Positions 1 through 64,000 are shown, numbered from the stretch's first letter. The stretch is 64,000 nucleotides of DNA from Psammoneis japonica (GCA_008632985.1 QPGO01000111.1:186001-250000), one strand, 5' to 3'. The notes: generated from the sequence alone by a model not told the origin. Numbers and translations: made by a program.

Positions 1-3000
1 CCAAATGTTGCAGAAGAGGCGACAGTCCATCACTCATCAAAAAATGCAAAATGACCAACAAGCTGACACAATCTGGCAGTCATGATGTCTTCAAGAGCAA
101 GTCACAGCATGGCCAAAGTTCGCTTTGCCAACCAAGATGCCTTTGATGAGATGGCAGACTTTGTGTTTTGTGACAACAGCTTTTGCTTGGAGCAGCTTGC
201 CAGTCAACATCAAGTGCTGTTTCTTTGCCTAGGCAGAGGGGGGAAACAAGCCCACTTGCTCTGGCCAATGTGGCGCACAGCAAGAATGACAGCCAAGAGC
301 CAAAGGTTGCATTTCAGCCTCATGATGCCAAACCAATTTGCATCAAGCATTGACTTTCTGGAAGTGACGGCTGGGAACAATGCACAGTTGTGGGTGGCAA
401 AGTGAGAGAATGCGTGAAAAATGGCGTCCATGATTTTTTGACCTTGAGTCCAGAACTCGTCCAACAACACTGCAAGGAACCTGCCAAGATGGACGCTGCT
501 TGCAACAAGCACATCATGGCAGCAGCAAAAGCATTGTCAACATGTGGTCTTTTGAAAGAAGTCAATGAGAAACAATCTTTTTTGGTGCTCTCATTGATGA
601 GTGCAACAAGCCTGTGCATGAGCTGCTGCTTGATTTCATTGGTGAGGGGGGCAACTCTTGTTGGCAAGGGGCAAAAGCAGACCTCAAGAACCAACAAGCT
701 CTTCTTTTTTGTGCAACATTGTTGCTGCCAGAGGCTTTAAAAAAAAAGGAAAAAAACAGGGGTTGCAACAAGCAAAAGTTTGGGTCACTGGTGTGCTCCC
801 CATTGCTTTGAAATGCGCCAGTGATTTCAACCCTGAACTGCTCATGTTTCAGTTGATCTTTGCCACTGCCATCAGCCCACTGGATGAAGATGTCAATTGT
901 GTGCTGAATGCTGTTGATGGGTGCTTTCCATTTTGGGATGGAGGCCAAGAGAAAGCATGTGTGCCGGCTGCCATTGGCGAATTGGCGAGTTGTCTCTGCT
1001 TTGTTTTGGAAACTCCACTCTGCCAGCACACAAGGGTGGTCAACAGCATGACAAATGCCCTTCTTGCAGATCAAAGCAGAAGTGCGTCGTTGCAAATGCT
1101 GTTCATGCTTCTTGTTGAGACTGAGGCCCCCAGCACATGCCATCTGCAGTGTGTGATGTCATGCAAAAGCAGAGTGCCCTTCATGACATTGCCCATGACT
1201 TGAGTTTAAACAAGCAGATTGTTTGAGAGCTCATGGAAACCCTTGACCTTGGCAACATTCCACACAATCCCATTCACCTGGCAGATTGTCTCACTCTGCT
1301 TGTCCACCTTAAAACAGCATCTGTGCGCCAACTTTGTAGCCAGGTGGTCTTCCAGGCAACAAGCACGCACTTGCTTTCGCACTCCCTTTTTCATGTGACT
1401 TTTGGAAAACTCTCTTCAAGAACCTCTGTTTTGTGCAGAATTGTTGAGTGCACTCCACCTGGTATGCAACACACAAATCAGAGATTTCATGCAAACGCTG
1501 CTCAAGTTGGGCATGTCTCTTTGGTCTGATGGGAAGAGATGGCAAGAAGAAGCAACAGAACACTGGAGCTTAGTTTTGAGGATTTTTGATTGGAGAACTG
1601 GCAAATTTGCTCTGGTCTGAAGATGCAGCAATGACTTGAGAGAATGTTGTGAACTCTGGCCATGCCAATGTGAGAGTTGCAGGAAAAGGGACAGTTCTTC
1701 TTTTGGATTTGAAACAAAAGCCGATGACTGCTGCACCGGTGTGGAGACAATTGGCTGACTTTGTTGTCATGATGTGCAACAATGGAAAGTCGTTCAAGGT
1801 CAAGTCGTGACCTGTGGCAATGCTTGACACATTGTCGCCGACTGGTTCAGTGCAATTAATTTCATTCACAGTTGTCCAGAACTCAGAGGCCAGGACAACA
1901 CAGTTGACTTCCTTTCACTTGAGCAATGCAACTGCAATTGTGATTTTTCATTGTTGTTTTGATGCGCAACACTGCTCTCATGCAACTCTTTTTTTTTCAG
2001 CTGCAAAAAAGCTGCCAGCGACAGGCGTTGATGCATGCCCAGCAGTGGCCTGCGTGTGTGCGAGGAAGAATGGTGCTTCGAAACAGAGCAGCTCACCCGA
2101 GGAACCTCTGTGGTGCTTTTGCACATGTTGTGCCCACTGCACCACAGAAGGAATGAAATTAGCGGCATGGTGCCATTTCATTTGTGAAATTGACAAATGG
2201 GGATTCACTTGTCGCAGCTGCCTGGAGGAGACCACGAATCCTCTGTGTGATCGCATGTGTGCAACGAACGCGCAGCTTTTTTGGCTTTCACCAATTCAAT
2301 CCAATCTTAAAATTTACAACACTTCTTACAGCGGCCACCTGCAAAAGCTCAGTCATGCCTGTGTTTCCCTTTCAATCCACAGCTGTGGACAGGGGCAGAA
2401 CGTCATTCACAAAACACACACAATTTTGCACACAAGCAGTGGGGCGAACGACACTGTCTGGCTTGTTCAGGCAGCATCTGATGAGATCGCAGTTGTTTTG
2501 CCACTGCTGCTGCCTTTGACCAATGGTGCTTGAAACCAGCATTCTCGGCTTGCACAGTCTCCACTTGTCGTGCAAACCACCTTCCAAATGGGGTGTGGGT
2601 GGATGGGTTGTTGAAGAAGAAGGCAAATTCTTCCTCAACGAGTCATCCAGAATGCTGTCAACTGTGTGATTTTTCAGCGGCTCGCATTTGAAGCTTCCAC
2701 ATGTCCCACGCTGTGTTCCACAACTGTTGAATCAATCAAGACAGCAACCCACCTCAAACCTGTGTTCCTTCGTTCGATGAACTCATGGCAGTCATTGGCA
2801 CAATCAATCAACAAACATTCATGCACTTGACGCCCGTTGCATGCTGGTTCTAGACATTTGCTTTTATCCAACATAGTGCCACTTTCACAGTGTGCCATGT
2901 ACATGGATTTGCAGTCAGAGCAAACGAATGAGTTCCGATTTAGACTTCTTTGATGCGTGTTTGACTTTGACTTCTTCGGGGGCGCAGGGGCACATCTCTT

Positions 3001-3100
3001 TGCATTTGCACCCCCTCACTCTTTGTAAGACAGACACATGACCCATGGAGCATTAGCGGTGCCACTGGCAAAACACTTGGCCCTTGCTGTTTCGCATCCT
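1..3100. mobile_element. Degenerate TpA-depleted repeat-like DNA, unclassified
   Basis: Almost no TA dinucleotides, CA/TG excess, and Cys/His-rich, Tyr-poor pseudo-ORFs in all frames. Composition matches the identifiable TE relics at 14.8-17.4 kb. No diagnostic domain recognised. Confidence 0.45.
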
Positions 3101-3109
3101 CCCTGAGCA

Positions 3110-3465
3110 CTAACTGATTGTGCACGCGCTGTCGGATTTGCCCTCCAACTTCTCACGGAGCTCCTTCTCAACGCTGTCGCATGATGTTGCAAAGTGCTCC
3201 CTATCTGGAAGCTTGTTGAAATCATGATCATGCACGAGCTTGTTGCGAATCGTCACGAGACCCGAAGCTTCTTCACCGTGTCCCTTGAGAGGCCAGCGGC
3301 ATCCTGCGCATGCGTTGTTTTGTCGTGAAGACCTGTTTGCTTGTCATTCGGAGCACCGAACCCTGTCTCTAGTAGGTGCTCGAGATCTTTAGTTGCTCTT
3401 ATGACGAGTTCGAAGTCATTATTGTATTGCAGATACGACGTCGAGCTGGAGAACGTTGCGCCCAT
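3110..3465 (-). pseudogene. Small HEPN-like (RxxxxH) protein with N-myristoylation-like start and C-terminal CaaX; frameshifted
   Basis: Reads MGATFS...KDLEHLLE...KKLR, then a 1-nt frameshift at ~3261, continuing LVTIRNKLVHDHDFNKLPDREHF...SACTIS to TAG at 3110-3112. Confidence 0.6.
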
Positions 3466-3634
3466 TGTGGTTTGCTGCGGTGCAATGAAAAAATATGGTG
3501 GGCATGCATGGGATCGGCTCGCGCGAGAGGCTGTTTGCGCGGTGCATGTTTGCGCTGAGTCAGAGTAGAATCCGGGTTATCGACTGCCTTTTGCATCCTA
3601 TCATCACATTTTTTTTCGCTTCCTAGAACCAACG

Positions 3635-4174
3635 ATGAAGCTTTTGCAGCTTTTCTTACTGTCCTTGGCAACATGCCACGCGTTCGTCACCCACAGTTCT
3701 TTTAGGGCTGGCACCGGTTTGTCCTTGTACAGTTCTTCGCAGCCAAAACCGGCGTACAACAGAGCGCAGCAAAGATGGGAATACACGTCGGATGCTCAAG
3801 AACCATCGGCAGGATACGACACTGTTGGAACGCTGCTAAGACACGGGCCCAAGCCCTTCTTCAATCGCGTCTTTGATACCGACAATTACGAACAAGCTAT
3901 TCTCAAATTCATGGCCAAGGAAGGCTGTGATCGCAACGAAGCCCAGGGCAACATGGACGCTTACTTGCGAAACCCAAACGACTGGGCTTACTACCGAAAC
4001 GAAGAGAAAAAGACTGGATTCCGGCCCGACTATGTGACGCTAAACAAGGATCAGGTAGTTCTCACTGGAACTTGGGGTGTCAGCGTCACTTTGATTCTTT
4101 CCCGGCTTGCGTACTGCTTGGCAACGCATACCGCCTTTTGGGATTTGCCAATGCTTGGTCTTCATCCGAAATAA
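3635..4174 (+). CDS. Hypothetical plastid-targeted protein with C-terminal TM helix
   Basis: Clean 179-aa ORF. Signal peptide MKLLQLFLLSLATCHA-F (ASAFAP-like), Ser/Arg-rich transit region, hydrophobic C-terminal segment. Confidence 0.8.
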   Translation: MKLLQLFLLSLATCHAFVTHSSFRAGTGLSLYSSSQPKPAYNRAQQRWEYTSDAQEPSAGYDTVGTLLRHGPKPFFNRVFDTDNYEQAILKFMAKEGCDRNEAQGNMDAYLRNPNDWAYYRNEEKKTGFRPDYVTLNKDQVVLTGTWGVSVTLILSRLAYCLATHTAFWDLPMLGLHPK

Positions 4175-4492
4175 GAGAAGCATTAAGGCAACGAGAGGGA
4201 GGACATTTGCATGCCATTTCCGTTTGGGAGTGTTTCCTCTGATGCAGAGACCCTACGTCGTGTCGTCTAAAGTGATACATAGGAACTTGAACCTGAGATA
4301 AACTTGTTTTACCTTTCATTCAATATAATGTATACTCCCACTCGAGTAGACGTTGCTGCTGTGCTGTTTGTGAAAGGTTCGCATACAAATTGATGGCAAT
4401 GTGATGAGTGATCTATGAATGCTTTTACAATCCCCTACCCCCTACTTAATGACAAAGAGTGAGTTGCGACGCTGCCAACTAGTTCTTTCTCC

Positions 4493-6536
4493 TTAATCCT
4501 CCTCATCCATATCGGAGCGCTTCACGAAACGACCTTGATGCGTGGACGACTATCGGCAAGCTTCTTCCTACAATCGTATTTGATACGCTTTCTCCAGATA
4601 CGCATTTTACGCTTGGAATGGAATTTGGCAATTCGTTCCTTGCGTGCTTCAGGGAGGTATATGCCGATCCTGCCGTCTTTGTTGAGAAGTTCCATTTGAA
4701 AGGTAGAGTGGTGTGCCATGTTGGACCCGCTTAAAGAACTCGGCAACGTGGCCATTTGTGCAGATGACGAGGATTTCACAAGAGATGGTGCCGACACCGG
4801 GCCAGCGTGTGATATTTTTCGTTGGGGTATGGGATACGGTGCGCTTGTGCTGTTTCCAATCGCAGCAACGCCAACGGGTGGCGCGCCGACTTCTGAACTG
4901 CTAGGCAACCTGATTGACAGAGAGAGCAAGACGAAGTAAGTCAAAACATATCTCCATAATGACGCTGGCAGAAACGCGGAGCTCACTTACGTAGGGGCAG
5001 GGACGAATCCCGGTTCGTTCATGATCGCCACCTCCTCGTTGATGGTAATGTCAATTGAATTTCCGCGAGACTTGAGCAAGGCATTCTCCTCCAGAACTCC
5101 GCCATCCCTGAAACTGCATGGGTCAAAAATGATAGAATCGCCCCTTGGCCTGCCTGTAGGTGCTGATGATGCAGTTTGGTCGGGTGCTGGGGGAAGCGGT
5201 TCATCATGGTTCAGTCCAAATGAAAAGAATTCAAAAGACATCGCCCGATCTCTACCAACAATGATTAGGTCAGAGTTGTTAGCTGAATCCGCAGGGTGCT
5301 GCACCTTTACTTGCTGAGTATCAGCAGGACCTACAGCTTTGTCGTGTGTACCTGCCGCAGATGCAGGAGCCGGAGGTGGAGCACCACCCGACACCGTCGC
5401 GGAAATTGGCGGAAGCGGTGCGGTCTTGGAGAGCTCAGACTGTTGGTGTATGGCGCCAACAATACCTAAATCGGGAAAATCAAGTCCGGCGGCTGCAGAA
5501 CACAAGAGTCAGGAAGGCTGTAAGTACCACGATGACGGGTGATGGCCGTAGAGAAAGAACAAGATACAAGGGACTTACGGTCGATATCAATTGAAAAGAT
5601 TCTACCCCGTCTTGCTCGCACATCTGCTGCTACCACCGCGGGAGCAGCGCTTTCTGAAATTTGAGGCCGCGGTTGTGAGGTTGCCTGAGAAGCCACAGTA
5701 GGAAGCGGGCACGCAACTCCATCTGGAGCTGCAGGCAGAGCAGCAGGCACAGTCTGTAATGGGTTGGATGAAGAGGGAACGGAATGGTCTAGGTGGAAAT
5801 CCACAGGTTCTTTGGCAGCGTTTGCACCAACAGGTATGGCCTGCTCCTTACCCGGCGGCGTTGAATTCGCCAATGGGTTTGGTACGCCTGTACAAGATAG
5901 CTGTTTATCCGAAACTGGAACCTCAACCACCTTGGTTTCATTATCCGCAACGGAATGAGATACTGAAGCTTCTGTCTCCAAAGAAGGAGCTGCAGAGGAG
6001 GATGAAGTAGATTGCGAGGCTTCAACTGCCTTTGCCGTCTCCTTCGAATTTGATCTAGTTGTGCGTATAGTCTCGGCCGACCCACCGCTGGGATCACGAG
6101 AAGTACCACTAGAGTTTGAACGAGTCACGCGCCCACCAGGCTCGGCAGCCGCTTCCTCTGCCTTCTCAGAGAGGCGCCTCCTCTTCCTCAGTCCGTATCG
6201 GTGGCTATTTGGCGACTCCCCACCACCTCCAGAGCTCTCAACCACGCTGTTAACTATAGCAACCGTCAGCATCCTGTTTTCGAGATGTTCAGTGTCAACA
6301 ATTGGATTGCCCTCCTCGTCATGGCTCGCAATCTCTTCGTCATCTTCCAGCATTAGCTTTTCTTCGGCTTGCGCCAACGCAGCATCTTCACCCGTCGCTG
6401 TGAAGGTGTCATCGTGATTCGTCTCCGCTTTCACGAGGGAAGGCTCTTCCTTTTTATGATTAGGCGTCGATCCTGATCGCAAAGTACGGGGTTCGACCTT
6501 TGGTAGGGACGCAACAACGGTGGAAGAATTCGTCAT
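4493..6536 (-). CDS. CCT-domain protein (CONSTANS/TOC1-type C-terminal motif), 3 exons
   Basis: GT-AG introns 5493-5578 and 4910-4990 join the three ORFs in frame. C-terminus reads RKERIAKFHSKRKMRIWRKRIKYDCRKKLADSRPRIK. Restoring one missing G at ~4534 gives the canonical GRFVK and a TAA at 4493-4495. Confidence 0.88.
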
Positions 6537-8108
6537 GTTGAACTACGTGTAGCTGAAAGAGATGCAAGAAAGGAGCAGAGGCAAGTTTGTTTTTCAAAAA
6601 TCGGTTGGCGATGAGTGATGTGTTTTTCTACGTCAGTTTGAACGGCAAAACAATAGTGAGCAAAACGACAGAAACGTCATTGGATTGTGCATTCTCGTTG
6701 GATAAAAAAATAGCAATGCATTCTCATTTAAGGACATGACGTCACATACGACAAAAAGCGAGACATTTTCAACAATGGACCCAGTTACGAGTGGAAGTCT
6801 GGAGATTGGCCATGATGAACCGAATCTGCCTTAACATGGCATTGGACACGCATAAGACAACAAACAAGGTACTGGTTCGACTTTGAGCACCGTTTGCGAG
6901 ATTTGCAAGTCACAGAAGTACAGAAAGACAGCTAGCCAGCACAAAACTACCGGCATTCACCAAAACTTGAACTCTAGTAGACTCTAGGATTCTGCATTCA
7001 GTACAATTGCAAAAGGCCCGTATGCGATACTCTTCAAACAAGCCATGTATAAGACCAATGACAACATTCGCGACTAAAACAAAACAAATCAACAAAACAA
7101 ACGATCGCCTCATAGGATGGATAGGTAACTGTAGTTGATCCAAGATCAAGCAAACTAGCGACTCTAGCAACCACCCAATCTCTTGTTCAACAGACAATAC
7201 CATTGACAAAGCCTCTGACTTTACCATTATATTCAGACAAGAATGTAGATTGGAATGGCACTCAAAATACGCCCAAATTGGATAGAATTTGAGCGCCAAA
7301 AACAGGTTCACATCAAGGCAAGAAGGAGAACGCGTCGAGGCACAAACAAGTCGTTCGACCTTGTTGAGCAAGGCGATTTCTTTACACACTGAGGGGGGAA
7401 CAATAGCAAACAATATGAATGCGCGTGACTCGGCCGTATCCAAAAACATGGCAATAACGCATTGACCAGAACGCATCATAGCAGCACAAGCAGGTAAATC
7501 ACGGGCTTCGGTTTCGTTACGCTTCTTGATCATTTTGGTGGTTGTTTGTGACGTCTTTGACCTTACCTTTTGAGTGATTCGTCTCGAAAGAATTTGAGAC
7601 GTAACAGAGAGGGATATGTTTGTCGTGGATTGCGAAGGGTTGCTCTTGGTTGAAAGCTCGAAGCAGTGCAAAAGAGATGAACAAAAGGAAAAAGATCTTC
7701 GTGCTTCTTCGCGATGAGTCGGTGGCGGCGGGCGTGTCACCCCGCGTTGCAGTTGGAAATCTTTTATCGAAACTTTAGCAATGTAGATGAGAACTGATAA
7801 GTACGAAATCGATTACTTAAGCAGTTGAATGACTGCCTTTATGTAACATCAACATTTCAAAATTTTACTTAAAGTCTCAAGAGGCGATTTCTGTCCATAT
7901 ATGTATTGGAGCATAAGAATATTAATGATTCGGCATCTGGTAAGTATTAGCGTAGAATTCTACGAATCGTCCTTTAGTAAACGGTAACAAGGCGCGAAAG
8001 ACGGGGACCAGAAGATGAACAAAAGAACAAAAGCTTGGCCGCAACCGGCAACAACCTATCACGCCCGTGTCGTCTCTGTATTCCATCTTGCAGTCATCCT
8101 TTTTTACC

Positions 8109-8653
8109 ATGAGACAACTGAAGCACCACGAGAAGAAGCTGCTGAGAAAGGTATCGCTGTATTCCTGGAAGGGCGACGAAAACATTCGCGTGTCGAAAAT
8201 TCTGAGACGCTATCACATTCAGAACCGAGAAGACTACGTTTCCTACTCTCGCATTTGCGGCATGGTAACCAAGCTGACTGCCAAACTCAAGACACTCAAA
8301 AGCGACGATCCCTTTCGAATCGCCATGACAGATCAACTGCTTCAGAAACTGTATGATATGGGAATCATTACGACAACGAAATCCTTGCAAAAGGCCGAAG
8401 AAATCACGGTGTCGTCGCTGTGTCGAAGAAGACTTCCCGTCGTGTTGGTGAGATTGAAAATGGCGGAAACCATGAAGGTGGCAGTGACGTTTGTAGAACA
8501 AGGGCAAGTACGAGTAGGACAAATGTCGTGACGGATCCAGCATTTTTGGTGTCCAAGAGTACAGAGGACTTTGTCACGTGGGTCGACACGTCCAAGGTTC
8601 GACGAGCGGTGCACAAGTACAATGACAAACTGGATGATTTTGATCTGCTGTAA
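8109..8653 (+). CDS. IMP3: U3 snoRNP protein IMP3 (S4-like domain)
   Basis: [15 protein letters not shown]...[18 protein letters not shown]...[10 protein letters not shown] / [42 protein letters not shown]. One 1-nt deletion at ~8520. Confidence 0.93.
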
Positions 8654-9063
8654 TTGGCTATTGTATACATAGACTCAAATTATGAGAGCTTCTAGTGTGT
8701 TTTGTGTCATTTTCATTGGAGCACTCCATCTTGTACGGATGCTTTTCTCTTTCGATGATGATGGTCTATTCGACATTTGGATTTGAAGCGTAGCGTACTC
8801 AGAACACGAAATCATACGTCGACCAATAAGTTGTCAAGTCCTTACTCGTTTACAGGTTCTAGAGTTTTTTTTCTATGGTAAGATGCGACGCGAGCAACAG
8901 GAGATGTGATGCCCCTACCGGTAGTGTAGAAGAGATCATTAAAGAGAGTCAACTGCAGCTGTACAGCACTAATATTTACTACTAGAGTTAGAGTCGAATC
9001 ATGGAACCTCGAACGTATGGTATCATCACTCTGCCACTACGTACAGAGCCATTGTGAGGACTA

Positions 9064-9150
9064 CGTGCGCAAGGTTGAATCGAACAACTGGGCCGCTAAG
9101 CCCCCACAGGTTTGAAGCCTGCACCCACCACCAGGCAGGATCATGCACAC
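9064..9150 (-). tRNA. tRNA-Sec (anticodon UCA)
   Basis: Minus strand reads GTGTGCATGATCCTGCCTGGTGGTGGGTGCAGGCTTCAAACCTGTGGGGGCTTAGCGGCCCAGTTGTTCGATTCAACCTTGCGCACG (87 nt). It has the eukaryotic 9/4 fold, a long D-stem, the CAGG-CTTCAAA-CCTG anticodon arm, a long variable arm and a G discriminator. Confidence 0.95.
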
Positions 9151-9323
9151 TGATTTTGTTTAAAGAATAGCTAAGTTACACAATAGGAAAAGTAGAAACC
9201 CATATGGGTAGACCTCGGCGTCTTGCGACACGTCAACAGTCAACAATAAGCATCTTCTCCCATTCAATTTTTACTTATGTATATGAAACAACCCATTCTA
9301 AAAACAATAGTCCTGCCAGATCT

Positions 9324-10207
9324 CTAGGCACGTCCAAGAGAAGCCAACTTCTTGGCTTCTTCCACGGCCATGGCCTTGGCTCTCTTGTCAAGCTTGGCTT
9401 GAGTCTTGAGACCCATGATTCCACCACCCCACTTACGGATCAAATCGGCATTATCATTGTACTTTTCCTTTGCCAAATCTTGCAAAAGCTTGAGCTGAGC
9501 CGAGTCCTCCTTGCCCACGGAGGTAAGAGCCACACAGGCGGCGGTCTTCATGTGCACCAGGGCACCGAGACGGGCCTTATCCTTGACAATCATAAAGGGA
9601 ACATCCATCTTGCGGCACAGAGCAGGCATCCACAGTACGAGTTCAATGGGATCCACATCGTTGGCAATCAACACGAGCGATGCCTTCTTTTCTTCAATCA
9701 GGGTAGTCACGTGCTTGAGACCATACTTGACTTGATTGGGAGCCTTACTGGATGAGTCCTTGCCGGACGCAGCTCCTGCGGCAGCTTCCTTGATGCGTTG
9801 CTTCTTGGCAGCGGGTGTTTCCGGTCGGTACTTGTTGAGCAACGTAAAAACAGTCATGGCTTCGTTCTTGTTGATCGTCTTGGTGAATTGATTGATGGCC
9901 GGGGGGACCTTGAGACGTTGGTACAAGACGGCACGTTGGCGTTGGAGACGCACATATTGAGGCCAACGGACAAAGCGAGACAAGTCACGGCCCTTGGGAC
10001 GGATCGCTCCTCCAATGTTGGTGGCACGAGGACGAGGCGGAAAGAGGGGGTCCGCAGCCTTGGCGGGCTTGGCCTTTTCAGCAACCTTCTTGGAGCCTTT
10101 CTTTGGTGCCTTTATAGAATGAAAGAGAAACAGAGAGTGCTTGTAAGTATAAAGAGAGAGCCAGGGAGCAACTCGACGAGGAACATTGTCGTTGATAAAC
10201 TCACCAT
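9324..10207 (-). CDS. RPL7A: 60S ribosomal protein L7a (eL8)
   Basis: ATG mini-exon 10205-10207, intron 10110-10204, then APKKGSKK...RDLSRFVRWPQYVRLQRQR...KVPPAINQF...IANDVDPIELVLWMPALCRKM...WGGGIMGLKTQAK. Confidence 0.97.
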
Positions 10208-10732
10208 GATGTTGAGATCTGATACAACAAAAATGAGCAGAGCCGCACGTTTATCCAGCCAACGGTGGTATGTTGCCTACGAAGATCTACCGGTACGTAA
10301 AACATGGAGGTAGAAATTTTAGTAAGTACGGTAACATGTGAAGATATTATTTCATTTAGGCGGACGTAACCTTACCGGTATTTTCGCTTCCCGGGACTCA
10401 CCCGTGACTCCAGACAACACTCGCAATAACGCGCGCGGACTTGCTTTTTATTGACACATAGAAGTAGTATACCATGATGGATGTCGATGGATGCAAAGCG
10501 ATTGATAATCATGGAACCGATCCATGCATGTGTCATTGTGACCTGTAAAGTAGCGAGGAGATGACAGTCCAAGTGTCGATCTGCACTGGATCGTAGATTG
10601 ACGAGATGAGTGTTCTCTTTTCCGTTTTGCTGGATGCTTCTTCGATGTTCCGCCCCTAAGGAGTTCTCATTCAATCACGAGCTCAAAAAAAATTTCGTAC
10701 ATTACAAAATGATCAAACAAGAAGAATTGAAA

Positions 10733-12226
10733 ATGGAAAGTCGCAAAAGCTGGGGGTGGTGGGTACTACTGTTTATATTCTTTACCTTTCCCCTTCAAAC
10801 AACAAGTCGTGTTGATGCAGCAGCTCGTTACACAACTCGGATGGATCCTGTAATTCAGGATCATATCGACTGGTTCGTTTCTCTCTTGAATGGAGCAGCC
10901 TTTGATTCCGCAGAGTTTCAGATCGATTTGCCGACGAGGCTCTTCTCAATTGTCGGCGGAAGCGTTTGAGGGTCTTGCGAGAGATATCGGAGAAAACGGA
11001 AAAGAGTGGACGGTAACTTCCATAATTTTAACAAGACCCAACGGAGCTGCTGTCCTTCTTGCTCCAGTTGCCGGTGAACCGGATTATGTCTTGCAAGTGT
11101 CCGTAAACGACAATGGAGAAATGGATGGATTCATAATCTCTCCATACGAACCGGCGCCGTCTCTGGAGGATCCACCAACAAGCATTGAGGAAGCTGTATC
11201 GAGGTTGGAGAATTTGGCAGAGAACTTTGCATACCTCGTGGCGGATGTTAGTGTGAATGAGCCATGGAAGTAGAGATAACTTCACTCATGGGTTCTCAGG
11301 AGGAAACAGTGCGCCTATTGTCTCCATGAACAAGTTGTACGTTCTGGGCGCTGTGGTGGATGCCGTGCAGGCTGGAACGATTGAGTGGAATCAAGAGGTG
11401 GAAATCGTCGATGCCTATCGCAGCTTGCCCACTGGTATTGTACAGAATGATCCGCCAACACGACACGAACGGTTAGGAGCTTGCGGAGTTTATGATTTCC
11501 ATCTCGGACAATACTGCTACGGATCATCTCATGGGACTGGTTGGCCGACCTGCCGTCGAAAGGGCGGTTCGAGATTACGGACACCACTTGCCTGAATTCA
11601 ATGAGCCGTTTTTGTTCTATCGAGAGTGGTTCATCCTCAACTAAACGGAACCACCAGTGACTCGAGTAACAATCCTATTTTGGGCCCCACGGGAATGGCG
11701 TATTTGGATGCTGATGATACAGATGAACGCCGCGTCATTCTCTCTCAGCTACAGAATACAACTGTGGACGGCCTTAATCTGTCTGTTTGGACAAAGCCAA
11801 TTGAAATTTGGATTTTGAATGGTTTGGCTCACCCCTTGATATGGTCAATGTCATTTCTATTCTGCGCCACAAGGACGAGGAAGCTGCGCGCATTTTGGCT
11901 ATAAACCCCGGAGCGGCAGACACAAGGGGTTGTGGTCCTACATTGGCTACAAAGGTGGTAGTGAACCTGGAGTTGTTGGTATGACTTGGTATCTCGAAGC
12001 TAAAGACAATGGTATCCCTGGTCGGGTCTTCACAGGGACAGTGTGGGACACTGCCATTGCTTTTAACAAGACGGAAGCCATCCTGCTTTTAAGTGCCATT
12101 CGTGATCTCTCGCGCCACATGGATTTAACGAGCACTGCCGGCAGTTTTGGGAAACGAGTACAGCCATCTCTGAACATGCCATTTGGTTTCTTGCTCCTGA
12201 GCTGCTTTTGGCTTCTTCGTTTGTGA
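10733..12226 (+). pseudogene. Secreted class A beta-lactamase-like serine hydrolase (actinobacterial LpqF/Cpe-like), multiply frameshifted
   Basis: Motifs spread across frames: signal peptide, SMNKLYVLGAV (SxxK), SLPTG, MISISDNTATDHLM (SDN), YIGYKGGSEPGV (KTG-equivalent), hydrophobic C-terminal tail. At least five frame changes are needed. Confidence 0.75.
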
Positions 12227-12449
12227 TCTTGAGCGAGATGAAACATCGGAAAAGCCTATGTGTATCCGTTGCTAAAAGTGAAAAAATATGCTCAAAATGA
12301 AGACAGACACCATGGAAAACTCTCAAGTGAACACGATGGTAAAGTCAGCGGCTACCTACAAAGATATGGCGGCCCACCGCGTTGCCATGATTTCGCGGCA
12401 AGATTTGCTGCCTAAAAGGCTTGTTCCCAGTCATCCATTTTCTGGACCG

Positions 12450-13178
12450 CATGGCGCAGAATCGCTTCGGTGAAACCGCTAAGGAAATCTACAAGCTCGT
12501 TACGAATCGGAAGCTGGCAATGCCTCTATGGCCTGAAAACTGCCACTTCAACAAGAAGCTCTCCATGAATGAGGAGGGATTCAGAAACAGGACCTTGGTG
12601 TTTTTGAATGATGCATCACGTGCTTTGGTGTTCTTCAAGGGCACCCGTCCTGAAGAGAGATGGGAAAGTTTCAAGTTTTGGATCATTACTACGGCCTGCT
12701 TGGAAATGTGAACGGTTGGCACACGATTACATGAAGCCGGCCCTCTCGCCCGAGAGAGTCTGTAGATTGTTCTGGAACTATTCGAGTACATCAGAAACGG
12801 TCCAGTAGGACTCGGCATCTGTAAGCTACTACCAGGGAACCAATCGTTGCGTCGGATAGTCACGTGCCATATTGCTTCCTTGACAATAGCAGCATAGGGT
12901 ATGTGCAGTATGGACTCAACATCTTGAAGCGTTTGAAGTCGTAACGGTACCATTTGCCTGTGATCGCGTTTCCCTCGAGAGTGCGGGAGGACATGTGCGC
13001 CCCAATGTTATTGGCCGATTGGCACAGCCTTTTTTACCCAAAGAAAAAACTCTTTGCATACCCAACCATCAAAGAAGAAAAGACAATTGTATTGATTACA
13101 GATACGCAGCAACAGTACGCTTGCAGTATTCCCGTTCCACCAAAGCCATGTAGGTCCATGGCTGGCATTTTCGCCTAA
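12450..13178 (+). pseudogene. Degenerate coding remnant, possibly class 3 lipase-like
   Basis: Protein-like fragment RTLVFLNDASRALVFFKGT resembles the lipase_3 'VVAFRGT' strand. No intact GxSxG motif seen; broken by stops. Confidence 0.25.
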
Positions 13179-14342
13179 TGGCACGTGTTTAGCTTCTCCA
13201 AGTTTGAATTGCCGTTCAACGAGAATACGGTGTTGAGAAGGTGACCGACGTTGGATCTTTCGATCAAGATCTGGATGAGTTCTCCGACATTTCATTTGCG
13301 CCAAATTTTACTAAAGGTTGTGGCCACGTACTCACTCCATGCATGTGAAGAAGGGCGAGAACTCGGTGAACCTTCCATTTCTGAAACTCGTGTGATTGAC
13401 GTTCATGCGGGAGAGATCTTTTCACAAGGGGGGGGGCGATTCTCCTTGCAAGGCGCTCGAATCACAGGATTGGTGGAATCATGATTCAATCTTGTTCCAA
13501 GACCGTGACAGCTTTGGCTCTCCACGCAGCTATGCCAACACTGGGTGGTCGGGAGTGTATGACCTTATACCTTTCCCAGGAGAAAGTGACACCGACTGGT
13601 CCTTCGCTTTCCCCGCACATCGTAGGCGGGGCGTTATTGCGTGGCCAACGATTTGACAGGTGTTGATCAAGCGGGGTCCTCTCATTCAAGTACGATACGT
13701 GAACGGTCATCTTGTTTTCTTAATACTCCAGACCGATTTGTTCCTAACTTGGATTGGCTTGAACCGGTGACAGGCTTGGCTGTGGACAGATGTCACCGTG
13801 GTGGCCGCCGACAAGAAGAACGATCAGAAGCTTAGAACACCCCGTGGTAACAACACAGATATTTGTGGTCGGCAAGTTGGTCTATTTTACTCAGCAAGTC
13901 GACCGTGATCGATGTATTCAACTTTGTCGAGATTTACCACCCTCAACACCCTTGTCGAAACGGTTTGCCGAATTGGCCGAAATGGATTGCGAATATGAAA
14001 TGCTCCAACTTAACGAGGAGAAAGACAAAAAGACCGGTGAAGGCCATGAAGTCAGTCCAATCCCGCCACACCATTTACTCCAAGGCAAGACGCTCAACAA
14101 CACGGGTGTTTCTACAGTATCGTTGGTGCAAACGAGTGAATCGAAGAAGGACGGACGAATGAAAACCCTTCAGTATTAATGGAGTGCATTCATCGGCCTG
14201 ATTCCGACTCATGTTATGGTCGATTATTTTGGGCTGGCCTTTTTTTTAAAATGGCAGTGCCCTATTACTACTATTGCTTAAACCACAGCCACACTGCGAT
14301 ATAATCACAAGAAAACTGAAAGACAGAATCAACAAACGCCAT

Positions 14343-14729
14343 CTAGTCAAATCGACCCAACAAGGTAAGAAATTGTTTATCGTCTGGGAATTCCTTCAGG
14401 CCATTCTCCAAAGTCCTCTTGTAGGCCGGTATGTTATTGGACATGCCATACGAATTCGCTAGCATTTCATATGCCACGTTGAGCTCATTCCAGCCTTCCA
14501 CGGGTGGGAGCGTCACCGCTTTCTCCAGGTACGGTATGGCCTCAACTGGTTTACCTTGCAACATCAAAGCGCTGCCTAAATTAACGTAATGACCTAGCAT
14601 ATAGGTTTGTTCCGTTTCGACTAGATAACGGAAATCAGCCTCGGCCAACACAGCGTCTCCGTTTTTCATGTGTTTCGCTCCACGACTTTGAATCAACCAT
14701 ATTCTGTCTGATCGACTCATCGTTGCCAT
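14343..14729 (-). CDS. Small TPR-repeat protein
   Basis: 128-aa ORF containing TPR consensus segments HYVNLGSALMLQGKPVEAIPYLEKAVTLPP and AYEMLANSYGMSNN...GLKEFPDD. Confidence 0.7.
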   Translation of the reverse strand: MATMSRSDRIWLIQSRGAKHMKNGDAVLAEADFRYLVETEQTYMLGHYVNLGSALMLQGKPVEAIPYLEKAVTLPPVEGWNELNVAYEMLANSYGMSNNIPAYKRTLENGLKEFPDDKQFLTLLGRFD

Positions 14730-14829
14730 GATCTTGTTGTCGTACTTATTGCTGTGCGAAGACACTTGCGTTGGTCCCATCAACCAGAGCCCCAAGAAGC
14801 ACACAAAGAGAACGCCTCAAAGCTTCGAT

Positions 14830-16990
14830 CGGCTCTGCAGTTTTGCATGGTGACAGAGTCCTGCTTCTCCAAAGGGACAATGACCAATGCTTGTTGGATG
14901 TGGCTCTAGATTCTGCCCAATTCTCTTCATTGGAAATTTGATGGATCAACAGCTGCTGCCGTCTGCAAGTCCTTGCCATCTCCGACGTCATGCTCTTGCC
15001 AGAAGCGGATGCTGGAATTTGATGAATCTAAGTTCTGCAGCAATCCCACTTTTTTGAGCAGTGGCAGCAATTTCAACAATGCCAAAGAAGAAAAGTCATG
15101 CCACTGGTGGGCTTGGGGCCCATGGATTTGTCTGAGCGAATTGTTGTGCGCCACCCTGACTCCAATCGCTTGATTGCTCCTCTGGGAGGTTGGTTGCGCC
15201 CCCCCTTCCAAGATGTGTGCAGTGCACAGGCTGCAACGCATTTCTCTCCAGCTGACAAACACCTCCATTCTGGATCAATTGGATGAAAAAACTCTTTCCT
15301 GTTTGAGATTTGTTCAACACTTGATGGCAGATGGCAGCCCCCCCCCCCCCCCCCCCGCCCCTCTCATCAATGAAGACTTGCCCTGGAAACTCCCTTGACT
15401 CTTCCTGGCTTGCTTCAAGAGCACTTGCAGACCCTGTCTTCTTTTGGGAATCTGCTCTTTTCTCTTTTCTTGGATCTGAAGTTTCGCATGTCTCCCTGGC
15501 TCCACAACTTGGTTGACCAGTGCCTGTGATTGTTTCCAGATGAATGAGCATCGCAGCAGAGAGGAGTGATGGGTCAGCGCACCTTCAATGTGCAACCTTT
15601 GGATGGACTGTGACAGTCAATGGCTCCCATTTGGTCAACTTGCAGGAGACCCATCTTTGGACACTCTACATCTTCACACCATGCAGAAGACACACTCTCC
15701 CTCACATGTGATTTGTCTCCCTGTGGCATTCTAGAATTTTGTCAGGTTGTGAGACATGAAGGGATGGACAACTGGTGTGACAATGAAGCCCCGCAAATGC
15801 CCTTCTTTCTTTGTCCATTTCACAACCAACCACCATCAACCCACTTGATCAAGCTCACCCAGAGAAAGACTTTCATCTTTGGGATCACGGAGCCAATGTG
15901 GTGCTGTCATTGGACTGGGCTGTAAAAATGAAATCTTCCAGTCATCATCCCCCAAAATTGAGTGCCTTGTTAGATTTTTCTGTGCCTGGTCAAGTTGCAA
16001 CCACAATGTGGGTCAAAGGACACCAAGATTTGTGTGTGTGCCAGTGGCTCAACATGCCAGCAGACAAACTGGCCAGTCATGAACATCTCAGAGCCCATCA
16101 GATTGTGTGATCACAGCCAGGCTAAAAGCAACCCCCTCAGCCATGCAGTTGCAGCCTCTGCCCCAACAGAGCACATCTGAGAATGAAGTGGCTGGGATGA
16201 AATGGCAGCAGATGTGGCAGATGGAAAGTGCACACTGCCCTTGTCCAGCAATTCTCTAAGAAAAAGCATGTGTGTCAATGACCAAGCTGATCTGTGACAT
16301 GCTCCCCACAAATGGTGAGATTGGTGCCAACCAACACAGTCCAGTGAGACTGCACTGTTGTCTTGCTTGTGAGCATCCAACGGAGGACAAGGATCACATG
16401 CTCAAATGCCCTGACAATGAAGCCTGACAACAATTTTTTTCAAGGCCTTTGCAAGCATTGTGATGAGATTGACACCCCTTGCAAGATTTCCTTTTGTCTT
16501 CTCTTGAGGCATGGCTCTGCAACCAGATGGTGCACAAATCAGATGTGTGCCCCATCATGCTTTGCCCACTGTGGAAAGCTCAGTCAGAAATTGGCTGGCA
16601 CCAAGCACTCAATGGTTGCTGCTTGACCCTGCTGTGGAATGCCTTCCAGGAGCTGCACCTCCAAGAGTTGAGAATTTTAGAGCAGCACCACAAAGAAAAC
16701 CAACTCCCCAGTTTGGGCAGCTCAGATCAGATCACACATGTGGTGGTCATGGTGAGAACTTTGGGAGAAGCACAGTGAGGCCAGGTGGCTCATTGCCATG
16801 ACACACAGAGATGCTTTTTGGGAGTTTTCTCAACATCAACAAGCAGAAGCAGAGAGAGAGAGAGAGACAGGCACCACAGCATCAACTCACCCAAGCTCCA
16901 CCATCCAACAATGCAGCGCACACTGGCAAGCTCCTGGAAACAACTTGCTCTCCGAGCACCCAGCTCAGGGGAGCTGTCAAGCTCGTCCGT
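14830..16990 (+). mobile_element. Degenerate non-LTR retrotransposon 3' part with RNase H (diatom Ambal-like)
   Basis: Ordered RNase H motifs across frames: SDGSAH..ATFGW, PIFGHSTSSHHAE, WCDNE, WVKGHQD..WLNMPADKLA. Downstream QSEIGWHQALNG motif. Strongly TpA-depleted. Confidence 0.7.
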
Positions 16991-17049
16991 GGCAGCCTGC
17001 ACACCCTGAAGCCTGAATCTCAATGTGCAAGTCACAGGACAAGGGCCTG

Positions 17050-17400
17050 GGTGTGTGGGTGCTCCTTTTTTCTGGCTCCACCTTGACAGCACTTTCTTCT
17101 TTTGGAGTGCATGACGAGATTTGCTGTGGTGCAGAGTCGTGCTCTGACAATGACAAACATCCAAGGAGGGTCAAGCTGAGACACCACCGGAAGGTCGTTG
17201 CCACAAACAAGTTTGTGTTCCCAGTGCTTGAAGCCACCCAGCTTGGCTGCTTTCTGCACCCAAACATCATGGTTGGCCTTGCCAGAGTGAAAGCCCACCT
17301 CGCAAAGGGTCGCAGCCACGTGAGATCTCGGAATCTTGCACATGAGCTCTTGAGACCACACAGCACCCTCACTGTCTTGAGGCTTGAGGGGTCATCCCTC
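17050..17400 (-). mobile_element. Ty1/Copia reverse transcriptase fragment (CoDi-like)
   Basis: RVLCGLKSSCARFRD / HVAATLCEVGFHSGKANHDVWVQKA...EHKLVCGNDL is a decayed form of RALYGLKSSG..., GF..CKADPDVW and LVYVDDL. Confidence 0.8.
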
Positions 17401-17696
17401 ATTCTGCTTCCCACATTCCAGGCAAACTGCAGCACAGCATTGCTCCTTGGCACGGATTTTGTCTTATGCCGGCAGCAGGGCCCTAAATCCTTCACTTTCG
17501 CCGGACAACAAGTCAAAAAGCTCGTCAGAAACCTCGCACTGTACGTATTTTCTACGACAAGTTTGTGCTGCAAAGTGATTGGAAATCTTTGACAGAACGC
17601 GCCAAACGACCAAAGCCACTCGTGATCATGACTCATCGATCTCACAATTTGTAAACCTCGTCTCTCTCCTCTCGCATCCCGTCTCCCGTTTCCATC

Positions 17697-18740
17697 ATGT
17701 CTCTCCAGACTGTTCTTGCTATTGTCGTTGACAATAGCGTCCTCGATCTTCGAATGATCAACGACACCATCTGTTGTTTGTCTCGGGAGTATCGTGAGAT
17801 TGGAACGAGAGCCATGGAGGAACACGCTCAGGTTCAACGAGGCTTAGAGAGAATCAATTGTGATTACAAATTTCACTACTGTACTCTATGCAGCAAGCCT
17901 CATGTTGTGGATGGGTCGTGGCGACCAAATAATTTATGCAGTTGCCGTCTGGATGATAGGGTGCTAGAACACGCCCGAGAAATCGAGCGGCGTGCCCGTC
18001 TTGCAGCTGTGGGGGATCCATCCATGGATCCTTCCTTTGCGTCGCTCTCGTCCAAGACCAAGGCAATTCGCATACTTTCCTTTACGGCGGCTTTTTCAAA
18101 CTCTGTCGTTACGTACGTTTGCGGCTCACGGTGGCTTTATCGAATGAGTGCTGTTCCTCTGTTTCATCTTGGCCTAGGCGAAATGATGATTCAGTTTAAT
18201 CGCACGGCTTGCAGTCTTCTCAGTACCTGCATATATTTCAATCTGCTCCTCAAGGAGTTCTGTTGCTCCAGTCGAAGTGAGCACCCCACACGTCTGTTGG
18301 ATATTGGTCTTGAGGTCTTAAGTGTGAAGGATACTTCTGATGTAGATCGATACAATGAGTTGCTCGGCGACGACGACGCATGCGTTGAGACGTTTCTCGG
18401 AGGTGACGAAACACACGTTGACAAAATGTGGACTGCAATTACCGATTCCTTTTTGGAGATTCTTGCTCTCGGCGCTCCGGACGATGCCACACTGAATGAA
18501 GGTCTCATGAATTTGGGAAACTCCATTGGTATCTTTTTGTCCCGCAAAAACGTAATGGCGCTCCTTGATCCCGAAATAATCCAGTTCATGCTCGCAAGTT
18601 TGCCAGAGACATTTGTTTGGATGCCAATCTATGGTGGGCGTCGTGAAGACTACGTTCCTCCCGTGAACCAGTTTGCCCAGCATGCGGAGCGCGTCCAATG
18701 TCCACAACAATTGGGTCTGAACAGAATGGGGGATACGTGA
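17697..18740 (+). CDS. Uncharacterised tandem-family protein, copy 1 (HYCxxC..H..CxC motif)
   Basis: Intact 347-aa ORF, clearly paralogous to the ORFs starting at 19730 and 21847. Confidence 0.75.
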   Translation: MSLQTVLAIVVDNSVLDLRMINDTICCLSREYREIGTRAMEEHAQVQRGLERINCDYKFHYCTLCSKPHVVDGSWRPNNLCSCRLDDRVLEHAREIERRARLAAVGDPSMDPSFASLSSKTKAIRILSFTAAFSNSVVTYVCGSRWLYRMSAVPLFHLGLGEMMIQFNRTACSLLSTCIYFNLLLKEFCCSSRSEHPTRLLDIGLEVLSVKDTSDVDRYNELLGDDDACVETFLGGDETHVDKMWTAITDSFLEILALGAPDDATLNEGLMNLGNSIGIFLSRKNVMALLDPEIIQFMLASLPETFVWMPIYGGRREDYVPPVNQFAQHAERVQCPQQLGLNRMGDT

Positions 18741-19729
18741 GCAACTCTCTCATGGACTATTTCTCTCAAATATAGCTTGATCAGTTGAGCTCAAATGAGC
18801 CAGTTGTTGATTCGGAAGTAGAAAAAAACGGAATGATCGTTGGGAATGAAGCACGAGAAAACGAACGAACAGGTAAGGACAAAGCTTGCTGTTTTGACCT
18901 GAGAAGCTGACACAGCATTTGGTACTATACATTGTGCTAAAATAGTATTAATAATGAGTTGTCGGTCTGATTTCTTCGCAAAATTAAGATTGTGCGATCT
19001 GCCCCTTGGGAGCTCTGTTTCAGCACACTCTGGGGAGCATCTCTAGCTTGATATCTGTGATCATTCCTTCGTTCTTTGGTTCTGTGTTGTCTGTATTTTG
19101 CGATACTTTGGAAAATTGCAACGGTACAAGTTCAAAGGAGGACAACCACTTCTCTTCTGGCCGTGCGACTTGGTTTCCTGTGTTCCCGCTCATCTCTTGG
19201 TACTCTCTAGTAGAGAGCGCTAATTCGTGAGCTTCCAGCATACTTGGATTTTCCCGGTTAGGCTGATATGATACGGTTAGGCTGAAATGATACAGCCTAG
19301 CAAATGAGGATACATCCTAAGCATCTACAGCAACTTTTCCCTTGTATCCAGCCATCTCAATCTAGCTAGCTAGCCCTACTGCTAGCCACTAGAGCTAAGA
19401 GCTACTAGCTAGCTATCTAGCTAGTTAGCTAGAAGTAGCTACTCTCTAGTAGCTCTAGAGAGTATCATAGGGGAGTTCAAGCACCTGTATCCGCGCAGGT
19501 AGCGATCTTTTTTCCAAAATAGCTCGTACCGAATTTTTACGTAAGGTTGTAGTGCATTCCTACGGGTGATGTTTTCAGCTCGGAACGCGATGATGGATCC
19601 AGGATGATGATGATTCGCGAAACTCTTTGCAAAACTCAGAAGAAGCAAAACATACCAACGACCAAGCCACAAACCACTTGCACCTCTGTCGCAGCTGCTC
19701 CTCTTAACGCTTGTTACTTATTTCTCATA

Positions 19730-20776
19730 ATGTCGCTACAGACTGTTCTTACTATTGTCGTTGACAACAGCGTTCTCGATCTTAGCATGATCAACGGCAC
19801 CATCCGCTCTTTGTCCCGTGAGTTTCGTGATGTCGGAACGAGAGCTATGGAGGAACACGCTCAGGTTCGACAAGGCTTGGATGCAGTCAATTCTGACTTT
19901 AGGTTTCACTATTGCACTCTATGCGATAAGCCCCACGTCATGGACGGGTCTTGGCCACAAAGTGATCTATGCGATTGCCGTCTGGATAGTTCGGTGCAAG
20001 GACACACTCGTGAAATCCAGCGACGTGCTCGTCTTGCTACTATGGGAGATCCGCGCATGGATCCTTCCTTTGCGTTACTTTCGTCCAAGAGCAAGACAAT
20101 CTGCTTGGCTCACTTTGTCAAGCAATTTTCAGAATTAATGGTGGAATATGTTTGTGGCAAAGGGTGGCTCTATCGAATGAGTGCCTTTCCTCTTCTTCAG
20201 ATCGGTCAAGCTCTAGACATGAGTCTGTATAATCGCACAGCTTGCGGTTTACTCAATACCTGTATCTACATCGACTTGCTCCGCAAGGAGTTTTGTTGCG
20301 ACAACCGCAGTGAGCACCCCACTCGTTTGTTGGACATTGGTCTTGAAGTCATGGCGGCGGCAAGGGATCAGACCGAACTAGATCGCTACAATGCGTTGCT
20401 CTCCGACGACGCAGCATGCCTAGAGAAGTTCCTCGGTGGTGACAGAGCACTCACAAAAAGCATGATTTCTGCCATTTTCGATTCCTATGTGGAGATTGTG
20501 ACGCTTGGCACTCCAGACGGTGCCACAATCATGGATAATCTGAAGAATCTGGGAAACTCGATTGGCATCTTCTTGTCTGACGATAGTGTAAGGGTGTTTC
20601 TTACTGACCAAATGATCCATACCATGTTTGCAAGCTTGCCCGAGACCTTTGTATGGATGCCAGTCTACGGTGGGCGTCGTGAGGACTACTTTCCTCCTGT
20701 AAATCAGTTTGCTCACCTTGCAGCTGCGCGCAACCATGAAGGAGACGCCGCTCTGGAGAACCAACCAGAAGAATAG
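19730..20776 (+). CDS. Uncharacterised tandem-family protein, copy 2
   Basis: Intact ORF MSLQTVLTIVVDNSVLDL...SEHPTRLLDIGLEV...WMPVYGGRREDYFPPVNQFAH, co-linear with copy 1. Confidence 0.78.
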   Translation: MSLQTVLTIVVDNSVLDLSMINGTIRSLSREFRDVGTRAMEEHAQVRQGLDAVNSDFRFHYCTLCDKPHVMDGSWPQSDLCDCRLDSSVQGHTREIQRRARLATMGDPRMDPSFALLSSKSKTICLAHFVKQFSELMVEYVCGKGWLYRMSAFPLLQIGQALDMSLYNRTACGLLNTCIYIDLLRKEFCCDNRSEHPTRLLDIGLEVMAAARDQTELDRYNALLSDDAACLEKFLGGDRALTKSMISAIFDSYVEIVTLGTPDGATIMDNLKNLGNSIGIFLSDDSVRVFLTDQMIHTMFASLPETFVWMPVYGGRREDYFPPVNQFAHLAAARNHEGDAALENQPEE

Positions 20777-21846
20777 GAGCAATGCTTTTTGGGGTGTACT
20801 TGCTCTGCCAAAGGGGAATATGAGAAGAACAACTTGAGGGACAGTTCTCTCTATATAGTTTTTCTAGCTCTGTAAAACGGGAATACGAGAGGAACAACTT
20901 GAGGGACAGTTGGAAGAAAGAGCAAGAATAAAAAGAAGTGATCGTTCGACGTGAAAATGGGGATGTACGACATGCTGTAGCGAGAAACATATGAAAACAA
21001 TGAAGGCTGCTACGGGGATATAGCAAGCGCCAATCCTAGGTATAGTGCTACAAGTTCGCATGTGCTTTCTGTGTTGTGTTGAAGGTGTGAGTTCTGGCTC
21101 CATAGATTGCTTATGTAGCTTGAAATTTCTGCATGTTGTAAACTAATTCGACACACTCCCGCAATGTAGGGGTCAATCCTTGGAACTGTGGTTTTGCACT
21201 GTTCATAAAACGGGGTTCTGTACTGTCTATACAGCGACAGTGCGGAACATTGCAGGGACGACCTCTTCTCTTTTGGCCGTGCGACTTGGTTTCGTGTTCC
21301 TGCGCATCTCTGGAATTCATTGGCGAGCTACCAGCAGCGAATCAACATTCTTGGGGGACGTCCTAAGCATCTCTAGCTAGTACAGCAAGTTTTTGCTCGC
21401 ACCAGGCCATCTCAATCTAGGCCCTAGTTAGTTGTCACGAGTAGTTCTTGCCTAGAGGGTGCGATTAGTCCTCCACAGTACTGCTGTAAAACAGTGTAGC
21501 TAGAGAGATACTCTTTTCTCTCTCTAAGCTCTAGAGAGTAGAAAGTAGCTACTTTATTGTACTGTAGATAGTATGATAGCGATGCAATCTAATCTCTCGC
21601 TACCACCTACCCGAATGACATGAGGTTAGTACCGGTAGATAGAGCGATCTCCTTCCAAAAAGCTCGTACCAAATTTCTACGAAAGTTTGTACTGTATTCG
21701 TACAGGTGATGTTTTATGACACATCGGAACGCGCTTCGCACACAAGCAAAACTTGAGATCACGACTTTTGCACATTGAACATCTGTCGCAACTGTTTCGT
21801 CGCTGTTGGCTATTGTTCTCTTAACGCTTGTTACTTATTTCTCATA

Positions 21847-23114
21847 ATGTCGTCGCTACAGACTGTTCTTACTATTGTCGTCAACAACAGCGTCCTCGAT
21901 CTTGGCATGGTCAACGACACCATCCGCTCTTTGTCCCGTGAGTTTCGTGACGTTGGAACGAGAGCTGTGGAGGATCACGCTCAGGTTCGTCAAGGCTTGG
22001 ATACAGTCAATTCTGACTTTAGGTTTCACCATTGCACTCTGTGCTCTGTGCGACAAGCCTCACGTCGTGGACTGGTCGTGGCCAGAAAGCGATCTGTGCG
22101 ATTGCCGTCTGGATGGTTCGGTGCAAGGACACACTCGCGAGATCCAGCGACGTGCTCGTCTTGCGGCTGTGAAAGACCCGCGCATGGATCCTTCCTTTGC
22201 GTTACTTTCATGCAAGACCAAGATGCTCCGCTTGGTTTGCTTTGCCGGGAGATTTTCAACCTTCATCGCGGAACATGTTTTGTGGCAAAGGGTGGCTCTG
22301 TCGAATGAGTGCCGCACCGTTGTTTCAGATTGGTCAAGCTCGAGACATGAGTCTTTATAACCGCACAGCTTGCGGTTTACTCAGCACCTGCACATGTGTT
22401 GACTTGCTCCGCAAGGAGTTTTGTTGCGACAACCGCAGTGAGCACCCCACTCGTTTGTTGGACATTGGTCTTGAAGTCTTTGCCGCTATGAACGGCGGGG
22501 ATCAGTCCGAAGAAGTTCGTTACGATGCGTTGCTCAGCGACGACCTCGCATGTATGGAGCATTTTCTTGGCGGTGACGATGAACTTGCGAACAGCATGAT
22601 TCATGCCGTTTTGGATTCCATGGCGGACATTTTGGCGCTCGGCACTTCAAACGGTGCCACAATCATTGACGGTCTCAGGAATCTGGGGAACTCGATTGGC
22701 ATCTTCTTGTCTGACAGCAGTGTAAGGATGTTTCTTGATCACCAAATGATCCAATCCATGTGTTCAAACTTGCCCGAGACCTTTGCACGGATGCCAGTCT
22801 ACGGAGGGTGTCGTGAGGACTGCGTTCCTCCCGTGAATCAGTTTGCTCACCTCGCCGCTGTGCCCAACCATGAAGGAGACGACGCACTTGAAAACGAGAC
22901 CCCCCAAGAAGAGTGGGTGCAATGCGCTTTGGGGTGTGCCAGCTCTCTGCAGAAGGGGAGCACGAAAGGAACAACTTCGGGGACAGTTTCTCTTCTTGTG
23001 TTTTGTGTAGACGAGCTCGTTCTTGATTTTGAAGAAAGAGCAACAAAAAGCAGTGAGATCCGGCAATGTGAAATGGGAATGTACAGCACAGAGCGAGAAT
23101 TCTGGAAAGAATGA
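21847..23114 (+). pseudogene. Uncharacterised tandem-family protein, copy 3 (decaying)
   Basis: 7-nt duplication (CTCTGTG x2, ~22037-22050), extra T at ~22280, several Tyr->Cys/His changes, and the homologous stop TAG reads TGG (~22914), extending the frame to 23114. Confidence 0.8.
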
Positions 23115-24123
23115 AGGTTGCGCCTGTCATGAGCACAGATGGTCCCATGAGTTCGCACCAGAATTGACTTTCTGTGTGGTGTTGTTTGGCAGAGTTCTGG
23201 TTAAAGAGATTTCTTGACATAGCTTGAAATTCCTCATAATGCAGACTAAGTCGACACACTCACGCAGCTTAGGGATCAATCCTAGGACCTCCGGCTTTGC
23301 ATTGTGCAGCATGACGGGCTGCTCCGGAGCACTGGATTTCAGATTGAAGGTGCCCCTGCGGCTTTCGCACGGATTGGCAGAATTGAAGAGGACCACGAAG
23401 AAACGACCGAAATGCGATCACCGGACCTGAAAAATAGGTTCGCGTACAATGTAATGATCTAGAGAGTAGATTTATCCTTTTGTTGCTGCGACCACTTCTA
23501 CAGCACCGTAGCTTCCCACCCTGTCTGGGTGGTGAAATAACACGAGGCAACGGAAGAGAGCCATGCGCCCAAGAAAGACAACATATCCTTCCTTTTTACT
23601 TTGATTCTCTTACAAATTTAGAATTCTTCTGTAATGTCCACTAAAAAGTGGGTTGACTACATCACAGGCTCAGCTACATCTACCGGTGCCGGCACGGAGA
23701 AAAAGTGAGGTGACGAAACCGAGCGACAGACGAACTCTAGTCGTAGAAAAAATAACCCCCGGACATCTTCCGTTGATTATTTTGCTATTTGATTATAAAA
23801 GGTATACACCTTTGTAGATCTTATTAGAACTTTCTATGGCTTGAATTTTCTAAGTTTTGGCGGGTGTCTCCTTCAACGGCTCTATAAGCCGATAGTCCCT
23901 AATTAATAATGTCTATTCAAACTGTTTTGAACCTGTTATACATCCAATTGTATATGTGCATTTATAAACTCATATTTAACTGAATTTTTAACGGTGTTTC
24001 GCCTGCGAGCTCACATCTGAAACTGAACAAGATCAAAAAGCGCGGTCTTTTTTTAATTTTCGACGACGTGGCTACTGTCAACGCGGAGACGCAGAGCGGG
24101 AGGTGCAAAAGATACGTCGGCAA

Positions 24124-24141
24124 GTGTGTGTGTGTGTGTGT
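24124..24141. repeat. (GT)n microsatellite
   Basis: gtgtgtgtgtgtgtgtgt upstream of the PPR gene. Confidence 0.9.
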
Positions 24142-24205
24142 TTGAGAAGGAGCTCGTTTCTATTGTATACTGCACCATGTTGTTCTGAGTTAAAATTGAA
24201 CAGTT

Positions 24206-27200
24206 ATGCAGTATCCCAAAAGTCACAGTATGGATCATCATCAGCATCAAGGACGAAATCCGTTAGCAAAACCTTGGAATCAACAGCACGATGAAACACG
24301 ACAAGAGGGTGACGAGAATAGCGCAACTTCCAACACTAACCCAGCTGGTCAGTATGTAAAGGGACGTGAATTTGTCCCTGCAGCCATGACTCTGGGATCA
24401 TATGGTGGTGTGAATATACAGTGGGATCATAATCACCAGCAGCAACAACAGCACAGTGCTGCAGCTACGGGGAGCAATAACATATGGGGGCCAGTGACGA
24501 GCAACCAAGGCGATGATACAGCGAGTTACCCGTCTTATGGAAGCATTGGCGACAATAGAGCTAGACTAGTGTCCATGGGCGGCAGTAGCGAAGGAGATAG
24601 TGGCTTTCACTATCATGCAAACGCTGCGGTCACAGCGGTCGATTTGAGGCTTTCTCAGTTAAATCTGAATCAAACGCAACAGCCTCCTTCAAGTGCATCA
24701 TCTGTCATGACTCATCCTGTATCAGTGTCTTCCACAACGTCGACTGTCCCGGGATTAATGGGAGTCAGTTCAGGGTCGAGTGGAGCACTTACAGCAAATG
24801 AGAATGCTGGGGACTCGAGGTGGAACAGGAATCATCATCCGCCAGAAACCAACGCATCGTGGCATGTACCGGTTCAGCAACAAGAAAATTTGTCTCTGGG
24901 ACCTCCACCGGGATTTCTATCACCGATTCAGACGGACCCTGCAAAGCGAAGTAGCAGCGACGATTATTCAATCGGGTCTTCCTACTCCAATCGACAGAGA
25001 AGCAAGAACAGGAATAATCGTGGTGGCAACTACTCTTCAAGGTCAACGCCACAGCAAAGCAAGAACTACCCACGTCAGCAGCAGCAGCAACAGCAAGGTG
25101 ATGCTTCGGATGCATCCACCACGGCATCGTCCTTGGCATCGGTTCGAGTCTTGATGAATCAGCCAACCGATGATACCGTATCGTTTGCTTCTGCCAATAC
25201 AAGCTATTCTCTCACAACGACCAACCGCAACGTTGCGTCTCCCACAAGCCTCGATGGAAGCCGGTCTTCCTCTTCGATTCTTCCCGTCCAACAACAACGG
25301 TGGTTGGATGAATACTCGATTCAGGATTATGACTATGACGATTCGGATGACGAAGACGAAGACGACTTGCTGTCGTTTGATGAGGGATCAAGTGGTAGTA
25401 TCCTTCCTCCCATTTATGGCGACAAGGGCGGCGGAGGAGGCCCCACCAAGAAGCGCGAATGGCTCTTGCGAATGAATCGCCGCCTTAGCGAAATACCCAT
25501 TGGCGAACTGGATCCCACCACGGTTCCTGTTTCGGCCGTGATGAATGCATGGGCCAAAACAAAGTCGGCACAGGGAGCCTCCATGGTGGAGGAATGGCTC
25601 AAGCGTGCTCAAAAGGAACACGACGTGGGCAACACGCGAGTCGTGGTGACGGCCAAAATGTACACCATGGCCGTCGATGCGTGGGCCAAGAGTGGAGAGG
25701 GCGGAGCAGCCGCGAATCGAGCCGAAGCTCTTCTTCAACACATGAATCAACTCCATCAGAGTGGCATGTACGACGATCTCAAGCCAACCACGGGCATTTT
25801 CAATGCTGTCATCAACGCGTGGGCGCGAAGTCGGGAGAATATCGCTCCGATGCGAGCAGAGCAGATTTTGGATTGGATGAACAAGCTTCATAGCAAGGGG
25901 AACCTTGACATCCAGCCGGACAAGTACACGTACAATACGGTGATTCATGCTTGGGCCAAGTCTGGTGGCAAGGACGCTGCCATCAAGGCGCAGCAGTTGT
26001 TGAACGATATGCACACGCTGTATAATGAAGGTAACTCCATTGCCAAGCCGGATACCATTACCTACAATGTCGTCATTAACGCTTGGGCCAAGTCGGGAGG
26101 CAAGGACGCCGCGGCCGAAGCGGAACGGCTCTTGTCCACCATGCAGCGCTTACACCGCGAGGGTGATCCCGATGTGAAACCCAACGTTGTCACGTACGGC
26201 GCCGTGATTGACGCCTATGCCAAGTCTGGCGAACGTGGAGCAGCTGCTCGGGCTGACACGTTGCTTGCGCAAATGATTCAACTCAATCAGGCCGATCCCA
26301 TTGGCAATGCGGATCTACGTCCCAACACGTACGTCTTTAATACGGTGATTAATTGTTGGGCCAAGAGCAAGGAGCACGACGCTGCTTCCAAGGCGGAAGA
26401 AATGATGGTTGCCATGAGCCGTCTCCATGCGTCAGGCATTCCCAATTTGAAACCCGATGCCTTCACCTACACGGCTGTCATTGATGCATGGGCCAAGAGC
26501 GGGTACCGTGGAGCGGCGGCACGAGCCGACCAGCTGTTGGATAAGATGGAGGCCAAGTATCTGGCAGGAGATATGGACCTCAAGCCAAACACGTTCACCT
26601 ACAATGCCGTAATCAATGCCCTTGCCAAGAGCGGCGAGCCCGGAGCGGCCGCCAGGGCGGAGCGTGTCTTGCAAAACATGGTGAATCGTCATCGCACCGG
26701 AGGAAGCGATGATATCAAGCCCACCACGATCAACTTCAATACCGTCCTTGATGCTTGGGCGAAGAGCGGTGGTGGCCGAGCCTCGGCAGAACGGGCCGAA
26801 GAGATTTTGGAATGGATGGACCGTTTACACAAAAGCGGCAATCCAGATGTGAAGCCCGACACGATCACCTTTAACGCCGTGTTGGATGCTTGGGCTCGTT
26901 CGGGGATCGAATGGCGCCCCATCGAGCCGAGCAGATTTTGGATCACATGGATGAGCTCTACCGGAACGGAAATATGGGTGTCAAGCCGGACACTTACACG
27001 TACAATACGTTAATCAATGCATGGGCAAAATCCGGCGAGAAGGGCGCCGCTGGAAGAGCGGAACACGTGCTATCAGTGATGGAGCGACGATTCGCTGACG
27101 GAGATAATGATTTTAAACCAAACACCAGAACCCACACTTCGGTCATTGATGCATGGGCCAAGTCAGGAGAGAAGGGAGCTGCTAGGCGGGCTGAACAGAT

Positions 27201-27784
27201 TCTAAATTCGATGCAGTCCCATTATGAGTCCACGGGCGACCCAGACGTGAAGCCAAATGTCCATACCGCGAATGCAGTTTGCAACGTGAGCCATCTTACT
27301 CGTCTTGATGTCTGCATTCCCCTGGCCTTTTATCGTTTCTCACTCTTTTTTGCTCCGCTTCCCATCTCAGGCGTGTGCTTTCACCAAGGTGGAAGAAGAC
27401 CGTGCAGAAGCCTTACAGATTGCTTTTCGAGTGTATGACTGGCTCTCATCGCAGCAGGATATGCAGCCAGATGCCTACACGTACACAATTCTCCTCTCTG
27501 TTTGCGCCAACCTGCTGCCGAGGGAAGACCGTGCCACTCGATACGCGCATGCAAGTTCATTCTTTGGAAATTGCTGTCAAGCGGGCTACGTGAACGACTA
27601 CGTTCTACGAAAGCTGCGTCAGACAGTTACCGAAGAAGAATACTTGAGCCTGGTAGAATATCGCGAAGGACCGGCTTCGTCCATGCCCCCAGAATGGATT
27701 CGGAACGCGAGAGTTCAAGGTCGCAGCTACGGAAAAGGACGCGGAAAAGGAAACTGGAACAATCGACGCAAACAACGGCGATAG
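24206..27784 (+). CDS. Pentatricopeptide-repeat (PPR) protein with long low-complexity N-terminus
   Basis: More than 12 repeats of KPDxxTYNxVINAWAKSGxxxAAxRAExLL. One missing G at ~26903; GT-AG intron 27286-27370; stop TAG at 27782-27784. Confidence 0.92.
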
Positions 27785-28051
27785 ACATTTAAAAGAGCTG
27801 TTGGAATAGAGAAGCGACAAACTAGTGAGTCGCGACACAGATGATATGCAGCTTATCTGCGTCAATTTTTAATACTCAAGAATATGTTGCACAGCATCAA
27901 GCGCAACATTTATTATTCATATTAGATGGCGAGATGATAAACAATAAAATAACGCAGTTTTAATGCCTACCTCTCAACGAGACGACGTTATAGCATTGTT
28001 TAACGTGGCTCTAGCAGCTAGACTAATAGCATGCGTCTAGTTGGATCCCAA

Positions 28052-31020
28052 TCACCAACTAATGATTGTGTGTTCGTAAAGGCGAACTAGCCTGGACACA
28101 ATGTTTTGTACCAAGGTTTTGCTGTTTTCCAACGTCTCCTCATTTAACTCTTCGCCCTCGGGTGTAGCTGTCAGATGGGCAAGGATATCATTCATCGATA
28201 CTGTTCCATCACAGATTGCTAATAGTTCGCCCTCTAGTTCATCGACAAGTTCGAACCACTCGTCTTTATCATTGTGCATGGGTCGGTCGGGTATGCGCAC
28301 CCGGGATATTGTTTCAACTTCCTCCTGTTCCGTCTCTCCCGCTTGGAGGGAAAAGGTAGATTCAAAAACTGCAGGTCCCGCTCTCTTGGGACACGCTGGC
28401 TCCCGGACAACATCATTGCTCTTCCTGCTGTCTCGCCGAGAGCGCTCTGACGTCTGGTGTTTTTCTTTTGATAATGTAATCACCCATTACCAGCATTTCA
28501 ATAGATCCCATGGAACACAGAAAGCTCCGAATAGCGTCTTGGGGAGTTTCGACAATAGGCTCACCGGGCAACGTGTTGAAGGATGTGTTCAGTACCATGG
28601 GAACTCCCGTGAGTTTGAAGAAGGCACTAATCAGCTGATGATAGAGCGGCTCTGCATTCTTTGTGACGGTCTGAAGACGAGAGGATCCGTCTACATGGGT
28701 CACAGCCGGTATTTGTTTTTGTTTCTTATCCTTGACATGTGCCGTCAAGCTCATGTACGGACTGCAATTGGGATCCGTGGCTTCCAAGTCAAACCAATCG
28801 TTTGCCTCCTCGGCCAAGACACTGGGAGCAAAGGGACGAAAGCTCTCTCGTTTCTTGACATATTGATTGATAAATCGTACCAGTCCACTCTTGCGTGGAT
28901 CCGCTAATATACTTCGATGCCCCAACGCCCTCGGTCCAACTTCGGATCGCCCATGATACCAAGCCACGACGCCCCCGGATTCAAGTTCTTGTGCCATGAT
29001 TTCAAATCGTCGTTCATCATTTCGCACCGCCTCCACTTCTATCCATGGTGCTGCAGTGTTCATGGCAAGTTTCATTTCAAACTCTGACGGATCCGGTCCC
29101 AGATAAGGCGACAGGGGTCCTTTCCATAGTCTAGGTGGTGCATAATCCTTGTCTTCTTTTGCCGGCTTGCCGTACAAACCGAATGCGCAGCATCCGACAG
29201 CAATTCCCTCGTCACCGGGATAGGGAGATATAAATGTTTTGTCGAACCCAATCTCACGACATAGCTTGCCATTCAAAACCGAGTTTAATCCGACACCACC
29301 CGTTATGCATAGATTGGTCTCACCCGTTTCTTTTTTGAAATGCTTGACAAAATCCATGGCTACAGTTTCCAAATCAAGCTGAATACGAGCCGACAAGGCA
29401 ATGGCATCCAATGCCACGCGTGTCGGTAGTCTCTTGGCATCATCGTCATCATTTTCATGTTCCATCCCTTCTTGAATCAAGGCTTCATCTAATGTTCCTT
29501 CATCTTCGGGAGATTCGATTGGTTTGTAATTATCATCATCAAAATCATATCGTCGTTTTCGAATCAAATTGCCGTCACTATCAAACAAATCGGAATCGGA
29601 TCGTACCGCAAATGGCATTCCCGTCATGGTTGAAACGTCCGAATGAAAATCCTCGTCTTTGTATAGTGTTCCCCACATGATTGGATTATCCAGTGGTTTG
29701 GTTTCAATACGCTTGTTGTTGTTGTTGCTTGCGTCGTTGGGTATAGTCCACGAATGACCCATCCAAGGTGCCAATCCCATGACTTTGCCACATGCATTCC
29801 AATCTCCAAACACATGAGACGATGCTCTAGAATAGAGTGCACCAAGACTGTTCATGTTTTCAAACCATGATTGTACAGTGTGGGTGGTGTCTTTTCTTGA
29901 ATGAATCGCTTAAAGACGGGCTGTGCGTGTGTTGTGCAAAACAAAAGAATGGCAAAAAAGACGAGCAGGTAAATGAAAGCGAGAGAGCGAACAAAAAGTA
30001 ATCAATGAGTACGCTGTCGGAAGCAAAACACACACACAAGCGACATCCAATCCACCACCAGAGCCACAAGCTACTCTACACTTACTTGGATATCAATATC
30101 AGTTTCGGTCTTTGTAAAGGTATACACACTCTCGGCTTCTCGCCAGTCAAAGCGACAATTCTTGGATTGTTCTTCCAAATCACGAGGTATTATTTGGAAA
30201 TCTGCTGTCGAGATGGAAAAATCACTTGTATACGACGTTTCATCGTCAATTGCCTTCATGGTTCGGTACGTTTCGCCCATGCCATCCATGACGACAATCA
30301 AACCATGGGCAAAGGGTGCTTGTGTTGCAGTGGAATAGGCGTGTGCCAAGTGATGCGAGATTTCGTGCTGATAGACAGAGAAACGTAAACATGAGAAATT
30401 GCAGGGCAAGACTACTACGAACAAACTGCTGGGACTCAACAACAAGAAAAACTCACTCTCTTGGCATGCGTCAATAAATTCTCTTCATCTGTATAACCAT
30501 CTTCACTTCCACCATTAATATTGAGACCACTTTCCCATTCCAAATGTTCCAGTGCCGCTTCTAGGGGCAAGACACGATGATGATGATTGTTCACCACGAC
30601 ACGTTCAATGGCATCCAAATCCAATTGAAGTGAATCCAAACATGTTTCCACCAGGGTTGCTACATTTCCACCGTCGTGTTTGGTTCGAGTCAAACGTTCC
30701 TTTTCCAGGGCAAACAAAACTTGACCCGTTTTGGCATTTGCCGCACAAAGAGCCGTGTCGTGAGAATACTTGTTGAGACCCAATACGAGTTTTGTAGAGG
30801 GATCCACAGCGAGTGATGATGATGATGGTTCGTCTTGAGAATCATCTTGATAGGGATTGTCATAATAATCTGCTTCAAAGGGTGTAGATTGCAAGACGTG
30901 TTGTTGTTGTGATGGCTGTCGAGGTCTTGTAATTCCAAAGAATGCTGCAGTTGTACACGTCAGTTCCAAAAATACGAGTACATGAATCAGTACATGAGTT
31001 GTTTGTCTCTTCAACAACAT
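28052..31020 (-). CDS. Carbamoyltransferase (NodU/CmcH/TobZ family), probably plastid-targeted
   Basis: Motifs VLGLNKYSHDTA, ALEKERLTRTKHDG, ISHHLAHAYS, VMDGMGE, GKVMGLAPW, GGVGLNSVLNG, PGDEGIAVG, GRSEVGPRALGHRSILADPR, KKRESFRPFAPSV, VTHVDGSSRLQTV, VLNTSFN. Introns 30368-30456 and 29920-30085; frameshifts at ~29862 and ~28440; signal peptide + TAAF. Confidence 0.9.
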
Positions 31021-31355
31021 GATGCATACATCAATGGGCTTTCACGTCAGTCAATGTCGACGCAAATAGTGAAGTTGATGGGTCCTGTTGATGATGCTGT
31101 TTCGATTTCGATGAAGTCCAGTCGATCCAAGTTCACCCGCCGATGATTTCGTGGTGACGCGCGAAAGATACAGTACGCGCGTGAGATCTTTTTCCACGTG
31201 ACGTCACACGATATTATGTACAATAGATAGATCTGACGATTAGGGCTATGATATCATAATTTTCAACGGTTTCCACGAGAATGCGCTTTTGGCGCGCGAA
31301 CAAATCTTTCGAACTTTCGCACTTTTTGCGCCACAGAAAAAATACGCATCCCACC

Positions 31356-32728
31356 ATGGCGGAGCTCCGACAACGCCGAAACAGAACAAACAATCCGTCG
31401 TCTGAAGACAACAATGACAAGAAGAAAAAAAGCGAACACAATCCTCAAGATGGAGATCAATCAGATGATCAAGAAACGCTCTGGGAGACATTCATGTCTC
31501 ATCCGCTGGGATTCTGCCTCGTAAAGATACTTCCCGTCGTGATGCTTTCCTATGGACTCTACATTGGTTATTACTTTGTACTCTTGCAACATCCTCATTG
31601 GATATCGTCCATCACCATGGGACTGGTACAATTACGTCCAGCTCTTTCTCCCATGCAACAAGAACGACAAGTCCTGATTGTCGGTACCATGAGCAGTGGA
31701 ACGACGCAAGTAGCGTCCGATTTGAAGACCAAGTTGGGACTCGAAATCGGACATGAAGAGTCGGATGCTCAATGGTAAGATCAACTGATTGTGTCTGTTG
31801 TACACTTTTGCATGTTTTTAGAATTACAATTTACTTACCGTGTTTGCTGTATTCTTGCAGGAACTTTGTGCGCGACGGGACCGTGTCTTGGTTTCACGGC
31901 ATTCGCTTTTTACCACCCCACGCCACGTCTACCGAATTGTTGGAAACCATGACCAATCTATGTGTACGATACAATTTCAATATGGGTTTTCATCCTCAAA
32001 TGTATCACGCTACATCCAAGTGTTCGTCACGCTTTTCCAAGGAAAAATGGAACAGCTGTTGGGTCCGCGAGTGCATGGATGTCATTCAGGCCGAATGGAA
32101 TTGTGCCGCTTCGGACGACATTCATAATAATTGCCCCGTCACGTATGCCTACAATTTACACCAAGTTCGTAATCCACTCCGTACCATGGAATCATTGGTT
32201 GCTAAATTTTGCATTGGTGGTATAGACGGGGACGTCCAACCGGCGTTTGTGACTCTTTTAAAAGGTCTCTTTCCAACAATAACCGCTGCGGAAGACTTGT
32301 CATGCATTGAAGCGGCTGCCTTTTATGTTTTGAATTACACAAATGCACTCTTGCAAGCACAAAAGGACGGATACATTGACGCTCTTTATAAAGTGGAACA
32401 AACATCTCCGTGTCAAGTGGCATCTCTTGCGGGCTTGTACAATGCAACCACCACCCTTTACAAGCCCAACCATTATGACCTTGTCATGAAACGTTGTAGT
32501 AATACAGCCAACCTCCATGATGAAGCACAAAAGGCAATGACAAGCTCGGAACATCGTATCAATGTCGACAAGCAGGTGAGTCTCACGTGGAGTGATTTAC
32601 AAGGAGGCAAACACGGGAGTCAACGACCCGACGGTGCAACCGATTTGGAACAAGATGTACGAGAATTGTTTATCAAGCTAGGTTACGATCCGGTTCAAGA
32701 AGTTCAAGAGGAAATTTTTGATTTCTAA
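31356..32728 (+). CDS. Membrane-anchored sulfotransferase-like (PAPS-binding) protein
   Basis: N-terminal TM helix, VLIVGTMSSGTT (5'-PSB-like loop), LHQVRNPLRTMES (3'-PB-like). Intron 31775-31860 joins ...DAQW-NFVRDGTVSWFH in frame. Confidence 0.7.
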
Positions 32729-32739
32729 AATTATTATTA

Positions 32740-35700
32740 TTACCCAAAGGGAAGGTTGGGGACTGTGCGTTTTTCGGTTCTTGGCGGCGCGTCTTGGTTT
32801 CGGCCTACTGGACGTCTAGTACGATTTGCGCGCTTTTGGGCCAGCTGCTTGCGACTGAGTCGAATGCTGCCCTGAACCGGGTCCACCATTGTACACAACA
32901 CCTGTAGTAGACACACAACATTACAAAGCAAAAGATACACATTAGCTCTCTCTACTGTGTGTGCGTGTCAAAGCAAAGCACTGTAGTTTTCAGAAAAAGA
33001 TACATACCTCAAGTTTTTGTCCAACTTGCAAGTGATCACGAACGACACCATAGTTTCCCTTGCTTTTCGATTTCGATGCAACATCGTCTTCGAGTTCGCT
33101 CACATGCAAAAGACCTTCCTTGTTTCGCAAGAGCTCAATCACGGCACCGAAATCTTTAATCTCAATGACGGTTCCTTCATAGACCTCGCCAACTTCAATG
33201 TCGGAAACAAGATCCATGACTTAATAAAAAGATGATGCATTATTTGAATGATGTGAGAGGACGCACATCTCAAGACGTATCCGTAAGTAACGACAACATG
33301 AACTTACCTGCTGATCTTGCGCTTGCTACATCTTTTCGATCCGCCCCGTACAGCAGGCATTGTCCCTCCTACAATAGCAAACACGAGGACGTGTGAGCAA
33401 CAATAATTGTGTATTCAGATTACTGGTTGCTAGAATCGTTGCTAATCGTACCTGTGAGAGATCCAGCGTAACATCGAAACGATCTTCAAGCTGCCGAAGA
33501 ACAGCTCCACCAGGACCTGCAACAATAGCAAACAAGAACAATTTAGTAATGGTCAGAGAAGCAAAACCACCCACAGCAGCGCATTATATATCGCTAGAGG
33601 AAGGAACGCACCAATCAAATCACGTTTACGCAGTGGATCAAAACGGACAACTTCCACTCGTGGTGACGATTCCTTGAGGGAATGGCGGGGTTCCAGATTT
33701 GCCACTGCGGCATTGCTAGGCTGATTGGAAAGATTTCTCATTTCTTGAACAATGGCTTGCCGACCCTGTTTTGCAAGCTCCAATGCTTCGAGTAAAATTG
33801 ACATGGGCACGGGCTTCTTGACGTCCAATTGTAGTGCCGTCACGCCATCGGTAGTACCTGCAATTTTAAAGTCCTATGCAATCATACGATAGACAGTTTA
33901 ACAAGACGACTCGCATAATGATTGTTGTTGAAAATCGAAACCGTTCCTGCTTACCATGTCTCCGTAATAGTCCTCAGTGCCTGTGATATCTAGAAGAAGG
34001 GCGTATGGTTGCGACTCCTCTTCTTTTCCGTCCTCGTTTGATTCTTCTGTTGGCGCATCCTTCATCACAAGACCCACGCTTAGGCCAACTACCGGAGACT
34101 CTATATGAATACCCGCATCGAGCAAAGCAAGAGTAGCACCACACACCGATGCCATACTCGAAGACCCGTTAGACCCTGTTACCTCACAAACTAGACGAAT
34201 GGCATAGGGAAACTCGTGTCGTGGAGGAAGGGTTGGTAGGATTGCCTTCTCGGCGAGTGCCCCATGTCCAATGGCTCGTCGATTCGCCATGGAACCAAAA
34301 CCCGGTACTTCGCCCGTACTATAGGAAGTAAAGTCGTAATGCAAAAAGGCACGTTGTACTTCATCCAGAGTCCCACTTTCGCCTGTGAGTTCTCGGTCGG
34401 CCTTAAACAGGGGCAAACAAGGTTTAGATTGAGGTTGCCGGTAGCAATCCTTGCAAGTTACCAAGATACATACACACCTTTACTTTTTGGAATTCAAATC
34501 TGAAATCAAGGCGGTTTGACTCCTCAAAAAGCGCAAGCTCCCCACTGGTAAATCATCATATGGGCCCTTCACCTCGTCTGCTTTATCATCCTCGGTGGAG
34601 GGAGACATTGCATAGGGATTGGTGATTGGTAGTCCATCCTTGGGAGCACCCAGCGTGACGGTGCACAGAACATGAGTTTCTCCACGTCCAAAAAAGGCAG
34701 AGCCATGCACTACATCGGGAAGTGCTGGGACCTTGACTTGAAGCGGACGAACAACTCGGGTTGCGTCACCTCCTGCGACTCCCCGACCATCTCCACGAGT
34801 TTTGTGTTGCAAAGCACTTGTAAACAATGCCTCTTGGAGCAGCACCTTGTGGACAGCACGCGCCAACCGGCTTATACTCGCCTCGTCCTCTTGTGATTCT
34901 GCTTCAGCTCTCTCTTTTAGCAATTGTTCAATTTGTTTAAATACCAAATGTTCCAGTCGCCCCCGTGTGGACTTGGACAAGAGCGGAACGTCCGCCGGAT
35001 GGATTGATACGGCTTCGCCATTGTTCCGTTTCTCCTTGTCAGGTTGGTATCCAAAGAACCGTAGCGGAGCATCGTCCAGCTTTTCTCTACAAAACTGCAC
35101 ATCTAGTTCTAATTTTTCATTCGCTAAAGAAGAGTCCTCTTCATTCGTTGCTTCTGTCCCTTTGGTCAAGCCAAGAGATTGCAATAGCTCCTCATCGCTT
35201 GGTTCTGCATCCTTTGTATCTTCTGTACGGATATTATCATCAAGATAGGTTTGCTGAAGATGAATGATGGGTTGAATGGCATCGTGCGCGGCTTGCATGG
35301 CTCGTTCCAAGTCTTGTTCGGAAACGTCAATGCTGCCTTTATGGGGGTTATTTCGGATGCCTTGGAGGAAAACTCCATCATGACTGTCTTTGTACTTGTG
35401 CCAGCATACAAGAGTTCCATCTGTACCTCATTGTCCGAAAGGGGTGTCGGAGGATTGAGCAGCACTTTGCCATCACGCGTAATGGCCAAAAAGACACATC
35501 CAACGGGTTCCTTTAAAAGATTGGCTTGACAAAGAGCCAAGGATGCTGAATTGATTCCCAATGCATTAAATTATCTTGTCGTTCCATATTCCCATCGAGC
35601 GTGTGTGATTGAACGCTGGTGTTGACATGGATTCTTCGTTGCTGAGATTCATTGTCAACAATCAAAGGCCTCAACGCCCGATCCATGGCTCGACCCGCTA

Positions 35701-36142
35701 GAATTTCCAAGTTGTTGGGACGCAATCCATCACGTCTCGTTGCAGTGTGTGTAGGGATTTGTCCGACACCAGCATAGCGTTGAACAAAGTCCACTGTAAA
35801 TAAGGTCGACGAATCGTCTCTGCTTTCATTGGTATCCACGGCAATTGTGGACATTACGACGGTTTCACCCGCTGTTCCCAGAATGCAAGACTCTGTCAAA
35901 TTTGCAATCGAATCTCCATTCTCAAACTTAAGTGGTTGGACAGAATCATAATTTGGTAGTTTGTAGGGATCCGAGCTCAAGCATCTAATACTTTTGTAGC
36001 AAGCATCAGGAAACGCACGCACTGAAAAGGTTGAGGTGGTTGACAAACGACACGCGTTGTTGCTCAGTGAACGTTGTCGTGTGCTGCAGTGCTTTGTTTT
36101 GAGAAAACGACGAATATTTCGGGCATGCCCTTGCCGAATCAT
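32740..36142 (-). CDS. PNPT1: Polyribonucleotide nucleotidyltransferase (PNPase), organellar, multi-exon
   Basis: Two RNase PH domains ([91 protein letters not shown]), KH ([11 protein letters not shown]) and S1 ([30 protein letters not shown]). Several introns and 1-nt slips; Arg/Ser-rich presequence. Confidence 0.9.
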
Positions 36143-36599
36143 GATAGGCCTGTATTTTTTATGCAATGATTGTGAAGGTTTTGGGTTTCTCAGACCCTAC
36201 CCCTTTGAACGTCGTCAACAAAAACCACAGGAGCACTGCTTCATGGCTTCGTATGGGGTCGGTAGTTGTGGTGTTGGGGAAATAGGTGGCGGAGGGAGCG
36301 CGCGGAGCGCGCTGGGAGAGGGAGAGAAAAAGGGTTGGCCGAGGGTGCGGACGGACGGACGGTCGGGAGGAGTTGGTGACGGAATGATGGCGGAGGAGGA
36401 AAGCTTGACATGTAGAGAGATGGTTGGAGAGAGCAAAGCCAAAGTTAAGGCTGAGGGTTTGGGAAGCCCAAAGCAGGGGTGTGGCAGCATGGTAGGAGGA
36501 GCCGAAGTGGGTGGGGGAAAGTTGTTTCCAGGCCGCGTCAGATTGGGTGAGGAGGTTGGAAGGAGCTGAAAGGGAGTTGGTGAAGAAGGCAGAGAAGGA

Positions 36600-36990
36600 G
36601 ACGGGTTCCAGTCCTAGGTGGGACTCCGTGTGACATTGGGCCCGTAGAATTCTACGTGCGAGCTCCGTAGTACGAGAATTTAATTAATGGATATATTTAT
36701 CTTCAACATCAAATAAACGGCCAAGTTTGTGGTACAATTATGCCTCTTGCCACTCGACTTTTTTGCAAATGTGCCTGCCCTACGCGATTCTTAAGACATT
36801 ATAGAATCGCGCTGTAACAAAAAAATGTCAAAAGTTGTTGGACGGATCGCTCAATAAGTGTACCGTAAAATGACAAAAAATATCGAAAAAATCTCGTAGA
36901 AATCTACGTGCGCGACATACGACGTGATTCAAAAAACTATCGATGTCACAGTTCAGTAGTACGAGGTCCCACCTAGACCTGGAACGCGTC
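36600..36990. mobile_element. MITE (391 bp) with imperfect TIRs and 4-bp TSD AGGA
   Basis: Left end GACGGGTTCCAGTCCTAGGTGGGAC, right end GTCCCACCTAGACCTGGAACGCGTC. AGGA on both flanks (36596-36599, 36991-36994). Related copy at 46996. Confidence 0.9.
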
Positions 36991-37646
36991 AGGATGCTTG
37001 AGAGTTAGAGAAAGAGGATGGATGGGACCAGGGCGGTTCGGGGGGGGATGGAGGAGGAGGCAGTGGTGGAGGCGCCAAAAAAGAAAAGATGGAAGTGGCG
37101 TCCGATGCCTCCCAGGTGATCGAAGGCAAAAGGGAGGAGAGGAAAAGAGGCCTGCTTGGTTGATGGCGTCGATGATGTCAGAACCGTGGGCGGAGGATGT
37201 AGAGCAGCCGAGGAGCTTGTCCCAAGTGCTGCTGAGGTGAGCCTTGTTAAGTGGGTTTTCAGGGACAGGCAAACCAGGTGCAGGAGGCGGGGGAGCGGGC
37301 GGCACGGTGATGTCAATTGCTGTGAATGCAATGGCGGACAAGTAGACCGACTGGCAAGACGACCCTGGCGGCACGCGGCGACGGACAGACAGAAAAAGCG
37401 CAACCTAACTTACGTCACACAAGACTGACATGGCTGGGCGCGCGCGCGTTGGCGATGAAGCAAGACTGACGCGACGGCGACTTTTTCTTTGATCATCACG
37501 CACTTTGCTTGTGCACTTGCATTTTTTGGATTTGCACTTGGGAATTCACTTTCAACTTTCACACACAACGTTGAAAGGAACCCTTGACCGAAAAGAAATG
37601 CAATCTGCATTGATTCGTAAATAAACGAACCGAAGCTACTGTAACC

Positions 37647-39518
37647 ATGGGCGTACCACTACCTTCATACCAGCAAGGCCAAGAATCGACTCCTCCTCGG
37701 CCGCAAGCAACCAAAGCCCAAAATAGAGCCAGAAAGAAGATGATGCTCCGATCCAAAGCGAACCAGGGGAACCGCAGTCTCTACCATTGGCGGACATATT
37801 CTCCAAACGATTCTTGGCTTACATTTCTTCGTTGGTTCGTTGGTGGAGGAGCAGCGAATGAACAGACGAGCACGGAACTCATGGACAGTTTCGAAGGTCT
37901 TGCAGAATGCATCCGTCTGTTGCGCGAGTACCATGCACGCCTATGGCATGCCTGATAAGGGCGGTCCAAAAGATCAAGATCATGTCCTTCGAGAAGTAGT
38001 TCGAGACTTGTATTCCGGTGGAACTCCGATCTGGGCACTCTCGAATGTCATGCAGAAAGTATCGGAAGGACTTACGGGTGATGAACGAGCGAATTGGCTT
38101 GTGCTGCCGCGTAAAGCCTTTTCTTTTTCTCCACGGTCTGGAGCAACCCTCATGTTCAAGATTGATCGAGGCTTTGATCTTAGCAAGCTTGATGATATGG
38201 AGTCCGTGGCTGTGCAACTCGCTAGTTACGCTAGCAATACAAGCGGCGTCAGTAATGTTCCGACACACTTTCCTCTCCCCGAGACGCTCAATAAACTGGC
38301 AGAAGAGCAAGAAGGACGACTTCAAGAGGAGATGGACGAGAATGATATGGCGGAGAAATCCTTGCCTTGGCTTCAGAGTCTGCAGGGCTCTTTTTCTTTG
38401 TCAACTTGCGTGAATATATCAAGTCGACCAAGGATGAGACGGTCCATGACTTTTGGAATATCTCAGACACTGAGCAAGAGCTCTTTACTCGCTTGGCCTG
38501 TCAGGAGGCCATGCGAGGCATTGACAAGATTGATGCCAACAAGAAGGTGCTTTACCCCAAGTGGCTGATCATTTGCTTTCGAATATTCGCTTCGGCTGGT
38601 GCTTGTGCTTTTTGGTTTAGTGGTTCCTGGCAAGACATGATTGTTGCAGGCGTTCTTGCCGTTGTGGTGGCCTTTATTGGAGAGTCCACAATACTGTCGA
38701 GACAAGAGAAGCTCATATTTGAAACTATCGCTAGTTTTGTGGTTGGTCTTACCAGTGGTTTGATTGCTATAACTTGGCCGAATGACACATGCTTTGGTGC
38801 CATGGCAATCGCAGGCGTCCTCGATATCCTACAAGGGTTTCGTGTGGTGTACAGTGTTATCGAAGGCATGTCACGTCACACTGTCGCTGGCGCTGCAGAC
38901 CTACTTGAGGGCATTCTATTTACCGGTTTGATAGCCTACTTTCTCCGCTTTGGTCAGTATACGGCTGCATCGATTTTGAAGGACGACATAGCGGCAGCAG
39001 AGTTTGAACCTTGCACAAACGGCATTAACGACGCCTTCTACTTTCTACTAGTGCCGCTGGCAGCTTTGTCATGGTCGGGCCTCTTTAATCCACACTACAA
39101 AGACTTGATCCCCATGTGCCTTCATGGAGTGTTGGCGTACGGTACGAACTATGGACTATCTCAAGCTGGCGCATCCGATAATGTCAACAACTTTGCATCT
39201 GCTGCTATAGTGGCGCTCTCAGCAGGGATCGTTTCACGTTTTACCGGACGGCAGGCTGTCGGAAACACTGTTGCTGGTCTTTACGTGTTGTTGCCCGGTG
39301 CTTATCTTGTCAAGTCGTTGTATTCTACAGAGGTGAACGGAGATTTCTTCTTTGATATCATCACTAGAGCAGTGGTTATTGGCATCGGCGCTTGGACTGG
39401 GTCACTTTTGTGCTCGCCAACTCTGCTTGGCACCACGAGAGGGCTGCTTTTACAGCAGCAATCTGAACATGGCGGGCGTAACTCGCGTTCGAATCAGCAC
39501 ACAATGCTCATGTTTTAG
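37647..39518 (+). CDS. ThrE-family (putative threonine/serine exporter) multi-pass membrane protein
   Basis: LREYHARYGMP..., FDLSKLDDME, FWFSGSWQDMIVAGVLA, ILDILQGFRVVYSVIE, VAGLYVLLPGAYL; about 10 TM helices. Two 1-nt slips (~37940, ~38357). Confidence 0.78.
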
Positions 39519-39644
39519 ATTGTCGCTGTCGCATGCAGCTATTACACTTGTTAAGATCATAGCATCATTTCGCAATGTTACTTGATTTTTGGTAATGGAT
39601 TGTGCGAAGGCGAGCAGAAAGCACCACCATCAGCGTGACTCAAG

Positions 39645-40613
39645 TCACACATAAGGCTCAACATAGCGCGGCGGAAGGATCAAATAAAGACAGATGAAGA
39701 TCAGTGTATGTGAAGCACAAAGGCTCACCATGCTACATCGCACCTCGTCTCGCACTCTGCTAGCAAAAGATATTGTCTCTCTTTTATCACCCTCTTGCCA
39801 GAGTTGCGTCCAAAAGGAGCTTGGCAACTTCAACACGAACATTCGGGAAGGAACTGTGAGTGTTGTCCCCCCGTTGTTGTCGACTGCATTCACCAAGGCA
39901 CCGTTTTCGATGATAAGCTCAACCGCATCGACACTAGGTTCAGCGAATGCATCATGAACTGCCGTGAAAAGAGGAGTCCGCCCATGCACATCGACCGTAT
40001 TCAATACGCCCCATGTTCAAGCAGAACTTGACCGCATTAAAGAAGTTGGGTTCATCCCTACGCACGCACACCATGTGAAGAGGAGTTAATCCTCTCTTGT
40101 GGACTGCATTCACATGAGCTCCGGTTTCGAGAAGTAGCGTGAGGACATTCATATCGCCAAAATGGTGCAACGATTTTGCCTCGTCGGCGTCCTCGCATTC
40201 ACATTGGCCACATTTCAAATCAGTAGCTTGGCGTTATCAGAGAGACGGGCGGTACCATAGTTCGTCTCAATAGCAACGTGGCGAAGATGAGCAAAATGAG
40301 AGCGGTCTCTTATGTTGACGATGGCTCTATATTGAACGAGTCGCTTGTCAATGTTGACATGGCTACCGAAAATGGCATTACTCCACAGATCTATTGGTAT
40401 CGATACATTCTCACCGTCGGCATTAAAAATCCTTTCATCAGGCGCCAGTAAATGCAAACTGGCACCATTTGACAAGAGTAGTTCAGCGATATCGAGACTA
40501 TTCATATCACGCAAGTTGGAGAGCCACGTAGTTACTGCTGGGATCTTTAGCGGCAACATCCACATCTTCTGGCGTTCTGCACATCGTTTTCGTGAACAGC
40601 GGTCAGGAGACAC
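39645..40613 (-). pseudogene. Ankyrin-repeat gene remnant
   Basis: LLLETGAHVNAVHKRGLTPLHMV, NTVDVHGRTPLFTAV, ELIIENGALVNAVDNNGGT, IAELLLSNGA, split across frames. Confidence 0.75.
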
Positions 40614-41226
40614 GTGTTCTCACGTGAGCTCATGATGAAAACGTCGTTAGGTCCGTTCTCATTGGTAGCAGCAGCGAAAAATGATTAAGTACCGCTAGCT
40701 TCACACCTTCGTGTACGACTCTTTATTGAACTTGCACTGAGCTGCGACCTGGTCGATTCAAGAACCTCCGATCACAAAGACGGATTCGGGCCACTTGTTT
40801 GTCCCGCAGCAAATCGACTATCAACAGAATCGCAATCCGATCTTCCTGCCTTCAGAAGACGACACCATATCGTTGACCAAAGCGGCATTCTTTCGACATT
40901 GGAGAATCGGCATACTCCGTGCTTTGATTCGAGAATATGACCGCGTCAGGCAATATCTCCTCGATGCCCTAGCGCTCATCTCATTTCGTCACCCAACAAC
41001 CACTGTACCGCTGAATACAAATTTTCAGCATACAGAAAAGGAAAAGTAGAGATAGGTACTCCTGAAGTGTCTTGTGCTTTATCAATCAAGACTGGTCGAT
41101 CTTTAGGTGTCTTGCCCGGTACGAGAGACTTTCCGTAGCCTTAAAGGCGACAAACAGGGCAAATGGCAGAGCCGTAGGTCAGACGCAAAAATTGCAACGA
41201 ACTAAAAAGTGGCGTCACTTCTTCTA

Positions 41227-41811
41227 TCACTTGCCAGTTGATACAAGTATTCGATGCTTTACTCCTCCTAGTTGACCTGCTTGCAAATCGCCGGCGGTGT
41301 CTCCAATAATGACACACTCCGACGCTTCCACATGAAATCTCGACACGCCTCCAGAATCATTCCGGGCATGGGCTTCATTCTGGGTCTCCGTCCTCTTTTG
41401 TCGAAGTGCAAACATACAATCGATCCCATACCGCGCCTTTATCTTGTTGCACAAGCAACGTTGCAAGCTCTCGATGAATCTGATTCAATTCTTTGGTGTA
41501 ATGAGACCCTTGCCTACACAGCTCTGATTGGTGACAATGGCCACCATTCTTTATCTTTCAATTTAGCAATGGCTTGAGCAGCACCAGGAGTCATTCCAAT
41601 TGCGACGGATGCGTCACCCCCGGTGAACCGACGTCTTGATTGATGACGCCATCGCGATCCAGCAGCACAAGGCGCATGTTACGAGGCCGCGGGGCCGCAG
41701 ACAATGCACTGGCAATTCATTGCTTTTGGGACTAAACGCCATTCCAATCAGGAATACCAAAAGAAACGAAGCTACAAACATGAAACTTGAAATGGCATGG
41801 TCGATTAGCAT
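41227..41811 (-). pseudogene. HAD-superfamily hydrolase remnant
   Basis: FHVEASECVIIGDTAGDLQAGQ (HAD motif IV); upstream frames are broken. Confidence 0.5.
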
Positions 41812-42489
41812 GATGGATGACAGCTGTGTGATTATTGTGGTGTTGATGCCCGCTTCATGCGCGCAATTATTTATGAGGCAAATCGATATTACGTAGAAAT
41901 GTACGTAAATATCATACTAATGCTTAAAATCTTGACAAAAAGGATGAGCTGTCACAAAAAATTCGTATCACACATAGTAGTGCGTGAGGAACAAACGGTC
42001 GACTACAATGGCGCCGCAACTACGAAAAAGATGCTTGTCCAGCGAAAATCCACAGCAAAACATGTGTACCGATGAGATATCAAAGTATTATGATTTCATG
42101 CACCTTTCTGGTCATCGTGTGCCGTCGCAATGTGGGCCATGATTTCGTAATCACATGAGGACTAAGCTACAGTAGAAGCTACACCTTGTCATGATATTGA
42201 AAATATACCGTGCTTTAGTAACATTCTACTAAAGCGAATAAGGATTCATTCTCTACAAAATGTTGCAAACAATGTCGCGTGTTGCATCATTTTCTAGACG
42301 CCCAATCGAGCGACACGCATTTTCTATAATTTCACCACGGCAGCAAGTGCTTAGTAGGGGTGAGCGTCGTCTGCGGGGTTTTCGAGACAGTACCGGATGA
42401 CGAAGAGACACCACCCGTGGTACTTGCAGATGAGGAGCACTGTCACCTGTTGTAGGTGACGATCCGTAAAGTTCGTAAATATGCTTGGC

Positions 42490-42997
42490 AGGATCAATCA
42501 GTTTCACTGCTTGCTGAAGAGGAACTACTACTAGAAGCGCTTCCAGACGAGCTACTGCCACCACCTACATGTCCTGCCGACTCGCGACCTTCTTGGCATG
42601 ATCCTTGCCTGAGCTTGATGAAGAGTCACCAGGAGAACTTGCGGAAGAGCTAGAGGAGCTGCCGCTGTCATCTGCCTTTGCATGCTTGCGAGGCTTTTAG
42701 CTGGCTTCTTGGCGGGCTTCTTCCTCTTAGCGGGCTTCTTCTTGGCGGGCTTCTTCTTTTTCTTCTTGCCCTTGCCCTTCTTATGAGCCTTCTTGGCGGG
42801 CTTCTTTTCTTCCTTTTTTCTCCTTCTTCTTCGTAGACCACCACTGCCACAGGTTCTGGATTAGGCTCGGCGTGGGACAAGCCTCGAAGCCCGCCCGTTT
42901 TGGTGACAGCATCAGGACTTTCACTCTTGAGAGCCTCTGTAGAAGCAGAGTGGAAAGCAAGGGAAAGAGCAAAGAGAGCAACGACGGAGAGTTTCAT
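42490..42997 (-). CDS. Secreted Lys/Ser-rich low-complexity protein (silaffin-like), frameshifted; 3' end approximate
   Basis: Signal peptide MKLSVVALFALSLAFHSA, then GLRGL. Shifted frames give KKPAKKAHKKGKGKKKKKKPAKKKPAK and the Ser runs SGSSSSSSASSPGDSSSSSGK / GGSSSSGSASSSSSSSASS. Confidence 0.55.
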
Positions 42998-43767
42998 GAT
43001 TGCAAAGAATGTGGATTTGTGATGAGAAGCAAATGTGAAAAATGTGCAGGCGGGACCAGACAGGAAGATTTCGATACAGTACTTTCGATCCCTGCAGTTA
43101 GTCGTGCCTATCCTGTGGAATCCAACTACGAGTCACTATGTAGAGAGTGTCTTGGGAGAAACCGAACTATTTCGCTAACACTATGTGTGGTAGTCGTACA
43201 ACTAATGCCAGGAATTCGTTCTAGAAGACTCCCCTGTGATAATCTTATTACTTATCGTAGTATGTAGTGCAGGTATCAGCAGTTCAATTAAACTGTTTGA
43301 AACAGCCCAGAATACAGCGGTAGCACAAAAACAAAACAAGAATCGATGACCGCGGAGAGTCATTTGTTTCTCGTTCGAAAAACTCTCTCAAAAAGCTGGT
43401 TGCGATCTACGTCTACCATTACTTCGAGAAGGCACTCAAAGAAACATAGGTCTGGCGAAACGGAAAAGCGTCAGTCGGTAATCGATTTGTTCTAAGAACT
43501 ACTAAATATTCAATGATCAAACCGCATCTTAGAAATGTAGTTACAAACATGGTATGTATGCATTTTAGAAGATGAAGCAAAAGCCTTTGAACTATAGAAA
43601 GCCTGTGATATTTCTTTGATATCTAGAGAAAAGGAATACTAGAACTGTTGCTTCTCAAAGCACTCGAAATGACCTTGTTGACATGTGATACAAAGAGCGT
43701 GGTTCTTTGTAACGAGAAGCGTGGTTCAGCCAACTGGGGAGAGCATTGTAAAGGCCACAACAAAGAA

Positions 43768-44234
43768 CTATGGTTCAGATGCGGGCGAAAGAGGCTTGAT
43801 CTGTGGGAGTGGTTCGGTGATGACTGATGATTTAGTGGGCGGCTTCTTGGCTTTGACTGGAGGGGCCGTAAATGTCACAGGCGGTAGCGGTTCGGCTATT
43901 ACTGCTTTGTTGGTCGGTTGCTTCTTTTCAGGAGGCTTGCCACCACGCTTGACGGGTCTTTCCTTTTTAGGCTTGACCCACTCAGGCTTTCCGCGCCCTT
44001 CTCTCTTTTCCTCGTTCTTCTTGCGCCCTGTCTTTTTCGGACGTTTCGCTTGTTGCGCTTTGATGCTTTGTTGCTCTTTTCGGCGGCGTCCTTCTTGGAA
44101 GAGCCCCAGCCCCGAAGCCCACGACGTGCTTTAGCTACAACAGAATCAATCGGTCGCTCGTTGCTGCCAATATCTACAGACATGTAGAAGACAGCGAGAG
44201 AGAACAAAAGGATGGCGGCAGTGGCAAGCTTCAT
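43768..44234 (-). CDS. Secreted Lys/Pro-rich protein, paralogue-like to the 42997 gene; frameshifted
   Basis: Signal peptide MKLATAAILLFSLAVFY, then RRGLRGW, a Lys-rich block and KPPEKK...EPLPPVTFTAPPVKAKKPP. Confidence 0.5.
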
Positions 44235-45329
44235 GATCACGAAAATTGTGAGGGACTTGACATGTCAACAGGTCACAACCATCATAAATTATTTAAGCCG
44301 CTCATGACCAGTTGATGACTGTTGACAAAAATGACCGGAAACACATTGCCGGTGGTGTCAATGTCTCATTTTTTGGGTGTAAGAATGACAACCACACTGA
44401 CCCACCTTTGAGCAATTTGTCAATGGCACATCGTTGTTTGGGGGAGCATTGAAAAGATTGGCTTCAACAGAAAAAAAGGGGCAGAAAAGGCAGGTGAGGT
44501 TCTTGGCCCCTTTTGCTGCTGCTGCTCAGAGTGTGCGCAAGAGGAGATTGGCTTGTTCACAGAATGCGCAGCAAGTGTCCTGAAACGGCCGCCGACAAAC
44601 CACCTCAGCTGCTCTGACCCTCGCTTTTCAACTTTTGTTCTGTTGAACTTCACGAGTTTTGTTGGCAGAATCAATCCATTGTCTGTGGTGTTGTTGGTTG
44701 TTGGTGGTGTCGTCATGAGAGTGATGGCGACACACGATTCAACACGCAAGATTGCTGCTGTGGCTGCCGATGAGCCATGCACTGGTTGCTCTTGTGCAAT
44801 CATTTATGCAACCAGTGTGTCACGCTGTTGTTCTGTTGTGCACATGCTCATCCTAACATTTTTGTTCTGCAAATTCCAGTGCATTGCTTTTCAAAAGATT
44901 GTCCAGCCCAACATCATGAAGCTCTTCTCAGTTTTGTGCTGAAGTCTTTTGCTGCTGCTGCTGCGCGCAAATGTTGTGATGATTGATGCCAAGAAGTTTT
45001 GTCCCAGTCCAAACCATGGCCTTGTGCAGACTGCCTTCCTCCATGACAATGTCGAGTGCCGTGTTGCACCCCGCATCGTTTCAAAACCGAGAGCACATTG
45101 CACGAAAAGAACCAGTTCACGCTCTTCACAGAGACAATGACAAGGCCGCAGCGGCAGCAGTTCCCAAGAAGAAGGAAACCAAGACATTTGCCATGCCTTG
45201 CAAATTGGACTTGGAAATCTCCATGTGTCATCTCTGCACTGCCACAGCATTTGGGACAAGGCATTTCACCAGTGCTCTGCCAGTCTCTTTTTCATTGTGG
45301 GAGCCACCAAGCTCAGAGTGTTGATGCTG

Positions 45330-45850
45330 GTGACAGAGCTGAGAACACCAACAAGAGTGGGCATGCCACACGGGTTGGGTGAAATGGTCTGCAAGGTTGA
45401 CAAGTGCACCCATGAAAGTGATTGGAGGCACAGCATGCAGCGCGGTTTTGGCAAGGCTGCCTTTGGCAATGGCAACTCGTGTGAAGGTGAGCACCAGTTT
45501 GATCCATGCCACGGTGGTGGCTTGTGCCATTGGACGCACCTGCGGTGGGGAGTTTGCCTTTGAAAAGCAACATGGCAAGGGCCAATTGGTGTGGCCGGAT
45601 GGCAGTCAGCACATGGGTGACTTGCACATGGACAGCGAGAAGGTGAGGGCGAGTGGTGTTGATTCAGAAGTGCTGGTTGCTGCAAGGGAGGATGGATGGA
45701 TGGCTTTTACGATGGGTGCAGGAAATGCTTGTGGAGCAATGGACATTGTCACAAGAGAGAATGGAAAGCAGGTGCCACACATGGCAAGGGAGTCGAAGCA
45801 CATCCTGATGGATTGATTTGACACGATGGAATGTGGGAAAATGACGAGCC
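45330..45850 (+). pseudogene. MORN-repeat gene relic within TpA-depleted DNA
   Basis: GFGKAAFGNGNSCEGEH, TCGGEFAFEKQHGKGQLVWPDGSQHMGD, GKCLWSNGHC: the MORN consensus G..YEGEW...HGKG with Y read as C/H. Confidence 0.75.
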
Positions 45851-45926
45851 TGTCACATGGTGATTGTGTGTTGTGGGGATCACAAGATTGGCAAAGTTGA
45901 TGCATTGAAACATGATGTGGTCATCA

Positions 45927-46274
45927 TCACAGACAAGAAGAAGGCAAACTCTTTTGCTTCATGTGCAAGTGCATGCCACAATCATCCGGTTGCAAATCTG
46001 CCTCAAGCATCTCAAACGGAAGCTCCTTGACAAGACAACATTCGTTCCGAAGACAGTCCAGCACAAAAGGAAAGGTGTCTGCGCTGCGATCGACAAACAC
46101 ATGTCCTTCATCATCCATCAAGGGAGGTCCACAGGGACCATCAGGGGCAAATGTTTGAGCAAGCATCGAGTCGCTTTCCACCATGAGTGTTGATCGCAAC
46201 GTCTGGAATTGAGTCCCGCCCATGGAAAGCTTGGCCATTTCATCATTCTCTTTTGGAATGATGCTGGGTGCCAT
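45927..46274 (-). pseudogene. BTB/POZ (KCTD/T1-type) domain relic
   Basis: AKLSMGGTQFQTLRSTL..DSMLAQTF..DDEGHVFVDRSADTFPFVLDCLR (consensus LNVGG..F.T..STL, FIDR, ILDYLR). Confidence 0.8.
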
Positions 46275-46995
46275 GGTGCTGTTGTGTGTGATCTTTCTTT
46301 GTGCTTCAGCAGCTGTGATTTGCCACAGATGAATCAAAACAATGCAGTTGTTGTGGGAAGTCAAAAGAGCTCAGGCCTGGCTTGAGCAGTCAAGAGCAAG
46401 TGGAGCGGCAAAACATGGATTTGCTTGAACCACGAATCAACCCAGAATCCAGAACAGAGTGCATGAATCAAATCAAGTCGAGTGAGTCTGCAGAATCATC
46501 TTTTTCTCTCCTCTTGGAAGACCTCCACTCGGGAGACAGGAGATTGCGTAGAAATCTGCGCAATCAGTGTGCAGCCTGTTTCTGCGCAATGTCTCACGCG
46601 ACCCTCTGCCTCTGTCTCCCTCCCAGATTTCAAGACGCTTTTTCGCAAATCAAGCCATTTCAAAAAAAAACACTGCACTTTCACTGCGAGAGCAAAAATG
46701 GCAGCTGGATTGCATTCGCCGCATTGAGTTTCGACAAGAGTTTGATGCCTGGCATGACCTTTTTTGCACCAATGAGGACATGGCACAACAAGCTTTGGAG
46801 CGAGTGGAGCCGGTGTTGTGGCTTCTGTGTTCAAGTTTTTGTGATGGATGCATCATGGTCAATCATGCTTGGAGCAGGTTTTGGAGGTCTTCTCGGAACA
46901 TTGTTGGGGTTTTCTTTGCGCTGATGGCAAGAGTCCATTCTCCCATGTCATTTTCATCTGTTCTGATGTTTGTTGACATGGAAATTGTTGATGGT

Positions 46996-47391
46996 GACGC
47001 GTTCCAGCCCTAGGTGGGAGCTCGTAGTGCTGACGTGTGACACAAATAATTTTTATCATCCGTCGCATGTTTCGCACGTACATTTCTACGTGTGATGTTT
47101 AAAAAAAATTGTCCAGACTTGCTGTTTTGCGAAGCCCCAGACGTTTTACATGACGCATTTATAGAAACAACAATGCGCCAGTTACATTCTTCAATGTCTG
47201 AAGAATGTAACTGGCTAAGTAAAAATCGATGTACTTCAATCATGTGCGAGTTTGTGCGTTCGCAAAATTGCCTCATTTTCTGTTGGCGAACATTGACATT
47301 CTAATTACCGTATAATTTTACTACGGAGCTCGCACGTAGAATTCTACGGGCCCAATGTCACACGGATTCCCACCTACGTCTGGAACGCGTC
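46996..47391. mobile_element. MITE (396 bp), same family as 36600-36990, opposite orientation, 4-bp TSD TGGT
   Basis: Left end GACGCGTTCCAGCCCTAGGTGGGAG, right end TCCCACCTACGTCTGGAACGCGTC. TGGT on both flanks. About 70 bp near-identical (reverse complement) to 36600-36672. Confidence 0.9.
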
Positions 47392-47442
47392 TGGTGTCAT
47401 CATGGTGCTCACTTCCTTTGGTGATGTCATTTGTTTCAGCAA

Positions 47443-47570
47443 GCTTTCATTGACCACTCAGTGGTTGGTGATTGCAGACTTTCGTTGACCACCCAGTGGT
47501 TGGTGACTACAGACGTTTTCGTGTCGGTCGGGCGGGCGGGCAGTCGGTCCGGCAGTCGGTCAGTCCATCC
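47443..47570. repeat. Duplicated ~35-nt palindromic unit followed by GTCG/GGCG microsatellite (Helentron/DINE-like end?)
   Basis: CTTTCRTTGACCACYCAGTGGTTGGTGAYTRCAGA x2, then gtcggtcgggcgggcgggcagtcggtccggcagtcggtcagtccatcc. Confidence 0.55.
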
Positions 47571-49537
47571 GCACTTGAAAGTGTGCCCCTCGGAATTTGG
47601 AATGGCATGGGTTGTTCAGCACAAATGAATTGTTTGGATTTGCAGAATGACCATTGAGGACATTGGAGGTCATGGGGACATCCTGAACATTCGACAAATT
47701 CCCTGTGATGGGTGCGTGGGAGCAGTTTTTCAGGAGAGCTCAAAAGTGCTGTCAAAATTGGGATTGCTGGTGTGGCATGTTGAAAAATGCATGGATCTTT
47801 GCACAAAGAGAATTTGTCATGAATTGTGCATGAAACAGTCACACTGAAAAAAAAACACATCAAACAACAAGCGTGTTTGTGCGATGTGCTGTTCTGGTGA
47901 TAAATTGGGGAAAAAAGAGTGCAGCATTGTGCACCACACTGCCGCTGTGGCCACTGCAATGCTGGCCCCAGCGGCGCAGTGCAGTGGGGGCCTGCCACAC
48001 GTGTGCACAGTCAACACAGCATGCAATGGCACAGACCTGCACCCACAGAGAAAGACAAGTGGTCAATGCTCTCCACAGGCTTGGCTTGGCTTGTTGTGCG
48101 CAGCATCACACAATTTTAGTCAGTTTTTGACCTTTTTTTGCAAAAAGCATTTTGCGCCCTCTTGAATTGACCAAAAGCATCTTAAAATCTGGGAGGCATG
48201 AAATTTGTTTGTGTCTTGGCATTTTCTTTGTTCCAAACACTGGGGAGTGGGAAGACCTCTGCCAGAGAGTGAGAGCGTGTGCGCACCCCTGGTTCATGCA
48301 CGACTTGCACATCCTGGATTCCAGTGCGTGGTTCGCACTGTGGAAAAACATGCCAACATGTGCATCTCAAATTTTGGAAAAATCTTTACAGCAAACACAA
48401 CAACAGCACTTTTGTTCTTCACATGACAACAACAACTCTCTCTGGCACAATGACAACTCATCCCAACAATGACTTTGCCTTGATGCGTGATGGACAATGT
48501 TGAGGTCCAGCTCAGCCCTGGCGGCACCTGCGTGAAACATCCCATCCCATGGCGAAATTGCAAGAAACAGCTGATGACGGACACACCTGTCAGCACGATT
48601 TGTGTCCGCAGTGTGACGTGGATTTGGAAATGAAATTGGCTGAGATGAAACAAAAACACCAAGAATGGCAAAAAGGGGTGCACAGCTTGTGTCTTGGCTG
48701 GAGGGTCATTGGCAAAACAGCCAGAGCCAGGTCAGGTTGTTTGATGTGAGCTTGAGCTCATTGCACAAATTGGCGAGGTTGTTTGCTCTTTCATTGATGC
48801 CAAGATGGTGGAGACAGAGATTGCTGAACTCTTGAGCAGCCAGCAGATTGTAAGAGTGATGCTGATTGCAGAGAGATCTGGGGTTGATCTTGCCAAAATT
48901 TTGGTTTTTTGTGGCATGTCGCTGTTGCCAATGAAGAGTTGCTCATTTTGACATTTGTCAGGGTGCATCTGGGACGCCAACAACCTGGGTTGTGTCCCTT
49001 TTGTCAAGAGTGTCTGAACACCACAGTCTGGTGATTTCCACATTTAATCCAAGAGCGGGCCTGTTTGACAAATCTGGGTTCATCAAATGTTTGACCCCAC
49101 AAATGTGCCCACCCCTGCAGTTGGCATTTTTTCACACTGCATTTGTGAGAGTGATGTGTTGTTTGTGTTTGCGTCAATTCCTGAATTGTGTGCAACACCC
49201 CACATTTCTGGATCCAATGCTTGGCAGTTGTCCATCAAGTTGGATTTTGTTGTCTTCCAAAATTTTTCCAACTGAAGCTGCCATCCATTGATTTGTGCAA
49301 CACCCTTGGTGTTGCTTTTTTTCCATTGTTTTTCAGGTGGCTGTCCTTTTTTTGCTGATTGCTTGCTTCTCTGGGTGGGCTGGCTTCAGCTTTTTGTGCA
49401 TTCTTTTCATTGTCACTCTGCAATGACACAACGGTGATGTCTCCTGTTGGCCTTGTGTGTGTCCTCATTGCAGTCGTTCTGGGTTCACTTCCAAATGTGG
49501 GCTTGGTCACAATGCTGCAGCGGTCATTGACAACGTT

Positions 49538-49672
49538 GGGTGGGAGCACATGGTGAAACCACTGCTGGAATGAGCAGTGGTGTTGGATGACACAGGGCAG
49601 GAGCATGTGGTGGAACCACCACTGCAACAAGCGGTGAGGTGGATGACACAGGGTGGGAGCACATGGTGGAAA
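49538..49672. repeat. ~56-nt tandem repeat, about 2.4 units
   Basis: Recurrent GGAGCAY(A/G)TGGTG...CCACTGC...GGATGACACAGGG. Confidence 0.6.
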
Positions 49673-51479
49673 TGGTTTGTCGTCCGCCACCACTCTCCTG
49701 GATGGAAACACTTTGATGTTGTTGCTGTTTCTCTGGACTGTTGCACAGTTGAGGAGGATGTGGTCATTGGCTGCAAAGCCTGCTGAACAACAAGATGTGT
49801 TGCTCAGCGATTGGCGCCGTGTGACTGACAGCGACTGCACTTTTGTTGCTCCCAACCAAACAAAACTGCCATTGAAGGTCAGCGCTTGCTCAACATGAGT
49901 GAGTTGATGTGAAATTGATGCAACCAGGATTTCCAACAACATTGCCGTTGCATGTGTTGTTTGAGTGGGTCACCCCAATGACACATGAGTGGGCCAAGCA
50001 ATGCCACAATGATGCGCAGTCAATTTTTCAGAGAAATGCATTCTTGTCAGCTCTCTTAGACTGGATGGGAAAATGAGTCACATGTGGAGGGATGGACAGA
50101 TTGACCAAAGCATGAGTCATCCAAAGTGACAAAAACAAAACACAGAAAGTGGTGAGGAACCCAACAACACATGGATGCCATGATGTGTTGTTGGCCACAA
50201 AGACGTGCTGGATGTCATCAAGCAGAAGTCATCGATTGGTGACTTAGCATGGCATGTTGCTCCTGATGTGGCTGCAATTGCATGAAGTGGCTTTGTGAAG
50301 GTGATGTCGAGCAATCCACATGGTCTTAGCTTGTGCAGCTGTTTCCTAAAATTTTTGCATTGGTCATGTGACATGAGCTTCCTCGGCATCTTTGTGTGAG
50401 AAGCTGGGTCCAAATTTTGAGTGCAGATGGACTGGATCTTCTTTGACAAAATCAACGGCTTTGGTTGACTTGTTGGTCATGGTTGCTCAAGGGAAAAAAT
50501 CAAATTCCTGCATGGAATGCTGGCATGCTGTGTTCTGTGGTGGTCCACCCAAAATCAGTTGGCGGGAACAAATTGTTGAGATGGAGATGGCGTTTTCTCA
50601 ATGAAAATGTGGCTCCATGGCACAAATTTTGCTTGGTGTGGGCATCACGATGACAGAGGAATGGCGTGATGTTGTCACAACCTGATGGACAGAGGGTCTC
50701 CATTTGACATTGAGCTCCACAGCATGACAATTTAATCAATGGGTGCACTCATCTTCAACATCAACCAAACGACCAAGTTTGTGGTGCAATTGTGCCTCTC
50801 ACCACGATGTTTTTGCAATTGCACACCTGCCCTGCATGATTCTCAAGACATTCAAGAATCACGCTGCAACAAAAAATGCCAAATGTTGTTGGATGGATTG
50901 CTTGACAAGTGTGCCACAAAATGACACAAAATTCCACAAAAGTCACACAGAGTGCACGTGTGCAACATGCGGCGCAATCCAAAAAACTGTCGATGTCACA
51001 GCTCAGCACTGCGAGGTTTTCCACCCAGAGCTGGAACACATCACCAGCACAATCTGCGGTGTGCTGGGACAGTGATGACAACACAGTGCTGGTCGGAAAG
51101 AAAGTGGAGGAGAGATCGGATGAGATCCTCTGCAATCCAGGTGTCCCAATGTCTGTCCATGGCCAGGGCAAGAGGAAGTCACTTTTGGGGGAAAACCTGG
51201 GTGATGGGGGCAGTTTGGCAGGAAGGAATGCCTGAAAGGGCTCAGGGAGTTGCCTCAAACTTGTTGACACTAAAGTGTCATGTGCGCCATTTGTGGCTGA
51301 ACAACTCATTTGTTGACAACAACATGTTTCATCACATCTGCACTCTTGCAGCCAAAAAAAGACATTTGGGCTGCTGCCCAACCTTCCCATGTGAACAAGC
51401 CACATTTTCACGACAAACAAATGGGCGTTTGTCATTTGAGTCATTCATTTCAAAAAGTCACAAATGCCAAGAAACTGAA

Positions 51480-52805
51480 GATGGTTTCAGCAAAAAAATT
51501 TTGAGGCTGATGGTTTCAACAAAAACCAACAGTTTCAACAGTTTTTGTTGAAACTGTGATGTCAGTGTTTTCAATGAATTGACTTGCTCAAGGCAAAATG
51601 AGTTGATGCGAGATGCCACGTGCTGACCTGAGCATGGAATTCTGTGTCAGATGAGATGTGTGTTTTGCACAAGTTGCCATGGTGGTGAGCGGCTGTTTTT
51701 GACAACAACTTCTTTTGACTCAATCACTGTGGAGTTGGCACCAATTGATGACATGAAGCACAAATGATGTGTTTTGCCAAGGAACTGACATGACATTGTG
51801 TGCTTGTTGCTTGAATGGACCTGCTGTGTCAACAGGATTTTTGCTGTCTGCTGCACATTGCACCACACAAAGTCAATGCACAAGGTGGCTAAACTGGATC
51901 TGCACGTCACATCAACAATCATGTGGACCAATTTTGATGCATCTGACTCAGCGGGGTTCTTGTTTGTGCGAGGTTTGATTTTTGAGCAAGGAGTCAAAAT
52001 GGCCTGAGAAAAGTGTGCAGAAACTTTTCATTTGAAGGTTTCTGAAATCTCCTTTTGACCCTTCAACCACCAGGGGAGCAAATCTCCGCGGGTGGAGATT
52101 TGCTCCACTTGAGGATTTGTGACATGTCATGCACTTTTGCGACAATGCAATGAACATGGCACAAAAATGTCATGTCAAGTGCAACCTGTGCAAAGCATGC
52201 CATGTGCACTCACTTGTTGGGAGAAGTGTGGTGTCATTGCTCCATTTGTGACAGCAATTCATGACAACCTTCATTGTCAAAGGTTGAGAGATTCAGCTCC
52301 TCTCCATTCACAGATGAAGCTTGCAAAAAAACCTTTGTCAAAAGTTGACATTGAACTTTCTAAATTGCAAAAAGGGCCCCCCCAGATTTTTGGCCGTGGA
52401 GATTTTCTCAAGTCCAGTGGTTGAAGGGTCAAGTCTGTGGTTGTTTTGCTGAACACAACAAGAAGATGCACCAAATGAACTGTGGCGGTTCCAATGGCAT
52501 CATTTGCATTGTCATAAAGTGGAAATTTGATGCTGCTGTGGGTGCCGCCATCTTTGCTCTCCCTTGTGTTTGTCATGCGTGTTGGCACAAGAACATTGGC
52601 AAGCATGGATCTCCAAACTGTGACTTCACTTTCAACATTCCAGTGCATGGTTTCAACACTTTTTGTTGAAACTGTTGGTTTCAACAGAATGAAAACTGTT
52701 GAAGCCGCGCTTGCTTCAACAAAACATTTTCAGCTTCAACAGAATTTTGTTGAGGCTGTGCAGCTTCAACAGATTTTTTGTTGAAGCCGTCAGTTTCAAC
52801 AATTC
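51480..52805. repeat. Two clusters of TTCAACA/TGTTGAA palindromic motifs flanking ~1.1 kb
   Basis: Cluster 51480-51558 (GTTTCAACAGTTTTTGTTGAAAC) and cluster 52647-52802 (GTTTCAACACTTTTTGTTGAAAC, GCTTCAACAGAATTTTGTTGAGGC, GCTTCAACAGATTTTTTGTTGAAGC). Confidence 0.65.
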
Positions 52806-54676
52806 TTTGACGTCTGTTGAGATTGTTTGACTCAGGCATTTGTGCCAATGTAAGTTGACATCATGTGAGGCAATGCACAGCACCACAACGGCTGTGTGTC
52901 TGCCATTTTTTGACTGGAAATGTCTTTTTTACGCAAACCAGTTTCACACAGTCTGGCAATGCACTTTCAACAGATTTGAGGTGAATTTTAGGGGAGGGAA
53001 CAAAAACGAGCAGATTGCGGCAATTCCGGAACTATTTGGTTTAGGCGGATGTGCTTTCTAGCACTTTTGATTCTGTCACGCGCTGTTGTCGATCCACTGC
53101 CGGAAGCACAGAACATCAATGCACTCAGTTGCTCAGTCTAAAATGATGCAACACCATGCATTTGGAGCTCGCTGCTGTTGCTGTTGCACACGGTTGCACC
53201 ACAGATTGATCTTCTTTGCTGCTGAGCTGGCGCTGATGTCCTCAGATGCAAGCTCGTCATCTCCCAGATTCTCGTGATCATCCTGCTGCTTTGTCGCTCA
53301 TGTGCCAACAAGCATTTCATGAGAAAAAGTGAAACCCTGAAATGTGAGTTACAAAGATGACAGTGCACAAAACTGAGCTGAGAGAAGATGAGCGGGTGAT
53401 CGCATGAACAACAAGATGCAATCGCACAGGTCTCACAACGAAAACACACACACCGGATGCGCGGCATCAAAAAAGAAAGATGTGTTGTCAATGTGGCAAT
53501 GAAAAGATGCTGCATCAATGTGGCAATGAATGAAGCAGCTGTTGAAGAGACAGCAGACATGAGGGTTGGTTGGGTGTGTCATCTGAACAAAAAGATGTTG
53601 CCAGCAGCTCACCGGTTGTGTTTCGTCAGAAAAAAATCAGGCGGCATGTGCTGCATGGCAACAAAAAGATGCTGCAGCTGCAGAGAAGCTGCAGCAGCTG
53701 TTGTTGATGAACTGCACTCCAAACTGTTGAAGCAGCAGCATTTGGCAGGTGATGTGTGGTGTCTCACAGTGCTGCAACATCTGCGGTGCACGTGGTGTGT
53801 CAAATCGCGCAGGGGTGCACGGGAAACTCCCAACGCACAATTTTTTCTTCTCATGTGTCTCAAGCACATGCACAAAGCAGCGTCATTCGTGGCTTTTCCC
53901 AGGGATTTCATGCTTCCGACAAAAATTGCAGCAAAAGGTGGCAATCCCGGGAAACTTTGGGGAATCCCTCGCAGCAAAACCAAACTGAAGGTCGCGTGCG
54001 ATGCGCCACGCTGGCACACACGACTCATGACTCACGACTCGGTCGGCTGACACATTGAACTGTGGCTCCTGTGTTGTGTGCATCCCTTCCATCAAGAGTG
54101 TTGATGATGATGTTTGAGCATTGTTGGCATTGGAGGTGTTCAAAAAAATCAAAGTGTGTGTGAAAAAGCTCCCCACACCTCTCAAACAAAATCCTGCCCA
54201 TGACAACTCTCAAAGTTCTTCCCACAGCCAACACACAACTGCACTGGAAATGGGAGGATGTCTGGCACATGGTCTGATGATGATTGCACAAGGACAAAAA
54301 TGGGGAAGTCTGCAGTTGACCTTGAACGTCGGAGAGGGAGATTTGTCGTGTGGGCACAATGAAACTGTGAGCCAGCCTGTCTGTAAAGTCGTTGATGAGG
54401 CCGGCTGTCCAGCAGTTCCTCCCAGCCAGATGGAAGAAGAAGAGAAAAGGAAAAGGAAGGAAAAAATAAACATCAACGAAGGTTTGAAAGGGTGCGCTGC
54501 AGTGCCGCAGTGTGCACAGCAGTGAAGACGGACGTAGACAGGTGCAGACGCGCTGCGTGGAATTTGGTGCGAAGTGTCACACATTTATGTGCGCAGAAGG
54601 ATGTGGATCACCAACGGCTGGAATGAAGCAGCACACCACACAGCAGTGAGTGCAGCTCTGTCATCACGGCGCTAGA

Positions 54677-55492
54677 ATGGCAGAGGACAACATCGTTGCG
54701 TCTGGCAAAGCAGAGGATGCAGCAGCTCCGGAAGTCATGGCAGAACTCACGGGCACCGAAGGCGCGGCGGCAGCTGCCATGACTGCACTTGGCGCCGAGG
54801 GAAGTGCCGAGGGTGTGTCCGTCAAGTCCGAACGCGCAAGGATGTCGGAGAAGCCGGCGCAGTCCCAAACTGAAAAGAGTGAGAAAGCCATGCCGCCGGA
54901 GCCAACCTTTCAAATTTGTGGTTGGAATGAAGCACAGCAGCTGGGTTGCACCGCCAAGCAGCTCCTTGAGGCCGGTTGCAAGATCGAGTTGGTGGGTGAT
55001 CAGGCCACCTTTGTGAAACCGGAGGTCCTGCCTTTTTGCAGCGGCAAAAGCGAGGAGGCAGCCAAGCCTGCGGCCAAAGTGGTCGCGAAAGCAACGGCAG
55101 AAGAGGAAGAAGAAGGAAAGCAATTTCCGGGCCCCAACGATCCGTCATTCGACTTGTGGGACTGGGTGTTGCGGCACGAAAAATCCGATAAATTCCAGGA
55201 GTCCATGTGCCTGATGAAGGATGCGCCGAACAATCCCGACCTCTGGTTCCCCGTGCTGGGAGAACTGGGGTGCATCAGGAGCGACCCTGAAGCCATCGCG
55301 AATGCTCACGGCGAACACTGCAAGTGGGTGTGGAGGTGCCGCACGGAAGTCGGCGAGAGGGGCATCCCAGACTCGACGCCGAAGAGCAACAAAGTGTTCA
55401 AGACCGCCGTCGAGGCTTTCGAAGCGGGGTGGTCGCTCGCACTGGTCTGTCTCGTGAAGAGAGCAAGCACAGAAGTGTGCACATTTGGATGA
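54677..55492 (+). CDS. Ala/Glu-rich ORF, probable N-terminal part of the SET-domain gene
   Basis: Protein-like, Tyr-free ORF overlapping the SET frame; probable frameshift at ~55470-55490. Confidence 0.5.
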   Translation: MAEDNIVASGKAEDAAAPEVMAELTGTEGAAAAAMTALGAEGSAEGVSVKSERARMSEKPAQSQTEKSEKAMPPEPTFQICGWNEAQQLGCTAKQLLEAGCKIELVGDQATFVKPEVLPFCSGKSEEAAKPAAKVVAKATAEEEEEGKQFPGPNDPSFDLWDWVLRHEKSDKFQESMCLMKDAPNNPDLWFPVLGELGCIRSDPEAIANAHGEHCKWVWRCRTEVGERGIPDSTPKSNKVFKTAVEAFEAGWSLALVCLVKRASTEVCTFG

Positions 55493-56136
55493 GGCGCCGT
55501 GTCACTCAACCTGCATTGTTTTGCCTCGAAAAGTCCGTTCGCTCTGCAGGCCTCAAGGAGGTGGAGTTGGGCGAGCTGCGCGCATCGCAACGGAGGGGCG
55601 CAGGCATTGGTTTTTTTGCTTTGCGCCAGTTCCAGAAAGGCAGTGCGGTTGGAATCTACGTGGGCCCCAGGGTGCCCGGTGCGACGAGGAGCTGCTCGTG
55701 GTGCGACCACAACAGCAAGTTTGGAGAAGACCACAGCGTGTGCTGCTCCACCATCCATGACAGCGAGGGCTGCCACGTCACAGTGGAGCCAAAACCGCTT
55801 GATTTTAGCGGTCCAGGGAACAAGAATTCCCATCCACTCCACCTCGGAATGCACTGCGTGAACGATGCCACCGAGTCATTCAAGGACAAGAAGAAGATCA
55901 AGGCAAGCCAACACGCGGACAACAACTGCGAGTTCTACAACGATGGGTGCTTGGCAGTCACGAAGCGAATCATGCCCGGGGAGGAATTTCTCTGCAGATG
56001 CAACTTGGACGAATCGGAGAAGAAGAAGAAGAAGAGGAAGGCGACGTCGGGTGCCATGAATCGGAAGAAGAAATCGTGTCTACTCCCCAAGTCGGGGGGG
56101 AGAAGCTCCACGTCTGGCAAAACGTTTGCCGTGTAG
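55324..56136 (+). CDS. SET-domain protein (putative lysine methyltransferase), hypermutated
   Basis: GAGIGFFALRQFQKGSAVGIYVG (SET-N GxG.FA...I.KG..I..Y.G), MHCVND (RFxNH-like), NNCEF, VTKRIMPGEEFLCRCN (I..GEEL..xY, with the Tyr read as Cys), basic tail. Confidence 0.8.
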   Translation: MGVEVPHGSRREGHPRLDAEEQQSVQDRRRGFRSGVVARTGLSREESKHRSVHIWMRRRVTQPALFCLEKSVRSAGLKEVELGELRASQRRGAGIGFFALRQFQKGSAVGIYVGPRVPGATRSCSWCDHNSKFGEDHSVCCSTIHDSEGCHVTVEPKPLDFSGPGNKNSHPLHLGMHCVNDATESFKDKKKIKASQHADNNCEFYNDGCLAVTKRIMPGEEFLCRCNLDESEKKKKKRKATSGAMNRKKKSCLLPKSGGRSSTSGKTFAV

Positions 56137-56358
56137 TGTGCTCTGTAAATTGGCAGCACAGTGTGTTGGTGTTTTTCAGCGAAACTGCAGCATCAGTTGG
56201 AAAGGCGCAGCCGCAGTTGTGGTTCGAAAAATGGGAACAAGGAAGAACAGAAAGTCGGTAAATTTGCACAAATCTGGTGAATTGGCAGGCACCTGCATGG
56301 TCGCCTGAGCACAGAAAGTCAGCAAATTTACGCAAATTTAGCAAGTTATTTTGTGCTG

Positions 56359-57792
56359 TCACAGTCGCCTGAGAATGGTCTCTTCCTCTAGAGAAAGGGG
56401 GATTGAATTGTTGTTCTTGCCCACTGCAGCACTCTTCAGGTAGAGAGACACACAGAAGAACTCGTCGTTTGAGTTTGTCCTGCTGGAGATGCAGTGGTGC
56501 TTGGTGGGGTTAAAAATGATGACATCACCAAGCCGGAGTGCAACGGAGATGCCTTCGGCAGGGAAGCAGAAGTGCGCCACAATCCCGTCATTCATGGTGC
56601 AGCTGCCGGACGGAGGGACTCCCACCACGGTGACTGCTGACAGGAAGAAGTCCTGGTCCCGATGGGCGTTGAGGAAGACATTGCGCCCAGCCGCCAGAGA
56701 GGAGAAAATGCCATCTGACCACACCAGGGATTTCCAGTTGTGAAACTTTTTGACACGAGCGACACCCTGGAGGATGGCATGGTCCACGTGCTCATTGACA
56801 AGGTGCTCCATGCGTGAAAGAAGTCTGGTGAGGTGGTGAGTGTGTTGGTCGGCTGTGCCAGGCTGCTTGCAAGAAATTCGAGCGTCCCTCGTGGCAGCCA
56901 GGCCAATCGTGGAACACTTGCTCCTGTCCGTCTCCATGAAGGCAACGCATTGTTTGCCGCGCACGGTGGACTGGGCGGTGCAGCATTCTAGTGCTTCGAG
57001 CGCTCGGCACTGAGCAACTGGTTCTGCTGGGTTGGGGGAGCTGAACACCACAGCAGAACGCGGCAGCAGGGTGCAGGTGTTGTCGCAGCGGCAACCGTCC
57101 AAGCCAAAGAAAGGCTTCAGATTGAGCACAGGGTCACAGACGACCAGAGGAGCCAATTCGGCAAAGTCAATGTCAGCAAGACAAGGTGGTGCAGGCTGAG
57201 TGTAGTCGCCGTTATAAACTAGAGTGCGGTCAGCTACGCAGTGCACGGAGAGACTCTTAGTGGTGCACGGTGCGAGTGGAACGAGGCGAGTGATCTTGGA
57301 TGTTTTCCTGCTGGCGCGGCTGCGGATTCGCCTGCGGCTGCGGCGGGCCTTACGAAGTGGTGGTTGAGCCCTCAACACGTTCTCACACATCCTGGTGCAC
57401 ATTGACGATGCGGTGTTCGCAGAGAACGTGTGTGCAAACTTGCCGGTAAATGTTCCGCTGCTTGACACTGTCACTGTCGTCTCAACAGTGCCCAAAGCAG
57501 AACTCTGTCGACAGGGACCGGCGGACTCCAGGGGAGTGGGGTCAAAACCCAATCGAGAGATGTGTCTGCTTTCCATTGCCTCAAGAGCACCCAAAGCAAA
57601 ACTCTGTTGACAGGGACTGGCAGACTCCAGGGGAGTGGTGTCGAAACCCAATCGCGAGAAGCATTTGCTTGTTGTCGGGCTGCGAGCTGCACGTCCCAAA
57701 CCCCCACACTGTCGAGACCGGCTGTAACTCGATCGCGACAAGTGCTTGTCGTTGGTGGGACGACGCAGCGAGGCACGAGGCAGTTGCGACAT
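56359..57792 (-). CDS. TET/JBP-like 2OG-Fe(II) dioxygenase, hypermutated
   Basis: IFSSLAAGRNVFLNAHRDQD (HxD), HFCFPAEGISVALRLGDVIIFNPTKHHC (GD...F...distal H), CVSLYLK. N-terminus has a 99-nt duplication (SRLGFDxTPLESAxPC x2) and an Arg-rich NLS-like stretch. Confidence 0.68.
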   Translation of the reverse strand: MSQLPRASLRRPTNDKHLSRSSYSRSRQCGGLGRAARSPTTSKCFSRLGFDTTPLESASPCQQSFALGALEAMESRHISRLGFDPTPLESAGPCRQSSALGTVETTVTVSSSGTFTGKFAHTFSANTASSMCTRMCENVLRAQPPLRKARRSRRRIRSRASRKTSKITRLVPLAPCTTKSLSVHCVADRTLVYNGDYTQPAPPCLADIDFAELAPLVVCDPVLNLKPFFGLDGCRCDNTCTLLPRSAVVFSSPNPAEPVAQCRALEALECCTAQSTVRGKQCVAFMETDRSKCSTIGLAATRDARISCKQPGTADQHTHHLTRLLSRMEHLVNEHVDHAILQGVARVKKFHNWKSLVWSDGIFSSLAAGRNVFLNAHRDQDFFLSAVTVVGVPPSGSCTMNDGIVAHFCFPAEGISVALRLGDVIIFNPTKHHCISSRTNSNDEFFCVSLYLKSAAVGKNNNSIPLSLEEETILRRL

Positions 57793-58158
57793 GGTGTGTC
57801 TCAATTTGAAATGTGTTTCAAAACACAACGACGGAAGTGTTGTCGCGTTGTTTTTGTCTCCGCGGAGGGAGGATCATCCCATGGCAATCTCAGTGCGAGT
57901 TCTCGCGTAGAAGTGCGTCACGTGCCGTGCCAGCTCGTGCGTTTGAATTGCACGGACACACAAGCACGGCAACGATGAGAAGCAGGCCGAGATTCAAAAC
58001 AAATTTTACCACCCAAAGGCGTCTCATCATTTCAACGCATCTGCATGTCTGTTTGAAATGACTTCATGCGTCGCTCCATGCGCAGGTAGAGGCAGCACGC
58101 CGCGTTTGAAAATTTTGCGCGCGCAGAGGGCGTGACGGCAATTTTACGCATTCTGCGC

Positions 58159-58974
58159 ATGTCACAGTTTGGTTTGGAAATGCGACATCTGGTCAAACCC
58201 GCTGCAAGCAAGGTTGATGTTGCCACAAGGTTGGATGCGATGAACCATCGTCACAGAAGTGTTGGGGAGTTTTATCTTCAAACGGCTCCGGACTCCGCGT
58301 TCCAGAGCAGGCGTGTCTCCGGAGACGGAAGCGGATCTTCGCACGGCGGCGAAGTTGGCTTCGCTTTGAGCAGCGAAGTGTTTTTGAACGAACGCCTTCT
58401 TGGCATGAATCACACCTGCGACACATCTGTCGACATGGGCGGGGGAGTTGCCGGACCCAGCATCGGGCTCAAGTTACTTCGTCGCCGTTGCACCATGGTG
58501 AGCATCGAGGCCGACCACGATCATCACCAAGAGGCTGTACGTTGGGCTCATCGTGCTGGCCTTTGCTCGAACGGCGGGTCAGAGTTGATCAGCAAGTCAT
58601 TCTTGGACGAGAGGCTGGCTCCTTTGTGGAAAAAGAAAGGACTCAAGGTGTTCTTCAACAACTGCAACTCCCGCATGGTCGACGACAAGAACACACAGCA
58701 GAAGGCAGAGGCGATGCTTTTGAAGTTGTGTCGTGCTGGGACCGTGGTGGTGGCGCTAGATCCGCTGTTCACGTCGTGCGCGGGAGAGTGGATGTGCGAG
58801 TCCTTCACAGCGGATTGCCATGATGGCGACTTTTTGTGGCACAGCGGAGACGTGAAACATCTCGTCTTCCACAAGTGCACCAAGAAAGAGGAGACTTCTC
58901 AGTCAACCAGCCAGCACATGCGACGTCCCACTCCGACACACTTGGAACGGAAGCATTTGCCCGTCGCGAAATAG
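58159..58974 (+). CDS. DOT1-like class I SAM-dependent methyltransferase, hypermutated
   Basis: SHGGEV (YGE), SVDMGGGVAG (motif I), VSIEAD (motif II), VFFNNCN (FVNN), LCRAGTVVVALDPL (GTxIVSL), in the order expected for DOT1. Confidence 0.65.
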   Translation: MSQFGLEMRHLVKPAASKVDVATRLDAMNHRHRSVGEFYLQTAPDSAFQSRRVSGDGSGSSHGGEVGFALSSEVFLNERLLGMNHTCDTSVDMGGGVAGPSIGLKLLRRRCTMVSIEADHDHHQEAVRWAHRAGLCSNGGSELISKSFLDERLAPLWKKKGLKVFFNNCNSRMVDDKNTQQKAEAMLLKLCRAGTVVVALDPLFTSCAGEWMCESFTADCHDGDFLWHSGDVKHLVFHKCTKKEETSQSTSQHMRRPTPTHLERKHLPVAK

Positions 58975-59196
58975 CCAATTTTGCTTAAGAACTCAACTGA
59001 ACTGTTTTTTTGCTGTCACTGTGCTGGACGTCACATGCCAGTTGCTCCACTCAATTCGCCATTGCTTTGCGGTAACGTAAAGTTGTCGTCGGAGATGGCA
59101 CACACTTGAAGAGACAGAGGAAAGCTGAGTTGCAATCGACACTTAGTTTGCTGAACATTTACAAATTTACACTGCACCGGCAAAAAAAAAAACAAC

Positions 59197-60069
59197 TCAG
59201 TCTTCGTCGCTGTCCTGAAGCACCAAGTCGTCATCGACGTTCAGGTCAACTTCGCAGTTGAGCTCGACATCATCGTCGGCATCTTCTCCAGCTTCTTCTG
59301 CCGGAGCTCCAATGAGACGACAGAGTTCCATGGGCAACGACCCCTCGTAGAAGTGACTGTGAAGTGAGTTCTTGTTTTGGGCGTGCCAACCGATGTGAAA
59401 CTGACCACCTTCCTTCTGAAGCTCGGTGAGCGCCGCCTCATTGCCGATCACTTCGGACCAAACAGCATCCTTCATCCAGAAGAAGTCGTCTTCAACGAAG
59501 ACCTCGGTGTTGTTCTCAGGGTCATCGTTCAGCTGCTTCGCAATGCACTTCCCGAGGCCGCGCACTTTAGCATCAGTTGGGACTTCTTCGAGGAAGATGA
59601 AGAAGAGACGCACGGCGCAGTTCTTGGCGTTCGTCTGCAACTTGCCCTCGTGAACCCACCTGCCAGCGCAAGGGTGGAATCCGACTTGAACCGCCCACGG
59701 AGTCCTGCTGCGAAGGTCATCAAACAGAACCTTCTCCGACCAAACATTGGTTGGAAGGGGATTCTTGGCTTGGAGACGAAAAACGACGCCTTTCTTGCGG
59801 CCGACAGTGACGGTGGCGCAGCGCAGGAGGGCGTCCTTGTCGGAATGGCTGCCATCGTCAGAACCGGCAGATTTGGAAAGCTTGAACCCGTGCTTGGCAA
59901 GGCAGTCTTCCGGTTTAAGGTCGTCGTCGGTCAAGCCGTTGGTCTTGCGGGGCGGACTTAGTTTCTTCAACAGAGCATCAGAAAACTTCGTCTTTGCCTT
60001 CTTCTGTTTGGTTTCGGCGACTTTGGCTTTCGCAGCCGGGGAGGTCGTTGTGTTTCTTTTGCGTGCCAT
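59197..60069 (-). CDS. Uncharacterised protein with basic N-terminus and acidic C-terminus
   Basis: 290-aa open frame from MARKRNTTTSPAAKAK to ...DDDLVLQDSDED; protein-like and very Tyr-poor. Confidence 0.65.
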   Translation of the reverse strand: MARKRNTTTSPAAKAKVAETKQKKAKTKFSDALLKKLSPPRKTNGLTDDDLKPEDCLAKHGFKLSKSAGSDDGSHSDKDALLRCATVTVGRKKGVVFRLQAKNPLPTNVWSEKVLFDDLRSRTPWAVQVGFHPCAGRWVHEGKLQTNAKNCAVRLFFIFLEEVPTDAKVRGLGKCIAKQLNDDPENNTEVFVEDDFFWMKDAVWSEVIGNEAALTELQKEGGQFHIGWHAQNKNSLHSHFYEGSLPMELCRLIGAPAEEAGEDADDDVELNCEVDLNVDDDLVLQDSDED

Positions 60070-60874
60070 CGAATCAGTCGGAGAGAATTTGTGGGAACAA
60101 AAAGTGCGATCGTTCAGAAGTGCCAAGAAAGACCCAGCAGAGCTGCGCACATCACACCAAGGAGAACTGGCAACGTCAGCAACCAGATTCAAACACGTCG
60201 AACTGCAACAAGGCAACCTTCCAGGTGTCAGCACTTGCAAGTGGTGCATGGGTTCAATTTGAACAAAACAGACACAAGGATCGGAGCACGCAAAGTCACA
60301 CTAAGTTTGCTGAAAATGCGCAAAATCACGTGCAATTCCGTCCATGCTTCGTGTGTGTTTCAGCCGTTGCTGCTGCGTGGCCATCGCGCACGAAATCTAG
60401 TCGCCAAACGGTTGACGCCATCGCTGTCACTGCATGCTGCACCGGCAGTTAGCCAAGGTGGGCCCATCACCCATTTGGAGGATTCGCACGCACTTTGGAA
60501 ACACGAATGACGTCAATCGCACTGTCATTGCCACACGACTAACTCAACTGCCCCGCCACTCGTTAAAGCGTGATTCTACGGAATTTACGCAAAGCTGCGC
60601 CCACCACCAAGATTGCCGAAACAACTTGAACAAGATCCGAATCTTGCCCCATGGAATGTTCAGAGCAGATGGTCAAAACAACTTGAACAAGATCCAAGTC
60701 TCATCCCATGGGATTTCAACGTTGACGAAACTAAGTGGGATGTTGCACGTCTGGTGCGAAGAAGGACGTGGGAGGAACGCACACGTCACTCTTCCGTCGA
60801 GGTGAAAGAGGCACACTTTCGTCACACTTTTTTGTGACAGAACCTTTGCGCAAAGGGAAACGAAAAGCATCCAA

Positions 60875-61553
60875 CTGCGGTGATTGGGCCACACCGATCG
60901 CAGTTCTCAGTTCTCACAGTGACCTGGCAACGCAGGTTGTGAGACAACGCACAAGCTCAGCTGCGGTGACTGGACGACACCAGTCGCAGCTCTCACAGAG
61001 ACCTGATCGCACAGGTTGTGAGAACATGACACAACGCTGCGGTGATCGGATGGCACCGACGCAGTTCGTCAAGCAACTAATTCACTTGGCTGCGGTGACT
61101 GGATGACACCAGTTGCAGCTCTCACAGCGACCTGATTGCACAGGTTGTGAGCAAACAACACAGCGCTGCACCTCGTAATGTAGGTTGTGAGACAACGCAC
61201 AAGCTCAGCTGCGGTGACTGGACGACACCAGTCGCAGCTCTCACAGAGACCTGATCGCACAGGTTGTGAGAACACGACACAACACTGCGGTGATCGGGTG
61301 GCACCGACGCAGTTCGTCAAGCAACTGATTGACTCGGCTGCGGTGACTGGACAGCACCAGTCGCAGCACTCACAGCAACCTGATTGCACAGGTTGTGAGA
61401 AGACGACACAGCGCCACGGTGAACGGGTGGCACCGACGCGGTTCGTTGATCAACTGGACAGAACCACTGCGGTGACTGGACGACACCAGTCGCAGTGCTG
61501 CAGGTGGCGAGAAAACACACATCGCTGTGGTGATTGGACAGCACCGATCGCAG
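60875..61553. repeat. Tandem array (~129-nt period) of about 15 bulged hairpins
   Basis: CTGCGGTGACTGGACGACACCAGTCGCAG-type units at 60961, 61090, 61209, 61338 and 61467, alternating with CTCACAG.GACCTGAT.GCACAGGTTGTGAG and CTGCGGTGATCGG.TGGCACCGACGCAG. Confidence 0.9.
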
Positions 61554-61640
61554 CTTCACGGTGATTGCACTGAAAAAACAACCATTTTTGCTGAGCAACT
61601 TCTTGAAATTTGTTGAGTTGAAGTGTCAGCTTCAATTAAA

Positions 61641-64000
61641 ATGGACGAGGCCAACTCCCGTGTTTGTGGTGCAATCAATGGAAAGTTTGAGATGCTTTGT
61701 CTACATGGAGATGGAGAATTTAGACCACACGCATGTTTGGTCTGTGACGTTCTGCTGAAACCTGGAGAAGTTTGCTGCTTGCCGCTCGAAACATTGGAAT
61801 CAGCAAGAAACTTGCTCACCCCTTCAGACTGGAACACCGTGTCTGATCATCTCAAGTCCTGCTGCACTGTAGAGCATGAAGATGCTGATTGGATCAAAGA
61901 CCTGCTGCTTTCTCCTCGCGCCCAACACGCTGTGCAGGAAGACAGACGACGCGTTGACGGATTCACTTGCTGCAGCGAATGCCGAAGAAGCCTGGGAAGA
62001 GCCGTCATGCCAATGCACGCGACAGCGAACAACTGCTGTTTCGGCACCCCGCCGCACGAACTGTTGTCTCTAACTGAAGCAGAGTTGGCAATGCTCACAC
62101 CAGTGAAAACATGCGGGTGCTGCTTCAGTCACCTTGGCGGCAAACAGAAGAAGCTTCAGGGAAGTCTGACATGCTACAAAGTCAAGATGCAAAGCATCGT
62201 AAGAACTGTTGTGCACTTCGACGTGCTGAATTTACATCAGGGTGTGATTGCACTGATGACTGGAAAGATGACTCCGGAGCAAAGACAACTTGCACGTTCA
62301 AAGAACAGGATTGGGACGCACTGCATGCTGAGGGTGATGGAATGGCTGTTGCACCACAACCAAGAGTGGGTGCACCAACAGACAAATCTAGACGAAGTCA
62401 GGCGCAATCTGCGGAATCCCGCACTTGTCGACAGCACCGGCGAAGAAGAAGGAGAAAATGCGAATGTTGAGACCTCAGAGTCATTTCACATTTGCTTTCC
62501 TGATGGAACCATGTCTCCTGCGACCGGTGGTCAGCGCAACCTGGACTGCTTCAAAGATCTTGCACACGAAGCTGCTGCCAACGGATTTGATTTAGAGGTG
62601 CAAGCACAGTTGTCCAAAGAATCTGCGAGTGATTTCAAAGGCAACAACTTCATTGACGCGTGTCTGCTGCAGTTTCCTTTTGGCAGAGGAGGAATCAATG
62701 AGACGAGAGTGAAGAAAGACGGAAGTCTTGCAGACAGCACCAACCTTGCACACTGTGCCGACCACCCAGCACGGATTTCCCAGCCTCACTTCCACGAGCA
62801 GCTCTTCGTGTTAATGTGCCACAACTTGACAATGAAGCAAAGGATGCTGCAGAGCGCAGGGTGGAAAGTCAGGGACAAGAATCAGGCTGCACAGTTTGCA
62901 AACGAACCAACAGTGGACGATGTGGACAGAGCTGTTTGTGATCGCAACTTGGGCGAGAGAAGAGATTGTGGACTCGGGCACCACTTTTTGCGTGCACTCG
63001 ACGTTGCATCTGCGTCTCTGCCACACAGTGATGAAGCAGCAAAGAAAATGAGGAGAAACGCTGAAACTTGTCAGCATCATTTTGGTCAGGGTGGCATTTT
63101 CTTAACTGTCAGTCCGGACGATGCAAATTCGTTTCTTGTGCAACTGCACTCGGGTGTCATCCTGGACCCAAACGAAGACGTGACACAACTGACGGACGAA
63201 ATTCTTGCTGGCAGGGCTGGGCAACGTAACGAACTGCGTCTAAAGTTTCCCGGTCTAACAGCCTTTGCATTCGAGTGCTTGTTTGACATTGCAGTGGAAG
63301 AGGCAGTGGGTTGGGATCTGAGTGCCAACCAACCAAGAGAAAACTTTAACTTCTACATTGGCAGGCCAGCCGCATTTTTAGCCGCAGTTGAGGAGCAGGG
63401 ACGTCCAACAGTGCATGGACACATGCAGATCTGGCTCACATCGATCAACAATGCAAGAGAGAAGCTGCATTCGCCAACAAGACAGATCCGACGCGAAGGT
63501 GCTGAGTGCCTCACCAACATGGTTCAGAAGATCTGCAGCACGGAATTGATCTGTGGCGAGGACTTCAGCACTAACGCGTTGCGTGAAGCATTCGATCATG
63601 ACTGCACAGTGCCAAAAATGTGTCGCACCTCTCCAAAAGCAGCAGACGACCAACAGCTAAGAAACCTGAGGCACAAAGACGGCCAGCAGTCGAAGAACGG
63701 AATGTTTGCTTGTTGTCGTCACTGCACCAAGTGCTGGACAAACGTCGAGTTTGTAGAAAGCTTTTTACAGTCACGGCACCGTGCACCTGGCCTGACTCGC
63801 CATCCAGACAACCATGCAAAGCGACTAAAAGCAATGTGTGTGCAACACCAGCAAAGTGGTCCGCAAGGGACAATGGAGGCCCATGTGCCGGATGCAGCTT
63901 ACAACCATCACATGCACGTTACGAAGTCGTGTTTTCCCAAATGCGCAGAGTTGCGTAAAATGTGTAAAAAAACCCCACACGAGGAACTGGACGTGCTGTC
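61641..64000 (+). mobile_element. Helitron/Helentron-type Rep(-helicase) ORF, N-terminal/HUH part; runs off the window end
   Basis: Stop-free frame (absent from the ORF track because it has no stop): ACLVCD, CCSECRRSL..MPMHATANN..GTPPHELLSLTEAELAML (DUF6570-like), LQFPFGRGG, SLPHSD..KKMRR, FGQGGIFLTVSPDD (Rep motif 1), AVEEQGRPTVHGHMQIW (HUH motif 2), NHHMHVTKSC. Confidence 0.88.

Follow-up and report, generated by a model that had tools for sequence, protein, structure and literature searches.

Is the DNA from about 54.4 kb to the right end of the window (the whole 64,000-nucleotide stretch that was analysed) a single rolling-circle transposon that carries its own set of chromatin- and DNA-modifying genes, or do genes and transposon share this place for some other reason? 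On balance, we consider it probable that the interval 54.4-64.0 kb represents a single mutated copy of a Helitron-family transposon that is present in high copy in a diatom-like alga and carries modifier genes. The features on which the argument turns are as follows:

54400..54676 (approximate), plus strand: left edge of the repeat block, placed by a rise in contig depth and a step in CpG o/e and GC near 54.4 kb
54650-55492 (ATG 54677), plus strand: ORF1, open frame with a codon signal and no assigned family
55324-56136, plus strand: ORF2, weak SET-like domain (Pfam SET match below cut-off; codon signal)
56359-57828, minus strand: ORF3, putative TET/JBP-like 2OG-Fe(II) dioxygenase (homologues, motif, fold search)
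57491..57670, no strand: 1.8 tandem copies of a 99-bp unit, in the region from which ORF3 and ORF4 diverge
58132-58974, plus strand: ORF4, candidate DOT1-like class I methyltransferase (family profile, 11 relatives)
59197-60249, minus strand: ORF5, no assigned family (strongest codon signal)
60934..61495, no strand: tandem array (periods 129 and 248 bp) in the region from which ORF5 and Rep diverge
61623..64000, running off the window, plus strand: ORF6, Helitron Rep represented by its N-terminal 792 aa (Pfam matches)

A scan for ORFs bore out both the positions and the alternating orientation that a sequence-only reading of this DNA had proposed, the full order being ORF1 +, ORF2 +, ORF3 -, ORF4 +, ORF5 - and ORF6 (Rep) +. 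Such frames could be chance products of TpA depletion and the resulting lack of TAA and TAG stops, which are rare in the block (60 and 53, respectively, vs 339 TGA, both strands counted); overlapping ORFs of 100-200 aa are also numerous in all frames, and the first 177 codons of ORF3 lack a coding signal. However, in Markov simulations preserving the TpA-poor composition the longest ORF reached 240-264 aa in the median and 342-374 aa at the 95% limit, and only 0.2-0.4 ORFs of at least 280 aa are expected per 9.6 kb, against the six observed (794, 504, 367, 294, 281 and 280 aa). One 280-aa ORF alone is not significant, and the coding case is carried by homology and codon statistics: ORF1, ORF2 and ORF5 each have their highest codon log-likelihood in their own reading frame, while homologues at E-values of 1e-30 and 8e-71 and the Pfam matches of Rep refute a chance origin of ORF3, ORF4 and ORF6. 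We therefore regard chance as a hardly credible source of these frames.

The dioxygenase gene, ORF3, is supported by homology over ~56359-57300, and its real start may lie near 57414, given the missing coding signal at its beginning. Two homologues were recovered among 8000 scored candidates, namely P0001 (E 8.5e-31) and P0002 from the diatom Seminavis robusta (E 1.8e-29). Alignment of the three sequences showed that: 1) the HxD...H triad (H389, D391 and H445 in ORF3), to which we assign the role of iron ligands by motif, is invariant; 2) R450, five residues past the distal histidine, and K465, which closes an SLYLK stretch, are invariant as well; 3) SLYLK itself is invariant, and the residue two positions before it is C, S and C, respectively. 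In TET/JBP enzymes the 2OG-binding arginine sits on the last strand in a motif of the RxS type. The CVSLYLK to which the sequence-only reading had drawn attention is thus present, with C or S at the usual place of this arginine.

The same reading had called the protein TET/JBP-like, and this assignment gains from the motif, from a lead in the Atlas and from fold searches with a low-confidence model of the homologue. Neither ORF3 nor P0001 nor P0002 matched Pfam Tet_JBP (PF12851) at E<=1, and a search of PDB sequences gave no match for the dioxygenase family. Of the 30 feature hits of P0002 in the Atlas, 23 belong to a set bearing Tet_JBP, and Tet_JBP clusters account for three of its structure rows; we treat this as a lead only. 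The predicted model of ORF3 itself has a pLDDT of 31.5; the query for the structure searches was a model of P0001 (30% identical to ORF3) built from a 4-sequence alignment, with a pLDDT of 44 and a pTM of 0.48. With this low-confidence model the top 10 Foldseek matches were all NgTET1 or CcTet (E ~3e-5), and the top 16 in VIA-align were all TET2, NgTET1, CcTet or CMD1 (Z 10.9-12.1), other 2OG oxygenases reaching at most 10.2. A search independent of Foldseek, over 48,161 chains, placed TET2, NgTET1, CcTet and CMD1 at ranks 1-4 (Z 12.0-10.9; next 9.8), and each of the best 50 chains was either a 2OG oxygenase or a protein classed with that fold. The P0001 model thus adopts a predicted double-stranded beta-helix 2OG-Fe(II) fold that appears closest to the TET family, a result of limited weight.

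DOT1 proteins form the H3K79 methyltransferase family (PF08123; PDB 9ne1, 8fjm, 1nw3 and 1u2z). ORF4 has 11 relatives at E<=0.001, the best being P0003 (53% identity, E 8.2e-71), and tblastn with P0003 matches 58240-58962; because the start and length of P0003 agree with it, ATG 58240 is likely the true start, giving 244 aa. ORF4 itself has no Pfam match, and 3 of the 11 relatives pass the DOT1 cut-off of 23 bits (P0005 with 29.6, P0012 with 23.5 and P0008 with 23.0), P0006 and P0007 falling below it and the other 6 having no DOT1 match. A profile of the family (alignment A2) retrieved the DOT1 chain 9ne1_A first from the PDB (E 3.5e-8), followed by a non-DOT1 methyltransferase (2b25_A, E 2e-6). 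Within A2 a VDxGGG motif has nearly invariant V100 and D101 and invariant G103 and G105; a GE stretch is present, and E126 and FFNN (F175, N176, N177) are conserved. VDxGGG, GE and FFNN would correspond to motifs of DOT1, among them the SAM-binding motif I and the NN-containing motif near the lysine channel. The earlier proposal of a DOT1-like methyltransferase thus holds at the level of the family profile, although ORF4 differs from DOT1 in being short (244-280 aa) and in having no recognisable nucleosome-binding extension.

For the SET gene the proposal fared less well, in that open frames are present as claimed, but the gene is split over two of them and the match to SET is weak. ATG 54677, from which the gene had been read, falls in the ORF1 frame, which is closed by a TGA at 55490-55492, and the SET-like stretch lies in another frame (ORF2 residues 94-224, ~nt 55603-55995), so that the gene is either broken or spliced in this copy. 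ORF1, with a codon log-likelihood of +0.108 per codon (own frame best), looks coding and may represent the N-terminal part of the SET-like gene; it has no match in Pfam, PHROGs or PDB. In one contig of X1, the likely source sequencing run (contig depth 477 of 1955), an additional T follows position 55505 and would shift the ORF1 frame into that of ORF2. ORF2 matches Pfam SET (PF00856) over profile positions 1-102 of 105 at E 0.074 and 13.9 bits, below the cut-off of 22.4, and a phmmer search of the PDB gave a weak match to the MECOM PR/SET domain (E 1.6); we regard SET as a weak lead. SET domains are marked by NH(S/C), for SAM binding, and a C-terminal catalytic tyrosine. ORF2 reads GMHCVND and GEEFLCRC, with no NH pair and with a cysteine at the expected place of the tyrosine; this copy is hypermutated and tyrosine codons contain TA, so that the ancestral motifs may have read differently.

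The fourth cassette gene, ORF5, likewise looks coding, with the highest codon score of the six ORFs (+0.164 per codon), a likely start at ATG 60069, a basic stretch at the N-terminus and an acidic tail. It found no homologue among 3711 candidates and no match in Pfam, PHROGs or PDB. ORF6 is the Helitron Rep that had been recognised as an HUH Rep ORF: it matches the Pfam families Helitron_like_N, at E 2.4e-9 with 38.1 bits (cut-off 28.9), and DUF6570, at E 1.3e-9 with 39 bits (cut-off 24.3). RepHel proteins carry a PIF1-like helicase fused C-terminal to Rep. The window provides the N-terminal part of ORF6, the helicase region and the 3' terminus lying past its end.

The central issue is whether these genes and Rep form one unit. 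Exact X1 contigs of single-copy depth (30.2-37.7) cover 44025-54424, where the last of them stops, and the summed X1 depth, 280 in bin 53339-54005, reaches 1693 in the next bin (54006-54672) and 2100-5200 from there on. It lies at 1693-5249 in 15 of 15 bins over 54006-64000, with no step at the boundary between cassette and Rep. This amounts, for cassette and Rep alike, to roughly 60-150x the single-copy contig depth, a rough measure of repetition rather than a copy number. The genes are thus not single-copy host genes, one of the circumstances that would have spoken against the sequence-only reading, and because depth is high in every bin from ~54.4 to 64 kb, cassette and Rep are repeated together. 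A similar depth (3313) occurs in bin 52005-52671, which is unrelated to the block.

The same data bear on an alternative that we hold to be unlikely, namely that two repeats lie side by side, a Helitron having inserted into or beside another mobile or amplified cassette that its Rep does not mobilise. Helitrons are typified by a 5' TC and by a 3' CTRR accompanied by a hairpin, and they insert without duplicating their target. No terminus could be assigned on reading 54200-54800, the 3' end of the element lies beyond the window, no second full copy of the block was seen among the X1 contigs, and none of these contigs links the genes of another copy, the block being covered by pieces of at most 418 nt. 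Moreover, the 1.4-kb spacer between ORF5 and Rep contains a tandem array, and in this part of the window repeats are as a rule nested. Against this, depth stays level across the ORF5/Rep junction (values of 3047, 3915, 5249 and 4173 for the four bins near 60-62 kb); TpA, CpG and GC are uniform over it, the sole step in composition lying at ~54.4 kb; and Rep is the only transposition gene that a Pfam search found in the block, with no other transposase or integrase. The cassette is likely the cargo of the Helitron, a status that is unproven because neither termini nor a second full copy were seen.

Composition adds less to this than the sequence-only reading had supposed when it took a shared erosion of TpA as the mark of one unit. 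The erosion is real (TpA o/e 0.03-0.33 in every part of 54.6-64 kb vs ~0.6 where the window carries genes), but it is not specific to the unit: depletion goes further still in other islands of the window, and since all its repeats have this signature it is a weak argument for unity. What distinguishes 54.4-64 kb is that CpG is retained (o/e 0.64-1.33; left flank 0.46) and GC is higher, all 11 sub-segments being alike and the left flank different. The signature weighs instead against an amplified cluster of host chromatin-modifier genes, segmental or tandem, that merely abuts a Helitron, as the host genes of the window do not have this repeat-specific hypermutation. The depth of the block speaks against it too, as does the wide divergence of the contigs, which over the whole 20-kb stretch, other repeats included, number 1260, 1713, 2030 and 1127 at >=99, 95-99, 90-95 and <90% likeness. 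In its favour, members of both the dioxygenase and the DOT1-like family are found elsewhere among ordinary predicted proteins, and on a metagenome contig (L003) one dioxygenase homologue has a large unrelated gene as its neighbour. We consider such a cluster quite improbable.

Homologues of SET, DOT1 and TET/JBP are also known from Nucleocytoviricota, and the block might accordingly derive from the insertion of a giant or other virus, a relic of which was amplified later. One Atlas Tet_JBP cluster consists entirely (100%) of Nucleocytoviricota, and DOT1 and SMYD homologues are described in Mimiviridae in the portion of a preprint that concerns them (10.1101/2021.11.30.470311). However, a Pfam search found no viral hallmark gene in the block, no relative turned up in viral contigs scanned with P0003, Rep and the alignment of the dioxygenase, and the replication gene is a Helitron Rep, which together make a viral origin very improbable.

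Returning to the Helitron with modifier cargo, the element would carry two gene pairs of opposite orientation upstream of Rep, the first comprising the weakly assigned SET-like gene and the TET/JBP-like 2OG-Fe(II) dioxygenase, and the second the DOT1-like methyltransferase and the acidic-tailed ORF5 protein. By analogy with TET-carrying transposons of fungi, it might express its own chromatin- and DNA-modification enzymes and so change how it is marked: methylated or plain pyrimidines in the DNA of the element would be oxidised by the dioxygenase, histone-lysine marks would be written by the DOT1-like enzyme and perhaps also by the SET enzyme, and the combined effect would be to delay silencing. 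The present copy was later struck by the repeat-directed transition hypermutation of the genome (TpA to CpA/TpG, CpG to TpG/CpA). Its SET gene is split and many positions that are tyrosine in homologues are histidine or cysteine here, and it is mutated and probably dead.

Transposons encoding an epigenetic enzyme of their own are also known among retrotransposons of dinoflagellates and charophytes, which carry cytosine DNA methyltransferases and thus differ in both element class and enzyme. The closest parallels are fungal TET/JBP genes inside Helitron1 (Puccinia graminis, Pezizales) and Helitron2 (Agaricus bisporus), as described in the relevant sections of Kojima 2025 (PMC12730594). To judge from these sections, they too are multi-copy rolling-circle elements with Rep and a separate TET/JBP-type dioxygenase gene, in repeat-hypermutating genomes, and an anti-silencing role has been proposed for them (PMC12730594). 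The present case differs in its host, a diatom-like alga, in a dioxygenase too divergent for Pfam Tet_JBP, and in having two more candidate chromatin enzymes and ORF5 alongside; TET-carrying transposons encode no additional modification protein as far as those sections go (PMC12730594). According to the same source, KDZ (Kyakuja-Dileera-Zisupton) and other DDE transposons carry TET/JBP genes in Basidiomycota, and CcTet, one of our best structural matches, is linked to Kyakuja (PMC12730594). A TET/JBP gene as the passenger of a DNA transposon is thus shared with KDZ elements, whereas these have a DDE transposase, rather than an HUH Rep, and a single passenger enzyme. Phytophthora HarbingerS and MuDR families carry a SET histone methyltransferase (Repbase Reports, as cited in the parts of PMC12730594 concerned); they share with our element a stramenopile host and a SET gene within a DNA transposon, and differ in superfamily and in that SET is only a weak lead here. 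Given these published cases, the sequence-only reading overstated the novelty. For a DOT1-like gene in a Helitron, no report was found in a literature search covering titles and abstract openings among the matches listed. With this element, epigenetic enzymes borne by transposons, known until now mainly from fungi, appear to extend to algae.

Across 54.6-64 kb, translation in the standard code yields six long ORFs in alternating orientation:

54650-55492, plus strand: ORF1, 280 aa (the sequence-only reading began it at the ATG at 54677)
55324-56136, plus strand: ORF2, 270 aa
56359-57828, minus strand: ORF3, 489 aa
57491-57670: tandem repeat, 99 bp x 1.8, in a divergent spacer
58132-58974, plus strand: ORF4, 280 aa
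59197-60249, minus strand: ORF5, 350 aa
60934-61495: tandem repeat, 129/248 bp, in a divergent spacer
61623 to beyond 64000, plus strand: ORF6, 792 aa, end open

The two convergent spacers are each of 222 bp and relatively AT-rich, and each of the two divergent spacers carries one of the tandem repeats. The dinucleotide TpA is extremely depleted throughout the ORF region (observed/expected, o/e = 0.16), which makes TAA and TAG rare, so that long ORFs are to be expected by chance. As a null for such chance ORFs we used Markov simulations of order 1 and 2 of the same 9.6 kb. These showed that the longest simulated stop-to-stop frame has a median of 240 and 264 aa and a 95% limit of 342 and 374 aa (order 1 and 2, respectively), and that frames of at least 280 aa arise 0.22 and 0.42 times per simulation against the six observed (794, 504, 367, 294, 281 and 280 aa). 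A codon-usage log-likelihood, trained on the homology-supported ORFs with leave-one-out, ranks the annotated frame top for ORF1 (+0.108), ORF2 (+0.067), ORF4 (+0.067), ORF5 (+0.164), ORF6 (+0.019) and the C-terminal 312 codons of ORF3 (+0.059). Over the initial 177 codons of ORF3, a stretch that contains the 99-bp repeat, the annotated frame scores -0.057 and is not top; the true start of this gene is probably further inside, near 57414. That of ORF4 is likely to be the ATG at 58240, in agreement with the start and length of its best relative, P0003. The ORFs and their alternating strands stand as the sequence-only reading had described them, with the exception of its single 'SET' ORF. Two frames overlap there: the one that opens at 54677 is closed by the TGA of 55490-55492, whereas the SET-like stretch is read in the frame of ORF2. 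An extra T after 55505, present in one contig of the sequencing run X1, would bring the frame of ORF1 into that of ORF2. As many as 84 GT..AG candidate introns could join ORF1 to ORF2, with no decisive choice among them.

ORF3 recovered no match in Pfam, PHROGs or PDB sequence searches, and among 8000 scored candidates from a large protein database it had two relatives:

P0001: metagenome, 335 aa, E 8.5e-31 to ORF3
P0002: Seminavis robusta, 595 aa, encoded on a 21.5-kb contig, E 1.8e-29 to ORF3

A search with a 4-sequence profile retrieved no dioxygenase homologues beyond these two. The alignment of ORF3 contains the invariant motifs LN.H.DQDF, FNP...HC.SSR and SLYLK, which supply an HxD...H triad together with an invariant arginine and lysine. 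The caution previously attached to the 2OG-binding arginine was warranted: the position of the RxS-type motif, which we take to be the usual site of this arginine in TET/JBP enzymes, is C or S in all three sequences. In the Atlas, three unnamed clusters from diatoms, with 50-69 members, lie nearest to P0002; the next set, 23 of the 30 hits, is to Tet_JBP-carrying clusters (score 0.94, the family being present in 13% of the members of the listed cluster), and three of the structure rows are Tet_JBP clusters with TM values, by row, of 0.51-0.69. We regard these matches as leads rather than tests. AF2 modeled the window ORF3 itself at a pLDDT of 31.5, and P0001, using four sequences, at a pLDDT of 44.3 and a pTM of 0.48. 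With the latter model, 1) NgTET1 and CcTet filled all of the top 10 Foldseek hits (E 3e-5 to 2e-4); 2) TET2, NgTET1, CcTet and CMD1 made up the top 16 rows of VIA-align (Z 10.9-12.1), other 2OG oxygenases scoring at most 10.2; and 3) in a Foldseek-independent search of 48,161 chains these four TET representatives took ranks 1-4 (Z 12.0, 12.0, 10.9 and 10.9), ahead of a fifth chain at 9.8. From these observations, the assignment of ORF3 to the 2OG-Fe(II) dioxygenases is well supported. ORF3 most probably belongs within the TET/JBP clade, a placement held at moderate strength given the margin of 1-2 Z units, the weak model and the use of a 30%-identical homologue. Being invisible to Pfam and devoid of the usual arginine position, this divergent TET-like family could differ in substrate or in mode of cofactor use. 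A eukaryotic dioxygenase exon from metagenomes (L003:7550-7852, also in L001 and L002) is 44% identical to ORF3 residues 374-451; the three loci represent one dioxygenase fragment at a contig end and are uninformative on linkage. In L003 this exon ends abruptly past the distal His-Cys, probably at an intron, and its neighbor is a large unrelated repeat-rich gene.

ORF4 alone matched nothing in Pfam or PDB. An exhaustive HMMER search recovered 11 relatives at E<=0.001, the best being P0003 (53% identity, E 8.2e-71). Three of the 11 reach the Pfam DOT1 family (29.6, 23.5 and 23.0 bits, cut-off 23), two match it under the cut-off and six do not match it, some of these six giving weak matches to other class I methyltransferase families. 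The profile of the ORF4 family against PDB placed a DOT1 chain first (9ne1_A, E 3.5e-8), followed by the non-DOT1 2b25_A (E 2e-6), the DOT1 chain 8fjm_A (E 1.8e-5) and many DOT1L chains near E 0.005. Among the columns conserved across the family are GE, VDxGGG, FFNN and an acidic residue that follows strand 2; we presume these to be equivalent to the DOT1 motifs. Judged from these profile matches, 'DOT1-like' appears a fair label for the predicted ORF4 methyltransferase. Three of the relatives (P0004, P0006 and P0007) measure 606-640 aa and are extended at the C-terminus by about 350 conserved residues; around positions 384-456 they match other methyltransferase families faintly, and they may represent a two-domain version of the DOT1-like family.

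ORF2 covers nearly the full Pfam SET profile at E 0.074 and 13.9 bits (cut-off 22.4), and in PDB a PR/SET domain is its best lead, with an E of 1.6. It has GxG...YxG at its start and GEEFL at its end, has no NH pair, and shows a cysteine at the expected tyrosine position. We accordingly treat the putative SET assignment of ORF2 as a lead. ORF1 and ORF5 look coding; neither received a family from Pfam, PHROGs or PDB, and a set of 3711 similarly long candidates yielded no homologue of ORF5. Scans of viral contigs with the dioxygenase alignment, P0003 and the Rep recovered no relative.

The Rep, ORF6, matches the Pfam families DUF6570 (E 1.3e-9) and Helitron_like_N (E 2.4e-9), both exceeding the curated cut-offs; the PDB sequence search returned nothing for it. 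This ORF reaches the end of the window, and the helicase and the 3' terminus fall outside it. To examine the copy status of the region we used the DNA sequencing run X1, which contains 45% of the sampled words of the stretch (X2 and X3 contain next to none, and no RNA run was among those listed as containing it), placing its contigs on 44001-64000 at a likeness of at least 80%. Exact X1 contigs tile 44025-54424 at a depth of 30.2-37.7, and from the bin 54006-54672 onwards the summed depth is 1693-5249 in all 15 bins. The bins of the cassette (ORF1-ORF5) lie at 2139-4430 and those of the Rep at 2286-4774, and depth shows no step where ORF5 gives way to the Rep. The block is thus at about 60-150 times the single-copy depth, a rough ratio and not a copy number. 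Transitions account for most of the differences among contigs across the 20 kb (713 of the 913 kinds listed). Composition is consistent with a single unit: all 11 sub-segments of 54.7-64 kb have a TpA o/e of 0.03-0.33, CpG of 0.64-1.33 and GC of 0.43-0.59, the left flank (44001-54400) has 0.09, 0.46 and 0.47, respectively, and the shift between them is located near 54.4 kb. The 64-kb window holds no second copy or fragment of the block elsewhere.

The depth of X1 across the block implies that these are not single-copy host genes, and that the cassette and the Rep are amplified to a like degree. That the cassette is cargo of the Helitron element is hence likely, and falls short of proof because the block contigs are at most 418 nt long, no assignable termini were recognised in the block and one unrelated bin has a similar depth. 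On balance we favor the view that the block represents a multi-copy element of the Helitron family, here in a decayed copy, that carries genes for epigenetic enzymes as cargo. Of the Helitron-linked cassette of SET, TET/JBP-like and DOT1-like genes that had been claimed, the Helitron Rep and the repeated block are borne out, the cargo status is likely and the SET gene is a lead.

The window copy is decaying. At 15 listed block positions it differs from all other X1 contigs (about 900 further differences lie beyond these): six read TpG or CpA in the window where the others have CpG, three are TpA changed to CpA or TpG, two are ambiguous (one doublet) and four are of other kinds. Tyrosine positions of the relatives are frequently His or Cys in this copy, and its putative SET gene is divided over two frames. 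It retains the ORF4 SAM motif and those residues of ORF3 that look catalytic.

Islands of similar TpA loss occur at 1-3000, 15000-17000 and 44000-54400 (and 54400-64000 for TpA only), with TpA o/e of 0.01-0.1, CpG o/e of 0.08-0.6 and TG+CA o/e of 1.6-1.95, in surroundings with TpA of about 0.6 and CpG of about 0.9-1.0. A 94-nt repeat pair (36660-36753 versus 50712-50805, 81% identity, 18 differences) gives the direction of the process by its asymmetry: the copy in normal DNA retains TA and CG where the island copy has CA or TG, at nine TA and two CG sites, with no reverse changes. It would seem that CpG and TpA of repeats are pushed to CpA/TpG by transitions, in a manner that resembles RIP with the addition of an unusual T-to-C/A-to-G arm. 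The literature searched contained no description of such TpA-plus-CpG hypermutation of repeats, and the phenomenon merits separate study. A link of the TET/JBP-like enzyme to this repeat-specific hypermutation is conceivable, though we think it quite improbable, in two versions: 1) the enzyme may be a JBP-like thymine oxidase, whose products (5hmU or 5fU) would lead to T-to-C changes at TpA by mispairing with G; 2) it may be a counter-defence that keeps the CpGs of the element unmethylated. The second version would account for the CpG o/e of about 0.87 in the element versus 0.2-0.5 in neighboring repeats at similar TpA loss; against it, six of the 15 listed differences are CpG decay in the window copy and three are TpA decay. 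If true, either version would describe a Helitron with a three-enzyme kit rewriting DNA and histone marks.

Elsewhere in the window, the sequences at 46669-48002 and 50671-51337 reach summed X1 depths of 35,000-52,000 and 18,000, respectively, versus about 35 for single copy, and constitute a very abundant short repeat family. An inverted 74-nt match pairs 36599-36672 with 47319-47392, and a strand-switching joint links 47320 to 50729. Three tandem copies at 17693-22797, with a unit of about 2.03-2.13 kb and 60-88% alike, each contain an ORF of 347-390 aa with no Pfam family; copy three shows directional TpA loss relative to copy two (21 TA-to-TG/CA changes, two in reverse). The divergence of these copies is mostly ordinary and has no bearing on the block. 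Host genes of normal dinucleotide content are:

24206-27013: PPR-repeat protein
28413-29855: carbamoyltransferase
38367-39518: ThrE-family exporter

By analogy with the TET-carrying transposons of fungi, an element of this type would express a DNA pyrimidine oxidase that removes or recodes methyl marks on its own DNA, and one or two protein-lysine methyltransferases that would bias its own chromatin. H3K79 methylation by DOT1 proper is linked to active chromatin, a role established for DOT1 proper and not for the ORF4 family. Kojima 2025 (PMC12730594) reports that TET/JBP genes occur in 11 lineages of fungal DNA transposons, Helitron1 and Helitron2 among them, proposes for these a putative anti-silencing or anti-hypermutation role, states that transposons carrying TET encode no additional protein for modification, and cites SET genes in HarbingerS and MuDR elements of Phytophthora. 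A preprint (10.1101/2021.11.30.470311) describes 823 chromatin-transposon gene fusions, mostly with Chromo, PHD, SNF2_N and SET, and DOT1 homologues in Mimiviridae. A DOT1-like gene in a Helitron was not reported among the literature matches listed, nor was TET/JBP in diatom transposons in the literature searched. Thus, TET/JBP passengers are already described from fungal DNA transposons, Helitrons included, whereas the host here is a diatom-like alga, and SET passengers are already described from oomycete DNA transposons, whereas SET in this element is a lead; the kind of element is therefore known. Three aspects appear new, namely the lineage of the host, the divergent family to which the dioxygenase belongs, and the grouping of three genes that includes one for a DOT1-like enzyme. 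Transposons with their own epigenetic enzymes illustrate how mobile DNA counters silencing. If the cassette is indeed cargo, this phenomenon would extend to a diatom-like alga and gain a DOT1-like enzyme, and a single element would unite modifiers acting at the level of DNA and of histones.
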